Source of the DNA: Eledone cirrhosa | Lineage: Eukaryota | NCBI GenBank assembly: GCA_964016885.1 | Contig: OZ024743.1 | Location: 226,858,001 to 226,922,000 of the forward strand | Reading direction: 5' to 3' | Length of the DNA: 64,000 bases | Shown: piece by piece, positions 1 through 64,000 of the stretch | Position numbering within the stretch: the first letter of the stretch is position 1 | How the letters are laid out: each line of letters opens with the position of its first letter | Program-made: the position numbers and the translations under genes | Notes under the pieces: generated by a model | Database searches by the model: none | What the model saw: the letters and a program-made list of their open reading frames with translations, nothing else | Told to the model about the DNA's origin: nothing

Positions 1-366
1 ATCGAATAGAATGGTTTCATCATAGGTATATTCAATCAGGCCCGACCTGGGAATTAAACAGCAACAATACCGCTGTGTGCACACATGATTTAGGTAGTCA
101 TTCAAACTAGAAATTACAGCCAAAAAATCGGCTTAGTCAGCTCAAATCATTTAAGGAGCAGTCACTATAAATATATAAATCTACAAGGTAAACTGTCCCT
201 AATAGAGTTTCCTCATATACATACATATACACAGATATATAGAGCCTGTTGTATTGTCCAGATTATCTTAGTAGAAAGTTTTTATACAGTATTGGAGTTG
301 CTACTGTACCATGTGATTTTTACGCTGTATGATTATATGGTATATATTCAGATAGTCCCTTTTCAG

Positions 367-471
<105 letters not shown>

Positions 472-984
472 AAATAGATAAAATATTATTAATTTATTAG
501 TAATTCTTATCCTTTCATTGAGATGTTTATGTATTAGAGACAATTACTTTATAAGGTTGTAAATTAAATATATATATATATATGTAAAATAATAGATAAG
601 ATATATAAAATATATAAGATATATAATATATATACGAGATATATCTATAAAATTTAATTCATCACTTTCTGCCCATATTTTATTTAGCAGTGATCCGGTA
701 TGTATGATCATTCTCTTACTTGTGCCATATTCTTTGATGAACTCGCCTCCTGATAATAAAACTTCAGTTCTCTCAGCATTAGTTATTCCAATATCTTGAA
801 ATTCCAGATGCTGATTCCTTGAGTTTTTGAAACCATGGTTGCGGAATTATATGGGTTAGAATTGATTTTCTTTAAAAAATTTGACTTGTATTCCTCCGCA
901 ATGTGTGATCTAGGCTTAAGTTTAATATTTTTAATACTTCTCTGAGTGGATTATGGGTTTATTAATTTATTAGTAAAAAAAGAA

Positions 985-1172
985 GGCGGTGAATTGGCAG
1001 TATCGGTAGAGGGTTGGACGCCAAGCTTTCTAGCATAGTTACGTACCTTTACAGTCTGAGTTCAAATCCCGCCGAGGTTAACTTTGCCTTTCATCCTTAC
1101 GGGGTCGATAAAATAAAGTACCAATAATGTACTGAGTAATTGCTGGCCTTGTGCCTAAAGTAGAAACAATTA
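985..1172 (+). mobile_element. tRNA-derived SINE (family 1)
   Basis: A-box tggcagtatcgg, B-box gagttcaaatcc, body gttaactttgcctttcatcc..ggggtcgataaaataaagtacc. 16-bp TSD attaattt(a/t)ttagtaa. Confidence 0.88.
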
Positions 1173-1465
1173 ATTTTTTAGTAATTCTTATCCTTTCATT
1201 GAGATGTTTATGTATTAGAGACAATTACTTTATAAGGTTGTAAATTAAATATATATATATATATTAATATACATATATATGTATATATATTTATATATAT
1301 ATATATAGTATATATATACTGTATATATATGTATATATGTGTGTGTGAGTATGTGTGTATAGATGTGTATGTATGCGTATTCATATGCATTTATGCAGCA
1401 GTCTATATATATATATATCTATGCATATGTATGTATATGAGATAAACTGTATTAGAGACAGTTTA

Positions 1466-1502
<37 letters not shown>

Positions 1503-1506
<4 letters not shown>

Positions 1507-1589
1507 GTTTCTACGTTTGGCACAAGGCCAGCAAGTACCCAGTGTATTACTGGTACTTTATTTTATCGACCGCGTAGGGAGAAAAGGCA
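1503..1589 (-). mobile_element. SINE family 1, 3' fragment
   Basis: Reverse complement of the 3' half of 985-1172. Confidence 0.8.
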
Positions 1590-1818
1590 CGAGACGAGAT
1601 CACATAGGAAATATATCTGATGATCTTTCGATTATTGAGTGAGGTTCGGTCAATAGTATGTCGTTCCTCGAGCTGATCGATAGTGGTAATATATTATTAA
1701 ATATGCAACACTGAATCTTTGTTCCTTTATTCTTATAGTATTATACTCTGCTCTGAGCGACCATTCGGTGCTCACCCGGCAATCTGCCTACGGACGCAAT
1801 TTTTCTTGCAACCATACG

Positions 1819-1858
<40 letters not shown>

Positions 1859-2351
1859 TGTGTGTGTGTGTGTTCTTGTGTGTGTGTTTGTGTGTATTTA
1901 TGTGCGTATGTGTGGGTATGTGTGTGTGTAAGTGTACTAACTAGAATCGAACCTATTCTATTATTGATTTGAGAAAATGGGAAAAGCAAGCACAACATCA
2001 AATGAAGGAATAGCCTTATACAAGCGATCTACTTAGCATTTTGAGTGCGATACTATCTGTATGTTCTGTAATCTGTCATTCGTTATGATCTCTTCGCTAA
2101 ATCCTTCCTGCAGCCTTTTAATATCAACAGTCATTCATCGTCTTGTCTATTCCATCACACCTTGGGGCATTCATTATATACAGAGAAAAGTGACTAGCGG
2201 TTGTTTTCCAAGCTTAAATATCTGGTATAGAAGAATCTAATCTGCGATTAAAATCACTGTCACATTGTCTGCCTTTATCTTTGATATATCAACTTCAATA
2301 TTTAAATGTGTTTGTGTGTGTTTGTGTATGTGTGTGTGGGGGGTAGGGGGT

Positions 2352-2597
2352 ATTGAATGGACCAACGCCGGTTCCAAAGATGAGTGTTCCAGTTGTTCGA
2401 TAAACGAAACCAGTTGCTTGTGAAATTAACGTACGTGTAAATTTGTGAGCATTCTACAGACGCATATACACTTAAGACATTTCTCATAGAAATTCAGCTT
2501 GAAGCAATATCAGGCAAGGATGGATCTTTTGAATTACAGATGCAACTTGATTTTTCCAGCTGATTGGACTGGAGCAACGTGTAGTAAACTGTCTTGG
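2352..2597 (-). mobile_element. Old SINE-like repeat (family 2)
   Basis: Reverse complement of cagctgattggactggagcaacgtgtagtaaactgtcttg and tttgaattacag aligns with the + copies near 49490-49720 and 61515-61730. Confidence 0.5.
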
Positions 2598-3970
2598 AAC
2601 GGGAAATAAAAGAATATTTAAATATGAGTTAGTTGAAATAATCTAACAGCTTTTACTAGTGTAATAACTTCATATTACAGTTGACAATGAGAAGCTATAA
2701 TTTTATCTCTGGATATCAAATTAATGGAAAGCCTAAGCCATGATATAGCAAATAAATACAGATACCAAGCATTCGACATACAACATTGTTAATAATAATA
2801 TATTAAGTTATATGCAAATATCAATATTTTACCTGTTCTACAAGTGCTCGATTTAAACAACACAAACGCTCAAATACGCTAGTAGTTTGCAGTTGGACAT
2901 GTCACTATACCACTATAACAATTTGTTTATATAATATATACATGGCTAATATCATTGAGAACTTCCTGCACATGGCCATAAACAATCGCATATTGCAATA
3001 TATTATATATATCATAACATTACACATATTGAACAGAATATCATATTGTAATATGTAACAGTCTGTAATCTTTCGTTATACTAGAATTAGCAGGGAAATT
3101 AGACCAAATCACTGATTACTACCGTAAAACGAAAATGATATATTCAATAACATGATAATAGATACACAATTCCTGAAAAGAAAAACGGCGTTCACGATAG
3201 AAAGTCTTTTGACCCTGATCATAGATTTCCTAACTGAATGTTATCCTAGTGTGAAGTAGCAAGAGTTTATTGAATATAGTTGTTGTTTAAGTACCTCAAG
3301 TCCGACCGGAGCACATAGAAATTTCAGTTGTGGCCACCCCAATCTTTTTTTTCAAACATAATGTATCTCATCCTTCTGTTTGGTAGCAAGGTACGATGTG
3401 ATATGATAGGAGATTGACTGTTATTTCAAGAACGGCAAGCGACTATGTAGTTACTACCTCTCTGTATCAACTGCTATGTAACCCCTCCTAAATATATTAT
3501 ACTACAGCTCAATCATTGAGGCATCCTCAATTTATTCATTCGACTGGTTAAAGCTTTATCAAACCACACATATTGGATACTGCGGACTTAGGTAAACTTC
3601 ATGAAGAAGAAAACTGAATAATTAGGGATGGGACGCATTTGAATGAATGGTAGCTCAATCGGAGCTGAACGAGACCTAAATAACAAGAACGACATAACTA
3701 AAATTGGTAAACACATTTGAATTTTAACAAGATGTAGTAATATACAACAGCAGTTGGAAAGAGAACGTGAGAAGATCTTCAAGAAATGTTAAGTAAAAAT
3801 AAAACCACTTTGTTCGACCTCACAGCCAGCGTCCGAAGAGATCCACATAGAGAGACTAAGTACACATGGATATTTATTCATGTTTGTTTATTCATAATCC
3901 ACACCGTATTAGCTGTCTAGTAATTATTAATGGACTATTAACCTTGTATCATTATTTAAATGAGTATCTA

Positions 3971-4190
3971 GGCGGTGGATTGGCAGTATCGGTAGAGGGT
4001 CGGACGCCATGCTTTGCAGCATAGAGTTACGGCTCTTTATGATCTGAGCTCAATCCCGCCGAGGTTAAATTTGCCTTTCATCCTTATGGGGTCGATAAAA
4101 TAAAGTACCAGTCACGCACTGGGGTGGATTTAATCGACTTTCCCTTCCCCTCAAATTACTGGCCTTGTGCCTATATAAGAAACCATTATT
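3971..4190 (+). mobile_element. SINE family 1, long subtype
   Basis: Same head and body plus an internal ggggtggatttaatcgactttccc segment. The repeat cattatttaaatga flanks both ends. Confidence 0.88.
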
Positions 4191-5299
4191 TAAATGACAA
4201 TCATAATCCTAACAATCATAATCCTCTTTATCTTTTAATAGGTTGCGTGTCACTACTTAATATTGGGAAATAATTGTCAGCCAATATTAGTTGTTATAGG
4301 ACAAAATCATTCGGTTTCGATCCTCATTCCAAGCAATCAAAAAGCAGTTTTTGCATAACATATATTTGTTTAAAAGAAAAATTGGCTACACTGCATCATT
4401 TTTTGCTATTTGTTCCTGGAATTTAGCTAGCTTAAATTGTCTTGCTTCCATGACCTACTTGTTGCAGGTGAAAAGTTTTCCAAGCATCGTCGGTGGAAAA
4501 CAATTTTTTTCCTTAAGCTATTTTCATTTTCATGTCCATCTGCTTTTCTTCTCTCCTTTTATCTTCATTCGTTGTATTTATTTTCTTTCTTTCCTTTCTG
4601 TTTTCTCTCTTTCTTGTCTCATTAATTTCTCATTAATACATCGAAACACCTGTGTTGACTTCCTCACATAAATATCTAGCGATCTCATCATACATGGTGC
4701 TGAAACATAACAAAGAGTCTGAAGTATGAGCAAAGTTCGCCGTAGAATATGATGTCGTCTCTCTACAATGTTTGTGTTCGAATCGTAATAATGTTCACTT
4801 TGCCTTACTTCTTCGTGGGATTACTAGGCTTGTTGCATTAATGTCAATTCAATAATTTCTAATCCTTTCCTCTGTGCTGCAATGGGTTTTCCTGTTTGGA
4901 TCTGATCATCCCCGATGGAGCAGGCCGATGATCAAATCCATGACAGTCACGACCATCCCATATAGGGTGTGTGCACAAAAAATATATACACACTTTGATT
5001 ACCTCTACAGGCAATATTTATTAGAATGCTGTTGAAGTGTGTATACATTTTTGCTGAACACTAAGTATTTTCATGAGAGGCTATTTATGACAGCTTTATC
5101 ATCCAATGTTTTCTTCCTGATAAATGATATTGGTGTGATTAGAGGTAGATTTGACAGCTATTTCTTGCAGACAAGTCTAGCAAATACGGAGAAATATCTT
5201 CACAGATGATGCTATTCGTAGTTGGTCTCGTTGTTTTATCTTACCTAACTGTAAACGTCTTTGATGTTGTTGGTGTTATTGGTTTGATATTGAGTCAGG

Positions 5300-5690
5300 C
5301 TTAGCTGCAACGAGAAGAATTTCGCTTCAAAACCATGTAGTACTTCATTCTATCGCGCTCTGTGGTACATTGTCAAGGAATTTCCACAATAGCATTGGTT
5401 CGACAAATACCATGTGGGTGGAATTTGATAGACGGAAATGGTGGAGGCACATTATATATATATACAATTTGTGTGTGTACGTATGGGAGAGGGATTCGTG
5501 TGTGTGTTTTCTTCCATGTCAGTTTTTATGTCCCGTAATTTAGCGGTCAGACAAACACGTCCAACAAAACAATAGCCGGGCTTGAAAACGAAAACTACTG
5601 AAGCTGGGATGTTCGTCTAAATCCCTTTATGACAGGACCCCAGCATGACCGCAATCTAACGAATGAAACCAGTAAACGAATAAAAGAATT
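5300..5690 (+). mobile_element. Old SINE-like repeat (family 3), decayed
   Basis: Resembles an abundant octopus SINE as I recall it (gtgg..tttg.tagacggaaa, gtcccgtaa.ttagcggt, ccagcatg.ccgca, gaaac.agtaaa.gaataaaag). Single copy in the window. Confidence 0.4.
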
Positions 5691-6882
5691 GGTTTGGAAA
5701 AGAAGAGGCTATTCTCTCAGAGATTTATTGATTCTGTCTCTGACTGAATGTTAGACAGTAGCCCAGACGAAGATTATACGACAGTTTTACCTAGAACTGA
5801 TATGAATAGCAAATAGATGTAACGACCATTCGCTAGCTTATCACATGCAAAAACCAGTTAGAGTGAGATTAAAGAGGAAGAGAAAACTATATATGAACAT
5901 TTAAACAAGTAAATAAATGGAAGAACCAATAAATACAAAAATAAATGAATAGTCGATTAATTTGTCTTATTTGGTGAAAAGAAAATATTCGACACGTGTA
6001 CACACATGAACGCACACAAACATACATATATCATATATAGATATATAGAAATGGAGATAGATAGATGAATACATAAATATATCTATATATTTATTTCCAT
6101 AGAAGTGTTCATATAGGCACACATGTAAAACCGACAGACTCGCACACACACATTTATATATACATATATTTATATCTATATATTTATATCTATATATTTA
6201 TATATATATATGAATGTTTGTATAGTATATTTGATAATATACCGTATGTTTAATTAAAAAACATTTTGAAGACCATTCGCTATGAATTTTAAAGTAGTGA
6301 ATATGTCACTTATTCATTCTCGGCAAAAACAAAGTGGAGTAATAGGAGGTGCTGTTTCTCACTCGTTAGCGGTTATCAAGACTACTTACACCTTCGCTTC
6401 TGCCGAGTGTTATAGGAGATGGATTCTTATAGAATTCCAGTAATGGTTAAGAGCTAATTAAACAGAGCGTTTACATGTCCAGCAAAATTAGGTATTAATA
6501 TTGCTGCTCTAAAATAGCGATGTATATATGAACGTATGTAGTGGTGGACTGGCCAGGTTGCCCAATGGCAACTGTACCCCAGGGGACCCACGGTAGCATT
6601 GCAAGGGTCCACAGTAGCATTGCAGGACCCTCTGTAGGATTTTAGGTGCCAATGCTTTGCTTTCAAAAAATACCTGAAATCTAAGAGAAAGAATAACATA
6701 AAAAAAATAAATAAAACAATTACGCAAAGCATTTGGTCAACCAATTCCCCAGGGAATTACTAGAAACCAAAATATACGATGGGGCAAATAGCTGGAATCA
6801 GTGGTTGTACATTCTACTAAATCTAAAGCTTAGTGTATTCATTCATGCATGCAAACATACATATATAGTCACAGACACACAA

Positions 6883-6918
<36 letters not shown>

Positions 6919-6944
6919 TTGTGTGTCTGCGACTATATATGTAT

Positions 6945-7033
6945 GTTTTCTTAACTATTGAGCGCTTGCCAGCATTTCTACGATTTTGCCTTTCGTTTCG
7001 CTTTTTCTACCAGCCGAAATACGATTCTCGCTG

Positions 7034-7103
<70 letters not shown>

Positions 7104-7898
7104 CAGCGAGAATCGTATTTCGGCTGGTAGAAAAAGCGAAACGAAAGGCAAAATCGTAGAAATGGTGGCAAGCGCTCAATAGTTAAGAAAACTAGAGCTA
7201 AACAATATGTTAAAACGCCATACAAACTGAAAAAGTGGTTAAGAAGGCATTAACCACCTAAGCCAAAACACAAATCAAGCTAAACAGGTCAAACAAAATA
7301 AATGATAAAGACAGACCTGGACCCAAATGGAATTGATGGTAAAATCCAAATGCAGGGTTCCTCTGACACCTAAATCAATAATACTGTCTGCTTAAAACTA
7401 TAAACATTCAGCATAAAGTTTGAACAAGGAATATCACGTTATCAACAGGTAATTTTGCTCTGTAACCAGCTTTGCGAGTGACGCAGAACTTTGTAAACGC
7501 ACATGCGTAAGTCACAAGGGCAAATTACCCATATTTTGGCAAATGAATTCAGTATGTGTATATCATACAAAAAATTGCATAGATAGCACAGATCGAATAA
7601 GCACTCAACCGGGTAGTTTTTAAAATAAACTTATGCAATTAATCTGTCAATAGAATTATTAACAGGATAATTGTAAGACTCGGGAGATTAATACAAATAT
7701 AATTCAGCGAGAATCGTATTTCGGCTGGTAGAAAAAGCGAAACGAAAGGGCAAAATCGTAGAAATGCTGGCAAGCGCTCAATAGTTAAGAAAACTAGAGC
7801 TAAACAATATGTTAAAACGCCATACAAACTGAAAAAGTGGTTAAGAAGGCATTAACCACCTAAGCCAAAAAACAAATCAAGCTAAACTGGTCAAACAA

Positions 7899-7905
<7 letters not shown>
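6945..7905. mobile_element. Non-coding (TA)n-associated element: ~601 bp tandem unit plus a short inverted copy
   Basis: 7100-7303 is repeated at 7701-7905. 6945-7037 is the inverse of 7100-7192 across a (TA)n loop. A diverged relative lies at ~13540-13758. Confidence 0.7.
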
Positions 7906-7929
<24 letters not shown>

Positions 7930-8181
7930 AATGAAAGGTATAGAAAACACTGGAGCGAAAAGCGAACAGCATTCCATAGTATATAAGTGACTATAGCGTC
8001 AAAATGGGAAAAATAGTTAACGTAAGATGTGGGAAAAATAATTTAAACTCATCTTAAAGAGAATCAGGATATAAATTCATCCCCAGAATTTAGTGAAATC
8101 CAGGGAAAAATCAATAGAGCCTTAACTCATGATAAAATAAATTTCAAGATACCTATCCTTCAATTTGGAAAAATTTCAAAT

Positions 8182-8259
8182 GCTCTGTATAGTCGTAAGA
8201 CTATTTCATGAAAACTTTCAGCGGAGATGGTCACGGTTGGAGTTCATCATCAGCAGAGC
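8182..8259 (-). ncRNA. Type I hammerhead ribozyme with full stem III
   Basis: Minus strand: gctctg-CTGATGA-tgaact...agttttcat-GAAA-tagtc ttac gacta-TA-cagagc. Confidence 0.85.
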
Positions 8260-8803
8260 TCAACTCGATAACCAGGATTCTCGCAGATTAATATACCAAA
8301 AAGGGAATTCTAAATCTGGCCAGTCCAACATCATGCGTGATCGCGAAAAATGCACATGAGGAAAAAATGGCTATTGACGTCAGAATAAGACGAAAGTTTG
8401 TTTACAAGAAACAACAGTCAAAAACATTCCGAAAAAAACTCTACAGTAAAGAGTTCAGCAAAATGCAATATTATCGCAGTTTTTTATGAAAAAACCGGGA
8501 TAAGTCACAAATAATTTAAGCACTCGAGGAAAAATCCGAGTATAAATATATAAATGAAAGGTATAGAAAACACTTCAGCGAAAAGCGAACAGCATTCCAT
8601 AGTATATAAGTGACTATAGCGTCAAAATGGGAAAAATAGTTAACTAAGATGTGGGAAAAATAATTTAAACTCATCTTAAAGAGAATCAGGATATAAATTC
8701 ATCCCCAGAATTTAGTGAAATCCAGGGAAAAATCAATAGAGCCTTAACTCATGATAAAATAAATTTCAAGATACCTATCCTTCAATTTGGAAACACTTCA
8801 AAT

Positions 8804-8881
8804 GCTCTGTATAGTTGTAAGACTATTTCATGAAAACTTTCAGCGGAGATGGTCACGGTTGGAGTTCATCATCAGCAGAGC
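8804..8881 (-). ncRNA. Type I hammerhead ribozyme, second tandem copy
   Basis: Same as 8182-8259 with one stem III mismatch (gacta to aacta). Confidence 0.8.
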
Positions 8882-8909
8882 TCACCTCGATAACCAGGAT
8901 TCTCGCAGA

Positions 8910-8956
<47 letters not shown>

Positions 8957-9065
8957 TTACACACGTACTACTGACCAAATCGTATTTGATATCAATGGGT
9001 TAAAGACATCTGTCAAATCAGTTAGTGGTGAAGGTGGTGTATATATATATATAGATAGATAGATA

Positions 9066-12000
9066 TCTTTATTTGCCACAGGGGCGCACAAAAATGGGAC
9101 ATTACAAGACATGACGGCGGGAGTTTTACATAAAAATAACTTTAACTTTAATAAATAACAATAAACTATATATAATAAAATAACAATTGAAATCCCCAGT
9201 AGGGGAGAACGTTACTGCAGGGTTGTTTTACACCCCGTGGATAGAACAACCCTCAACACCAGAAACCCGTTTTGTAGGTGTTCCTCTCTTCCCTCTCTTT
9301 ATTTTCCTCAACCTACAGATTTATATACAGAGAAGGCCCATTCACTCGGGCCATTTTCGCCACATTCACCCACCTTTCAGCGAATTTACTGGGGTGTAGC
9401 ACCTCTCTCTCCCCTCTCACATTCCTTCTGAAGTGGTACTTAAAGAAGGGGATAGGTTGTTGTCCGGAGAGAAAGGTGTTTGCTCTCAGTCCTTTTAACC
9501 TCGTCCACCATATTACCTCTTTCGCCATAGCCACCAGACAGAGGAAAACCACCTCTCCTTCGTTCTTAAATGAAGGCGGTGGGGTGATCCTCACGATGAA
9601 CTCGGCTGACAACTGGATGCGTCCCACACGTGACAGCAGCTGTTCGACATAATTCCACAGGTCGGTCACCCCTGGTAACTGAACAATTGCGTGCAGAACG
9701 GTTTTGATGTCCTGCTCGCATCTTGGACAGGTCCTTTTGGCAGGATCTCTGTCAGGGCGTCCGTGCCTCTCGATTTTGTCTCGAACTGGTAGAGCTCTCG
9801 GTAGCACTGCCAGGCCAGAGACCTCTGGAAGTTATCCATAGGTCCTGGACGGAAAGTCCTCCCGAACAGACTGGTCAGTTCGTCCTCCTCGATGCCTAGA
9901 GTTTCCCCGAGAACGTCGTCGCACTTATCCTACACTAATCCCCTATAGAATGTCGAGTCTCCGCTGATTGCCGTTTCCGCTTGGTAGAGGGCTGTGAGCG
10001 CCTGTAGGCACTCGAGGTGCCAGGCACCCATTTTCGATCTTCGCTTGACCCAGGACTGCAGCTCTGTTAGTGAGACGAGTTGTGGAAGAGCTTGTCTCAC
10101 AAACGACAGCCACACCGGTTCACCGGTCAGGAATACCAGGAGATGGCGTAGCCTCAGCGCATGTTTGCGCATCATCAGCCACGGCATGCCCAGCCCTCTG
10201 TTAGAAGGGTGTTGACAGCAGATGGATCTCCTCACCTATGGTTTCTTCCAGAGGAATTTGAAGAGTAGGCGTTCCATTTTGCTAAGGTATTCGCGGGGGC
10301 AAGGCACGACTATCACGCTATGTAAGTGTTCGCCACATCCGCTCGACCTTTCAAGGAGAGTTTGCACTCAGCCCACTTCTGGGTGAGTGTAATCACCTTC
10401 GCCGTGACCTCGTTCCAGTTCTTGTCCACCTGGAGGTCTGGACCGAACCAGCCCCGAGCAATTTCACCGGTCCTTCCGTACAGCGTCCAAAAAAACTGTC
10501 GGAAGGCATGGGTTTGCCTCTCCATGTGCCGAGTTGCAAACTGACAGACTTGTTTGGGTTTAGTCTATTACCCTGATTTCCGAGGTTTTCGACACCATTA
10601 CGGTTTCCGCAGTCCTGGTTCGATCGGGATGCCCTGCAACAGCTCCAACTTCCGCAGTAACGGCTCGTGAGTCAGTACATACAGAATGGATGAGAGAGGG
10701 CATCCCCAACAGATGGAACGCATGATTTGGAATGGCTCTGATAGGTAGCCATTCACCTTGACTGCCGAGCAGATGCTGGTGTGCATGGCAGCGATCCAGC
10801 CTCTGAAAACGGGACAGAAGCCGGATGTCTTGAGAACTGCTTCCAAGTATTTATGGTCGACCCTATCAAATGCTTTAGACTGATCTAAATTGATCAGAGC
10901 CCCACCAAAGCCAGGTTTACACCCTACCCTCTCTATGATGTATCGCATGAAGTGGAGGTTGCCGTGTATGGACCTCGTCGGGATTGTACACGTTTGGGCT
11001 TCCGCTACCAGGTTCTCGACGACAAGCGCCAGCCTTGCTGCTAACCCCTTGGCCAAAATCTTTAACTCTGTATTGAGCAGAGTTATGGGCCTGAAATTGC
11101 TTATCTCATCCCCCTTGTTCTCATCTTTCCTGATCAGCGTTACTACGCCTCTGCCTACAGAACTGGGAATCCTCCCGTTCTGCTGCCAGTTGCAGTAGAC
11201 CACTTCGAGGACGCCAGAGAACAAGTTTGGTATGCCTATGTAAAACTCATAGGGTAGACCATCTAAACTGGGTGATTTGCGTTTCCCACACCGGCCTAGG
11301 GCATCTTCTATTTTGCCCGCTGTGATCGGCCTTTCGTAGCTCTCCGCATCCGTGCTCGAAGTAGGAGCTGAAGTCACCTCGCTCGATGAACCGCTTTGCC
11401 CGAACAGCTGTGCAAAATGCTGCTGGAAGGCCGAGCACATCTGCTTGGATTCAAGTATAATGCGTCCATCTTTGTCTTGCAAAGACTGAATTGTGGATTT
11501 GTTGCCACTTTTCGCCTCTGCCATCGGGCCCAGCTAACAGATTTGGCTCCCTCGTTTCTTAGAGCACGTGTTCTACTTCTGACAATACAACCTTCGTGTT
11601 TCACGTTGAAGAACTGGTCTACTGCCGTTCTCGCCGCTAGCACGTCAGCTGTACTGCCATTCCTAAGTGCCTCTTCTATACCGGTTCCTTTTAGTTTTGT
11701 TTTTTTCTAACGCTACTTCCTTACTAAATGCTATCGATTCTATTCTAATTGCTCTCTTGAGAGAGCTCCACCACCTGTTGTTGACGATCGCCTCCGTCAA
11801 CTGACACTTAACTAAGTTGCTAATCCGTTTGCAGTAGGCCTTACGCGCCGGGAGCGACATGTTTAGCTTCGGGTCCCTGTTTATGTGTTCTATCAAGATT
11901 GACTACGCAAGTGACTAATTTGTGTTCTGAATAGGCAACCATGTGCATTTGTGGACAACTTAATGTTCCTTATCATTCTGTCTAATTAAAAATCTATCTA

Positions 12001-13213
12001 AATACGATATAGAGGGCCCAGTGCGGTTGCTAGACGTCCACAGTGGTGCACTTGGGAAGTCTAGTCGATATCTATCAGCCAGTTGGAATTGGCTGATGAG
12101 AATTTTGAGGCTATTACCCCCCCCCCCCCCCCCCCACACACACACACTCACACACCTCTATTATCACAAGCTCCTACATAGTCCCAACGTGCGTCTAAGA
12201 TGACATTCCAGTCCCCCGCTAACACTAAGGAGCGAGACGTTCCCAGGAATGGCTCCAGACGCTTGAAGAACTGTCGTCGCGATGTCCCAGTCGGGGCATA
12301 TATGGCCACCAGTCTGAAAGCTCCACCTTCACTACCATTCACGTCCAGGACCACCAGGCTGCCCTCCGGGTCCAAGTGAATCGTCTATATTTTGAGATCC
12401 AAGTTTTTTCAAAACAGAACAGCAACTCCCCCTCCACCTCCTGGCTGACAGGGAGATACGTAGATCTCAAAATCATCGAACATGGGGTTTAGCTGCTGCT
12501 TGTCGTGAATCCTGGACTCGGTGATGGCTATCACATCTATACAATGTGACCTGAGATCATTTAAAGCTAGCCCTGTTTCCAGGACATACCTAGGCCACGT
12601 ACATTCAAACATCTAGCTTGTATAGTCGCCATGTTGGTGAAGAAGAGTTAAGGAGAGAAAAGGCAGGAACACTTACCTTTTCGTTTCCTGGAGGTCGGGT
12701 TGTTAGATCTCCATGTCCAGATTGGTGGTGTTTGGGGAGGGAGGGAATCATTTTAGCAGGACACGGTTAAAACGATTTTGGCAAGGGGGGTCCACATCAT
12801 GTGGGAAGTTCTCTTTTAAAGTTTCATGTTGTAGGGTTGTTACCCTGATAAGTTTGAGGGCGGGTCGTTGGTGGGGGAGGTTTTCCCTTCCGTTTGTATT
12901 GTGGAGTCCTTTCGGACAGTTTCCACCAGTTCTTTGTTTCTTGTTTTTATGTATGTGTAGTGTGTTTTGTTTTTTATGTGTACTGTTTCTGTTTGTAGTT
13001 TTCTTTTTGTGGTTGGGGTTTGTGATTGTGGTGGTGTGGGTGTTTGTTTTGTTGGTGAAGTGTTTGGTTGTGTTGGTGGTGATTGTGTTGTTGGTGTGTT
13101 TGTCGTTTGTGGCGGTGTGTTTATGGGGGGGTTCGGTGTGGGCGTGTTTTCTGTAGATGTTTTTGTGTCTTTTTTATGCCTTTTTGTTTTCTGGATTTTT
13201 GGGGTTCCCCTTT
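9066..13213 (-). mobile_element. Decayed L1/Tx1-clade LINE, 5'-truncated
   Basis: ORF2 remnants 12632 to 9313: APE endonuclease (DVIAITES, LVAIYAP, LAGDWN, SYLDRFL), RT (KSPSLDGLPYEFY, NFRPITLLNTELKILAK, NLDQSKAFDRVDH, GCPLS; YADD segment deleted) and C-terminal CPRC..H. T/N/K-rich ORF1 end upstream, AATAAA at the 3' end. Confidence 0.9.
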
Positions 13214-13539
13214 TATATATAGATAGATAGATAGTTAGTTACACACACACACATTATATATATATATTGAGTGATTGTGAAAGACCAAAGTTCTTTATTG
13301 AAAGTCTGTGAATTTAACAAAATACATTATATTTTTATTGGAGAAGGTAAGATATTTTCCAGCAAATGTTCGATTGTACTGTTTTGTTTCCGCTTATGTA
13401 TTTTTGGAAAATGTTATTCATTCATTATAAAAAATAAATGATAGCATTCTATATGTAGGTGGGCCTCCTGAATCTGGCAACCAATATTTTTAGACCTCGT
13501 CCGACACTATATATATATATATATTTCAATCATATCTCA

Positions 13540-13758
13540 TTTTGTTTGACCCGTTTAGCTTGTTCGCTTTTTTGGATATGGTGGTTAATGGCTTCGTAAC
13601 CATCGTCTCAGCGTGTATGACCATTTTAACTTATGTTTATAGCTCTGGTATCTTCTTCTTCTTCATATCCATGGAGCGCTTTGTCTGCACAATATGTAAG
13701 TCGCGTTTCGCTTATTTCTACCCGCCGAAATGCGATTCTCGCTAAATTTATATTTGTA
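13540..13758 (+). repeat. Diverged copy of the 7100-7905 family repeat
   Basis: Shares tttgtttgacc.gtttagcttg, ggtggttaatg, gagcgctt and tttctacc.gccgaaat.cgattctcgct.aa with the reverse complement of 7701-7905. Flanked by (TA)n. Confidence 0.65.
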
Positions 13759-13960
13759 AATATATATATATATATATATTGAAAGGGTAACACACTAGAG
13801 AGAGAAAGAAAGAACGTGTGCCATCAATAAAACAGGGAAAATCACCAGTGTATGGAATCTATAACCTATGGAAGCAGGGTAGACATACAATAATTGAAAA
13901 TATAAATTAACATGCATATACGCAACTTTATATAACACACATAATATATAACTATATAAC

Positions 13961-14044
13961 ACACGCGTACAAATCAAAAGAAGATCTGTTTCGCCAGGAA
14001 ATTGTTGACTGGAATGGGATCGCCTATGGGTCATCAGCGTGTAG
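13961..14044 (-). ncRNA. Hammerhead mirror copy (2-nt deletion in stem I)
   Basis: Reverse complement of 14179-14261 with a few substitutions; core is intact. Confidence 0.7.
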
Positions 14045-14178
14045 TGGTTTTTGGGCTGCCCTTTCTAGCAGCTCGTCCCTCCGATACCACTGGTTCGCTG
14101 TGCTACATACGCTGTCACATCTCTCTGTCACGTGTTGCTGGACGGTTGTCTTAGATTTTCTTAGAGTTGTCTGGAACT

Positions 14179-14261
14179 ACACGCGCTGATGACCCATAGG
14201 CGATCCCATTTCAGTCAACAATTTCCTAGCGAAACAGATCTTTTTGGATTTGTACGCGTGT
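14179..14261 (+). ncRNA. Type I hammerhead ribozyme with long stem III
   Basis: acacgcg-CTGATGA-(stem II ccatagg..cctag)-GAAAC agatc tttttg gattt GTA-cgcgtgt. Stem I is 7 bp and stem III is 7 bp. Confidence 0.8.
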
Positions 14262-14405
14262 GTTATATAGTTATAGAGGTGCGTATATGCATTTTAATTT
14301 ATACTTTTAATTATTGTGTGTCTACCCTGCCTTCCATAGGTTATAGATTCCATACACTGGTAATTTCACCCGTTTTATTGATCGCACACGATCTCGCTCT
14401 CGCTC

Positions 14406-14445
<40 letters not shown>

Positions 14446-14677
14446 TCTAGTGTGTTACCCTTTCAACATATTGTATTTTAAAGAGCTCAGGATTCCTTTC
14501 CCTTCGAACACATAATTTACAGGGAATAACGAGTGTCTATGGCTCCGTTAATTTATCGTGATATATATATATATATATATATATAACGAAGGAAATGTGG
14601 TAAGGAACCAGATGGACCATAACGCACCAAAGTACTCAATACTTAGAGTAGGAGAGTGGGTAATAGGAACGAGTAGG

Positions 14678-14772
14678 ACCCCGACGGCTGAGCTCAAGCC
14701 TTTCGACGGCTAATTCTGGACTAAATGAACATTTTTATCCTGGTACATGAATAGCCGAGCTTCTCAGGGGGT
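14678..14772 (-). ncRNA. Hammerhead-like fold, variant core CUGAGAA
   Basis: acccc-CTGAGAA-gct cggcta...tagccg tc-GAAA-ggct tgagctc agcc-GTC-ggggt. Confidence 0.55.
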
Positions 14773-16256
14773 AATTCCATGTATGGTAAAAGTGATTGTC
14801 ACAGGGATTGGTCAAAAGTTTGTTGTTGAAACACATAATTCTATCATGGCATTTTGTGGACGGAAGGGGTAGCTGAACCTGCCAGTAGAAGAAGGAGGTA
14901 GAGGGAGTGGAGGAAACCCAGTCGTTGATAGTGCCAACTACAGCAGAATCCTAAGGATAAGAGGTCAAGAGAAGTATACTAGGGAGGAGGAGGAGGGGGA
15001 GGAAGTCGAAACAATAAGTAAATCAATAATGGAGTAAATATATAGAAGAATAATAAGAATGTTAAAAATATAAAAAAAAACAATTTCTGCTTACTATTCC
15101 CCTACCACAATCGTCAAGTCTCTCACTGGTACTGCTAAACTATAGAAAAGTTTAATAGGTGGGTGGGATGGAATACTAAATACGAGATTGTAGTGAAAGA
15201 ATTTTATGAGTTAGTAGTAATCGACCAAATCTATCTTACAGTGACAGGTCAACAAGTAGGGGGCCAAAATACTAAAGAAACTACTACGAAATAATAATTC
15301 AGAATCCCGAAAATGAATATTAATACGATATATAAGAGTACCGCTACGATACATAAATTCTAATACAAACTACATAAATGCTCGTACGATATATATGAAA
15401 AATTTAATAAGAAACATTAATTCAGAATACCCCCCCCCCCCCCCCCCAAAAAAAAAAAATAAATACTGATATACGAGAAACTAAAGCAGATATACCACTA
15501 AGAAATCTAGAAAACACGGAAATGGGCAGCAATCGGATAAGAAAGCAAGTATCTGGGGTCTATCACATCTGCTATAAAAAGCGGAGTCGACCAATTCTAT
15601 CATAGAATAGGGTATGAGGTGGGGGTACTGAGGCTACAAAGGACCGAATGGCTGCCTCGGGGTGGGGGAGAAAGTGAAAAGGACGACGACAAAGAAGGAG
15701 AACTGGGGTGGAAGGACTAGGAAGGGATGGCGGGAGAAGGAAATATAGAGGAAACGATGAAAAATATATAAGAAAATCTTACGTCTACCTTTGCAAGCAG
15801 GGCTTACCCATTACAAAGTCGGCAAGTAGGGTGTTACAGCCCTTGTCTACCCCCCCGGGTCATTATGGGGTTTGAGGGCGAGGTAAGTCCTACGCAATCT
15901 GTGTTTGCATGCAGTTACCAGTTCGTCTTTCTTGTTTAGGAGTGGGTCCGTCGAAAACAGCATTTGTAATGTTTCCTCCGAGCATGAATTACACAGACGG
16001 CGTCCTCCCGTGTAAGAGTTGGCTCTGGACAGTAAGCTCCAAGTGAGATCATAGGTTATATTGTTATATTTGAGGCCCCCTTTTATGATTCAGCTGTAGT
16101 TGGCACGACTGGCTTTCCTCCTTCCCTTTCCCTCTTTCATCTACTGGCAAGTTCAGCTACCCCTTCCTTCCACAAAATGCCATGATAGAATTATGTGTCC
16201 CAACAACAAACTTATGACCAATCCTTGTGACAATCGCTTTTAACATATATGGAATT

Positions 16257-16352
16257 ACACCCTGAGAAACTCGGCTATTCATGTACCAGGATAAAAATGT
16301 TCATTTAGTCCAGAATTAGCCGTCGAGACGGCTTGAGCTCAGCCGTCGGGGT
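16257..16352 (+). ncRNA. Hammerhead-like fold, variant core (mirror; GAGAC for GAAAC)
   Basis: acacc-CTGAGAA-act cggcta...tagccg tc-GAGAC ggct tgagctc agcc GTC-ggggt. Confidence 0.55.
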
Positions 16353-16362
16353 CCTACTCATT

Positions 16363-16412
<50 letters not shown>

Positions 16413-16582
16413 TATAGATAGGTAAATATACACGGGTGTGTATGATTGTGTATAGAAGATTATATTAATAAGAGGAATTCCAACTTTGTCTGATTTACTC
16501 GTTTTATTTACAATCCTTTAAAATATATATAATGGTATTATAATGAAATAGTATGATAGAATATTAAATTCTAAGTGTTAAT

Positions 16583-16621
16583 TGAACAAGTACTTTCATG
16601 CTTTCGCAATCTTCAGGTTCA
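16583..16621 (-). ncRNA. Minimal type I hammerhead ribozyme (mirror copy)
   Basis: Exact reverse complement of 22681-22719. Confidence 0.85.
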
Positions 16622-16996
16622 TGATATGTGGTGACAGTCGAGTTTGCAATTTTCAACTGTAATGAGATGGGTAAATTTTCTACCTTTTATACATTTTATA
16701 CAGAGAAAAGTGGCTCCAGAATGCAAAGCCCTGTAAACTGTATTTCGACCAATCAGTGTGTAGTTTCACTGAATTACTACAGCTGATTGGTTTAAGCGTC
16801 ACGGCTGGTTGAGCATGCTAACGACCAATAGTCATATCCAACGTATCAATTGTTTTGCTTTTTTGAAATGATGAAAATAGCATTTTCTATTAATCATCAC
16901 CATCAACATCACTTTTATTATTATTATTATTGTTGTTGTTGTTGTTGTTAGTGGTCGTGGTCATAGTGGTAGTAGAAGTAATACCCCTAGGCGTTA

Positions 16997-19183
16997 TTAT
17001 TGTTCATTTAGCTTGGGTTTGAATTTATCAATAAAATTCTTTTCTTTGATTTTTCTCTTGATTTCATTTGGGCTGTGTAATTTGTAGAATGGGAATATTA
17101 TAAATATTCCCTGACCACATGTTGCCAGGTGGCCGCTTAGGGGTATCTGACGGACATTTGGGTCTCTGATTTGTTGACGGTGTACCCGTGCACGTTCCGA
17201 TAGTGCATTTCCAGTTTGACCGACATATAGTTCTTCACAATTCGGGCATTTAATGCAGTAAATTAGATTTCTGCTTTTGCAGTTCATATTTGCATTTGTG
17301 AATATTTTTCCAGTTTTTGTTTTCATATATTGACCGGCGTGTATGGATTGACATGTGCCGCATCGATTATCATTGCATTTAGATACAGTGAATGATTGGT
17401 CTTTGTTGTTAAGGTCATACTTTGCTTTTGTTAGCAATTGCTTCAAATTTTTTGGCTGTCTTTTACTAAGAGTCAAAGATCGATCTGTGATTAAGCCTTT
17501 TAATTCATTACTTTGAGCAATGATCGGTAGGTTTGCTTTGGCAGTGTTGAAGATATTCTGGTGACATGGGTTGTGTGTCATTATAAATGGTATGACCAGT
17601 TCTTGGTTTCTTCTTCTTTGGGTTGTTCTAAGTTGTTGTATAGGTATTTTTATAGCCCGCTGTATGCCATTTTCTATAAGTAGAGATGGGTATTTTTGTT
17701 TGAGCAAAAATTCTCTTAGTTCTGTTAGGCGTTTGTACCTGGTATTCGTATCTTCTACAATGGTACAAATTCTTCTGGCTAGGCAGTATGGGATGTTGCG
17801 TTTTGTATGAGGTGGATGGCACGACTTAAAATTCAGATATTGATGGGTGTCTGTGTGTTTATAATATATATCCGTGGTAATGGTGGTGTCGTTTTTGATT
17901 ATCATTATATCTAGGAATGGTAATTTGGTCCTACTCATCTCTTTTGTGAATTGGAGAGATGGGTGTAGGTTATTCAGGAGGATATTGAACTTATCCAGAG
18001 TATCTAGAGATTCTGTCCAGATGATGAAACAGTCGTCAAGGTATCTCTTCCAAGATTTTTCAATGTACTTTCTAAAGTCAGTACTATATTTTTCCTCTAT
18101 TTCTTGGTAGAGTTGTTGTTCTAAGTATCCCATTACAGAGTTCGCGTAAACGGGAGCAAACTTCGTTCCCATCGCTGTGCCTCTAATGTGGATGTAATTC
18201 TTTCCATTGAAGAAGAAAGTGTTGTTTTCCAGAATAAGTTTAACTGCGTCTAATATAAATGGCGCTGTGAATCTAATGGGAATCACTTCTCTATGTTTTT
18301 CCACCCAGTATTTAACCGCCTTTATTCCTAAATCATGTGTAATGTTGGTGTAAAGGCTTACCACATCAAAACTGAGTAGAAGTGAATTCGTTTCCGTGGT
18401 TTTGGGAAGATGGGACAGGAAGTCGATATCATCCCGGATGAAACTGGGTATGTGAATACATAGTGGTTTCAAAATAATGTCAACAAAATTGCTTAGACGG
18501 TGAGTGGGGCATGTTGGACCAGCTATAATAGGTCTAAGTTTTAAGTCTTTTGGGTGTAATAATTTAATGTACTCACTGTTTTGTTCTCTTACTGCCAGTT
18601 GTATTTCTTTTGACTTGTGAACTTTCGGTAGGCCATACAGGTTGCTGGGTTTCGGCTCAAAATTGGTGATGTAGTCTCTTTCCTTATCAGTAAATGAGTT
18701 GTGGTATTTTGAAGCCAGGTTGTTGATCTTCTTCATGATGTTGTGGTCTATATTTGACGGTATTTCATGATAGAATGTTGTGTCTTTCAGTTGTTCCTCA
18801 ACCAAATCCTTGTAGTATTCAGTATCCATTATAACAACTGCACCCCCTTTATCTGCTTGTTTAATTATTATTGTTTTATCATTTTGTATACGTTTAAGTG
18901 CAGACATTTCTGATTTGTTAATGTTTGGCCTAACATTAGTATTATGTCTAAGAGGAAATTTAGACAGGATGTCAATGTATTGGTCGAGATAGATATTTCT
19001 TCCTTTTGGCGGAGTGAAATTTGATTTATTCTTTACTAGTGATTCATCACTCTCATTATTTTTATCAGCGAAGAATTCTACAAGACGTAATTTTCGACAG
19101 AATTCTTGGGTATCCTCCTTCAGTTCTTGGTGGTTGACTGTTGGAGTCGGTGTGAATTTCAGTCCTTTTGACAGAATTTGCAT
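16997..19183 (-). CDS. PLE reverse transcriptase + GIY-YIG endonuclease, inverted second copy
   Basis: Same 728 aa ORF. It differs from the + copy at four residues that I can see (F/V, H/Q, K/E, F/C). Confidence 0.96.
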   Translation of the reverse strand: MQILSKGLKFTPTPTVNHQELKEDTQEFCRKLRLVEFFADKNNESDESLVKNKSNFTPPKGRNIYLDQYIDILSKFPLRHNTNVRPNINKSEMSALKRIQNDKTIIIKQADKGGAVVIMDTEYYKDLVEEQLKDTTFYHEIPSNIDHNIMKKINNLASKYHNSFTDKERDYITNFEPKPSNLYGLPKVHKSKEIQLAVREQNSEYIKLLHPKDLKLRPIIAGPTCPTHRLSNFVDIILKPLCIHIPSFIRDDIDFLSHLPKTTETNSLLLSFDVVSLYTNITHDLGIKAVKYWVEKHREVIPIRFTAPFILDAVKLILENNTFFFNGKNYIHIRGTAMGTKFAPVYANSVMGYLEQQLYQEIEEKYSTDFRKYIEKSWKRYLDDCFIIWTESLDTLDKFNILLNNLHPSLQFTKEMSRTKLPFLDIMIIKNDTTITTDIYYKHTDTHQYLNFKSCHPPHTKRNIPYCLARRICTIVEDTNTRYKRLTELREFLLKQKYPSLLIENGIQRAIKIPIQQLRTTQRRRNQELVIPFIMTHNPCHQNIFNTAKANLPIIAQSNELKGLITDRSLTLSKRQPKNLKQLLTKAKYDLNNKDQSFTVSKCNDNRCGTCQSIHAGQYMKTKTGKIFTNANMNCKSRNLIYCIKCPNCEELYVGQTGNALSERARVHRQQIRDPNVRQIPLSGHLATCGQGIFIIFPFYKLHSPNEIKRKIKEKNFIDKFKPKLNEQ

Positions 19184-19333
19184 TTCATCATTGTCAAGAT
19201 CTCTTTTAGATAAATTAATTATTTTAGGATCTACGTGTACAGCTGTTTTGGGTATGTTTCCTCCTGGAGTTTTTCTTTTTCCGGTTTTTGTTGTCCTGAC
19301 GTTAAAAAATGAATTTTTCTCTGTTCAGGATTT

Positions 19334-20071
19334 TCAGCTGAAAAACTACGAGAACTATGGATCGGAGATATCTCAAAAGAAGAAAACAAATCAAGAAAGG
19401 TATGGCAGCAGAAACAATTATTTCTCGATGAATATGCTGCAAATTACGGTAAAGACTCTGGAACCCTGAGAAAAAGCATTAAAAGTGGACAATCTCATCA
19501 ACACAACATACGCCAGAACACGTGCCAACACAAACACTCACCTTACCTTGAATCAAAGAAGAACTACGGTAATAACTCTTCGCTTTTTCTACAAAAACAC
19601 CCTATCGCACACAACATGAACAAAAAGCACAAACACGATAGGTATTCCTTTGACCAGACCATGAGAAGTAGTAAAACCAGGAGATCATTCTCAAGATCTC
19701 AACAGAGACTACCAACAAGGAATGTGGAAACAAAACGTAGAATAACCAGATCACTCTCAAGATCTCAACAGAGATTGCCCACAAGAAACTGGACGAAAAA
19801 ACGATCTAAACCTGAAAGCAAACCTAGGTCATTTTCCCAGATTGTTAAAAATAATGCTAACAGGAAGAAAAATAATATACAGAATACCAAAAATAGGACA
19901 AAATACATAACGAAACCAAATATAATATCACGACCAAAAGTTCATCAAGCGAACACCAACAGGAATATAAATCCTGAACAGAGAAAAATTCATTTTTTAA
20001 CGTCAGGACAACAAAAACCGGAAAAAGAAAAACTCCAGGAGGAAACATACCCAAAACAGCTGTACACGTAG
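19334..20071 (+). CDS. PLE upstream ORF1 (5'-truncated at the inversion junction; basic, R/S/K/N-rich)
   Basis: Manual translation is stop-free from 19334 (SAEKLRELWIGDISKEENKSRKVWQQKQLFLDEY...) into the tracked 151 aa ORF 19616-20071. It overlaps the RT frame over 19978-20071. Confidence 0.75.
   Translation, partial: SAEKLRELWIGDISKEENKSRKVWQQKQLFLDEYAANYGKDSGTLRKSIKSGQSHQHNIRQNTCQHKHSPYLESKKNYGNNSSLFLQKHPIAHNMNKKHKHDRYSFDQTMRSSKTRRSFSRSQQRLPTRNVETKRRITRSLSRSQQRLPTRNWTKKRSKPESKPRSFSQIVKNNANRKKNNIQNTKNRTKYITKPNIISRPKVHQANTNRNINPEQRKIHFLTSGQQKPEKEKLQEETYPKQLYT
19993..19999 (+). promoter_or_regulatory. Candidate -1 ribosomal frameshift heptamer U_UUU_UUA
   Basis: ORF1 codons caT TTT TTA. The -1 frame is the RT frame, which has TGA at 19975-19977 and no ATG until 20119. 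Confidence 0.65.
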
Positions 20072-20118
20072 ATCCTAAAATAATTAATTTATCTAAAAGA
20101 GATCTTGACAATGATGAA

Positions 20119-22305
20119 ATGCAAATTCTGTCAAAAGGACTGAAATTCACACCGACTCCAACAGTCAACCACCAAGAACTGAAGGAGGATACCCAAGAAT
20201 TCTGTCGAAAATTACGTCTTGTAGAATTCTTCGCTGATAAAAATAATGAGAGTGATGAATCACTAGTAAAGAATAAATCAAATTTCACTCCGCCAAAAGG
20301 AAGAAATATCTATCTCGACCAATACATTGACATCCTGTCTAAATTTCCTCTTAGACATAATACTAATGTTAGGCCAAACATTAACAAATCAGAAATGTCT
20401 GCACTTAAACGTATACAAAATGATAAAACAATAATAATTAAACAAGCAGATAAAGGGGGTGCAGTTGTTATAATGGATACTGAATACTACAAGGATTTGG
20501 TTGAGGAACAACTGAAAGACACAACATTCTATCATGAAATACCGTCAAATATAGACCACAACATCATGAAGAAGATCAACAACCTGGCTTCAAAATACCA
20601 CAACTCATTTACTGATAAGGAAAGAGACTACATCACCAATGTTGAGCCGAAACCCAGCAACCTGTATGGCCTACCGAAAGTTCACAAGTCAAAAGAAATA
20701 CAACTGGCAGTAAGAGAACAAAACAGTGAGTACATTAAATTATTACACCCAAAAGACTTAAAACTTAGACCTATTATAGCTGGTCCAACATGCCCCACTC
20801 ACCGTCTAAGCAATTTTGTTGACATTATTTTGAAACCACTATGTATTCACATACCCAGTTTCATCCGGGATGATATCGACTTCCTGTCCCATCTTCCCAA
20901 AACCACGGAAACGAATTCACTTCTACTCAGTTTTGATGTGGTAAGCCTTTACACCAACATTACACATGATTTAGGAATAAAGGCGGTTAAATACTGGGTG
21001 GAAAAACATAGAGAAGTGATTCCCATTAGATTCACAGCGCCATTTATATTAGACGCAGTTAAACTTATTCTGGAAAACAACACTTTCTTCTTCAATGGAA
21101 AGAATTACATCCAAATTAGAGGCACAGCGATGGGAACGAAGTTTGCTCCCGTTTACGCGAACTCTGTAATGGGATACTTAGAACAACAACTCTACCAAGA
21201 AATAGAGGAAAAATATAGTACTGACTTTAGAAAGTACATTGAAAAATCTTGGAAGAGATACCTTGACGACTGTTTCATCATCTGGACAGAATCTCTAGAT
21301 ACTCTGGATGAGTTCAATATCCTCCTGAATAACCTACACCCATCTCTCCAATTCACAAAAGAGATGAGTAGGACCAAATTACCATTCCTAGATATAATGA
21401 TAATCAAAAACGACACCACCATTACCACGGATATATATTATAAACACACAGACACCCATCAATATCTGAATTTTAAGTCGTGCCATCCACCTCATACAAA
21501 ACGCAACATCCCATACTGCCTAGCCAGAAGAATTTGTACCATTGTAGAAGATACGAATACCAGGTACAAACGCCTAACAGAACTAAGAGAATGTTTGCTC
21601 AAACAAAAATACCCATCTCTACTTATAGAAAATGGCATACAGCGGGCTATAAAAATACCTATACAACAACTTAGAACAACCCAAAGAAGAAGAAACCAAG
21701 AACTGGTCATACCATTTATAATGACACACAACCCATGTCACCAGAATATCTTCAACACTGCCAAAGCAAACCTACCGATCATTGCTCAAAGTAATGAATT
21801 AAAAGGCTTAATCACAGATCGATCTTTGACTCTTAGTAAAAGACAGCCAAAAAATTTGAAGCAATTGCTAACAAAAGCAAAGTATGACCTTAACAACAAA
21901 GACCAATCATTCACTGTATCTAAATGCAATGATAATCGATGCGGCACATGTCAATCCATACACGCCGGTCAATATATGAAAACAAAAACTGGAAAAATAT
22001 TCACAAATGCAAATATGAACTGCAAAAGCAGAAATCTAATTTACTGCATTAAATGCCCGAATTGTGAAGAACTATATGTCGGTCAAACTGGAAATGCACT
22101 ATCGGAACGTGCACGGGTACACCGTCAACAAATCAGAGACCCAAATGTCCGTCAGATACCCCTAAGCGGCCACCTGGCAACATGTGGTCAGGGAATATTT
22201 ATAATATTCCCATTCTACAAATTACACAGCCCAAATGAAATCAAGAGAAAAATCAAAGAAAAGAATTTTATTGATAAATTCAAACCCAAGCTAAATGAAC
22301 AATAA
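20119..22305 (+). CDS. PLE reverse transcriptase + GIY-YIG endonuclease (728 aa from first ATG; frame open from 19978)
   Basis: PLE N-terminal motif IINLS..L...E..ILSKGLKFTPTP begins upstream of the ATG. RT motifs: ADKGGAVV, LYGLPKVHK, FDVVSLYTNI, GTAMGTKFAPVYAN, RYLDDCF, LPFLDI, YLNFKSCHP. Cys linker CNDNRCGTC. GIY-YIG: NLIYCIKCPNCEELYVGQT..LSERARVH..E..FI....PKLN. Confidence 0.96.
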   Translation: MQILSKGLKFTPTPTVNHQELKEDTQEFCRKLRLVEFFADKNNESDESLVKNKSNFTPPKGRNIYLDQYIDILSKFPLRHNTNVRPNINKSEMSALKRIQNDKTIIIKQADKGGAVVIMDTEYYKDLVEEQLKDTTFYHEIPSNIDHNIMKKINNLASKYHNSFTDKERDYITNVEPKPSNLYGLPKVHKSKEIQLAVREQNSEYIKLLHPKDLKLRPIIAGPTCPTHRLSNFVDIILKPLCIHIPSFIRDDIDFLSHLPKTTETNSLLLSFDVVSLYTNITHDLGIKAVKYWVEKHREVIPIRFTAPFILDAVKLILENNTFFFNGKNYIQIRGTAMGTKFAPVYANSVMGYLEQQLYQEIEEKYSTDFRKYIEKSWKRYLDDCFIIWTESLDTLDEFNILLNNLHPSLQFTKEMSRTKLPFLDIMIIKNDTTITTDIYYKHTDTHQYLNFKSCHPPHTKRNIPYCLARRICTIVEDTNTRYKRLTELRECLLKQKYPSLLIENGIQRAIKIPIQQLRTTQRRRNQELVIPFIMTHNPCHQNIFNTAKANLPIIAQSNELKGLITDRSLTLSKRQPKNLKQLLTKAKYDLNNKDQSFTVSKCNDNRCGTCQSIHAGQYMKTKTGKIFTNANMNCKSRNLIYCIKCPNCEELYVGQTGNALSERARVHRQQIRDPNVRQIPLSGHLATCGQGIFIIFPFYKLHSPNEIKRKIKEKNFIDKFKPKLNEQ

Positions 22306-22470
22306 TAACGCGTAGGGGTATTACTTCTACTACCACTATGACCACGACCACTAACAACAACAACAACAACAATAATAATAATAATAAAAGTGATGTTGAT
22401 GGTGATGATTAATAGAAAATGCTATTTTCATCATTTCAAAAAAGCAAAACAATTGATACGTTGGATATGA

Positions 22471-22617
22471 CTATTGGTCGTTAGCATGCTCAACAAGCCG
22501 TGACGCTTAAACCAATCAGCTGTAGTAATTCAGTGAAACTACACACTGATTGGTCGAAATACAGTTTACAGGGCTTTGCATTCTGGAGCCACTTTTCTCT
22601 GTATAAAATGTATAAAA
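22471..22617 (+). promoter_or_regulatory. Putative Pol II promoter in the PLE 3' pseudo-LTR
   Basis: Three CCAAT/ATTGG boxes (22473, 22512, 22549; ~38 bp spacing) and two TATAAAA (22602, 22611) lie just upstream of the hammerhead. The same set is mirrored in the left arm. Confidence 0.45.
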
Positions 22618-22680
22618 GGTAGAAAATTTACCCATCTCATTACAGTTGAAAATTGCAAACTCGACTGTCACCACATATCA

Positions 22681-22719
22681 TGAACCTGAAGATTGCGAAA
22701 GCATGAAAGTACTTGTTCA
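22681..22719 (+). ncRNA. Minimal type I hammerhead ribozyme (PLE pLTR)
   Basis: tgaac-CTGAAGA-t tgc gaaa gca t-GAAA-gtac-TT-gttca. Stem I is 5 bp, stem II is GNRA-capped, and stem/loop III is palindromic (AAGTACTT). Confidence 0.85.
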
Positions 22720-22833
22720 ATTAACACTTAGAATTTAATATTCTATCATACTATTTCATTATAATACCATTATATATATTTTAAAGGATTGTAAATAAAA
22801 CGAGTAAATCAGACAAAGTTGGAATTCCTCTTA

Positions 22834-22895
<62 letters not shown>

Positions 22896-23097
22896 GCCAA
22901 TCATTGTAAGTTTGAATCTAACTGACATGCAAAAACATATATATAGAAAAAAGGTAAGCCCAAATCATAGTAGATACAAATATCAGAGAGAGAGAGAGAG
23001 AGGGGGGGGAGAAAAGAGGTGGAACAGAAATAAAACATGGATTACAGTTTAAAATATAGTCTAGATAGATGTAAAACAAAACACTTTGTTTTGAACA

Positions 23098-23385
23098 TTT
23101 TGAAAGTATGTTTATAAGTATGAATTTTCTTAAAATGTTCGTAGTTGTCTCTGTGGCCTAGCGGTAGGTACAAGAAACGGAGGAGATCCTGGCCCTGGGT
23201 TCAATCCTGGTTAGTTTTTATTTTACAGCCAATGAAAAAAATGAAAAGTTTTACCGGGAACCCGACTTCTGACCAGGATCGAACTTCAGACCAGGATCAC
23301 AACCGTCAATGATTCCTCCAACTAGGCCACTGAGTCAACTACAAAAGTATAAAGAAAATTGATCCTTATAAACCTACTTTCAAAA
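23098..23385. repeat. Fold-back unit with two convergent tRNA-like (A/B-box) arms, copy 1
   Basis: Imperfect ~115 bp inverted arms. Plus arm: tggcctagcgg (23154) and ggttcaatcc (23198). Minus arm: tggcctagttgg (23329-23318) and gttcgatcc (23284-23276). Confidence 0.7.
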
Positions 23386-23555
23386 TCAAAGTTAAAAAGA
23401 TGTGGTGTCGTTCATGGCTTTCCTAGAGCTATTAGTAATATTTAAGGTCGACTTGTCACTCTTCTGGCCCTTTGGTAACAACCTTATTATTCCCATGTGT
23501 GTTTAACTGTTGAATTAATTTAATTTAATTTTAGCGAACAAATAATATATGTATT

Positions 23556-23581
<26 letters not shown>

Positions 23582-23591
<10 letters not shown>

Positions 23592-24446
23592 AATAATGAT
23601 GGCTGCTTGTTGCAAATGGTGGTGCATATGAAAAAGTAAGTTTTTCATCAGTGACCCTCCAACCGTCCCAGGCATTTCATCGCTTTAAGGGCCATATGCC
23701 TCAGGTTGGTGCGAACAACGGCTAAAAAAAGTCGTTGGGACACGTAATCAAAGGGGACGCCAGGGTAACAAACAAAAAGGTTTAAGCAACGGAAAGTGAG
23801 AAGAAATAGACAAGTCCCAGATCTCTATGAATATAAACTCGGTGAAATCGTGAACAAGAGACTAAAGACCATCAAACCTGGTTGAAATGTGAGCAAGGAA
23901 AGAATTTCGCACAAGTCTAACGGGGGTGAAAAAAGAGAGAAGAAGAAGAAGAAGAAGAAGAAGAAGAAGAAGAAGAAGAAGAAGAAGAAGAAGATAAAGG
24001 GATCTGGTCTACGAATTCGGTAAACATAAGTTTTGTGAAGTCGCAGACGAAAGAGAGAGAGAGAGAAAAAAAATTCCATACCAGCTTGGTCAAGACCGCG
24101 CGAGAAAAGAATTACACACAGGTCAAACTTGAAGGAGGAGGAGGAACGAGGAGGAGGAGAGGTAGTGACAGAGAATGAGTGAGTGAAAGTTGAGGAGGAG
24201 GCTAACAGAGAGAGAGACTGCTAGAAAGGGTAAAAGGTACAAAGAACGAGAAAGGTTAAAGGGTGCAAAGAACGAAACAGGCGAGTGGCAGCAGAAGAAA
24301 AATTATGTGTAAATATGATAATAATGATGGCTGCTTGTTGCAAATGGTGGTGCATATGAAAAAGTAAGTCCTTCATCAGTGACCCTCCAACCGTCCCAGG
24401 CATTTCATCGCTTTAAGGGCCATATGCCTCAGGTTGGTGCGAACAA
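23582..24446. repeat. ~135 bp direct repeat pair (23582-23720 / 24315-24446) enclosing purine-rich DNA and (GAA)n
   Basis: tatgataataatgatggctgc...ggttggtgcgaacaa occurs twice. Confidence 0.8.
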
Positions 24447-24754
24447 TTCGAATCATTGTAAGTTTGAATCTGGCATACAAAAACCCAAATCATAGTAGAT
24501 TCAAATATCACAGAGCGAAATAGAGAGAGAGGGTGAGAGATAGAGAGATATAGAGAGGGAGAGAGATAGAGAGATATATATATAGAGGGGGGGGGGATGA
24601 GGTGCAACAGAAATGAAACATGGATTACAGGTTAAAATATAGTCTAGATAGATGTAAAACAAAACGAGGATGTAGTTTATGGAACACCCAAATGATTTTG
24701 ACGTCGACCTTAACTAAGATCAATAGCATTAAGAAAGACACTTTGTTTTGTAAA

Positions 24755-25063
24755 TTCTGAAAGTAGGTTTGTAAGTATGAATTTTCTTAAGGTTTTTGTA
24801 GTTTTCCCTTTGGCCTAGCGGTATGTACTACAGACGGTGGAAATCATGACCTTGGGTTCAATCCTGGTCAAGAGCTATATGTAAATATCTTCAGTTTTTA
24901 ATTTACAACCAATAGAAAAAAAACCTTGAAAATGCTTGCCTTAAATACGATCAGGATCGAACTTCAGACCAGGAACCCCATCGTCTATGACTCCCCCAAC
25001 TAGGCCATTTAGACAGCTACAAAATTATAATGAAAATTGATAATTATAAACCTACTTTCAAAA
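24755..25063. repeat. Fold-back unit with two convergent tRNA-like arms, copy 2
   Basis: Diverged copy inside the larger duplication 22898-23445 / 24450-25117. Confidence 0.7.
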
Positions 25064-25118
25064 TCAAAGTTAAAAAGATGTAGTCTCGTTCATGAGTTTC
25101 CTAGAACTATTAGTAATC

Positions 25119-25452
25119 ATTATTGAAAGTCTCTGAACTTCGCAAAATGCATAATATTTTTTATTGGGAAAGATAAGATGTTTTTCCGCAAAAATCTGAT
25201 TGCACTGATTTGTTTTCACTTATGTATTTTTCGAAAATGTTATTTATTCCTTATAAAAATTAAATGATAGCCACCAATATTTTTAGACCCGACCCGCCAC
25301 TGAATATAGGTATCGCATATTTGATAATATACTGTATATTTAATTAAACATCTTTTGAAGACCGTTCACTCTGAATTTTAAAGTACCGACTGTGTCACTT
25401 ACTTATTCTCGGCAAAATATTTTTAATTAAACATACAGTATATTATCAATAT
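25119..25452. repeat. Fragments of unclassified dispersed repeats
   Basis: 25119-25283 resembles 13297-13508. 25318-25416 resembles 6228-6327 and is followed by a short inverted copy of its own start (25418-25452). Confidence 0.6.
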
Positions 25453-25965
25453 ACTGTATGTTGTTTTATTCTGCCTAGATTTGCGACCGGCAGATAGTAT
25501 TAGTAATTGGAAAGACCAATGGAAACATTGTTTCCTCGGTCTGATTTGACGAGCTCCATCCCATACGTTCAGTGAATGAGGCCTGGGACCTTGTCGATCG
25601 ACTGTTATATATACCTAACAGAAATGATATATGGTGTTATTTCGGGGTAGGTAAACTAGCTTCCCCAAAAACATGATAAGCAATGAAAACATTGTCCAGT
25701 TGTTGAATTTGGATAAAGTAGATCCTAACTGTCTCCACATAGTTCCCTCTTCAACTACAAAGGAAGTCCCTGTCAGCACAGCTTCTTAATGGTGCCAACC
25801 AATTCTGATCACACAAAACGACTATCTTATTTATGACCCCACAAAACGATGCATTTCACATGTATGGTACATACACACAATTTCATCAAATACAACATAA
25901 CCTTTAAAGTGAATTCTCTATCTACTACAATGAGGATACATGTATCCTATCTACTACCATTCGAA

Positions 25966-26149
25966 GGATTTGCAGTATCGGTAGAGCGTCGGTGGCCTAG
26001 CTTTGCAGCATAGAGTTACGGCCCTTTACGATCTGAGTTCAAATCCCACCGAGATTAACTTTGCCTTTCATCGCGGTCGATAAAATAAAGTACCAGTAAT
26101 GTACTTGGTTAATTGCAAGCCTTGTGCCATATCTAGAAGCAATTATTAT
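25966..26149 (+). mobile_element. SINE family 1
   Basis: Matches 985-1172. Confidence 0.85.
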
Positions 26150-26170
26150 AAGTAGTAGAATTACAACGAA

Positions 26171-26232
26171 TCTTCTTCTTCTTCTTCTTCTTCTTCTTCT
26201 TCTTCTTCTTCTTCTTCTTCTTCTTCTTCTTC
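26171..26232. repeat. (CTT)n microsatellite
   Basis: Direct read. Confidence 0.97.
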
Positions 26233-26648
26233 TATATTTGTTTACGCACCCTTTATATGCGTTCTCCTCCTTTAATTTACGCAGCCCCATTCTCTTCTAT
26301 TTCATCACTTATCAGGACACACAATATATGCGCCTCCGTCTCTTTATATATATATGTAGCAAATAAAATCATAGTTGAGTGATACTGAAGAAGACGGCCG
26401 ATCAAATAGGAATTTCGAAACTAGAAATCGGTAGTAACCTAACCACTAAAATGTCAGTCGATATTCGATATATCGATCTTCCACGATCAATCGACTCTCT
26501 GAAACAATCTTAAAACAATGAATTGAAAAACTACCTACCTCTGACTTCTGTCTTGATTTCATTGTTCTATAAACACACACATATATATATATATTATATA
26601 TTATATATGTATATACAAGCAAACTCACACGCTTACATATATATATAC

Positions 26649-26763
<115 letters not shown>

Positions 26764-27103
26764 GAGAGAGAGTAAGAGAGTGAGAGAGATAGTTTCTTGT
26801 AACTTCACACTGCGGTTTTTTTTTAATACGACGATATTTGAATTGCATTGTCATTAACATCTTTTTACTTTTTAATATCATAATTATCACCAAGAAAGTA
26901 ACTGATAATATATTTACGTTAATGGTGATCAAATGCCTTTCAACGTTTTTGTTTTCAATATTTCATCCTCTGTTGAAGAAAATATTCCGTATAGATTTAC
27001 CATGTAAAAAACATAAATGTCATCAATGCGATAAGACGAGGAATTCTAGTGGAATTGAAAATAAATTACTCCCAACTCTCAAGTTGACAAAAACATAGAT
27101 AAA

Positions 27104-27204
<101 letters not shown>

Positions 27205-29076
27205 TAGATATAGATATATAGATATATGAATGTGTACATATATACGTGTATTTGTACACATGTATATTCATATATGTATATTTAGGAACACACACATATA
27301 TTCATGTGTTTGTGTGGAGTGAGATAGATAGATTGATAGATAGAGAGAGAAATAGAGAAAGACTATAGAGACTCATTATGTTCTGATTTCCGAGATGATT
27401 ATACATTGGTATTATGTAGGTTCACACACACGTAATAAAAGATAACGGTACATGCTGTTCACTAAACTGTTGTTAATCTTCAGTGATGATGTTTGTTAAA
27501 TGCTCACTATATTCTATTAGTTATAGCTTGTTGTGTAAACTATTTCTCACCTCACACATTAAACATATGGAATGTATACCCGGTCTGAAATTAGTTCAAA
27601 TTGACTGGAACAGGGAACCAAGCAGCAGTAAGAAGAAGGATGTCACAAGGAAACTCAAAAAGTATATTTTTTTAAGAAAAGAAATAGACGTTAATCCCTA
27701 CATTTTGGGCATTTCCCAATTATGCATCAGTGTCCTTAGGTAAGAAAATATAAAACTTTCTTTAATGTGATAAAATCTTTTAGTTTGCTTGAAGCATTGT
27801 ATACAATATTTAATGTGGAAAATTATATATGTAATGAGGCTAAATAATGGAACATGGGCGTTAATATGAAGCCAACGAAAAAGTTTGATACCTGGTAATT
27901 TTTTTTTTTTTTTTCTGCCTTCATTACTTTATTGGATCGCTCAGCTATTTTGTGTATTTGAAAAAAGTTTATGGAGAATGGTGTAGGCTATTGAGTGCCT
28001 GTTATGTGCACCTGTCTATTTTATCTGTTTTATTTTTAAAAAGTCAATGAGATGCTGGAAATAATATTCCCCTAAATCAGACACACATTTCTTTAACAAA
28101 ATATAGCCAATTACAACAAAACAATAGTCGATACAATATGTGTGAATAAAAAAAATGGAATGGACAAGTCCGGGATATCTTTCATCAGCTTTGACCAACA
28201 AACATTCTTTTTTAATGACTTTGAAGAAACGAAAAACAAATTGGACTTCTGACAGATTCGAACTCTATGTGTCGAAGAATATAACAAATCTCTGCCAAGC
28301 ATTATAGATCTCTCCGTCGTCTTTTCCTACAACTCAAACGACTTCCAGAAAAAAAACAAATTAAAATATATTTCACAGTTCCTATTCTTTTCCTTTATCT
28401 TTTTTTTTTTTTTTCAAAGACATCTTTTGATGACTGAATTCCATTCCACTGAATATCATGTTGTTTCCGGAAGAAAAGAATTTCCATCTCTTTTAACAAT
28501 TTTGTTACGAAATTCTTGCCAAATTTCTGCGAAACTTTTAAATTGTTCTGACAAGCGATGAGTTGGTTCTTTGCCATTTCATCCGTCAATAGTCAAGGGA
28601 CAAGTCTTGGAGCAATAGTTTCCTTCAGTCTAGATTTGGCTGCAAACCATCTGAGTCATTACGAACACATATTTATTCAACTATCTTTCATTCACACACA
28701 AACAATGTACACACTCACATACATATATATTTACACAAGTATAGTCATAACAACACATCTAGTATGTGACAATTTTCCGGGATTTAAAATTCTGAAAGCA
28801 ATGGTTATTTTCCCTGATAAATTTGTTAATATTTCCATAGAATTGCCAAAGTTAGGCCCATTCATGTTTGCTAATCAGGATGTGACTAGAATTGCAGGTT
28901 ACAGAGATCTGAAATCAAATTTAATCTACGATGCAATATATATTCTTGTAATCAAAAAGGCTATATATAAGAACAAATTTCGATGGAATCCCAAACAATA
29001 ATGTTTGCTCTGTTCTCAAGAGACCTACAAATATTTGGATGTGAATATTATATTGTAACAATATGCCTATCCTATA

Positions 29077-29154
<78 letters not shown>

Positions 29155-29157
<3 letters not shown>

Positions 29158-29519
29158 GGTCTCATACTACAGCACAACATTTTGGGTAAGGGACTTCAAT
29201 CACAGTTAATGGTCAATCCATATTCTAAGAGTGAAACTATACACATTCTACTTGGGATTCCTTGTTTCTAAATTAAGAATAACAACAGACCAGAGGCAAG
29301 TGGTCAACAGAGAGACAATCCACCATATATATATATATATATATATACATGGTCTCATACTACAGCACAACATTTTGGGTAAGGGACTTCAATCACAGTT
29401 AATGGTCAATCCATATTCTAAGAGTGAAACTATACACATTCTACTTGGGATTCCTTGTTTCTAAATTAAGAATAACAACAGACCAGAGGCAAGTGGTCAA
29501 CAGAGAGACAATCCACCAT
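29155..29519. repeat. Identical 172-bp tandem duplication separated by (TA)n
   Basis: 29155-29326 equals 29348-29519. Confidence 0.9.
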
Positions 29520-29984
29520 GTGGGTGACAGACAAGTGTAGAAATGATTGAAAGAGGATGAGGACAAAGAGAAGTGTGTTGGCGCATAGCAAAAGGAAATA
29601 GAGAAAGGTAATGTAGGAGACAAGCTTTCACACATCAACTTTCAAACTAGAAAAATTGTTTCATATGACTTAATTGAGAGTACCATTATAAAATGCTGGA
29701 TCGTGCAACAGAAAAATAAATCTTTCTGCTGATAAAATGTGGGTGTGATAACAGAAACAGCGCGGATAGAAGGACGATAGAAAACAAAGAAAATGGAATA
29801 AGAGGATAGTGGTCCTTAAGCTGTGGTGCCTGTCCTAAATAGAAAGCTAATCATAGCTATGATAAAGTTAAATGATAAAAAACAAAACAAATGATGTCGC
29901 TGAACTTTCACAGCATTTAGCTGTTTCAATGGCTGTTCTAGCGATGAGTTTTCTCAATTTTATATATATTCAAATAAACTCTTG

Positions 29985-31140
29985 CTTCGTCCATGGGCTG
30001 GATCATTTCAATTCAGAGCCGTATGTGCTCGGCGATCAAATTCAACGGCCACCTATCTGGACCGTTCATGATTTCGCGCTCGGTGCATCAAGAATGCCCT
30101 CTATCGTCTGTGCGTATTGACTCGCCAAATTAGAAGGCCTGCTCTTCAATGTGTGGAAGCGACAGGTTCCATTTGTTTTGCGTTCCATCTGCTTCCAGTA
30201 TCCTCTGCGCAGAGTGCTGAGAATGCCGTGACTGATTATATGCGAACAAGCGCTGAACTCGTCTCTTTCACCTTGCTGTAGTTGTGGTTCTAGAGAATAC
30301 TGAGACTAGGCGCCTAGTATCTGGAATATTGCCAGAGGCTGAGTGCCCTCTAATAGTCAGCCAATGAGATCAGTGGAACTTTCATTATAGAGTTCCATAG
30401 AGGACTGACTAGTGGTGGGAGAGTGCATCGAGGTTCATGGGGAGTCTCTGGGTGTCGAAAAAATCGAACAGATCTGTCGGTTCCGGAGGACTTTCGATTC
30501 GGAGACTATGAATAACATGCAGAAATTCCTTGCTTGTCAGATCTACCGGAGGGTAGGGGCACTGCTGTTTTGAGACCAACTCTACAAGCACAGAAGTGCT
30601 TCCGACGGATCTGTCCGAAATACGCACAGAGCGAGACAAAACCGTTCTACACGCACTAGACCAGTGTCCCAGCATTACTGACTTGTGACATTTTGTCGAA
30701 CAGCTATTATCACGTGTCGACCGAGTTTATCACGAATATTTCCCAACCACCTTCCTTTGGCCGCGAAGAGCAGGCAATTTTCCTTTGCCTGGTGACTGTA
30801 GCAAAAGAGGTTGGATGCAACTGAAAGTACTGATGATAGACATGTTCTCGTGTTTTCAAGTTCTACTTTGAAAGAAAGGTGATCGTGAGGAGGAAAGTGC
30901 TGCCTCAGTACAATTGTTAAAATGTGGATGAATGTAGTGATGAGGGTGGTTTACTAGTAGAATGAGTAGGGTTGTTTACGATTCGTGGTGTACTTAAGTT
31001 GCCCCTAGGGGGTACTCCCCCTTTTGGAGATTTTTATTGTTGTAATTTGTTATCCTTCTTTTTATCGATTTATTATAAACCCCACTCTCCCTGTCTATTG
31101 TATTGTCCCCTATATGTCGGCCCTTCGGACCAATAAGGAA
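29985..31140 (+). mobile_element. Highly decayed 3' part of a related L1/Tx1 LINE
   Basis: 30630-30810 translates to KTVLHALDQCPSITDL*HFVEQLLSRV..PPSF..EEQAIFLCLVTVAKE, matching the C-terminus of the 9313-9807 ORF. Confidence 0.75.
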
Positions 31141-31151
31141 ACTAATATTAT

Positions 31152-31356
31152 TGCCAGAATTGGTAGAGGGTCGATACCCTGTTTTGCAGCATAGAGTTAT
31201 GGCCCTTTGTATTTTGTGTTAAAATCCCGTTGATGTTAATTTTGCCTCCTATCCATATGGGGTCGATAAAGTACCAGTCGATTTAATCAACCCCCCCCCC
31301 CCCCACACACACACACAGAAAAAATGATTGTCGTTGTGCCTAAATTAGAACCATTA
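31152..31356 (+). mobile_element. SINE family 1, diverged
   Basis: Matches 3971-4190. Its (ATT)n tail hosts the R4/Dong insertion. Confidence 0.75.
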
Positions 31357-31378
31357 TTATTATTATTGTTATTGTTAT

Positions 31379-31994
<616 letters not shown>

Positions 31995-32715
31995 TACTAT
32001 AAGAAAAAATTATTCTTATTCAACCATTTTCCTTTCTCTGTTATATTTATCTCATGTATTCTGAGTCTGGTGAATTTTAAGAGCAAATTATATCAATACT
32101 CTTGGCGTTCCCTAATGCTTTTTATGTTAATTTAATTTCGCGTGAGGGACTGTAAACAAAACGCAAATGCTCATCTCCAAATATATTCTAGCTGTCAATA
32201 AATAAACTGTGAGATTTTGTAAATGACAAAAATAAAAAAGGCATTTGAAAATAATGTGAAGCAAGTAGCAAATAAAGAAACCATAACATACATATAAAGA
32301 AAACAGAAGTGCTGTAAACACTTTAGATATAACTTAGAGGAAAGGAATTGTATTAAGAAAAATATTCGAAAATAAATTATTGTTGTTCGGCCTTGGTCGT
32401 GTAGATATCATTGCAGCAGTAGCAACAACTACTCCATTTATTTGTATATTAACCAACGACCTTGTCCAATGTGTCATTACCTTGATTTACATATTTTGCG
32501 TTTGGTGGATTTAATACATCTCCCAATTTATACAACACCACCTGGCGGTTTAGTGGAAAACATTGTTTCAATAATTCAGGATTGAGTATAAGGTCCTACA
32601 TTCTACCAGTCTCAAAATGATTTGAAAATAGTAACGGTCATGTGAGCGGCCCTCCTCATCCCCGTTAAATTGTAAAAACAAAAATAAGAATTGGTTCTTT
32701 GGTTGCTATTTCTAA

Positions 32716-32903
32716 TAATTGTTTCTACTTTTGGCACAATGCCAGCAATTATCCCAGTGTATTACTGGTACTTTATTTTATCGACCACATAAGGATGAAA
32801 GGAAAAGTTAACCTCGGCGGGATTTGAACTCAGACCATAAAGGGCCGTAACTCTTTGCTGAAAAGCATGGTATCCGTCCCTCTACTGAAGCTGCCAACCC
32901 ATC
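32716..32903 (-). mobile_element. SINE family 1
   Basis: Reverse-complement match. 18-bp TSD gttgctatttctaataat at 32702-32719 and 32904-32921. Confidence 0.88.
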
Positions 32904-33347
32904 GTTGCTATTTCTAATAATAAACAATGAGTTTTAAGATTCCTATTGTAGACTATTGAATTGTAAATTACTGCTCCTTTTAAAATCAAATGAAATAGTT
33001 GTCACAATCACACTGGATGTATTAGTCCTCAACTGAATCTTAGGTCATCGTCAGTCTTGTTATAAACAGCAGCCAAATATCCGGGAAATCACGCACCATC
33101 TTTTTAAGGAAAGAAAAGCGACGTTGAGCATAACTGTGGTCGACTACAAAACTCAAACGCTACTCTCTTCAACGCCACCGTGTGTGTTATACAATGTGTA
33201 TGATGTGGTAAATATTCCATCAATATTGTCCAAATGATGATGCCAGCAACTTTAGAATAATTTATCCAAGGCTTGGACTCAGTGCAATCGTCTCTAACAA
33301 AAATTGAGCTGGCATTAATTAACCACATTATAACATAAACATAAAAG

Positions 33348-33529
33348 GGTGGTGAATTGGCTGTATCGGTAGAGGGTTGGATGCTTTCTAGCATAGTTAC
33401 GTCCCTTTACTGTCTGATTTCAAATCCCGTCGAGGTTAACTTTGCTTCTCATCCTTACGGGGTCGATAAAATAAAGTACTAGTAATGTACTGGTTAATTG
33501 CTGGCTTTGTGCCAAAAGTAGAAACAATA
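33348..33529 (+). mobile_element. SINE family 1
   Basis: Matches 985-1172. TSD tataacataaaca at 33329-33341 and 33530-33542. Confidence 0.88.
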
Positions 33530-33786
33530 TATAACATAAACACGTCATAGGCTTTATCCATTGCAATATCAAACTATAAATTAACATGACAGAATAAGAT
33601 CACATACAATTCAGAGTGTATCTAGGCAAATTTCCGTACAAAATAACTTTTTACTGAGGTGTAAATCATAAAATAAAATACTTAACCAAGTGGTTGTATT
33701 AAGGTAGACATATCTTAGTTCAATATTGGCCTAAACCTATCAAATTTATCAAAGTATGTATGTATTTATGTTCGCATATGTATATG

Positions 33787-33825
<39 letters not shown>

Positions 33826-33828
<3 letters not shown>

Positions 33829-34301
33829 TCTCTGTCCACGTATTGACCTGCTGATAGGTGGTATATTGCCATAGAGATCCTTATTTGTTGGGTGTTCCCT
33901 CCAAGACACGTTTAAAGCAGCACGGAGCATACGTGTGTATGCCCCGTCTAGCTTTTTCTCCAGTTTCGACGTTAGCGTCCAAGTGATAGAGCCATAAACA
34001 AGCACAAATTCCACAGCAGCTCTGAAGAAATTCCTTTTCAGTTTGGCCGGCAGTTTTGATTTCCATATCTTTTCCATTGCATTCAATGCTCCCCAGCAAG
34101 GAAGAAATAGTAGGTGATGTGTTGTTATGGCGTCCATCTCATGGAGCATGAAACGCTGGTCGTCCCAAGAAGACATATGTCAAGCAACTTGAGGACAATA
34201 TTGGATGCACTGCGGAAGAACTGGCAAACACTATGAGAGACAGAGATGGATGGAGGAAACGTGTCCTAGAAAGCCGAGCAAGCTCAACCTGATGATGATG
34301 A
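33826..34301. mobile_element. RTE-clade LINE 3' fragment with an inverted 5' part
   Basis: Minus strand 33826-34097: WGALNAMEKIWKS..FFRAAVEFVLVYGSITWTLT..LDGAYTRMLRAALNVSW. Plus strand 34095-34292: SKEEIVGDVLLWRPSHG..GRPKKTYVKQL..MRDRDGWRKRV..*, then a (TGA)n tail. Confidence 0.85.
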
Positions 34302-34316
34302 TACATATATATATGT

Positions 34317-34757
34317 ACAAGAGATATTTAATTTGTTGGAAATCCAGCAAATATAGATGTTCATAACTGATTTCTGGAGTAAGTATTCAATGATATTAAA
34401 TAAATGGAAACTATATTTATAAAACCATATTTATTCTATTATATATATTTCAAGGGTACCAAAAATTTTGGTACGCTATCATCAGATAAAATACTAAATG
34501 TTTTATAAATATTTGACATGACGAAAGATAATATACCTTAACGGTTCAAGTTATCCCTGGATTTATCGTATCTTACAACTTCAAGTTGTCCCTGACTTTC
34601 CAGGGATAACTTGAACCGTTAAGGTATATTATATTTGGTCATGTCAAATATTTATAAAACATTTTGTATTTTATTTGATGATAGCGTATCAAAATTTTGG
34701 TACGCTTGAAATATATATAATAGAATAAATATAGTTTCCATTTATTTAATATCATTG
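34317..34757. mobile_element. Non-coding palindromic HHR element
   Basis: Inverted arms 34388-34560 and 34600-34757, left tail 34317-34387, TA-repeat flanks. Confidence 0.8.
34432..34493 (-). ncRNA. Minimal type I hammerhead ribozyme
   Basis: tattttat-CTGATGA-t agcgtacc aaaattttt ggtaccct t-GAAA-tatata-TA-atagaata. The mirror copy at 34667-34727 (+) has TTGATGA. Confidence 0.75.
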
Positions 34758-34759
34758 TG

Positions 34760-34818
<59 letters not shown>

Positions 34819-34997
34819 AGTATATTTACCAACTTATGCGTACAGATGTACACTAATGCTAGCAAATTACATTGCGTAACTATCTTTATCCCATTACAGA
34901 AACTAATTAGTTGGAGTGAAAATTTTAGTACGTTAATTTTTAATTTTTATAATTTTCTTATTTTACGTCTTTCATATATATATATATATATATATAT

Positions 34998-36081
<1,084 letters not shown>

Positions 36082-36577
36082 AGTAAGTGTATTTACCGAA
36101 TCAATCAAAGGTGTTTGTCTAGTGGTCACAAGAGTCAAATTAATTACAGTTAAATAGCCATTCACTCGAAAACAAAAGTAAGAAATAAAGAATTTTTCCA
36201 ATAAAAGTGGCCTAAATAGACATAATGGACACACAACGATACTCGAACAAAAAATGGAGAATGTAATTACATCTAAAAAAAAAAACCATCGTCACCTAGA
36301 CCGCAGTTTCTGATGCATGATCTGACTATTAAAGTGCATCCTTATGCACCTCAATAGCGAAACGAACATGCCGCTTCTTCAGAGGGAAAACCTGTCCCAA
36401 ATTCCATATAAAGATGTAAATCAGAAATGTCTGCTATACCAATACCAATGTAATAACGGCAATAGTGTTCTTGTTAGCGACTTATAGAAGGAGGAGTCAA
36501 GCATACAATATAACTATTAGAGTAAATGGCTGGAAAAATTAACAAAACAATTGTATGTAAATATTTGCATATGTATA

Positions 36578-36614
<37 letters not shown>

Positions 36615-36655
36615 GAGAGTAAAACAAAGAATCCTTTAATACATCAAAAGTTTTT

Positions 36656-36700
36656 ATTAGCCGACAATGTTTCGTCCTATTAAGGACTCATCAGGGCAAT
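36656..36700 (-). ncRNA. Type I hammerhead ribozyme (mirror copy)
   Basis: Exact reverse complement of 38276-38320. Confidence 0.92.
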
Positions 36701-38275
36701 CAAAACAACAAGAAGTAATTTCGGCAGATACAAGCCAGAAACTCCGAAGAATATGGGGTTTACATATACTAATGTCTTACAAGGATATAGGATAATAAAA
36801 ATGAGGATAAAACTATAATAACTAAGGATGTAGATGACATTAAGAACCATATTACAAATATGGTCCAAAGTCACCAACTTAAATCTAAACAAATTTGGTT
36901 ATATAGAACAGGAATTATATTTAACACAGTATAATACATTCTAATAATAATATATCTATACCAACACTGAAATTCCAAATCAAAAATCAAAAGGTGCGAT
37001 ATATACATGTATATATGTGCGCACACACACACACACATTACAATACACATATCTATTTTCTATTACACATAAATTAAGCCTCAAAAATATTAAAAATAAA
37101 CATGGTAATTGGGAGTCATTTAAAATGATCGTTTTCCTGGGTGCTTACCAAATTTCTTAATGCACGCGGGACTTAAGTGTGTTTACATTTGCCTTGTTTT
37201 GTAATTTCCGGTTGATTGGTTTTATTTACCACTCACTGTCTGGCTTTGCTCATCCACATATGTCTGTCTACTAACCTTGAAATTATAAGTATTTATTTAT
37301 ATATTATATGCCTATTTTAAGATATATTACATTATGATATAGATCCTTATTACTTACCGTTTATTATATATAACATTAAGATACTTAAACTTTATATTTT
37401 TTAATATCTTAATATTTTAATATCTTAATATTTTAATATTTTAATATTGTAGTATGTAACATTACGGTATTTAGACTTTACATATCATGTTAGATGTCTA
37501 TATATTTTTTCTGTAACAACATATTTTTTCTGTAACATCATAATTGTTCCCTGTACCAATATAGTTTTTTTGAGTATTATTGTATTATTGTATTATATTA
37601 TATGATTGATATTTCCCCATTTATTATGTAACCCAATATGAACCATGTTGTACATATGGTAATTGTTAATATAATGTTCACTGTGACATCTATATTGTTT
37701 CTGTAAATTAACCGGAAATTATATATATTCTTATTTTATATATATTCTACTTTATTATATTGTATTATATTATATAATTTTGTTGTTTATTATTTATTAT
37801 AAGTGTTTCTTGTAATTATTGCCCCATGTATATTGGGTAGATATATTAGCATTATTTTCACTATTACCATGTTTATTTTTAATATTTTTGAGGCTTAATT
37901 TCTGTGTAATAGAAAATAGATATGTGTATTGTAATGTGTGTGTGTGTGTGTGTGCGCACATATATACATGTATATATCGCACCTTTTGATTTTTGATTTG
38001 GAATTTCAGTGTTGGTATAGATATATTATTATTAGAATGTATTATACTGTGTTATATATAATTCCTGTTCTATATAACCTAATTTGTTTAGATTTAAGTT
38101 GGTGACTTTGGACCATATTTGTAATATGGTTCTTAATGTCATCTACATCCTTAGTTATTATAGTTTTATCCTCATTTTTATTATCCTATATCCTTGTAAG
38201 ACATTAGTATATGTAAACCCCATATTCTTCGGAGTTTCTGGCTTGTATCTGCCGAAATTACTTCTTGTTGTTTTG

Positions 38276-38320
38276 ATTGCCCTGATGAGTCCTTAATAGG
38301 ACGAAACATTGTCGGCTAAT
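38276..38320 (+). ncRNA. Type I hammerhead ribozyme, canonical core
   Basis: attgcc-CTGATGA-gtcct taat aggac-GAAAC att GTC-ggctaat. GUC cleavage triplet and G10.1-C11.1 pair are present. Confidence 0.92.
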
Positions 38321-38782
38321 AAAAACTTTTGATGTATTAAAGGATTCTTTGTTTTACTCTCTTAATTTTTCGGCTCTGTTTAACTGCATTGAGCTATACC
38401 TTTTACTGTCATTTCTATAATACGAAGAGGGTGTTTGACTCAAACACGCTCCAGTATTCTAATCCTTATATATATATATATACATTTTTATATATACAAA
38501 TGGTTCATCTGAATAGATATCTTCTTGATGTCATGATGCAACCTAGGTGACTGTATTTAAATCGTAAGACAATCTGTCACTATGTTAAGCAATTGCGGTG
38601 ATATTTTTTTTAACTGAGAGGATGTTATAAAATGAAATGAAATACCTTGACAAAAGTTCATAAACCCAGCATTCACACACAAACTCAAACAAACAGCTCT
38701 TATAATGCTAAAATAACTTTATGATGTCATGTTGTTCTCTGTTGGTGGTTTTTCATGTATTTTACTTACCTTATACAAATGA

Positions 38783-38814
<32 letters not shown>

Positions 38815-39089
38815 GCATGTGTGTATGTGTGAGTGTGTGGTGTGTGTGTGTGTGTAGATTTTCATGTAAGTGTGTATGTGTGTTATTTATATATAAGTAT
38901 ACATAAAACATGAAAACCTTCACCAAGAAAACATTAAATACGTTATATAGAGGATAAAATGTATTTTTAAAGAGAAATGTTTGACAGTAGCTTCGTCGTT
39001 CGCATCACAACTTAGACAGTATGACGAGCTGGCGCCCCAGAGAAAGTTGCAATAACCCAATAAATGTCAAGATTATATCTATCTATTAT

Positions 39090-39126
<37 letters not shown>

Positions 39127-39131
39127 ATATC

Positions 39132-39162
<31 letters not shown>

Positions 39163-39195
39163 CTAAGTAACTCTCTCTCCCTTCTCTCTCTCTCC

Positions 39196-39305
<110 letters not shown>

Positions 39306-39432
39306 ATATCTTGTATGTAGATTCTCGGAATAAAAAAAGACGCATCATATACACATAAGAATACTATTAAATTCTAATTTGGCATTGAGTACTCACTCTC
39401 GCTCCGTCAACATCACACGGCTACCCCTCCCC

Positions 39433-39525
<93 letters not shown>

Positions 39526-41199
39526 CACACACACTTGGGGAGGGTCATATTTGTGTAATAATATTGCCAGAATTAATAACAGAACACACTCACTGTTTGG
39601 TTGGTTTTCCCTTCTGTGTCTTTTATATCGGTTAATTTAATTTATTCGGTCGTCAATGTTACCATTGACTGACCAACGATCAAAAGTACAGATACAATAT
39701 AGACACAAACACATATATATAGTCTAACAAAGTTCTGTCGTTGCACATCTGCAAGATCGTCAGTGGTGCTATTATGTTTCCCCCGTTGCATTGTATGCCT
39801 ACGCCATCTTTATTTAGTCTGTTTAATTCATCGCCGTTATATATATATAAGTATACATATATATATATGATTTACAATAAAACGAAGTTAGACTTTGAAA
39901 TACTTTTATTGTATACTAGCAGTAAAGCCCGGCGTTGCTCGGGCTCGCTCAGTAGCTGTGTTAAAGTTACAATGTTAAGTTTCTTTTTTGGCTTAAAAAC
40001 TGTAGTGTCTACTGTGCAGACTTGCATGTGGTGTTTTTGATTAATATTCCCTCAACCAACAATATGCTTTATGAAGTTAAGAAAACATAACGATAACCCG
40101 AATGTTATAACAAAAGAGGATGCTGGGGATAAAAACTGCACTGGTTATTTATTAACAAAGATCGAAAATGTAAACACTGCAACGCAGAGAAAAACATTAG
40201 CGTAACCAAATTATCAGTTATTTTGAAACAAAGAAATTGGATGGACATGAAGAACAAAAAAAAAATGCGTTATCTGAAGTCGAGGGGCAGGCAGCATCAA
40301 ATAGGTTTGCACTTGTGATAAAAAATATTGACAATGTAATAGCTCAGATGTTTAAGTATAAAGTATGAAGAGCTCATAACATACCCATGGTGAGTTTGAC
40401 GGGCAGATTATAGACAGCCACAGCATGCGAAATGGATAGCTGCAGCAAAAGCCATATTCACCAAAAAGAATCACTAAAATCAACAAAACAGAAATGCTGC
40501 TTCCATTGCATCTTCAGGTGCAACTGAGAATGATGACGAAAGTTTACTTTGACGCACCAGAAATGCTGTTGTCGCTTGTTGTCCATGTCGGAATGCATAT
40601 TGAAACAATGAAAGAAATGACGGAAACAATCTGTGTATGTATGCGGCAAGTTGTGTGTGTCTACGTATTAAACGCCGGACTTGTCAGCGACTGGAGGGTG
40701 TCCTTAACAATCGAAAGCATCAATTCCAGAGTCCACTTTGACTTGCAAGCAATGCCGGGCCTATAGGTCTCGTGATGTGTCCTATGGTGTCAGAGGCGTT
40801 GTGCTTGTTAAGAAGTTGGCGTCATGTCGTCAGTTTCGAAGTTGCTGATGTCGCGTGTGTGTTAATGCATGAGCACGCATGTATGTCGTTCTTTTAACTG
40901 TGTGTGGGCGTATGTGTGGGTGCATATGATGGCGGTGTGTGCAAATACGAAGTGCGAATAAGTTTGTATATAGTTCTGTTGTTTGACATATATTTGTACA
41001 ATGGTAGAAAATTCAAATGAGAAGTGATTCACTGTTGCATTGGTAACTGTAATTTACTCTGCAAATGCACTGAAAGGTATGTCTAGGTGTCAATAGAATG
41101 CACTGCGTCAATGTTGAATAAGTCTCCTTTTTTCAGGTTTCGTAGATGCTATATATTTAAGGCAGTTGGTGTAACATTGCCATTTTGAACATAAAAACT

Positions 41200-44100
41200 C
41201 TATAAAACCTCACGGTATACAATATTCTTTGTTTTTCCATTTGGAGCAAAGGCAAAAAGGTTATTCCGGCTGCCAACTCGAGAACATCCAACGTAGAATT
41301 GTCCATGTGAGAAACATGGTTCCTCCAGGTGAAGTCCTGCAACAGATAAAGTCTGACCCTGGGACTTGTTGATGGACATAGCAAAGGCAGCACGAAGGGG
41401 AAATTGAGTTCTTTTAAAAGAATAGGGTGCATCCACTCCTGATGTAGTAAGAGTTACCATAGGTATTAAAACATCTTCTCCTTTTCCACACCCTGACATA
41501 ATCGTAGCATAAATAATGTGCTGTGACATCCTATTGACAACAAGGCGTGTACCATTGCAAAGCTTGGGAGGAGTTATATTCCTGAGAAGTATAACTGGAC
41601 ATCCTTCCTTGAGAGACAAAATATGTTGAGGTAGACCAGGAATGTCCAATGAATTGAGGAATTCAATGGGATAACTGACCGCATCATGTGGATCAACATT
41701 GGTATCAATAGACTTAAAAGTCATATCATTTCCAGGAAGACTTTCAAGCATTTGGCGATTAATGGCGGAGACAGTGGCATTTGTAGGAGCTAATATAGCC
41801 CTCTCACACAGCCATGCATGATTGCGGTAATTATCTACCAAGCTGGGAAAAACGGTTGCCTTGAGATCTTCGACAGTGTTAACCAGACAGCATATATTGT
41901 CGAGTGCAATGTCTCTATGCACATCTGAAGGTACTTTGCCGTCGCCAAGAATGAGAAGGTCTTCAGCAAATGTTTCAGACACAGTATCGCCATGCAGTTG
42001 AATACGCATGTTAGTGGTCAGACGAAGTGTTGTTACCTGTTGCCACAATGGAGAAGACTTCAGGCAGGCCCGAACTTGATCCGCTCTGGTGCCCTTTGGA
42101 ATAACCGGCAAAGTTTGTCGAAAGTCCCCTGAAAGCAAAAGAGTTACACCCCCCATGGTCTCCTGACAGTCTCTAATGTCTTTTAGCGTTCTATCTAAGG
42201 CCTCAATAGCTCCTTTGTGAGCCATGGTACATTCATCCCACAAAATCAGTTGGCACCGCCGTAGCAGTTCTGCTCTGGGACTATCCTTGGTGATGTCACA
42301 GAGCGGTGTTTCAGCTGATACCAAGTTAAGCGGAAGCTTAAAGGTAGAATGTGCTGTCCTACCGCCAGGAAGTAGTGTTGCAGCAATACCAGATGATGCA
42401 ACAGCTATTGCGATAACTTCATTCTGTCTAACTTTGGCAAGAATAAGTTTAGTCACAAAGGTTTTTCCAGTGCCTCCAGGGGCATCAAGAAAGAAGATAC
42501 CACCCGATCGATGAAATACATAATCAGTGATAGTGTTGTATGCTAATTGTTGATCAGGAAGTAGTTTTGATTCCATTTCAAACACATATCTAGCTAGAGC
42601 ATCGACATCATAAGATGTTTCTTGGATGATGAGAATTGGAATTTTATTAGAATCAGTGCGGTGGGTTTGTGGAAGACCGTATGCTGGCAAGGCATTCCCA
42701 CCCATAAGGAAAATCCTGTCCTCTATATCTATAAGCCCTTTATTGTATAAATCATCACTGAAATCTATTTCTATGTCAGGAAGTAGTAGTTGAGCCTGGT
42801 GAAGGAAGTCCTCAGACAGTTGGTTCCGAAACTTCAACCATAATGTGTAGGCATCACAAATGTTACATAAGTGAAGAAGCTTTGCAAAGACCTCTCGTAG
42901 GCTTCCAGCTGAGTGTGATGAAGCGATCTCCACCAAGGTTGCATCCCATCGTGAGTCATCTTCAAGCATTCCACGAGCCAAACAGGCATCTCTGTATGTA
43001 GACCAAACACGATTACTGAAAGTTCTGAGGTCCTGAAAACTGGTCGGTCCTTTGACCTCATGCAGTAGCATTCGAAGATAGAAGCAACTGTGTTGATTTG
43101 GAGGAATCGTATACACTCGCCCCAAGCAATTAGTGAATTTGATTCCAGGAACTCCAATAACTGGTTGGCCAGTCTTTCTGCGACACCATGTTTTTTTATT
43201 CCATGTGTAGTATGATGGCACCTGAGGATACAGCAATGATTTTGCGAACTCATCGTATTTGCAAAGTTTGAAGAATCCAGTTAAAGTTGTCTCCCTTGGG
43301 GTCTGTGCTAATTCAGCGGCATTTTCATTGGTATAATACACCCGTTGACCGTGTTCTAGGTGTACATCTAATTTTACAATTGAAGGGTGCCTATCATGTA
43401 TTGGAAAACCAAAGATTCGCCAAAAGGCCTCGCTACTACTTATGTATCGACCTACTTGGAATTGTGTTACTTCGTCTCTATTGTTTTCGTTGAGTATACC
43501 GAACGAAGCAGCGTCAGAACCTTTATTAACATACTTACATATGTATTTGATGCACTTGACGGAGCTACAGAATTCAACATTAATGTGTGCGTTGAAAGTA
43601 CTGAGCAGGAGTGGACAATAGGGAATGATCCATCTGTTGTCAACCTCGCCATTCTTAACCCTAGCCGTAAAACCTCCATCTTCAGGTCGCCTACGTCTAT
43701 ATAATGGGTAGCCATCATTGCCAGTCTGAGTATCGCGAATAAATTGACGGGGAAATTTTTTAGTGCATCTTTTATTGCCTGTAACGCATGGTAAGTCGGT
43801 TCTAAAGCCAGGCCCACATGGACCATGCACCATATGTGCCCTAACTTTCATGTACAAGTCCTTGTCAGTGGAAGGATCTGGTAATTCTGCAGAGATGATC
43901 CTGTCAATGTCGTTAGAACTAACCTTTGTTGTCAGCCAAATAAGAATATGAGCATGGGGGAGGCCCCTTTTTTGCCATTCGATTGTGTACATGTCACATT
44001 GAACTGGTCCGAAAACCTCACCTAATTTCATAAGATACATAAGCTTAAGTAACTTAAGACGGAATACTCTAGCTGCGAGATCATGTCGGCGTGTGGTGTT

Positions 44101-44961
44101 CTGACCAGGAAGGAGTTCGTCCTCAATCTCCTTCCAATTGGGGTTACATGTAAAAGTTATGAATAAGTCTGGCCTACCGTAGTGTCGTACAATTGTCATG
44201 GCCTCCTGAGTCCTTTCATGCATATATCGAGGGCTTCCCGTGAAGGTAGAGGGCAGAATGCATACTTTTCCAAGACTCTCAGGATCCGCATCATTGTTCA
44301 TTCCATCCCGAAGGTGTATGTAGCTGTCACAACGCAACTTTTTTTGATTGAGTTTGATAAAACACAATCTCTCTGATTCCATTTTTGCACACATGTCAGT
44401 TGCATACTGGTTGAAAAGGTCTTGAGAGCGGTGGAGGTGATTAAAACAGTCATCTCGGATCATGAATCGAAATGCATAGAAGTCCTTGCATGAAACTGTT
44501 TTGGTAGAATGAACCTCTGAATTGGTAGAGTTACATTGTGGAATGCCAAAATGGTATCCATCCTCTCCATATACAAAAAGCAGTGGGTATTGGAGTGCGT
44601 CGTATGATCTGTGTGTTTCACTGATCCGTTGAAGTCCGTGGTCGCGATGCTTGATAACAATGTCACGTTTGTTGTGCTGATCACCAGCGAGAAGTATCGC
44701 AACCTCATTCAAAGAAGGTGAATTATAGCGGCCTGCATGTTCTCCAGATGGCCGCTTGTCAGCATCAATGACAACATAGTAATTATCAACAGGAGCTGTT
44801 TCTAATGCATATTTAAAGCTCTGAACATAGCTGTTGTGACTATGAAGCATGTCTTGAAGTTCAAAAAGGAGCTCCTGTCTAGTGTCATAGGCAATTGAAT
44901 ATTTCCTTGTTGCTTGTGAACAGTCAGTTAAGTTATTTGTTTTTTTCTTTTGGGAAGGCAA
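41200..44961 (-). CDS. Helitron RepHel: HUH Rep + PIF1-like SF1 helicase (main part)
   Basis: Rep motifs PDLFITFTCNPNW, YTIEWQKRGLPHAHILIW, KYICKYVNKG. Helicase motifs FFLDAPGGTGKTF, LILWDECTM, GDFRQTLPV, AFAMSINKSQGQTL, HGQFYVGCSRV. Confidence 0.95.
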   Translation of the reverse strand: MPSQKKKTNNLTDCSQATRKYSIAYDTRQELLFELQDMLHSHNSYVQSFKYALETAPVDNYYVVIDADKRPSGEHAGRYNSPSLNEVAILLAGDQHNKRDIVIKHRDHGLQRISETHRSYDALQYPLLFVYGEDGYHFGIPQCNSTNSEVHSTKTVSCKDFYAFRFMIRDDCFNHLHRSQDLFNQYATDMCAKMESERLCFIKLNQKKLRCDSYIHLRDGMNNDADPESLGKVCILPSTFTGSPRYMHERTQEAMTIVRHYGRPDLFITFTCNPNWKEIEDELLPGQNTTRRHDLAARVFRLKLLKLMYLMKLGEVFGPVQCDMYTIEWQKRGLPHAHILIWLTTKVSSNDIDRIISAELPDPSTDKDLYMKVRAHMVHGPCGPGFRTDLPCVTGNKRCTKKFPRQFIRDTQTGNDGYPLYRRRRPEDGGFTARVKNGEVDNRWIIPYCPLLLSTFNAHINVEFCSSVKCIKYICKYVNKGSDAASFGILNENNRDEVTQFQVGRYISSSEAFWRIFGFPIHDRHPSIVKLDVHLEHGQRVYYTNENAAELAQTPRETTLTGFFKLCKYDEFAKSLLYPQVPSYYTWNKKTWCRRKTGQPVIGVPGIKFTNCLGRVYTIPPNQHSCFYLRMLLHEVKGPTSFQDLRTFSNRVWSTYRDACLARGMLEDDSRWDATLVEIASSHSAGSLREVFAKLLHLCNICDAYTLWLKFRNQLSEDFLHQAQLLLPDIEIDFSDDLYNKGLIDIEDRIFLMGGNALPAYGLPQTHRTDSNKIPILIIQETSYDVDALARYVFEMESKLLPDQQLAYNTITDYVFHRSGGIFFLDAPGGTGKTFVTKLILAKVRQNEVIAIAVASSGIAATLLPGGRTAHSTFKLPLNLVSAETPLCDITKDSPRAELLRRCQLILWDECTMAHKGAIEALDRTLKDIRDCQETMGGVTLLLSGDFRQTLPVIPKGTRADQVRACLKSSPLWQQVTTLRLTTNMRIQLHGDTVSETFAEDLLILGDGKVPSDVHRDIALDNICCLVNTVEDLKATVFPSLVDNYRNHAWLCERAILAPTNATVSAINRQMLESLPGNDMTFKSIDTNVDPHDAVSYPIEFLNSLDIPGLPQHILSLKEGCPVILLRNITPPKLCNGTRLVVNRMSQHIIYATIMSGCGKGEDVLIPMVTLTTSGVDAPYSFKRTQFPLRAAFAMSINKSQGQTLSVAGLHLEEPCFSHGQFYVGCSRVGSRNNLFAFAPNGKTKNIVYREVL

Positions 44962-45987
44962 ATGTATTTCGCCTTGTAGCTTGTTGAAGGCAGTTGGACA
45001 TGAAGTAGACCTGGAGAAATCGGGGCTCTTTATTATCTACAGGCTCCAGTGATCCGATAAGATGATAAACCTGACCTTGAACTTTGAAAGTGGGCATAAA
45101 TCCACCTTCATATTCATAACTCGATCCAAAAGATGTCATTTGAAAGGCACAATTATAATGTCGAATATCTAGAAGGAAAGCTCTGGAGAGTGAATGGGTG
45201 CCTATAAGAAGAAGCCTCAATGGCTGTGGTGGATCTCTAGGAGGGTGCAAGTTGACCTTACCATTAGAGCAGCACATTCCGGCTGGTTCGCCCGGCCACT
45301 TTTTAGCTTTGCAAAACTGGCAAATTCCAGACATGTCACCAATTTGAATATGAAGGTGTGTAGCATAATTATTAGCGGGGACATAATTGAAAGCCTTCAA
45401 TGACCACCGTGATTTGGCAGCCCTCGAAATACCCCGCTTATTGGCTTTATACTGAAAAACACCTCCCAGTCGAATAGTTCGGTTACCTGCTGTCTCCGCT
45501 TCTCGCGCAGCTGCAGTAGCAGCCGCATCTCTGCCCTGACGAAGTATACGTTCAATAGCATTCTCTGCAGCTCGAACAGTTGCAGTAACAGCCGCATCTC
45601 TGCTTTGACGGAGTTTACGTTGAACATCATTCTCTGCAGCTCGCGTAGCTGCTTTTGCTTTGCATTTCTTGCAAGCTGAGTTTGACGTTCCACGTGTTTC
45701 ACTGCAGCACATAAGGATGCAGTTGAAGAAGCATTTCTGGTGCGTCGGAATAAACATTCGTCATAATTCTCAGTTGCCTGTGAAGGTGCAATGGAAGCAG
45801 CATTTCTGTCCTGTTGACTCAAGCAACGCTCATCGATAGACAGAGCTGTTGTATTCACTGAACACCCCGCTATTTCAGGCTGTCTAATGCTCGACGACAC
45901 CTCAGTCAGCCTCCTTCTTTTTGTTATCTGAGACCGCGTCAGTCGTAATAAGGGTGTCCTTTTTTTAGGCATCAGGGTGGTGGGCAC
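44933..45987 (-). pseudogene. Helitron RepHel N-terminus split by frameshifts (~45660 and ~44945)
   Basis: Start MPKKR..., 21-aa R..RDAA..A..RAAE repeats, Zn finger CQFCKAKKWPGEPAGMCCSNGKV, IRHYNCAFQMTSFG and FKVQGQVYHLIGSL, spread over two frames. Confidence 0.85.
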
Positions 45988-46368
45988 GATTGAAACCTAA
46001 AACAAACAATCCCTCCATTTCGTCAAGATAAAATGAAATTAAAGTAAATTCAGCCTTATAAGACCGTAAAATTAATTTAAGTAGAAGGCCTAACCGCCAA
46101 CGCCATAGTGAAATCAACCAACTTATACTGAAAATAATCCAAACGTTTAATAGGGAAAGTTTGCTAACCGTCGTAATAAAAAAATAAATATCAATAACTT
46201 ACGAAGTAATGAACTCGCCGAACTTTTAAAGCGTTGTAGCATACAAAGGCAGTACAGTGCAAATGAAGCTATTAAACAAACTGGAGATTCCAATTCACTC
46301 TACTAAAGATTTACTTAATCGTCTGCACATTCGCTAATCGTCTGCTCATTCCATAAAAGGGAAATAAT

Positions 46369-46537
46369 CGCCTATATCACCTCTCTGCATGACTGTCTGT
46401 CTGCACGCCTATATCACCTCTCTGCATGACTGTCTGTCTGCACGCCTATATCACCTCTCTGCACGACTGTCTGTCTGCACGCGTATATCACCTCTCTGCA
46501 CGACTGTCTGTCTGCACGACTGTCTGTCTGCACGCCT
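46369..46537. repeat. 37-bp minisatellite in the Helitron 5' region (~4 copies plus partials)
   Basis: cgcctatatcacctctctgca(t/c)gactgtctgtctgca at 46369, 46406, 46443 and 46480. Confidence 0.9.
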
Positions 46538-47264
46538 AACGAAATTTACAGATACATATATTTTAAATAAACTTATATAATTTTTGCTTTTTTTTACGAA
46601 ATATTTGCTTGTTTTACGTAGTCTTTAAATAGACTTGTTTTCAAGTAAAAATATTGTTTTAAAAGGCTTTTAAATGGAAATGAAGCAAAACGGAAGCTTA
46701 GTGTTCGAACTGATGAATTTTGCAGGTCAAAATTTTGCTGGCTCGACAACTGTTCGTGTATTGTGTTAATGTAATTTTAAACACTGAGAAAGCCAGCGTA
46801 ATTTTTTTAATTTTTGCACGCAGACGCTCAATGTAAACAGAACAAAGGGAAATAACTGATCACTTACGCTCAAAAATCGATACATTATATTCGATTTCGT
46901 CAGATAGGGCGGGTCAATTTGAAATATTTTTTTTCCGATGTCTTCGCTAGGGCTCAATGTACAAGTATAGCAATTTCGGTGCAATTCCGTGAGAGATTCT
47001 AAGAGGAGATGTGTGCCAAAAATCGATAGACAGACAGACAACCTCAGTTTTATATATATAGATTGACAGTTACATCGATAGGATAAAACTAACTAGCCCC
47101 GTGTCAATCATTTGTGTAACGGTCGATATACAATAAAAATACATTAAAGTGAAACTACGTTATATCATACTTCATATATATACAATCTGCTATACCAACA
47201 AGTGCTCATGTTGTTGCATTATCCAGTAATCAACGGAATTACTTATTAACGTACACACACACAT

Positions 47265-47312
<48 letters not shown>

Positions 47313-49487
47313 AAAGGAAATCATCGGAAGAACCGATGTATCTCAGTTCGTTTTCTTACTCACTCAATGATTTAATTAAGCCAGCATCATTAGCATACCA
47401 ACCAAACAAGAAAGCAGTGTTCCCTGATCCTATGGGCATTGCTTACACGCCCAACATAGAATCAAATACGCTTCAAGCAGGGCTATAAATGCTCCCTTTT
47501 TTGGCAGTGCGTCCCGACGTCTGCATCCAATCTGTAAAGTGCACTGATTTATTCTGTAGGATGAAATTGCATGATTTGAGCGGGATAGTCTCCTAATTAT
47601 CTTAGGTCGAAACCCCACATAGCATCTCCCTAAATATGTCGATGTTACTTTTTTATTTTGCCCTAGGTCAGATATAAGTAGACATGTTATCCAAAGAATA
47701 CGTGAGTTGGCCACCACGTGCTGCTCATTCGTCTTTGCCTTGTGACGCATAGCTACTTTATCTAGTGTGGCTGATGTTCTTCTAAGATGTTAATATATAT
47801 CCTGCTAGAGATTTGTTTTGCAATTTCTAGTAAACAATTCTAACACGAAGAGAATCTATCAGTAGATGGTTAAATTTGATTACATATCATATATATAATC
47901 AGATTTTGTGAGAATGGGAATGGAACTATATAGTTTGAAGTTGAACATGTATGATTCAATCTTACATTGCTTGGCATATATTTCTTACTTTTAGAATTAT
48001 CAAGATAGAGAAACTGTGTATTCGGCAAAACTCCTGGTAAGCAACAACTGGCAATAAATTGCTTTATCTGTTGCACCAAGAGATTACCTTTCTTTTGTAT
48101 ATATTCCTGTTAGATCTTACGAGGGAATGCCATATCAACGTGATGAAGAAGAAGGGATGTCTTGGAGGTGTTATTGTTTATAATGATGCTGATGGGGATC
48201 GTGTTACTGATGGTGATAAAGATTGTGATGGTGATGATGCAAGAGAAAATAATTGAGTTTCACATTAAATCAAAATTGAATTCTATTGCTGCAAATTTGA
48301 TTTTCTCTAAAGTAAAATTGTATTTCTCGTTTGTTTTTCTTCCATTCAAAAATTGATAATGAATTCACAAGAATTAAATAACTGTTAAAACGGAAGCACA
48401 CTCACACATACACACAACCACATGCATACACATACAAATAATCAAGCAAGCAGACTCATATTCAGCTGTATATATATATATATATATATACATACATGTA
48501 TCTACATACATAGTTACTTACATACATACGTTCATACAAACACACACACACTTATATACATACATATATATATATATATATATATGAAACTTAACAGGTA
48601 TATAAAAATAAAATTAAATGAAAATTATAAAAGTTGTAAAATATTCAAGCAAAAGAGAAATTTATGGCTGCTTTGAATGCGAAATGACAGAATGAGTTTG
48701 CTCTTGTTTTTCTTCGTTATTTTGCTTTAAGTTTTGTATGAATTACATTATATATATTTTTATTGTAAAGGATGGTAGCCTGATTCTGTTGTTAATAAGT
48801 AAATATACGCGAAAGAGAGTGCTTCGTCAGTTAAAATCTCCAAAGTCCCCGTATATATTTTAGCTTCTATTTGAATTCAATAAATGGCTCATCTAATAAT
48901 GGAAAGTTTCAATATGCTTTTGTTTTTAGCTGAATATCAAAGGTGTTCAATCTGGACTACGATCAAATATGTTGCAAATGTGATAAACCAGAGCTGTTTT
49001 CAGGCATTGCCTGTATACTTTCTTCTTTTTGACTGTTTAATGAAGTGAGTAGTGTAATGCTCATTATCATTTTGAAGACATTGTAGACTTGTGTAATTGA
49101 AGGAGAGGGTAAAAGAGTATAAAGAAACTGGAAACCTCATTTCAATGCTTGCAACATAGTGTATTCTGATAGATAGAGGTACCTTTCACTTGTTGGTGTT
49201 AAAATGGATAACAGTTCAGGTATACTAACCAAGATAAATTAGACAACCCAGACATATATAACCCAAGATTATATCTAAGTCTACCAACCAAGATTAAAGT
49301 CATTTGTCCAACGTTCGAAAGCCGGTCTATCAAACATATGGGACTGCAGTATTCAATGTGTCGTCCACTTTTTAGAATAAAGTATATTACAATTTTAGTA
49401 TATTACAATTTCAGTATATTACTGTGTTTGTTATTTCTAGCTGACTCTAGGTTCTTATTTTGAGTTCATTCCTAGTTATGTAAATAT

Positions 49488-49720
49488 AAGATCAGGAGTT
49501 CAATTCCGGTAGCACGTACTGTCGTTGAGCAAGACACTTTATTATACATTTTTCTAGCCCACTCAGTTGGCAAAAATAGGTTATGCTTATAATTGAAAAG
49601 GACAGCCTTGTCAAGCACCCTTTAAATTAGTGTATTGATGCATATTTCGATGGAATCTCAACGAGTCTGTTAAGGCGCTCAAACAACAGAAACACACATC
49701 ATTGGAACCGACGAAAGTTC
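49488..49720 (+). mobile_element. Old SINE-like repeat (family 2)
   Basis: B-box-like gagttcaattcc followed by ttgagcaagacactt..cccactcagttggcaaaaat. Confidence 0.5.
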
Positions 49721-50558
49721 AACAACAACACATATGGACTCTCTGATAATCAACTGAGGAATATAATTTCATTAGAATTAATTAGAATTGTAGATTCAGG
49801 TGGAGCGCTTATCCTTTGCATATATCGATCTATATGTTCTTATATATAGGCATATAAATTATATATTTTCCGTGGCACACACACATATATATGTGTATGT
49901 GTGTCTATCTGTGTGTCTGAATATGAAAGTAGGCCTATCATAAACATAAATCTGAATGTAGATATCCCTAGAACAAACAAAAAGTAATTATTGAATGCCC
50001 TACACGTAAATAATAGACTCCGAAAACAAAGCCAACAATAAACAAAACCTCTAGTGGATAAGACCATCAGATTCCAAGCTCGTAACTAATACACACATAA
50101 AACAAAGCCAATCATGAACTAAACTAAATGTCTATCCTACACCCAAGACATCATTTATAATGAGTATGGCGGAGACGGGTATTTTCAAGCTGCATCCGTC
50201 ACACTACACAGTTTCTGTATAAGAATAAACATTAAACAATATTTATTATTATCTGCAGCAACTACGACTCCATTACGTAATAATCTCCACGAACAAGACA
50301 CATTGCTATGATTAATAGATACAATTAGTTAAAAGCTAGGGTGCTATCCCGCCAAACAGACCGACATCATTGCAATCTTCTTTAGTCCTAAACAAACCAA
50401 TCCATAATTATTTGAATAGCATATACTTATTAAACACATCAGACATATACTACTTTTAAACTCTCAATATGAAAGACAAATCCAAGAAAAGTGAGATAAG
50501 AAGTAAAACAAGGAAACTGGAAACTATACATACATATATATATATATGTGTGTGTGTG

Positions 50559-50652
<94 letters not shown>

Positions 50653-50736
50653 AAAGCGCATGGTTTCAGGGCGTCGAATTGCAATCGTGAGGTTTCCTAA
50701 CTAAAATTCACCCAATTAAGCTTTTGGTTTAAACAC

Positions 50737-50769
<33 letters not shown>

Positions 50770-50772
<3 letters not shown>

Positions 50773-51116
50773 ATAATAATAAATTTGAAGACTAAAATCC
50801 AAAGCGGGCTCGATAAGGATAAATATATATCAAATATATAAGAACCATAGAGCAAATATTTATTAAAATAACAGATTAAAGTTTAAGCAAAGAATCGCTG
50901 CTTTCACCCTTAACGGGATCTTCTGAAACTAACAAAGTCAATCTGTAAACGCAGAAGTCAATATTTCAAAAAACGTTGCAAAATATTGAAAAAAACGGTT
51001 GCAACGTTTTTTGAAATATCCACTTCTGCGTTTACAGATTGACTTTGTTACTTTCAGAAGATCCCGTTAAGGGTAAAAGCAGCGATTCTTTGCTTAAACT
51101 TTAAGCTGTTATTTTA

Positions 51117-51124
<8 letters not shown>
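50770..51124. mobile_element. Non-coding palindromic element with variant-core HHR
   Basis: Inverted arms ~50855-50981 and ~50999-51124, left tail 50770-50854, (TA)n flanks. Confidence 0.8.
50880..50930 (-). ncRNA. Hammerhead fold with CAGAAGA (U4A) core
   Basis: agttt-CAGAAGA-t ccc gttaa ggg t-GAAA-gca gcgattctt tgc-TT-aaact. The mirror at 51050-51100 (+) has AAAA for GAAA. Confidence 0.65.
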
Positions 51125-51153
<29 letters not shown>

Positions 51154-51178
51154 AGATGGTGACATGAACGCACCTCTT

Positions 51179-51213
<35 letters not shown>

Positions 51214-51639
51214 GTGTGCGTCTGTCCGTCTGTTTGTTTCTGTGTGTGCGTGCGTATTTATGTATGTATATGCCGCATGTAATTTTGTTTATATAATGTA
51301 CTGTCGACGGTGTGTTCATTTAGTCGCCAGTCTCCATCGTGTGGTGTTGCATGCATAAGCAATACAATCTGATTACAGGACGCTGAAATTAAACAGTTTC
51401 CATTAAATTACACAGAACAGTAAACTTCCTGCTAATTGCATTATTAAGTTTCTTTAGAATATTGAATAAAATTTCGAAGCTGGTTCGAGGAAGGAAAATA
51501 GAGTTAAAGAAAGAAGAAAAACATAAGCAATATATTCTGCCAGAAACGGAGAAAGGGAAAGGATATAGAAAATAAACTTCAAGGATAGAAACCATGAAAT
51601 TCTTTGATGAGCGTGCTGTAAGGATGGTTGGTTAGAAAT

Positions 51640-51737
<98 letters not shown>

Positions 51738-51746
51738 TTTAGATAG

Positions 51747-51781
<35 letters not shown>

Positions 51782-51814
51782 CATATACACATCTATATAC
51801 ATATACATATACAC

Positions 51815-51893
<79 letters not shown>

Positions 51894-51943
51894 ATTTACA
51901 TATACATATACATATACACATCTATATACATATACATATACAC

Positions 51944-52002
<59 letters not shown>

Positions 52003-52118
52003 TTTGCTTAAACTTTAATCTGTTATTTTAATAAATATTTGCTCTAAGGTTCTTATATATTTGATATATATTTATCCTTATCGAGCCCGCTTTGGATTTT
52101 AGTCTTCAAATTTATTAT

Positions 52119-52123
<5 letters not shown>
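52003..52123 (+). repeat. 3' fragment of the 50770-51124 family including the full tail
   Basis: Reverse complement of ~50770-50892, embedded in (TA)n. Confidence 0.8.
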
Positions 52124-52215
<92 letters not shown>

Positions 52216-52411
52216 AGATTTATGTATGCATATAAAGGGTTTTAATAAATCCCACTCACCACCTTCGACGTGTATACAGTGAGACATACATATTCTGTTG
52301 TCGAATAATTTGTTGCACGCCTTGAATTAGTCTTTATCTGAATATTATATATTATATATTAATGTATATATATATATATATATATTGTGTACGCATATAT
52401 GTATATATATC

Positions 52412-52456
<45 letters not shown>

Positions 52457-52607
52457 CACACACTCACACTCACGCACCGTTTGGCTCAGTTTCTTCTCGA
52501 CATATTGATTTAAGTCCAATCATGAAGAACAGAGCCTCTTATACAGTACCTTCGTGATAAATCATACGAATATTTGCATATATGTATGTATATATATATA
52601 TATATGT

Positions 52608-52641
<34 letters not shown>

Positions 52642-52643
52642 AC

Positions 52644-52764
<121 letters not shown>

Positions 52765-52824
52765 ATATATATACATATATGCGTACACAATATATGTGTG
52801 TATGTGAGTGTGTGTGTATGTATG

Positions 52825-52856
<32 letters not shown>

Positions 52857-52861
52857 TATAC

Positions 52862-52898
<37 letters not shown>

Positions 52899-53451
52899 GC
52901 TTCGAGCTGTCTAATATTTTTGTCAGTTTTGCAAGCATTTTAAAGTAAACTTCTCTCATTTGATTTACATCAATCTAAATCCATTCTCCCCAGAACACTC
53001 ATAAAAGCCCACACACATGCATACACAAGCACACACACACACATTCCCACAAACTCACTATTTATATAGGTATATTTGCATGTATGTGTATGCGTTTGCA
53101 TACATATATACGTTATTTGGAGAGATATTTGTCAATTTCCTCGTATATATAAAAATACATAAAGCCCCATATAACTCAATATCTTAGATTATTTGTATGT
53201 GCTTGTCATGTATGCTTATATATTTTCGTGGAGTAGTAGTGTTGATGAGGGAGGGGGCCCCAGATTGCACTTGTCCTTCATTCCCACTAATAGAAATGAA
53301 AATTCTGCAATAGCCAAACAATCGTCAACTTTACATTAAAATGAAAATATTAATAGATGTCATGGCCAGACACAAGTTGGCGCCACTTGCAATAGTGGCC
53401 AAACAGAAAAGCAAAATCTAAAAGAAATTTACCAATCTCCCTCCCACCTCT

Positions 53452-53502
<51 letters not shown>

Positions 53503-54073
53503 GGGATTGTCACAGAATACACGTTTTATGGAATAGTACAAAATGTTAAGTGTGAGTAGTCTAAGCTAAAACTCATTTCTCAACTTCTCTGATGTGATCT
53601 GACAATCTTTTCTAGTTATGATAACATGATAAAGCGGTGAAAGATAAAGATTAGTGTGTTTTATAATATGTTTCATGGCACAAGTAAGAGATGGTGCCAG
53701 AAAACAGCTAAAGTTCTTCAAAAATCAATCTCTTGTGCATTGTTCCAGATGAAAGTATACAGAGTTAGAACCTGTCTAAACCTGCAAAGACCGGAATCTG
53801 AAGACCTCTGCACAACGCTTTTCAGACAACAGGACAGATAAAATAACAAACTTCACGACTTTCATAAGTACTAACAGCAAAGTCATCTATAAACTGATGC
53901 GGAGACACATACACCCCACTGACACTGATACACAAACACCCCCTCCACACACAAACGCACACACACACACACATTAATATATATATATATATATTAAATG
54001 ATTATATATCTTTATTTAAGCTTTAACATTTCTGTCTGTCTTCCTGTACATCTTGCCACTTCTCTCAATATCT

Positions 54074-54823
54074 ATATACATATATATGTGTGTGTGTATA
54101 TATGTATGTATATATGTATATATGTGTGTATATATGTATGAATGTATATACATATATACAAACCATCATACATATATATGTGTGTGTGTATATATGTATG
54201 TATATATGTATATATGTGTGTATATATGTATGAATGTATATACATATATACAAACCATCATACATATATATGTGTGTGTGTATATATGTATGTATATATG
54301 TATATATGTGTGTATATATGTATGAATGTATATACATCTATACAAACCATCATACATATATATGTGTGTGTGTATATATGTATGTATATATGTATATATG
54401 TGTGTATATATGTATGAATGTATATACATCTATACAAACCATCATACATATATATGTGTGTGTGTATATATGTATGTATATATGTATATATGTGTGTATA
54501 TATGTATGAATGTATATACATCTATACAAACCATCATACATATATATGTGTGTGTGTATATATGTATGTATATATGTATATATGTGTGTATATATGTATG
54601 AATGTATATACTTATATACAAACCTTCATACATATATATGTGTGTGTGTATATATGTATGTATATATGTATATATGTGTGTATATATGTATGAATGTATA
54701 TACTTATATACAAACCTTCATACATATATATGTGTGTGTGTATATATGTATGTATATATGTATATATGTGTGTATATATGTATGAATGTATATACATATA
54801 TACAAACCTTCATACATATATAT
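54074..54823. repeat. 92-bp minisatellite built from microsatellite motifs (~8 copies)
   Basis: The anchor tacaaacc(a/t)tcatac recurs every 92 bp, and ORF-track starts are also spaced by 92. Confidence 0.92.
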
Positions 54824-55068
54824 GAAAGCATACATACAATACATACATTGATCCGATATTCATTCAATTAGATCTCTCCTTCCACTCCAAAGGATTTTTA
54901 AACGTTTCGAAGTTTAGCTCGTTCTTTCACGTCAATGAACCCTGAATACAATTTAATTACTCAGTGAGAGGAGTTGATCCAGAAACTCATGCGATCAATA
55001 TTAAGAACCAACCATCCAGCCAACAGGGCATATATATATGTATATGTATATATGTATATGTATATATA

Positions 55069-55100
<32 letters not shown>

Positions 55101-55834
55101 TGTCTATAATGCATGTCTATCTTTGTGTGGGTGTGCATAGTATTGTCCTTATGGAAATATGAATGTAGAATACGTACACACACCGATGTATATATATATA
55201 TACAAAGAGAGAGAGCGGATGCGGAGAGGAGATAATAGATCTCCTATGATTACAATGATATCTTATTTAAAATAAAGGACCAGGGACTTTAATTTGATGG
55301 CATGTTCAGAACAATGTATCATGAATACATTACCTAATGTGGGCAAATATATTAAAAGTATTCATTTCATTATAATTTCCCTTCTCTTTCTCTTACTTTC
55401 ACTTAATCACTCATTATCCTCCGCTTCTAACTGTCTTTCATTTCGACGTTATATCTATATTAATCATTCTCTCATTCTCACATATTCCTTCGTTATCACA
55501 CCACTGTCTCTCCCTCTCTTTTATTTTCAAGTCATCCATGTATTTCTCATCCTCGCCTTCCATAACTACATGCCAACTTCATTTTGCGATTTTTTTTCAT
55601 GTATGTTGCAGACGACGCGAAGGGATTTAGACAATCATATCGACCACAGTGTACATTTCGTTAAGTCTGGTATTATTTTATCGATTTCATTTTGCCCAAC
55701 TGCTCGATTACGGGACATAAACAGTAAACAACACATACGTACTTCCATACTCTCATCCCATATATATATATATATTGAGAGAGAGAGAGAGAGTATTTAC
55801 GTATCGAGAGAGAGAAAAATATATATATATATTT

Positions 55835-55909
<75 letters not shown>

Positions 55910-56031
55910 GGAGGTGAGTGTTATTGTAGTACAATAAAGCAATGCAGATATCGGATAAGAAGCACTCTACAGTTTGTGGGACTGGAGTATGCATAATATA
56001 AGATCAAAAGATGGTTAAAGGAGTTCAATAT

Positions 56032-56100
56032 ATTTTATTATGCGCATTTCAAAAACAAACATCATCAAACAATAATATTTGTGTTTTCATCAGATAAAAC
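56032..56100 (-). ncRNA. Minimal type I hammerhead ribozyme (mirror copy)
   Basis: Reverse complement of 56223-56291. Confidence 0.82.
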
Positions 56101-56222
56101 AGGAGAACATGATATGAAGGCTAAAAAAACACTTGTTGATAGTGCAGTTTTAAATCAACATATGTTGATTTAAAACTGCACTATCAACAAGTGTTTTTTT
56201 AGCCTTCATATCATGTTCTCCT

Positions 56223-56291
56223 GTTTTATCTGATGAAAACACAAATATTATTGTTTGATGACGTTTGTTTTTGAAATGCGCATAATAAAAT
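56223..56291 (+). ncRNA. Minimal type I hammerhead ribozyme
   Basis: gttttat-CTGATGA-aaacacaaat...gtttgttttt-GAAA-tgcgca-TA-ataaaat, with palindromic ATGCGCAT in stem/loop III. Confidence 0.82.
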
Positions 56292-56349
56292 ATATTGAAC
56301 TCCTTTAACCATCTTTTGATCTTATATTATATATATATATATATATATA

Positions 56350-56504
56350 TTGTTATACTTTGGGAGGGTCATGTTGCCAATAAGAAACACACGCACCAGT
56401 GCGTGTGTTTCTTATTTGCAACATGACCCTCCCAAAGTATAACAATATCGGTTTCAACACACGATTTCAGATAAAGAATCTTGCTAAACAAATTCAGAAA
56501 CGAA
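56350..56504. mobile_element. Mini-palindrome of the 34998-35870 family (3' end only, no HHR)
   Basis: Arms 56350-56396 and 56399-56445 with a 2-nt loop. The tail 56446-56504 matches the reverse complement of 34998-35058. Confidence 0.82.
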
Positions 56505-56626
56505 ATATATATATATATATGTATATATATTTATACATGTATATATACATATATAGATATATAGATATATATATATATGTATAAATATATATATATATAT
56601 ATATGTATAAATATTTATATATATTT

Positions 56627-56667
<41 letters not shown>

Positions 56668-56686
56668 TATATATATATATGTATAA

Positions 56687-56721
<35 letters not shown>

Positions 56722-57422
56722 TATACACGAGGTATACCCACACAATTTCGAGGAAGCTCATGTGAAAACTTTTCTTTTACCATTTACTTTATTAACTGAT
56801 TCTTTCTTCTTCTCTCATTGTATTTATCTCTCTTTCCCTCTCCCTTTCTCTACTTCTCTTTCTGTTTCCACGACCACTCCTCACTCAATATATATTGCCC
56901 ACACGCCTTTCTCCTATGTTTATGCTAGATTGCACCAAAGATTTGTTTGACTAACATATAGTTCCCAATAATTATCTAATTAAGTCTTTCAGTCGACTAA
57001 ATAGTAAATCTAGTGTGATTTAGTATCAGCATTCGAAGATGAGATAGACTATTTGTCTATATTTCATATTTCTTTTAATCTTACTGAAGTCAATGATTTC
57101 AGAGGAGTAAATACGACTCCGTATATGTCATATATAATTATATACATGTGTCAGTGTGTGTTTGTGCGTTTATGTGTACGCATATGCGCCAATATCTGTA
57201 AAAGTATGCATGTAAACAAGCATGCTCACACATACATACATATAGATGTATAAGAATGTATAAGAATGTATGTTTAGTTAAGTCAATACTAAAGCATTCC
57301 CCCGGACACTAATACATATGCACATTTCACACATACACATAGACACTCAATCAAACATGTACACACACATGTATGTATATGAATATATGTGTGTGTGTAT
57401 ATATATACATACACACACACAC

Positions 57423-57524
<102 letters not shown>

Positions 57525-57572
57525 TAATATAAGTATTTTATACATATTTGGAATTGTACATGTATGTATGTT

Positions 57573-57636
<64 letters not shown>

Positions 57637-57962
57637 GGAAAATGATTGCTTAGCAAACTATGAAGTGCTCAAACATGTAGAATTATACGATGAAGGAGAT
57701 ATGAGAACTAAACTTATTAGATATGTTCGTGTATTTTGGATGACGGTTACCAAATGCAAACAGTAGGATTCTGGCATCCTCTCAAAGAAGATTATTACAA
57801 AATATCTACTTTTTATACTTTAACTTGATGTATTCCTTCTAAATGGATTCTCTACGAACAGCTTGTCACTCTCTCTCTCTCTCTCTCCCTCTATCACTCT
57901 CTTTCACTCACACAGGCAAATACACACACTCTCTCTCTCCTTTCTTCTTTGTGTACATATAG

Positions 57963-57993
<31 letters not shown>

Positions 57994-58071
57994 CATATAT
58001 TTGTATATGTATATATATAGACATACACGCACACACACACACATACATATATATTATTATTATATACGGAC

Positions 58072-58323
<252 letters not shown>

Positions 58324-58687
58324 GCGTGTGCGTGTGTCTGTATGTGTTTATGCACATATTTATATTGCAATGGAAATCCGTCGATTTCGCCCTTGATTGT
58401 TCTAGTTTTGTGAATTACGGAGCAAGATGCTCTGAAATTAACGAAAAAGACGGACCTTTCCACGGACAAATACTGTAACAAGCCTACCATTTTGTATTAC
58501 ATGGGCAGTCCACTTGATAGGCATTCGGACTATCTATACATCTAGACGTGAATTGACCAGAGACTATGATAGTAAACACCTCTTCATGTCACCAAGCAAA
58601 GTAATCATATCCTGGACCTAATATTTGGGGATCGAAAATCTTAAATATTCGGCTATCCTGCCTCCATGCAGAGCAGACTCATCAACT

Positions 58688-58760
<73 letters not shown>

Positions 58761-59461
58761 CATTTTTCATTGTTGAGGTTCAACAGTCAAACAAGTGTTC
58801 AGATGTTTGTGCCATTATGATGATTGAAGTTTGATCATATCTTGTGATGAAACGATTGACCCCTTCGATTTATATTAAATAAAGTATCATTCTGGGCCTG
58901 GGTCTGTTCTTTTAGTATCTCTCTCTCTCACTTTATCTTTCACTCCTTGCCTTTCTCTCTATCTCATTCTCTGAAAATAAAACCCCAGCTCTGCTCCACC
59001 ATGGAGGACGAGTGTTACTGTCAAATTTAAAATACTTAAGATATACCCGTTTAGAGCTCTATCACGGGTTAATGCCCCATTCATGCTTGTATGTACGATC
59101 ATGGGTGACTTGGGAATAATTTTACGAACATCCACAACATTAACAGCCATGAAGACAGAAAAGCCACGTAGACAGAGTTGGGAACGTAATATACTTCTGA
59201 TCGTCACTACGCTACACGTGGCACTGTTTTTACTACATTGTCATTATGACTAATATGAAATGTTGAATCACAATTAAATAATGATTACGGTATTTGACAC
59301 AAGCAGTATCAATAAAATATCTCTACTATACACGACTGCAAAATTCAATACTCTATTATACAATGCATTACAAGTGAAAATTACATTAAAAGATGTGTGA
59401 TAAATGAGCATATAGATGTATGTATGTATGTTTGTATGTATGCATGTTTACATATACATGC

Positions 59462-59549
<88 letters not shown>

Positions 59550-60219
59550 AGAAAATTTCATTTTATGTTGATAATAAATACATGGCTAGTCAGCTTCTAA
59601 AAAGTGAGATTCAATAAGCCACTGAAAGGATGGGGGCTAGATTAGGACACATCGTAATAAAATAGTAATAAAAATAGTAACAGTGATCGAAGTTTTGAGA
59701 CATTAACAGAGCGTGTGTAGTTTATCTTTTGTTAATAAATGGCGGACATTAGCAAAGAATTATTTCGGCCATTGTTGTGGCAGCGTTGGCTATCATTTGT
59801 TTGTACAACTTTCCATGCATGGAACACTGTTGAAAAGACTGCTTTCTATAGCAAACACAGAATCCAGAGAAGGTATCAGTTTATATTGAGCTTGTCCCCA
59901 ATGGATACAGTATATTGGCCGATACTGAGTAAGAAAATTTCATTAAATGGACAGATTTTGTCAAGCCAACCGATTTTATATATATAAAGTGAATGGAGGG
60001 GGATAACTAGAGAAATTAACTGAGAGAGAATGAAATAGTGAGATAAAGATGAAGAGAGTGTCCTTGTATAAGTGATGATGAGATATAGAGGGGGAGAAAG
60101 TAAAAAAAAAAAAAAAAAAAATATGAAATAGGTTTATAAATAGAGCTATAGGAACAGTAGTGAGAGAGTGAAAGTGCCGGAGAAGGAGAAAGAAAAATCG
60201 AATGAATAACTGAAAGAAA

Positions 60220-60256
<37 letters not shown>

Positions 60257-61514
60257 AAAAAAGAAAGAGAAAGATAGGAAGGAATAAAGGAAGAAAGATA
60301 AAAAGAAACAAAGAAGGTAAAAAGAGATTAAATAAATGTGATGGAGGCGGAAATCTCGCAGAGAAAACTCATTTTACATCTGCATGTAGCAAATTAGAGT
60401 TGAAAGGGTTAAATCGACAAGTATTTTTGAAGACTGTAGACACGTTTATTCCTCCAACTGTTCGTAAATCAACGAAGCGTTTCTTTATATTTATGCATGT
60501 ATAGCCGGCACAACAAGCACCGATGCAAGTAAGGTAGAAAAAGTTATTACTTCCCTAGTGTCCACTTCACAGCTTTGGTTTTTATACCAGAGAGATTGTT
60601 TTTCTGAAGTCTATTTTCATCTAGTTTATTTGCCTCCTAAATCAGTCGTTTCTCTTCTTCTGTGCCTCTAAAATCCCGTCTGTAATGTAGAGTATATTGG
60701 TTGATCAAAACCCATGAGCAAAGCATACATTCGTTACATCAACTGCAACCATCTCATTGGCTTATTAAACACAGTGAATAGAAAGCTTTGTCATGGTGCA
60801 AATGTGCTGATGAATGAATGAATGAAGCAAACCACACGGAGAGAAGATATTCTTTGTGGTAGAAAGGAAGAGTGATTTCCTCAATAAACTTCATTCAAAC
60901 TTTGAGATGCCCTTTATATCACTGATGTGAATTGCAACTATGCTTTTGTTGTAGAAAGCTTTTTTTCTATTCCGTGTGGAGTAATTATAAACTGCCAGAG
61001 AAAGATACAAAAAAAGTATACATTTAATTATAAAATAGCAGAGATAGTTGAGACTGCATTTTATTAACAGGGTAGCTCAAATAGCTTCTTAATAAACATG
61101 TCTAAAGTAAATAAAAGTAGCATGAAAGAAAACTTGAGTGAGCAATTCACAGGTAGATCATCAAATTGCTGTTTCAATGGATTCTGTTTCACACCTATGG
61201 ATTTCTCTGTTAGGTATATTCATTTTTGAATGACTTTGCGCACATATACAAACATCATGCACATACGTAGCACATTCAACTGTAGCCATTTAATTCTCTT
61301 CTTCAAATACAGGGTTGATGACTTAATGAATACAGTAAACGTTTGTTGGTCAAGAGCTCAAATTCTACTTCAACTCACCATGTATTTGAATATTATTTGG
61401 CTATATCCTTTTTCAAACCACAGCCTATGACCGCAATAAAGGGAAAACATATTAAGTACTACGGATCTAGATAGATTATATCTGAAAATACGTAGTATTA
61501 TCATTACCAGAATG

Positions 61515-61730
61515 CCTTCGATAAAACTGCTCCGGTCCATTCATATTATACAAATGAGTTGAAGCTGTAATTCAAAGGGTCAGAAAATGTGTCAAACTGG
61601 ATCTCTGTGAGAACGAGTTAGGATTGCACGTATCTGTGGCATCCTCGGTTACTTATGAGTAAATTTACCAAACAGGTGGTTTCCTCGTCCAAACAACTAC
61701 ACAAATCGTCTGCGCTAATGACGGAGGTCC
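61515..61730 (+). mobile_element. Old SINE-like repeat (family 2), decayed
   Basis: tgctccggtccattca..aaatgagtt..ctgtaattcaaaggg matches the reverse complement of ~2520-2580. Confidence 0.4.
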
Positions 61731-62620
61731 AATACACACAAAGACAGTAACTAGAATCAACTCATATTTTTCATAACCAATTTATTTATTAACTAGGTAC
61801 CATTAGTATGTATTCAGATAGATCCAGAGAAGCTACATAAAGCCATTCCGGTTTATCCTAATCTGACAAATATTTTCATTTAAAGTAAATGTGGAATTAC
61901 AGAAGAAATAGTGTAGAATTGAATTTCAGATTGTGATGGTAATTGTAGACCCTGTTTACTATTGTAGCAAACCTATTGTAGCAAATAAAAAAAAGAAAAT
62001 GTTTTGTTTTTTTAAATTCTAAACTTTTCCGAAATTTAAAACCTTGTGTTTACTCAAAAAGAAACTTGTAGTTTATTTAGTGCTGTAAAGCAATAGAAAT
62101 AAATTTAGTAGGACGGAACTACGGGCTGAAACTTTACCTTTACATTCTATTTATATCAAAATGCTGCTACAAAATATATGAATTTCACATAAACAATTGT
62201 CTAGGCTGTTTACTGGCTACAAAATTCTTTTCGATTCGAAATATATTCATCAACAACGACGTGATACCACTGATATGCAAGTCAGGATAATTAAGCATTC
62301 ATCAAAATGGTTTACGTAGCTATGATTATTTAAGCATACAAAATGGCTTCTTAAAATAATATGGAGGTCGTCACCTTGAAGAATGTACAGGAAAATCTCT
62401 ATTGATTACATCTGTAGCGAAATAATATATGTAAATCCTTCAGAAATTCGAATCGAATAAATCCATCGTTCGAGAAAAGCACTTGGTTACATACATAGTT
62501 ACGTCAAGAAATAAATCTCGCAAACTTTATATATTAATCCTTAATCTTTACCTCGGGAAAGAGAGTAAACGTATAAGAAAAAAATAATTGAATAAACACA
62601 ATTTTCAAACAAGGCAAACA

Positions 62621-62638
62621 ATAATAATAATAATAATG

Positions 62639-62681
<43 letters not shown>
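62621..62681. repeat. (AAT)n microsatellite
   Basis: Direct read. The adjacent 62685-62765 may be an L1/Tx1 3' UTR remnant on the minus strand. Confidence 0.9.
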
Positions 62682-62684
<3 letters not shown>

Positions 62685-63145
62685 TTTCTTTAATAACCAC
62701 AAGGGTTTACATAAAGTAGACATTAAGGACAGTGCAGGACAATGCAGGACGGTACAAATGGGCATTTTTGCGTGTAAAAAACAAAAACAGAGGATGTAAC
62801 AAAAAATAATAATAATAATGCTATAACAATAATAATAATAATAATACTAAATATGATAATGATAATAAAAAATGAAACTACATAAAGAAAGTAGTTTTAT
62901 TTTCAATTTAACCTATAGCAAAATAATTCTCTTTTGATTGGAAGAACTAAGTAAGCAACATATTTTTATAACCAAGAAGTATTGCTTTGTAGGATATGTA
63001 TGAGGGAAAGGGGGAGAAAGGGGAAATATTGACTTGAAGAGAAAGTGAGAGAAAGGGGAGGAGCAGAAAGAGGAAGTGGATGAGAAGAAATATGAGACAC
63101 TGACGTGGTTACTTACTGGTTGTGGGGATTGCAACGGAAATATAC

Positions 63146-63335
63146 AATAATTGTTTCTACTTTAGGCACAAGGCCAGCAATTACCCAGTACATTACTGGT
63201 ACTTTATTTTATCGACCCCGTAAGGATGAAAGGCAAAGTTAACCTCGGCAGGATTTGAACTCAGATCGTAAAGGGACGTAACTATGCTAGAAAGCATGGC
63301 GTCCAACCCTCTACCGACACTGCCAATTCACCGCC
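63146..63335 (-). mobile_element. SINE family 1, full length
   Basis: Reverse-complement match to 985-1172. Confidence 0.88.
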
Positions 63336-63586
63336 CTTTATAATAATGTAGCAATCAGTTACGTCTTCTATGCAAGATTAATAATGTAGATAGCTTACAC
63401 GCATGCGCACACGTAAAACACACGTGGGTGCGTGAATGAGTGTATGTGTGTGTGTGTGTGTGTGTGTGCGTGTGAGTGTGTGTGTGGAGTCTTTGTGAAA
63501 CATTGCTCTTCTTTTCATTTCTGATTGTCTGCTCATCGTTTTGTCTATTTGTCAATCTCCCCGCTCTCTCTCTTTATATATATATA

Positions 63587-63621
63587 CTAGCTGGCTCATC
63601 CCGTTGGCACTCGGCTACCAT
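63587..63621 (-). mobile_element. Possible 3' terminus of a second Helitron
   Basis: Minus strand ccg-agtgccaa-cgg, ~9 nt, CTAG|T. The hairpin is weak, and a minisatellite lies upstream as in the first Helitron. Confidence 0.35.
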
Positions 63622-63709
63622 TGGCGTGTTCTACGGCATCCATATATATATATATATATAACTGACGTACCTAGTTTCATTTGGATAAGCAGACGATAAG
63701 CCGTCTGTG

Positions 63710-64000
63710 TTATATAGTATTGCTGTTGAAAATATATACTATAGTATGACTGTTGAAAACATATAGTATTACTGTTGAAAATATATAGTAGAGAATAGTA
63801 TTACTGTTGAAAATATATAGTATAGTATCACTGTTGAAAATATATAGTATAGTATTAGTGTTGAAAACATATAGTATACTATTACTGTCAAAAATATATA
63901 GTACAGTATTACAGTTGACAATATATAGTATAGTATTTCTGTTGAAAATATATATTATAATATTACTGTTGAAAACATATAGTATATTGTAGCATTACTG
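63710..64000. repeat. Degenerate ~25-30 bp minisatellite running off the window
   Basis: Repeated tagtattactgttgaaaa(t/c)atatag. Confidence 0.85.

Follow-up and report, generated by a model that had tools for sequence, protein, structure and literature searches.

A young head-to-head Penelope-like element in a (TA)n microsatellite, and a junction that somewhat favours fold-back of a single cDNA

How does a Penelope-like element (PLE) come to be joined head to head with an inverted copy of itself, each arm having sequence that the other lacks? The origin of PLE head-to-head repeats and of their one-sided tails is called an open question in passages of PMC8557442, and the 64-kb window analysed here (the whole stretch of DNA, numbered from its first base) contains a young 5'-truncated PLE arranged in just this way in a (TA)n target. 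Beginning from the left (TA)n flank (16365-16410) and the 10 degenerate TA-like bases after it (16411-16420), the locus comprises a 40-nt one-sided extension (16421-16460, minus strand), a putative PLE tail that is AC-rich when read in sense and contains a 6-bp stem-loop; a 2873 bp left arm (16461-19333, minus), the shorter at its 5' end; a 635 bp spacer of ORF1 sequence found on the right arm only (19334-19968, plus); and a 2873 bp right arm (19969-22841, plus) that has no tail and lies flush against the right (TA)n flank (22837-22893). Both flanks are thus (TA)n microsatellite, the target of the Neptune clade. BLAST self-comparison of the window aligns the arms with 6 mismatches and no gaps over 2873 bp, and alignment and translation carry the right arm's ORF1 frame onward through the spacer, bearing out an earlier sequence-only reading in which this arm was 635 bp longer at its 5' end. 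The same reading placed a left tail at 16421-16461; a one-sided extension does exist there, and its length is 40 nt, or 50 nt when the degenerate TA-like bases are counted in.

Each arm carries an open ORF2 frame of 775 aa from stop to stop. The left copy (16997-19324, minus) translates into RT, thumb, a CX4CxxC linker and a GIY-YIG domain with a CCHH motif, and the right copy (19978-22305, plus) likewise into RT-GIY-YIG. The Pfam GIY-YIG match (E=3.5e-6) is above cutoff and C-terminal to the RT, for which RVT_1 scores slightly below its cutoff (E=2.9e-6, 27.6 bits against 29.6); ORF2 homologs number 503 at E<=1e-20 among 7999 candidates. In 33 aligned sequences the CCHH residues C646, C649, H668 and H685 are nearly invariant, two Cys lying between GIY and YIG, and linker residues C603, C608 and C611 are invariant, forming a CX2-5CxxC zinc-finger-like motif between RT and EN. 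The 5'-truncated ORF1 (19338-20071, plus) retains, by translation and homolog comparison, the end of a conserved helical part followed by a basic low-complexity region. A slippery heptamer, TTTTTTA (19993-19999, plus), is in phase for a -1 frameshift from ORF1 to ORF2 and occupies the same place in a relative, L002; no stable structure was found 3' of it (z=+1.24) by a folding method that ignores pseudoknots. Our own pattern scan detects a minimal hammerhead-like motif in each copy (16583-16621, minus; 22681-22719, plus), with core, stems I and II and a palindromic loop 3, in agreement with the minimal hammerhead described in PMC4209133; an Rfam search returned nothing at gathering score. On the strength of RT, zinc-finger linker, GIY-YIG, frameshifted ORF1 and hammerhead-like motif we class the element as a Neptune-type PLE, an assignment made by motifs rather than from a tree and one in which the linker is common to Nematis as well.

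The two RT frames had been described as intact, and they are open, but the arms differ at four coding positions, all missense. F175V and F492C are private to and derived in the right arm; Q332H and E398K are private to the left, where Q332H is certainly derived (Q in 31/31 homologs), and conserved residues are altered in both ORF2 copies. A missense-only pattern (4/4) is unremarkable in the absence of selection (P=0.39). Calling the element autonomous was an overstatement: in 46 homologs of at least 350 aa, the median stretch before the point at which the locus ORF1 begins is 212 residues, and the locus copy, which lacks some 200 codons of ORF1 together with the pLTR upstream and carries missense changes in each arm, is not autonomous. 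These ORF1 homologs were reached by way of L002; a direct search for near ORF1 relatives with residues 1-75 gave 2 candidates, none of which scored. BLAST found no further copies of the family within the window, and a scan of prokaryotic genome contigs for animal contaminant copies gave 47 loci from 67 pattern matches, at best 48% identical, with no (TA)n-flanked head-to-head insertion useful for scoring among the loci viewed.

The left and right arms are the same age. Separate insertions of different ages had been named as one finding that would refute a joining of two cDNAs. In favour of a second insertion at the 5' end of the first, PLE endonucleases are able to target their own sequence, according to excerpts of PMC11167929, and elements in the window cluster in common (TA)n runs, but the junction is not (TA)n, the derived ORF2 changes are evenly divided (2 and 2), and the same layout occurs in the 8 other scored palindromes, leaving this account scarcely credible. 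We also think it very unlikely that the locus is an assembly or library artefact, such as a fold-back chimera or a repeat mis-join. Assembly problems from such structures are noted in part of PMC8557442, and 5/6 of the arm differences are transversions, three of them in one common top-strand context, which could be consensus error; against this, the outer flanks are unlike each other, the extension is on one arm only, the arms differ at six positions, and near the locus are similarly arranged palindromes of greater age, whose arms have diverged by 4-8%. With private changes in both arms, the arm differences are uninformative for choosing between the models that remain.

Evidence on how the arms were joined comes from the junction, where, as had been noted, a 14-bp perfect palindrome, TTTTCAGCTGAAAA, occupies 19331-19344 with its centre at 19337|19338. 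A scan identifies it as the sole perfect palindrome of at least 14 bp within 19320-22836, and a first-order Markov model gives a chance of 7.1e-5 per centre (149/2,092,200 centres). It is placed at the tip of the longer (right) arm, 19331-19337 being the mirror of 19338-19344. The 3-nt AAA/TTT microhomology claimed at this point proves to be an assumption: the left arm wholly accounts for the TTT (19331-19333), and TTT TCA, if taken to be native ORF1, would encode F-S, where 89 anchored homologs (from 150 hits) have F in 0/89 and S in 3/89. The two-column F-S score is as low in 1/89 homologs when each is left out in turn. This protein test of a native TTT is a soft one, the Ser column alone being unremarkable (17/89 as low) and 1/28 known-native control columns also holding a residue found in 0/89 homologs. 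The Gly immediately upstream, supplied by the left arm, is the commonest family residue (31/89), which shows that matches arise by chance or else hints that the hidden homology is longer. Because the residue encoded by TTT occurs in 0/89 homologs and the palindrome sits at the longer arm's tip, the palindrome has the look of a relic left by fold-back at 19337|19338.

Our reading, held at a little better than evens, is of one insertion into (TA)n built round a single long cDNA folded back on itself, which fits the junction somewhat better than the joining of two separately primed copies. The endonuclease would have cut within (TA)n, RT primed at the cut would have halted inside ORF1 at about 19338, and the cDNA would have folded back at its 3' end to serve as its own template, producing a palindrome with its centre at 19337|19338. 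In the version we tentatively prefer, without giving it even chances, the tailed left arm was the first strand: the copy may have stopped at a TA-like site before the tail, yielding a perfect 3.5-kb palindrome, and a later centre deletion, joined at TTT, would have removed 624 nt of the left arm and left 7 mirrored bases. In a second version, which we think unlikely, the right arm was the first strand, and copying by fold-back covered 7 nt before a jump of 624 nt at AAA/TTT; the 40-nt extension would be host DNA or the product of a brief second priming at the opposite end of the target.

In composition the extension resembles 53/130 (TA)n flanks but only 69/3463 element 40-mers, a comparison made on the single copy available, no second copy at 70% identity or more being found within the window. 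Its hairpin (z=-2.57; 4/200 shuffles) carries little weight, as alternating TG/CA host sequence readily forms such hairpins. Pairing of the extension with the arm's last 100 nt, considered as a sign of element origin, was discarded as unremarkable (80/129 TA-flank controls and 141/200 shuffles are equally strong).

Simple fold-back had previously been judged unable to yield both asymmetries unless an end was trimmed later. That holds where the longer arm, which has no tail, is folded back and copied in a single pass, since the copied arm would then have no tail either, but only trimming of the outer ends had been considered; centre loss in a fold-back palindrome suffices to give both asymmetries and the 14-bp palindrome from one long cDNA. 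Passages of PMC3846280 interpret PLE junction palindromes as self-priming, and excerpts of PMC8701086 describe a perfect 15.4-kb palindrome that is rearranged in about 35% of offspring, deletions making up 93% of 118 rearrangements, mostly small and breaking the central symmetry. The fold-back reading must be weighed against several points. The published self-priming model, as given in part of PMC3846280, templates on antisense RNA and not on cDNA snap-back; the mouse centre deletions being mostly small (PMC8701086, in part), a loss of 624 nt with the tip kept would be an extrapolation; and the ORF1 sequence upstream of 19338 is judged, softly, from protein homologs, with no second family copy in the window.

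The sequence-only reading had instead proposed that reverse transcription may be primed from each end of a cut (TA)n, the cDNAs then being joined at their 5'-truncation points. Spelled out for this locus, one long cDNA would start at the tail end and another at the internal TA-like site, and their 3' ends would anneal and copy each other. We regard this as possible but doubtful, and not implied by the locus. Its in vitro support comes from another PLE clade: excerpts of PMC11167929 report that a recombinant Poseidon-clade protein, modelled as a dimer, cuts and extends both strands, with two RT start sites bounding the tail. L1 analogues include a pair of 5'-truncated L1s in inverted orientation that meet at their 5' breakpoints (10.1101/2024.08.27.596794, in part) and the annealing of two RT products (passages of PMC11702581). 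Each arm has private changes, and the shorter arm bears the tail both here and at 56351-56504. The junction, on two cDNAs, would need the right cDNA either to have halted at a native 14-bp palindrome or to have made a 7-base snap-back before AAA/TTT annealing; fold-back duplications of 5-34 bp at DNA ends are known from yeast (part of PMC11724301). The palindrome then becomes an extra step or a coincidence of 7e-5 per centre, the native TTT for microhomology is disfavoured (0/89 homologs), independent truncation would not predict near-equal arms, and there is no hint of two source copies, the 4/4 missense coding differences being as expected without selection (P=0.39).

Arm lengths were compared in a census, proposed with the two-end reading, of nine palindromes scored within the window; 23097-23386 (68% identity), 52386-52789 (mostly microsatellite), 25321-25462 and inverted pairs around (TA)n at 6853-7192 were excluded. 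It leans the other way: the tailed arm is the longer in 6/8 asymmetric palindromes (p=0.14, not significant), a tally that mixes families and is based on strand composition or a single repeat, and arm lengths are within 40 nt of one another in 5/9 (p about 1e-4 when re-paired at random). In one family, one copy has arms of about 390/410 nt and a second has arms of about 47/51 nt, so that arm lengths are coupled within a copy. Equal arms could also arise if RT acted as a coupled dimer or ran to the end of short RNAs, which counts against fold-back. Among the five with near-equal arms is a perfect palindrome at 55907-56330 that bears a one-sided extension, and in a small palindrome at 56351-56504 it is the slightly shorter arm that is tailed; a tip palindrome longer than 8 bp was kept in 0/6 other asymmetric elements tested.

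A broader conjecture, also doubtful, is that PLE integration routinely primes both (TA)n cut ends at tail-bounding RT start sites, probably from one dimer, with one or both cDNAs long and closure by fold-back or by cDNA 3'-end annealing. If so, the locus would be two cDNAs of 2.9-3.5 kb joined after a 7-nt snap-back, and a census of a head-to-head-rich genome could settle the origin of PLE inverted repeats and tails. We found no published statement of a two-end-priming model for PLEs in a search that took in few subscription papers and none of the PLE reviews of 2005-2006. For the question of mechanism the locus offers a usable marker: at a junction within a coding region, protein homologs can tell bases native to the element from mirrored ones. 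With nine palindromes scored in 64 kb, thousands of junctions would be available across the source genome for a census separating fold-back from two-end priming.

The structure is one expected for PLEs and will not surprise a specialist; the literature on PLEs already contains inverted 5'-truncated copies, one-sided tails, (TA)n targets and palindromes at junctions. Neptune PLEs (Craig et al. 2021, PMC8557442), in the passages concerned, share with the locus an RT with C-terminal GIY-YIG, CCHH and CX2-5CxxC linker, a (TA)n target, a hammerhead near the 3' end and an inverted 5'-truncated copy at the 5' end. The tail of 30-40 bp described there at one end only may correspond to the extension here, and the optional ORF1 joined by a frameshift with a pseudoknot, for which the figure legend names no clades, may correspond to the ORF1 with its slippery heptamer; unlike those described there, the locus has two arms of nearly ORF2 length and no direct pLTR tandem. 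Penelope insertions of Adineta vaga in which pLTRs are inverted (Arkhipova et al. 2013, PMC3846280, in part) likewise show head-to-head junction palindromes, with an optional tail on one inverted arm and microhomology-mediated deletions that may have counterparts here, but there mostly a short pLTR is inverted, by a proposed self-priming on antisense RNA, whereas here 2.9 kb is inverted and the fold would lie inside ORF1. The Anolis Poseidon element in vitro (Frangieh et al. 2024, PMC11167929, in part) resembles the locus in its AT-rich target and upstream hammerhead, has a tail set by two RT start sites and an AC-rich stem-loop at those sites to which the putative tail here may correspond, and differs in being a single-ORF element of another clade. 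The locus family itself has no close database relative, 64-65% identity being the best among the matches listed. Classic L1 twin priming inverts without duplicating the 3' end. Comparable with the locus are L1 twin-priming, fold-back and paired insertions in which opposite RT products are joined at their 5' ends or cDNA ends self-anneal (parts of 10.1101/2024.08.27.596794 and PMC11702581), but these are rare and usually rearranged accidents, whereas inverted duplication is routine in PLEs. Lastly, an asymmetric central deletion gives a perfect palindrome a spacer in the centre-break stabilisation of long palindromes, a likeness known, in the excerpts of PMC8701086, from mouse transgenes and not from PLE insertions.

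The palindromic Penelope-like element (PLE) at 16421-22841 lies in DNA that is AT-rich and animal in character throughout the window, with many (TA)n runs. Its left arm (16461-19333, minus strand) and right arm (19969-22841, plus strand) are each 2873 bp and differ, in an ungapped comparison, by 6 mismatches (16807, 16990, 17709, 17992, 18188 and 18661). The 635 bp surplus of the right arm proposed in the sequence-only reading is borne out, as this spacer carries an ORF1 frame uninterrupted into the right arm, and so is the 14 bp palindrome at 19331-19344. The one-sided extension of the left arm, a putative tail, is also real, with limits at 16421-16460 (40 nt beyond the arm) and not at 16461; outward from it come 10 degenerate TA bases and then (TA)n, and the right arm abuts (TA)n without any extension. 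BLAST found no second copy of this family elsewhere in the window.

Each arm contains a 775-residue stop-to-stop frame (ORF2) with reverse transcriptase and C-terminal GIY-YIG domains, whose nearest named proteins, among the matches listed, are from bivalves. When both arms were aligned with 31 homologs chosen from 120 listed, a CX4CxxC linker was invariant and CCHH residues nearly so. An ORF1 remnant lies upstream in -1 relation, with an in-phase slippery heptamer at 19993-19999 (counterpart at 1202-1208 in L002, a relative from prokaryotic genome contigs), and FL corresponding to this site occurs near the end of 56 of the 75 long ORF1 homologs. Only 24 nt separate the heptamer from the 5' end of the left arm, which lies upstream of it. 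A pattern scan placed a minimal hammerhead-like motif ~155 nt from the end of each arm. This copy had been called autonomous, but 46 long homologs have a median of 212 ORF1 residues ahead of the first motif that is kept here, so with its ORF1 front truncated it is not self-sufficient. One scan of prokaryotic genome records returned 47 loci (L001-L047) where animal PLEs sit on contaminating contigs, and some database entries label PLE proteins as symbiont proteins.

The arms are 0.2% apart, compared with 4-8% in several neighbouring palindromes. Derived residues occur in the right arm at F175V (F in 29/31 homologs) and F492C (F or Y in 25/31), and in the left arm at Q332H (Q in 31/31) and probably E398K. 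The frames are open, as the earlier argument from intact ORFs to a recent event had it, but all 4 coding differences are missense, in agreement with unselected change (P=0.39). With derived changes in both arms and a divergence this small, the arms are judged to be young and of equal age. Separate insertions of different ages, which would have told against the two-cDNA model, are rejected by that equality and extremely improbable. The choice between mechanisms is left undecided by arm age, as private changes occur in both arms. Three differences can be polarised as transversions (17709/21593, 18188/21114, 18661/20641), each a top-strand T to G change within AATTT, a context found at 25 of 1845 A/T positions per arm; the trend is absent from 14 other repeat pairs and could be a polymerase signature or consensus error. 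That the palindrome is itself an assembly or library artefact is very unlikely.

Typical PLEs have (TA)n targets and a 30-40 bp tail that is often confined to one end; the tail is ascribed to endonuclease resolution of an intermediate (PMC8557442). PMC11167929 describes two RT start sites, set in an AC-rich stem-loop, that bound the tail, and models a dimer. The tail here is probably of element origin, judging from its canonical length, an AC-rich hairpin, and a TA-tail-arm-arm-TA order shared with 8/8 neighbouring palindromes. Its purine-pyrimidine alternation (0.69) points instead to host DNA, being reached by 53/130 (TA)n flanks versus 69/3463 element 40-mers. Its pairing with the arm end, which is nothing special, points the same way.

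At the junction, TTT (19331-19333) is wholly accounted for by the left arm. It had been proposed as common to both arms, and only the left-arm part of that proposal fared well when ORF1 homologs served as proxy for native right-arm bases upstream. The L002 ORF1 query gave 335 matches at E<=0.001; among the best 150, 89 were anchored on LxxxW, and of these none has Phe at the TTT column and 3 have Ser at the TCA column, where 66 have I, V, T or L. In leave-one-out controls 1/89 homologs scored as low at both columns together, 0/89 at the Phe column and 17/89 at the Ser column, and 1 of 28 known-native columns carries a residue absent from homologs. A Gly contributed by the left arm agrees with the ORF1 family, perhaps by chance or hidden homology, and the homolog-based case against native TTTTCA is moderate. 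Counted independently of this evidence, the rarity of the 14 bp palindrome (7.1e-5 chance per centre, the sole one in the element) leads to a mirror reading: most simply, 19331-19337 would mirror 19338-19344 as a remnant of fold-back, with a 3-nt AAA/TTT match marking where 624 nt of the mirrored arm would have been lost or passed over.

We lean slightly towards one long cDNA folded back on itself. Fold-back from the tailed left arm would give a perfect palindrome like that at 55907-56330, which would later lose its left-arm centre by asymmetric deletion, a process described as stabilising long perfect palindromes (PMC8701086). Alternatively, the right arm might fold back with a jump, the tail then being host DNA or from a short second priming. 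The objection that fold-back cannot yield both asymmetries holds for one-pass copying from the right arm, which fails if the tail is element, but not for left-arm fold-back with central deletion, which explains tail, spacer and palindrome with one cDNA. Two independently primed long cDNAs joined head to head are thus not implied, as had been claimed; they are a live rival, with L1 precedents (10.1101/2024.08.27.596794, PMC11702581) and a yeast parallel for the short snap-back (PMC11724301), but need an extra step, and we consider them rather doubtful.

Eight further palindromes were scored (13774-14560, 14586-16364, 34320-34757, 34998-35869, 36610-38466, 50770-51122, 55907-56330, 56351-56504); four inverted regions, either older or mostly microsatellite, were not counted. 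Every one of the eight carries 60-100 nt of extra sequence on one side only, reaching to a TA run, and in 3 this sequence recurs in a second insertion and is therefore part of the element. A scan found outward-pointing hammerhead-like cores in 4; PLE origin and orientation were assumed or judged by eye in the other 4. Spacer orientation was read from strand composition or internal repeats (validation on the 16421-22841 element, +128 bits). In this census, which the sequence-only reading had called for, the tail is on the longer arm in 6/8 asymmetric palindromes (p=0.14), the exceptions being the 16421-22841 element and 56351-56504. Arms are within 40 nt of each other in 5/9 palindromes (re-pairing p about 1e-4), among them 55907-56330, whose palindrome is perfect and which has a hammerhead motif and 86 nt of extension on one side. 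The near-equal arms fit fold-back as the usual route, though a similar picture could come from short templates or a coupled dimer.

Adjoining 55907-56330, the 56351-56504 palindrome is a 94 bp hairpin insertion of the 34998-35869 family with its tail on the slightly shorter arm. The 50770-51122 family includes a 118 bp insertion (52003-52120), nearly all tail and arm end, with (TA)n on both sides, and a ~26 nt hairpin (51152-51178) has a (TA)n run on either side. At 6853-6882/6919-6948 and 6945-7036/7101-7192 lie inverted pairs, each centred on a (TA)n run; they suggest tail-to-tail insertion or the snap-back of an end made by cutting (TA)n, and are followed by partial-tandem elements (7101-7905, 7930-8912). 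The window also holds an open 1216-residue Helitron Rep-helicase ORF (41200-44850), an RT fragment of another retroelement (10598-11524) and fragments of a probable restriction-like endonuclease end (31454-31840) and LINE C-terminus (33766-34176), all on the minus strand; an exact, (TA)n-bounded 193 bp tandem duplication (29132-29519); and a SINE-like ~190 bp dispersed repeat with many copies at 80-96% identity (985-1172, 3970-4123, 25966-26145, 32706-32924, 33343-33528, 58065-58191, 63143-63360).

The element is a real structure, a new family member with a layout already known. Published descriptions include an inverted 5'-truncated copy typically at the PLE 5' end (PMC8557442), palindromes at inverted junctions interpreted as self-priming (PMC3846280), and both strands cut and extended by a Poseidon (another PLE clade) protein in vitro (PMC11167929). 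The inverted arm and (TA)n, and possibly the one-sided extension as a tail, match the PLE pattern of PMC8557442. The linker, CCHH residues and hammerhead-like motif, and more tentatively the ORF1 with -1 heptamer, match its description of Neptune/Nematis-type PLEs, to which the element is assigned by these features.
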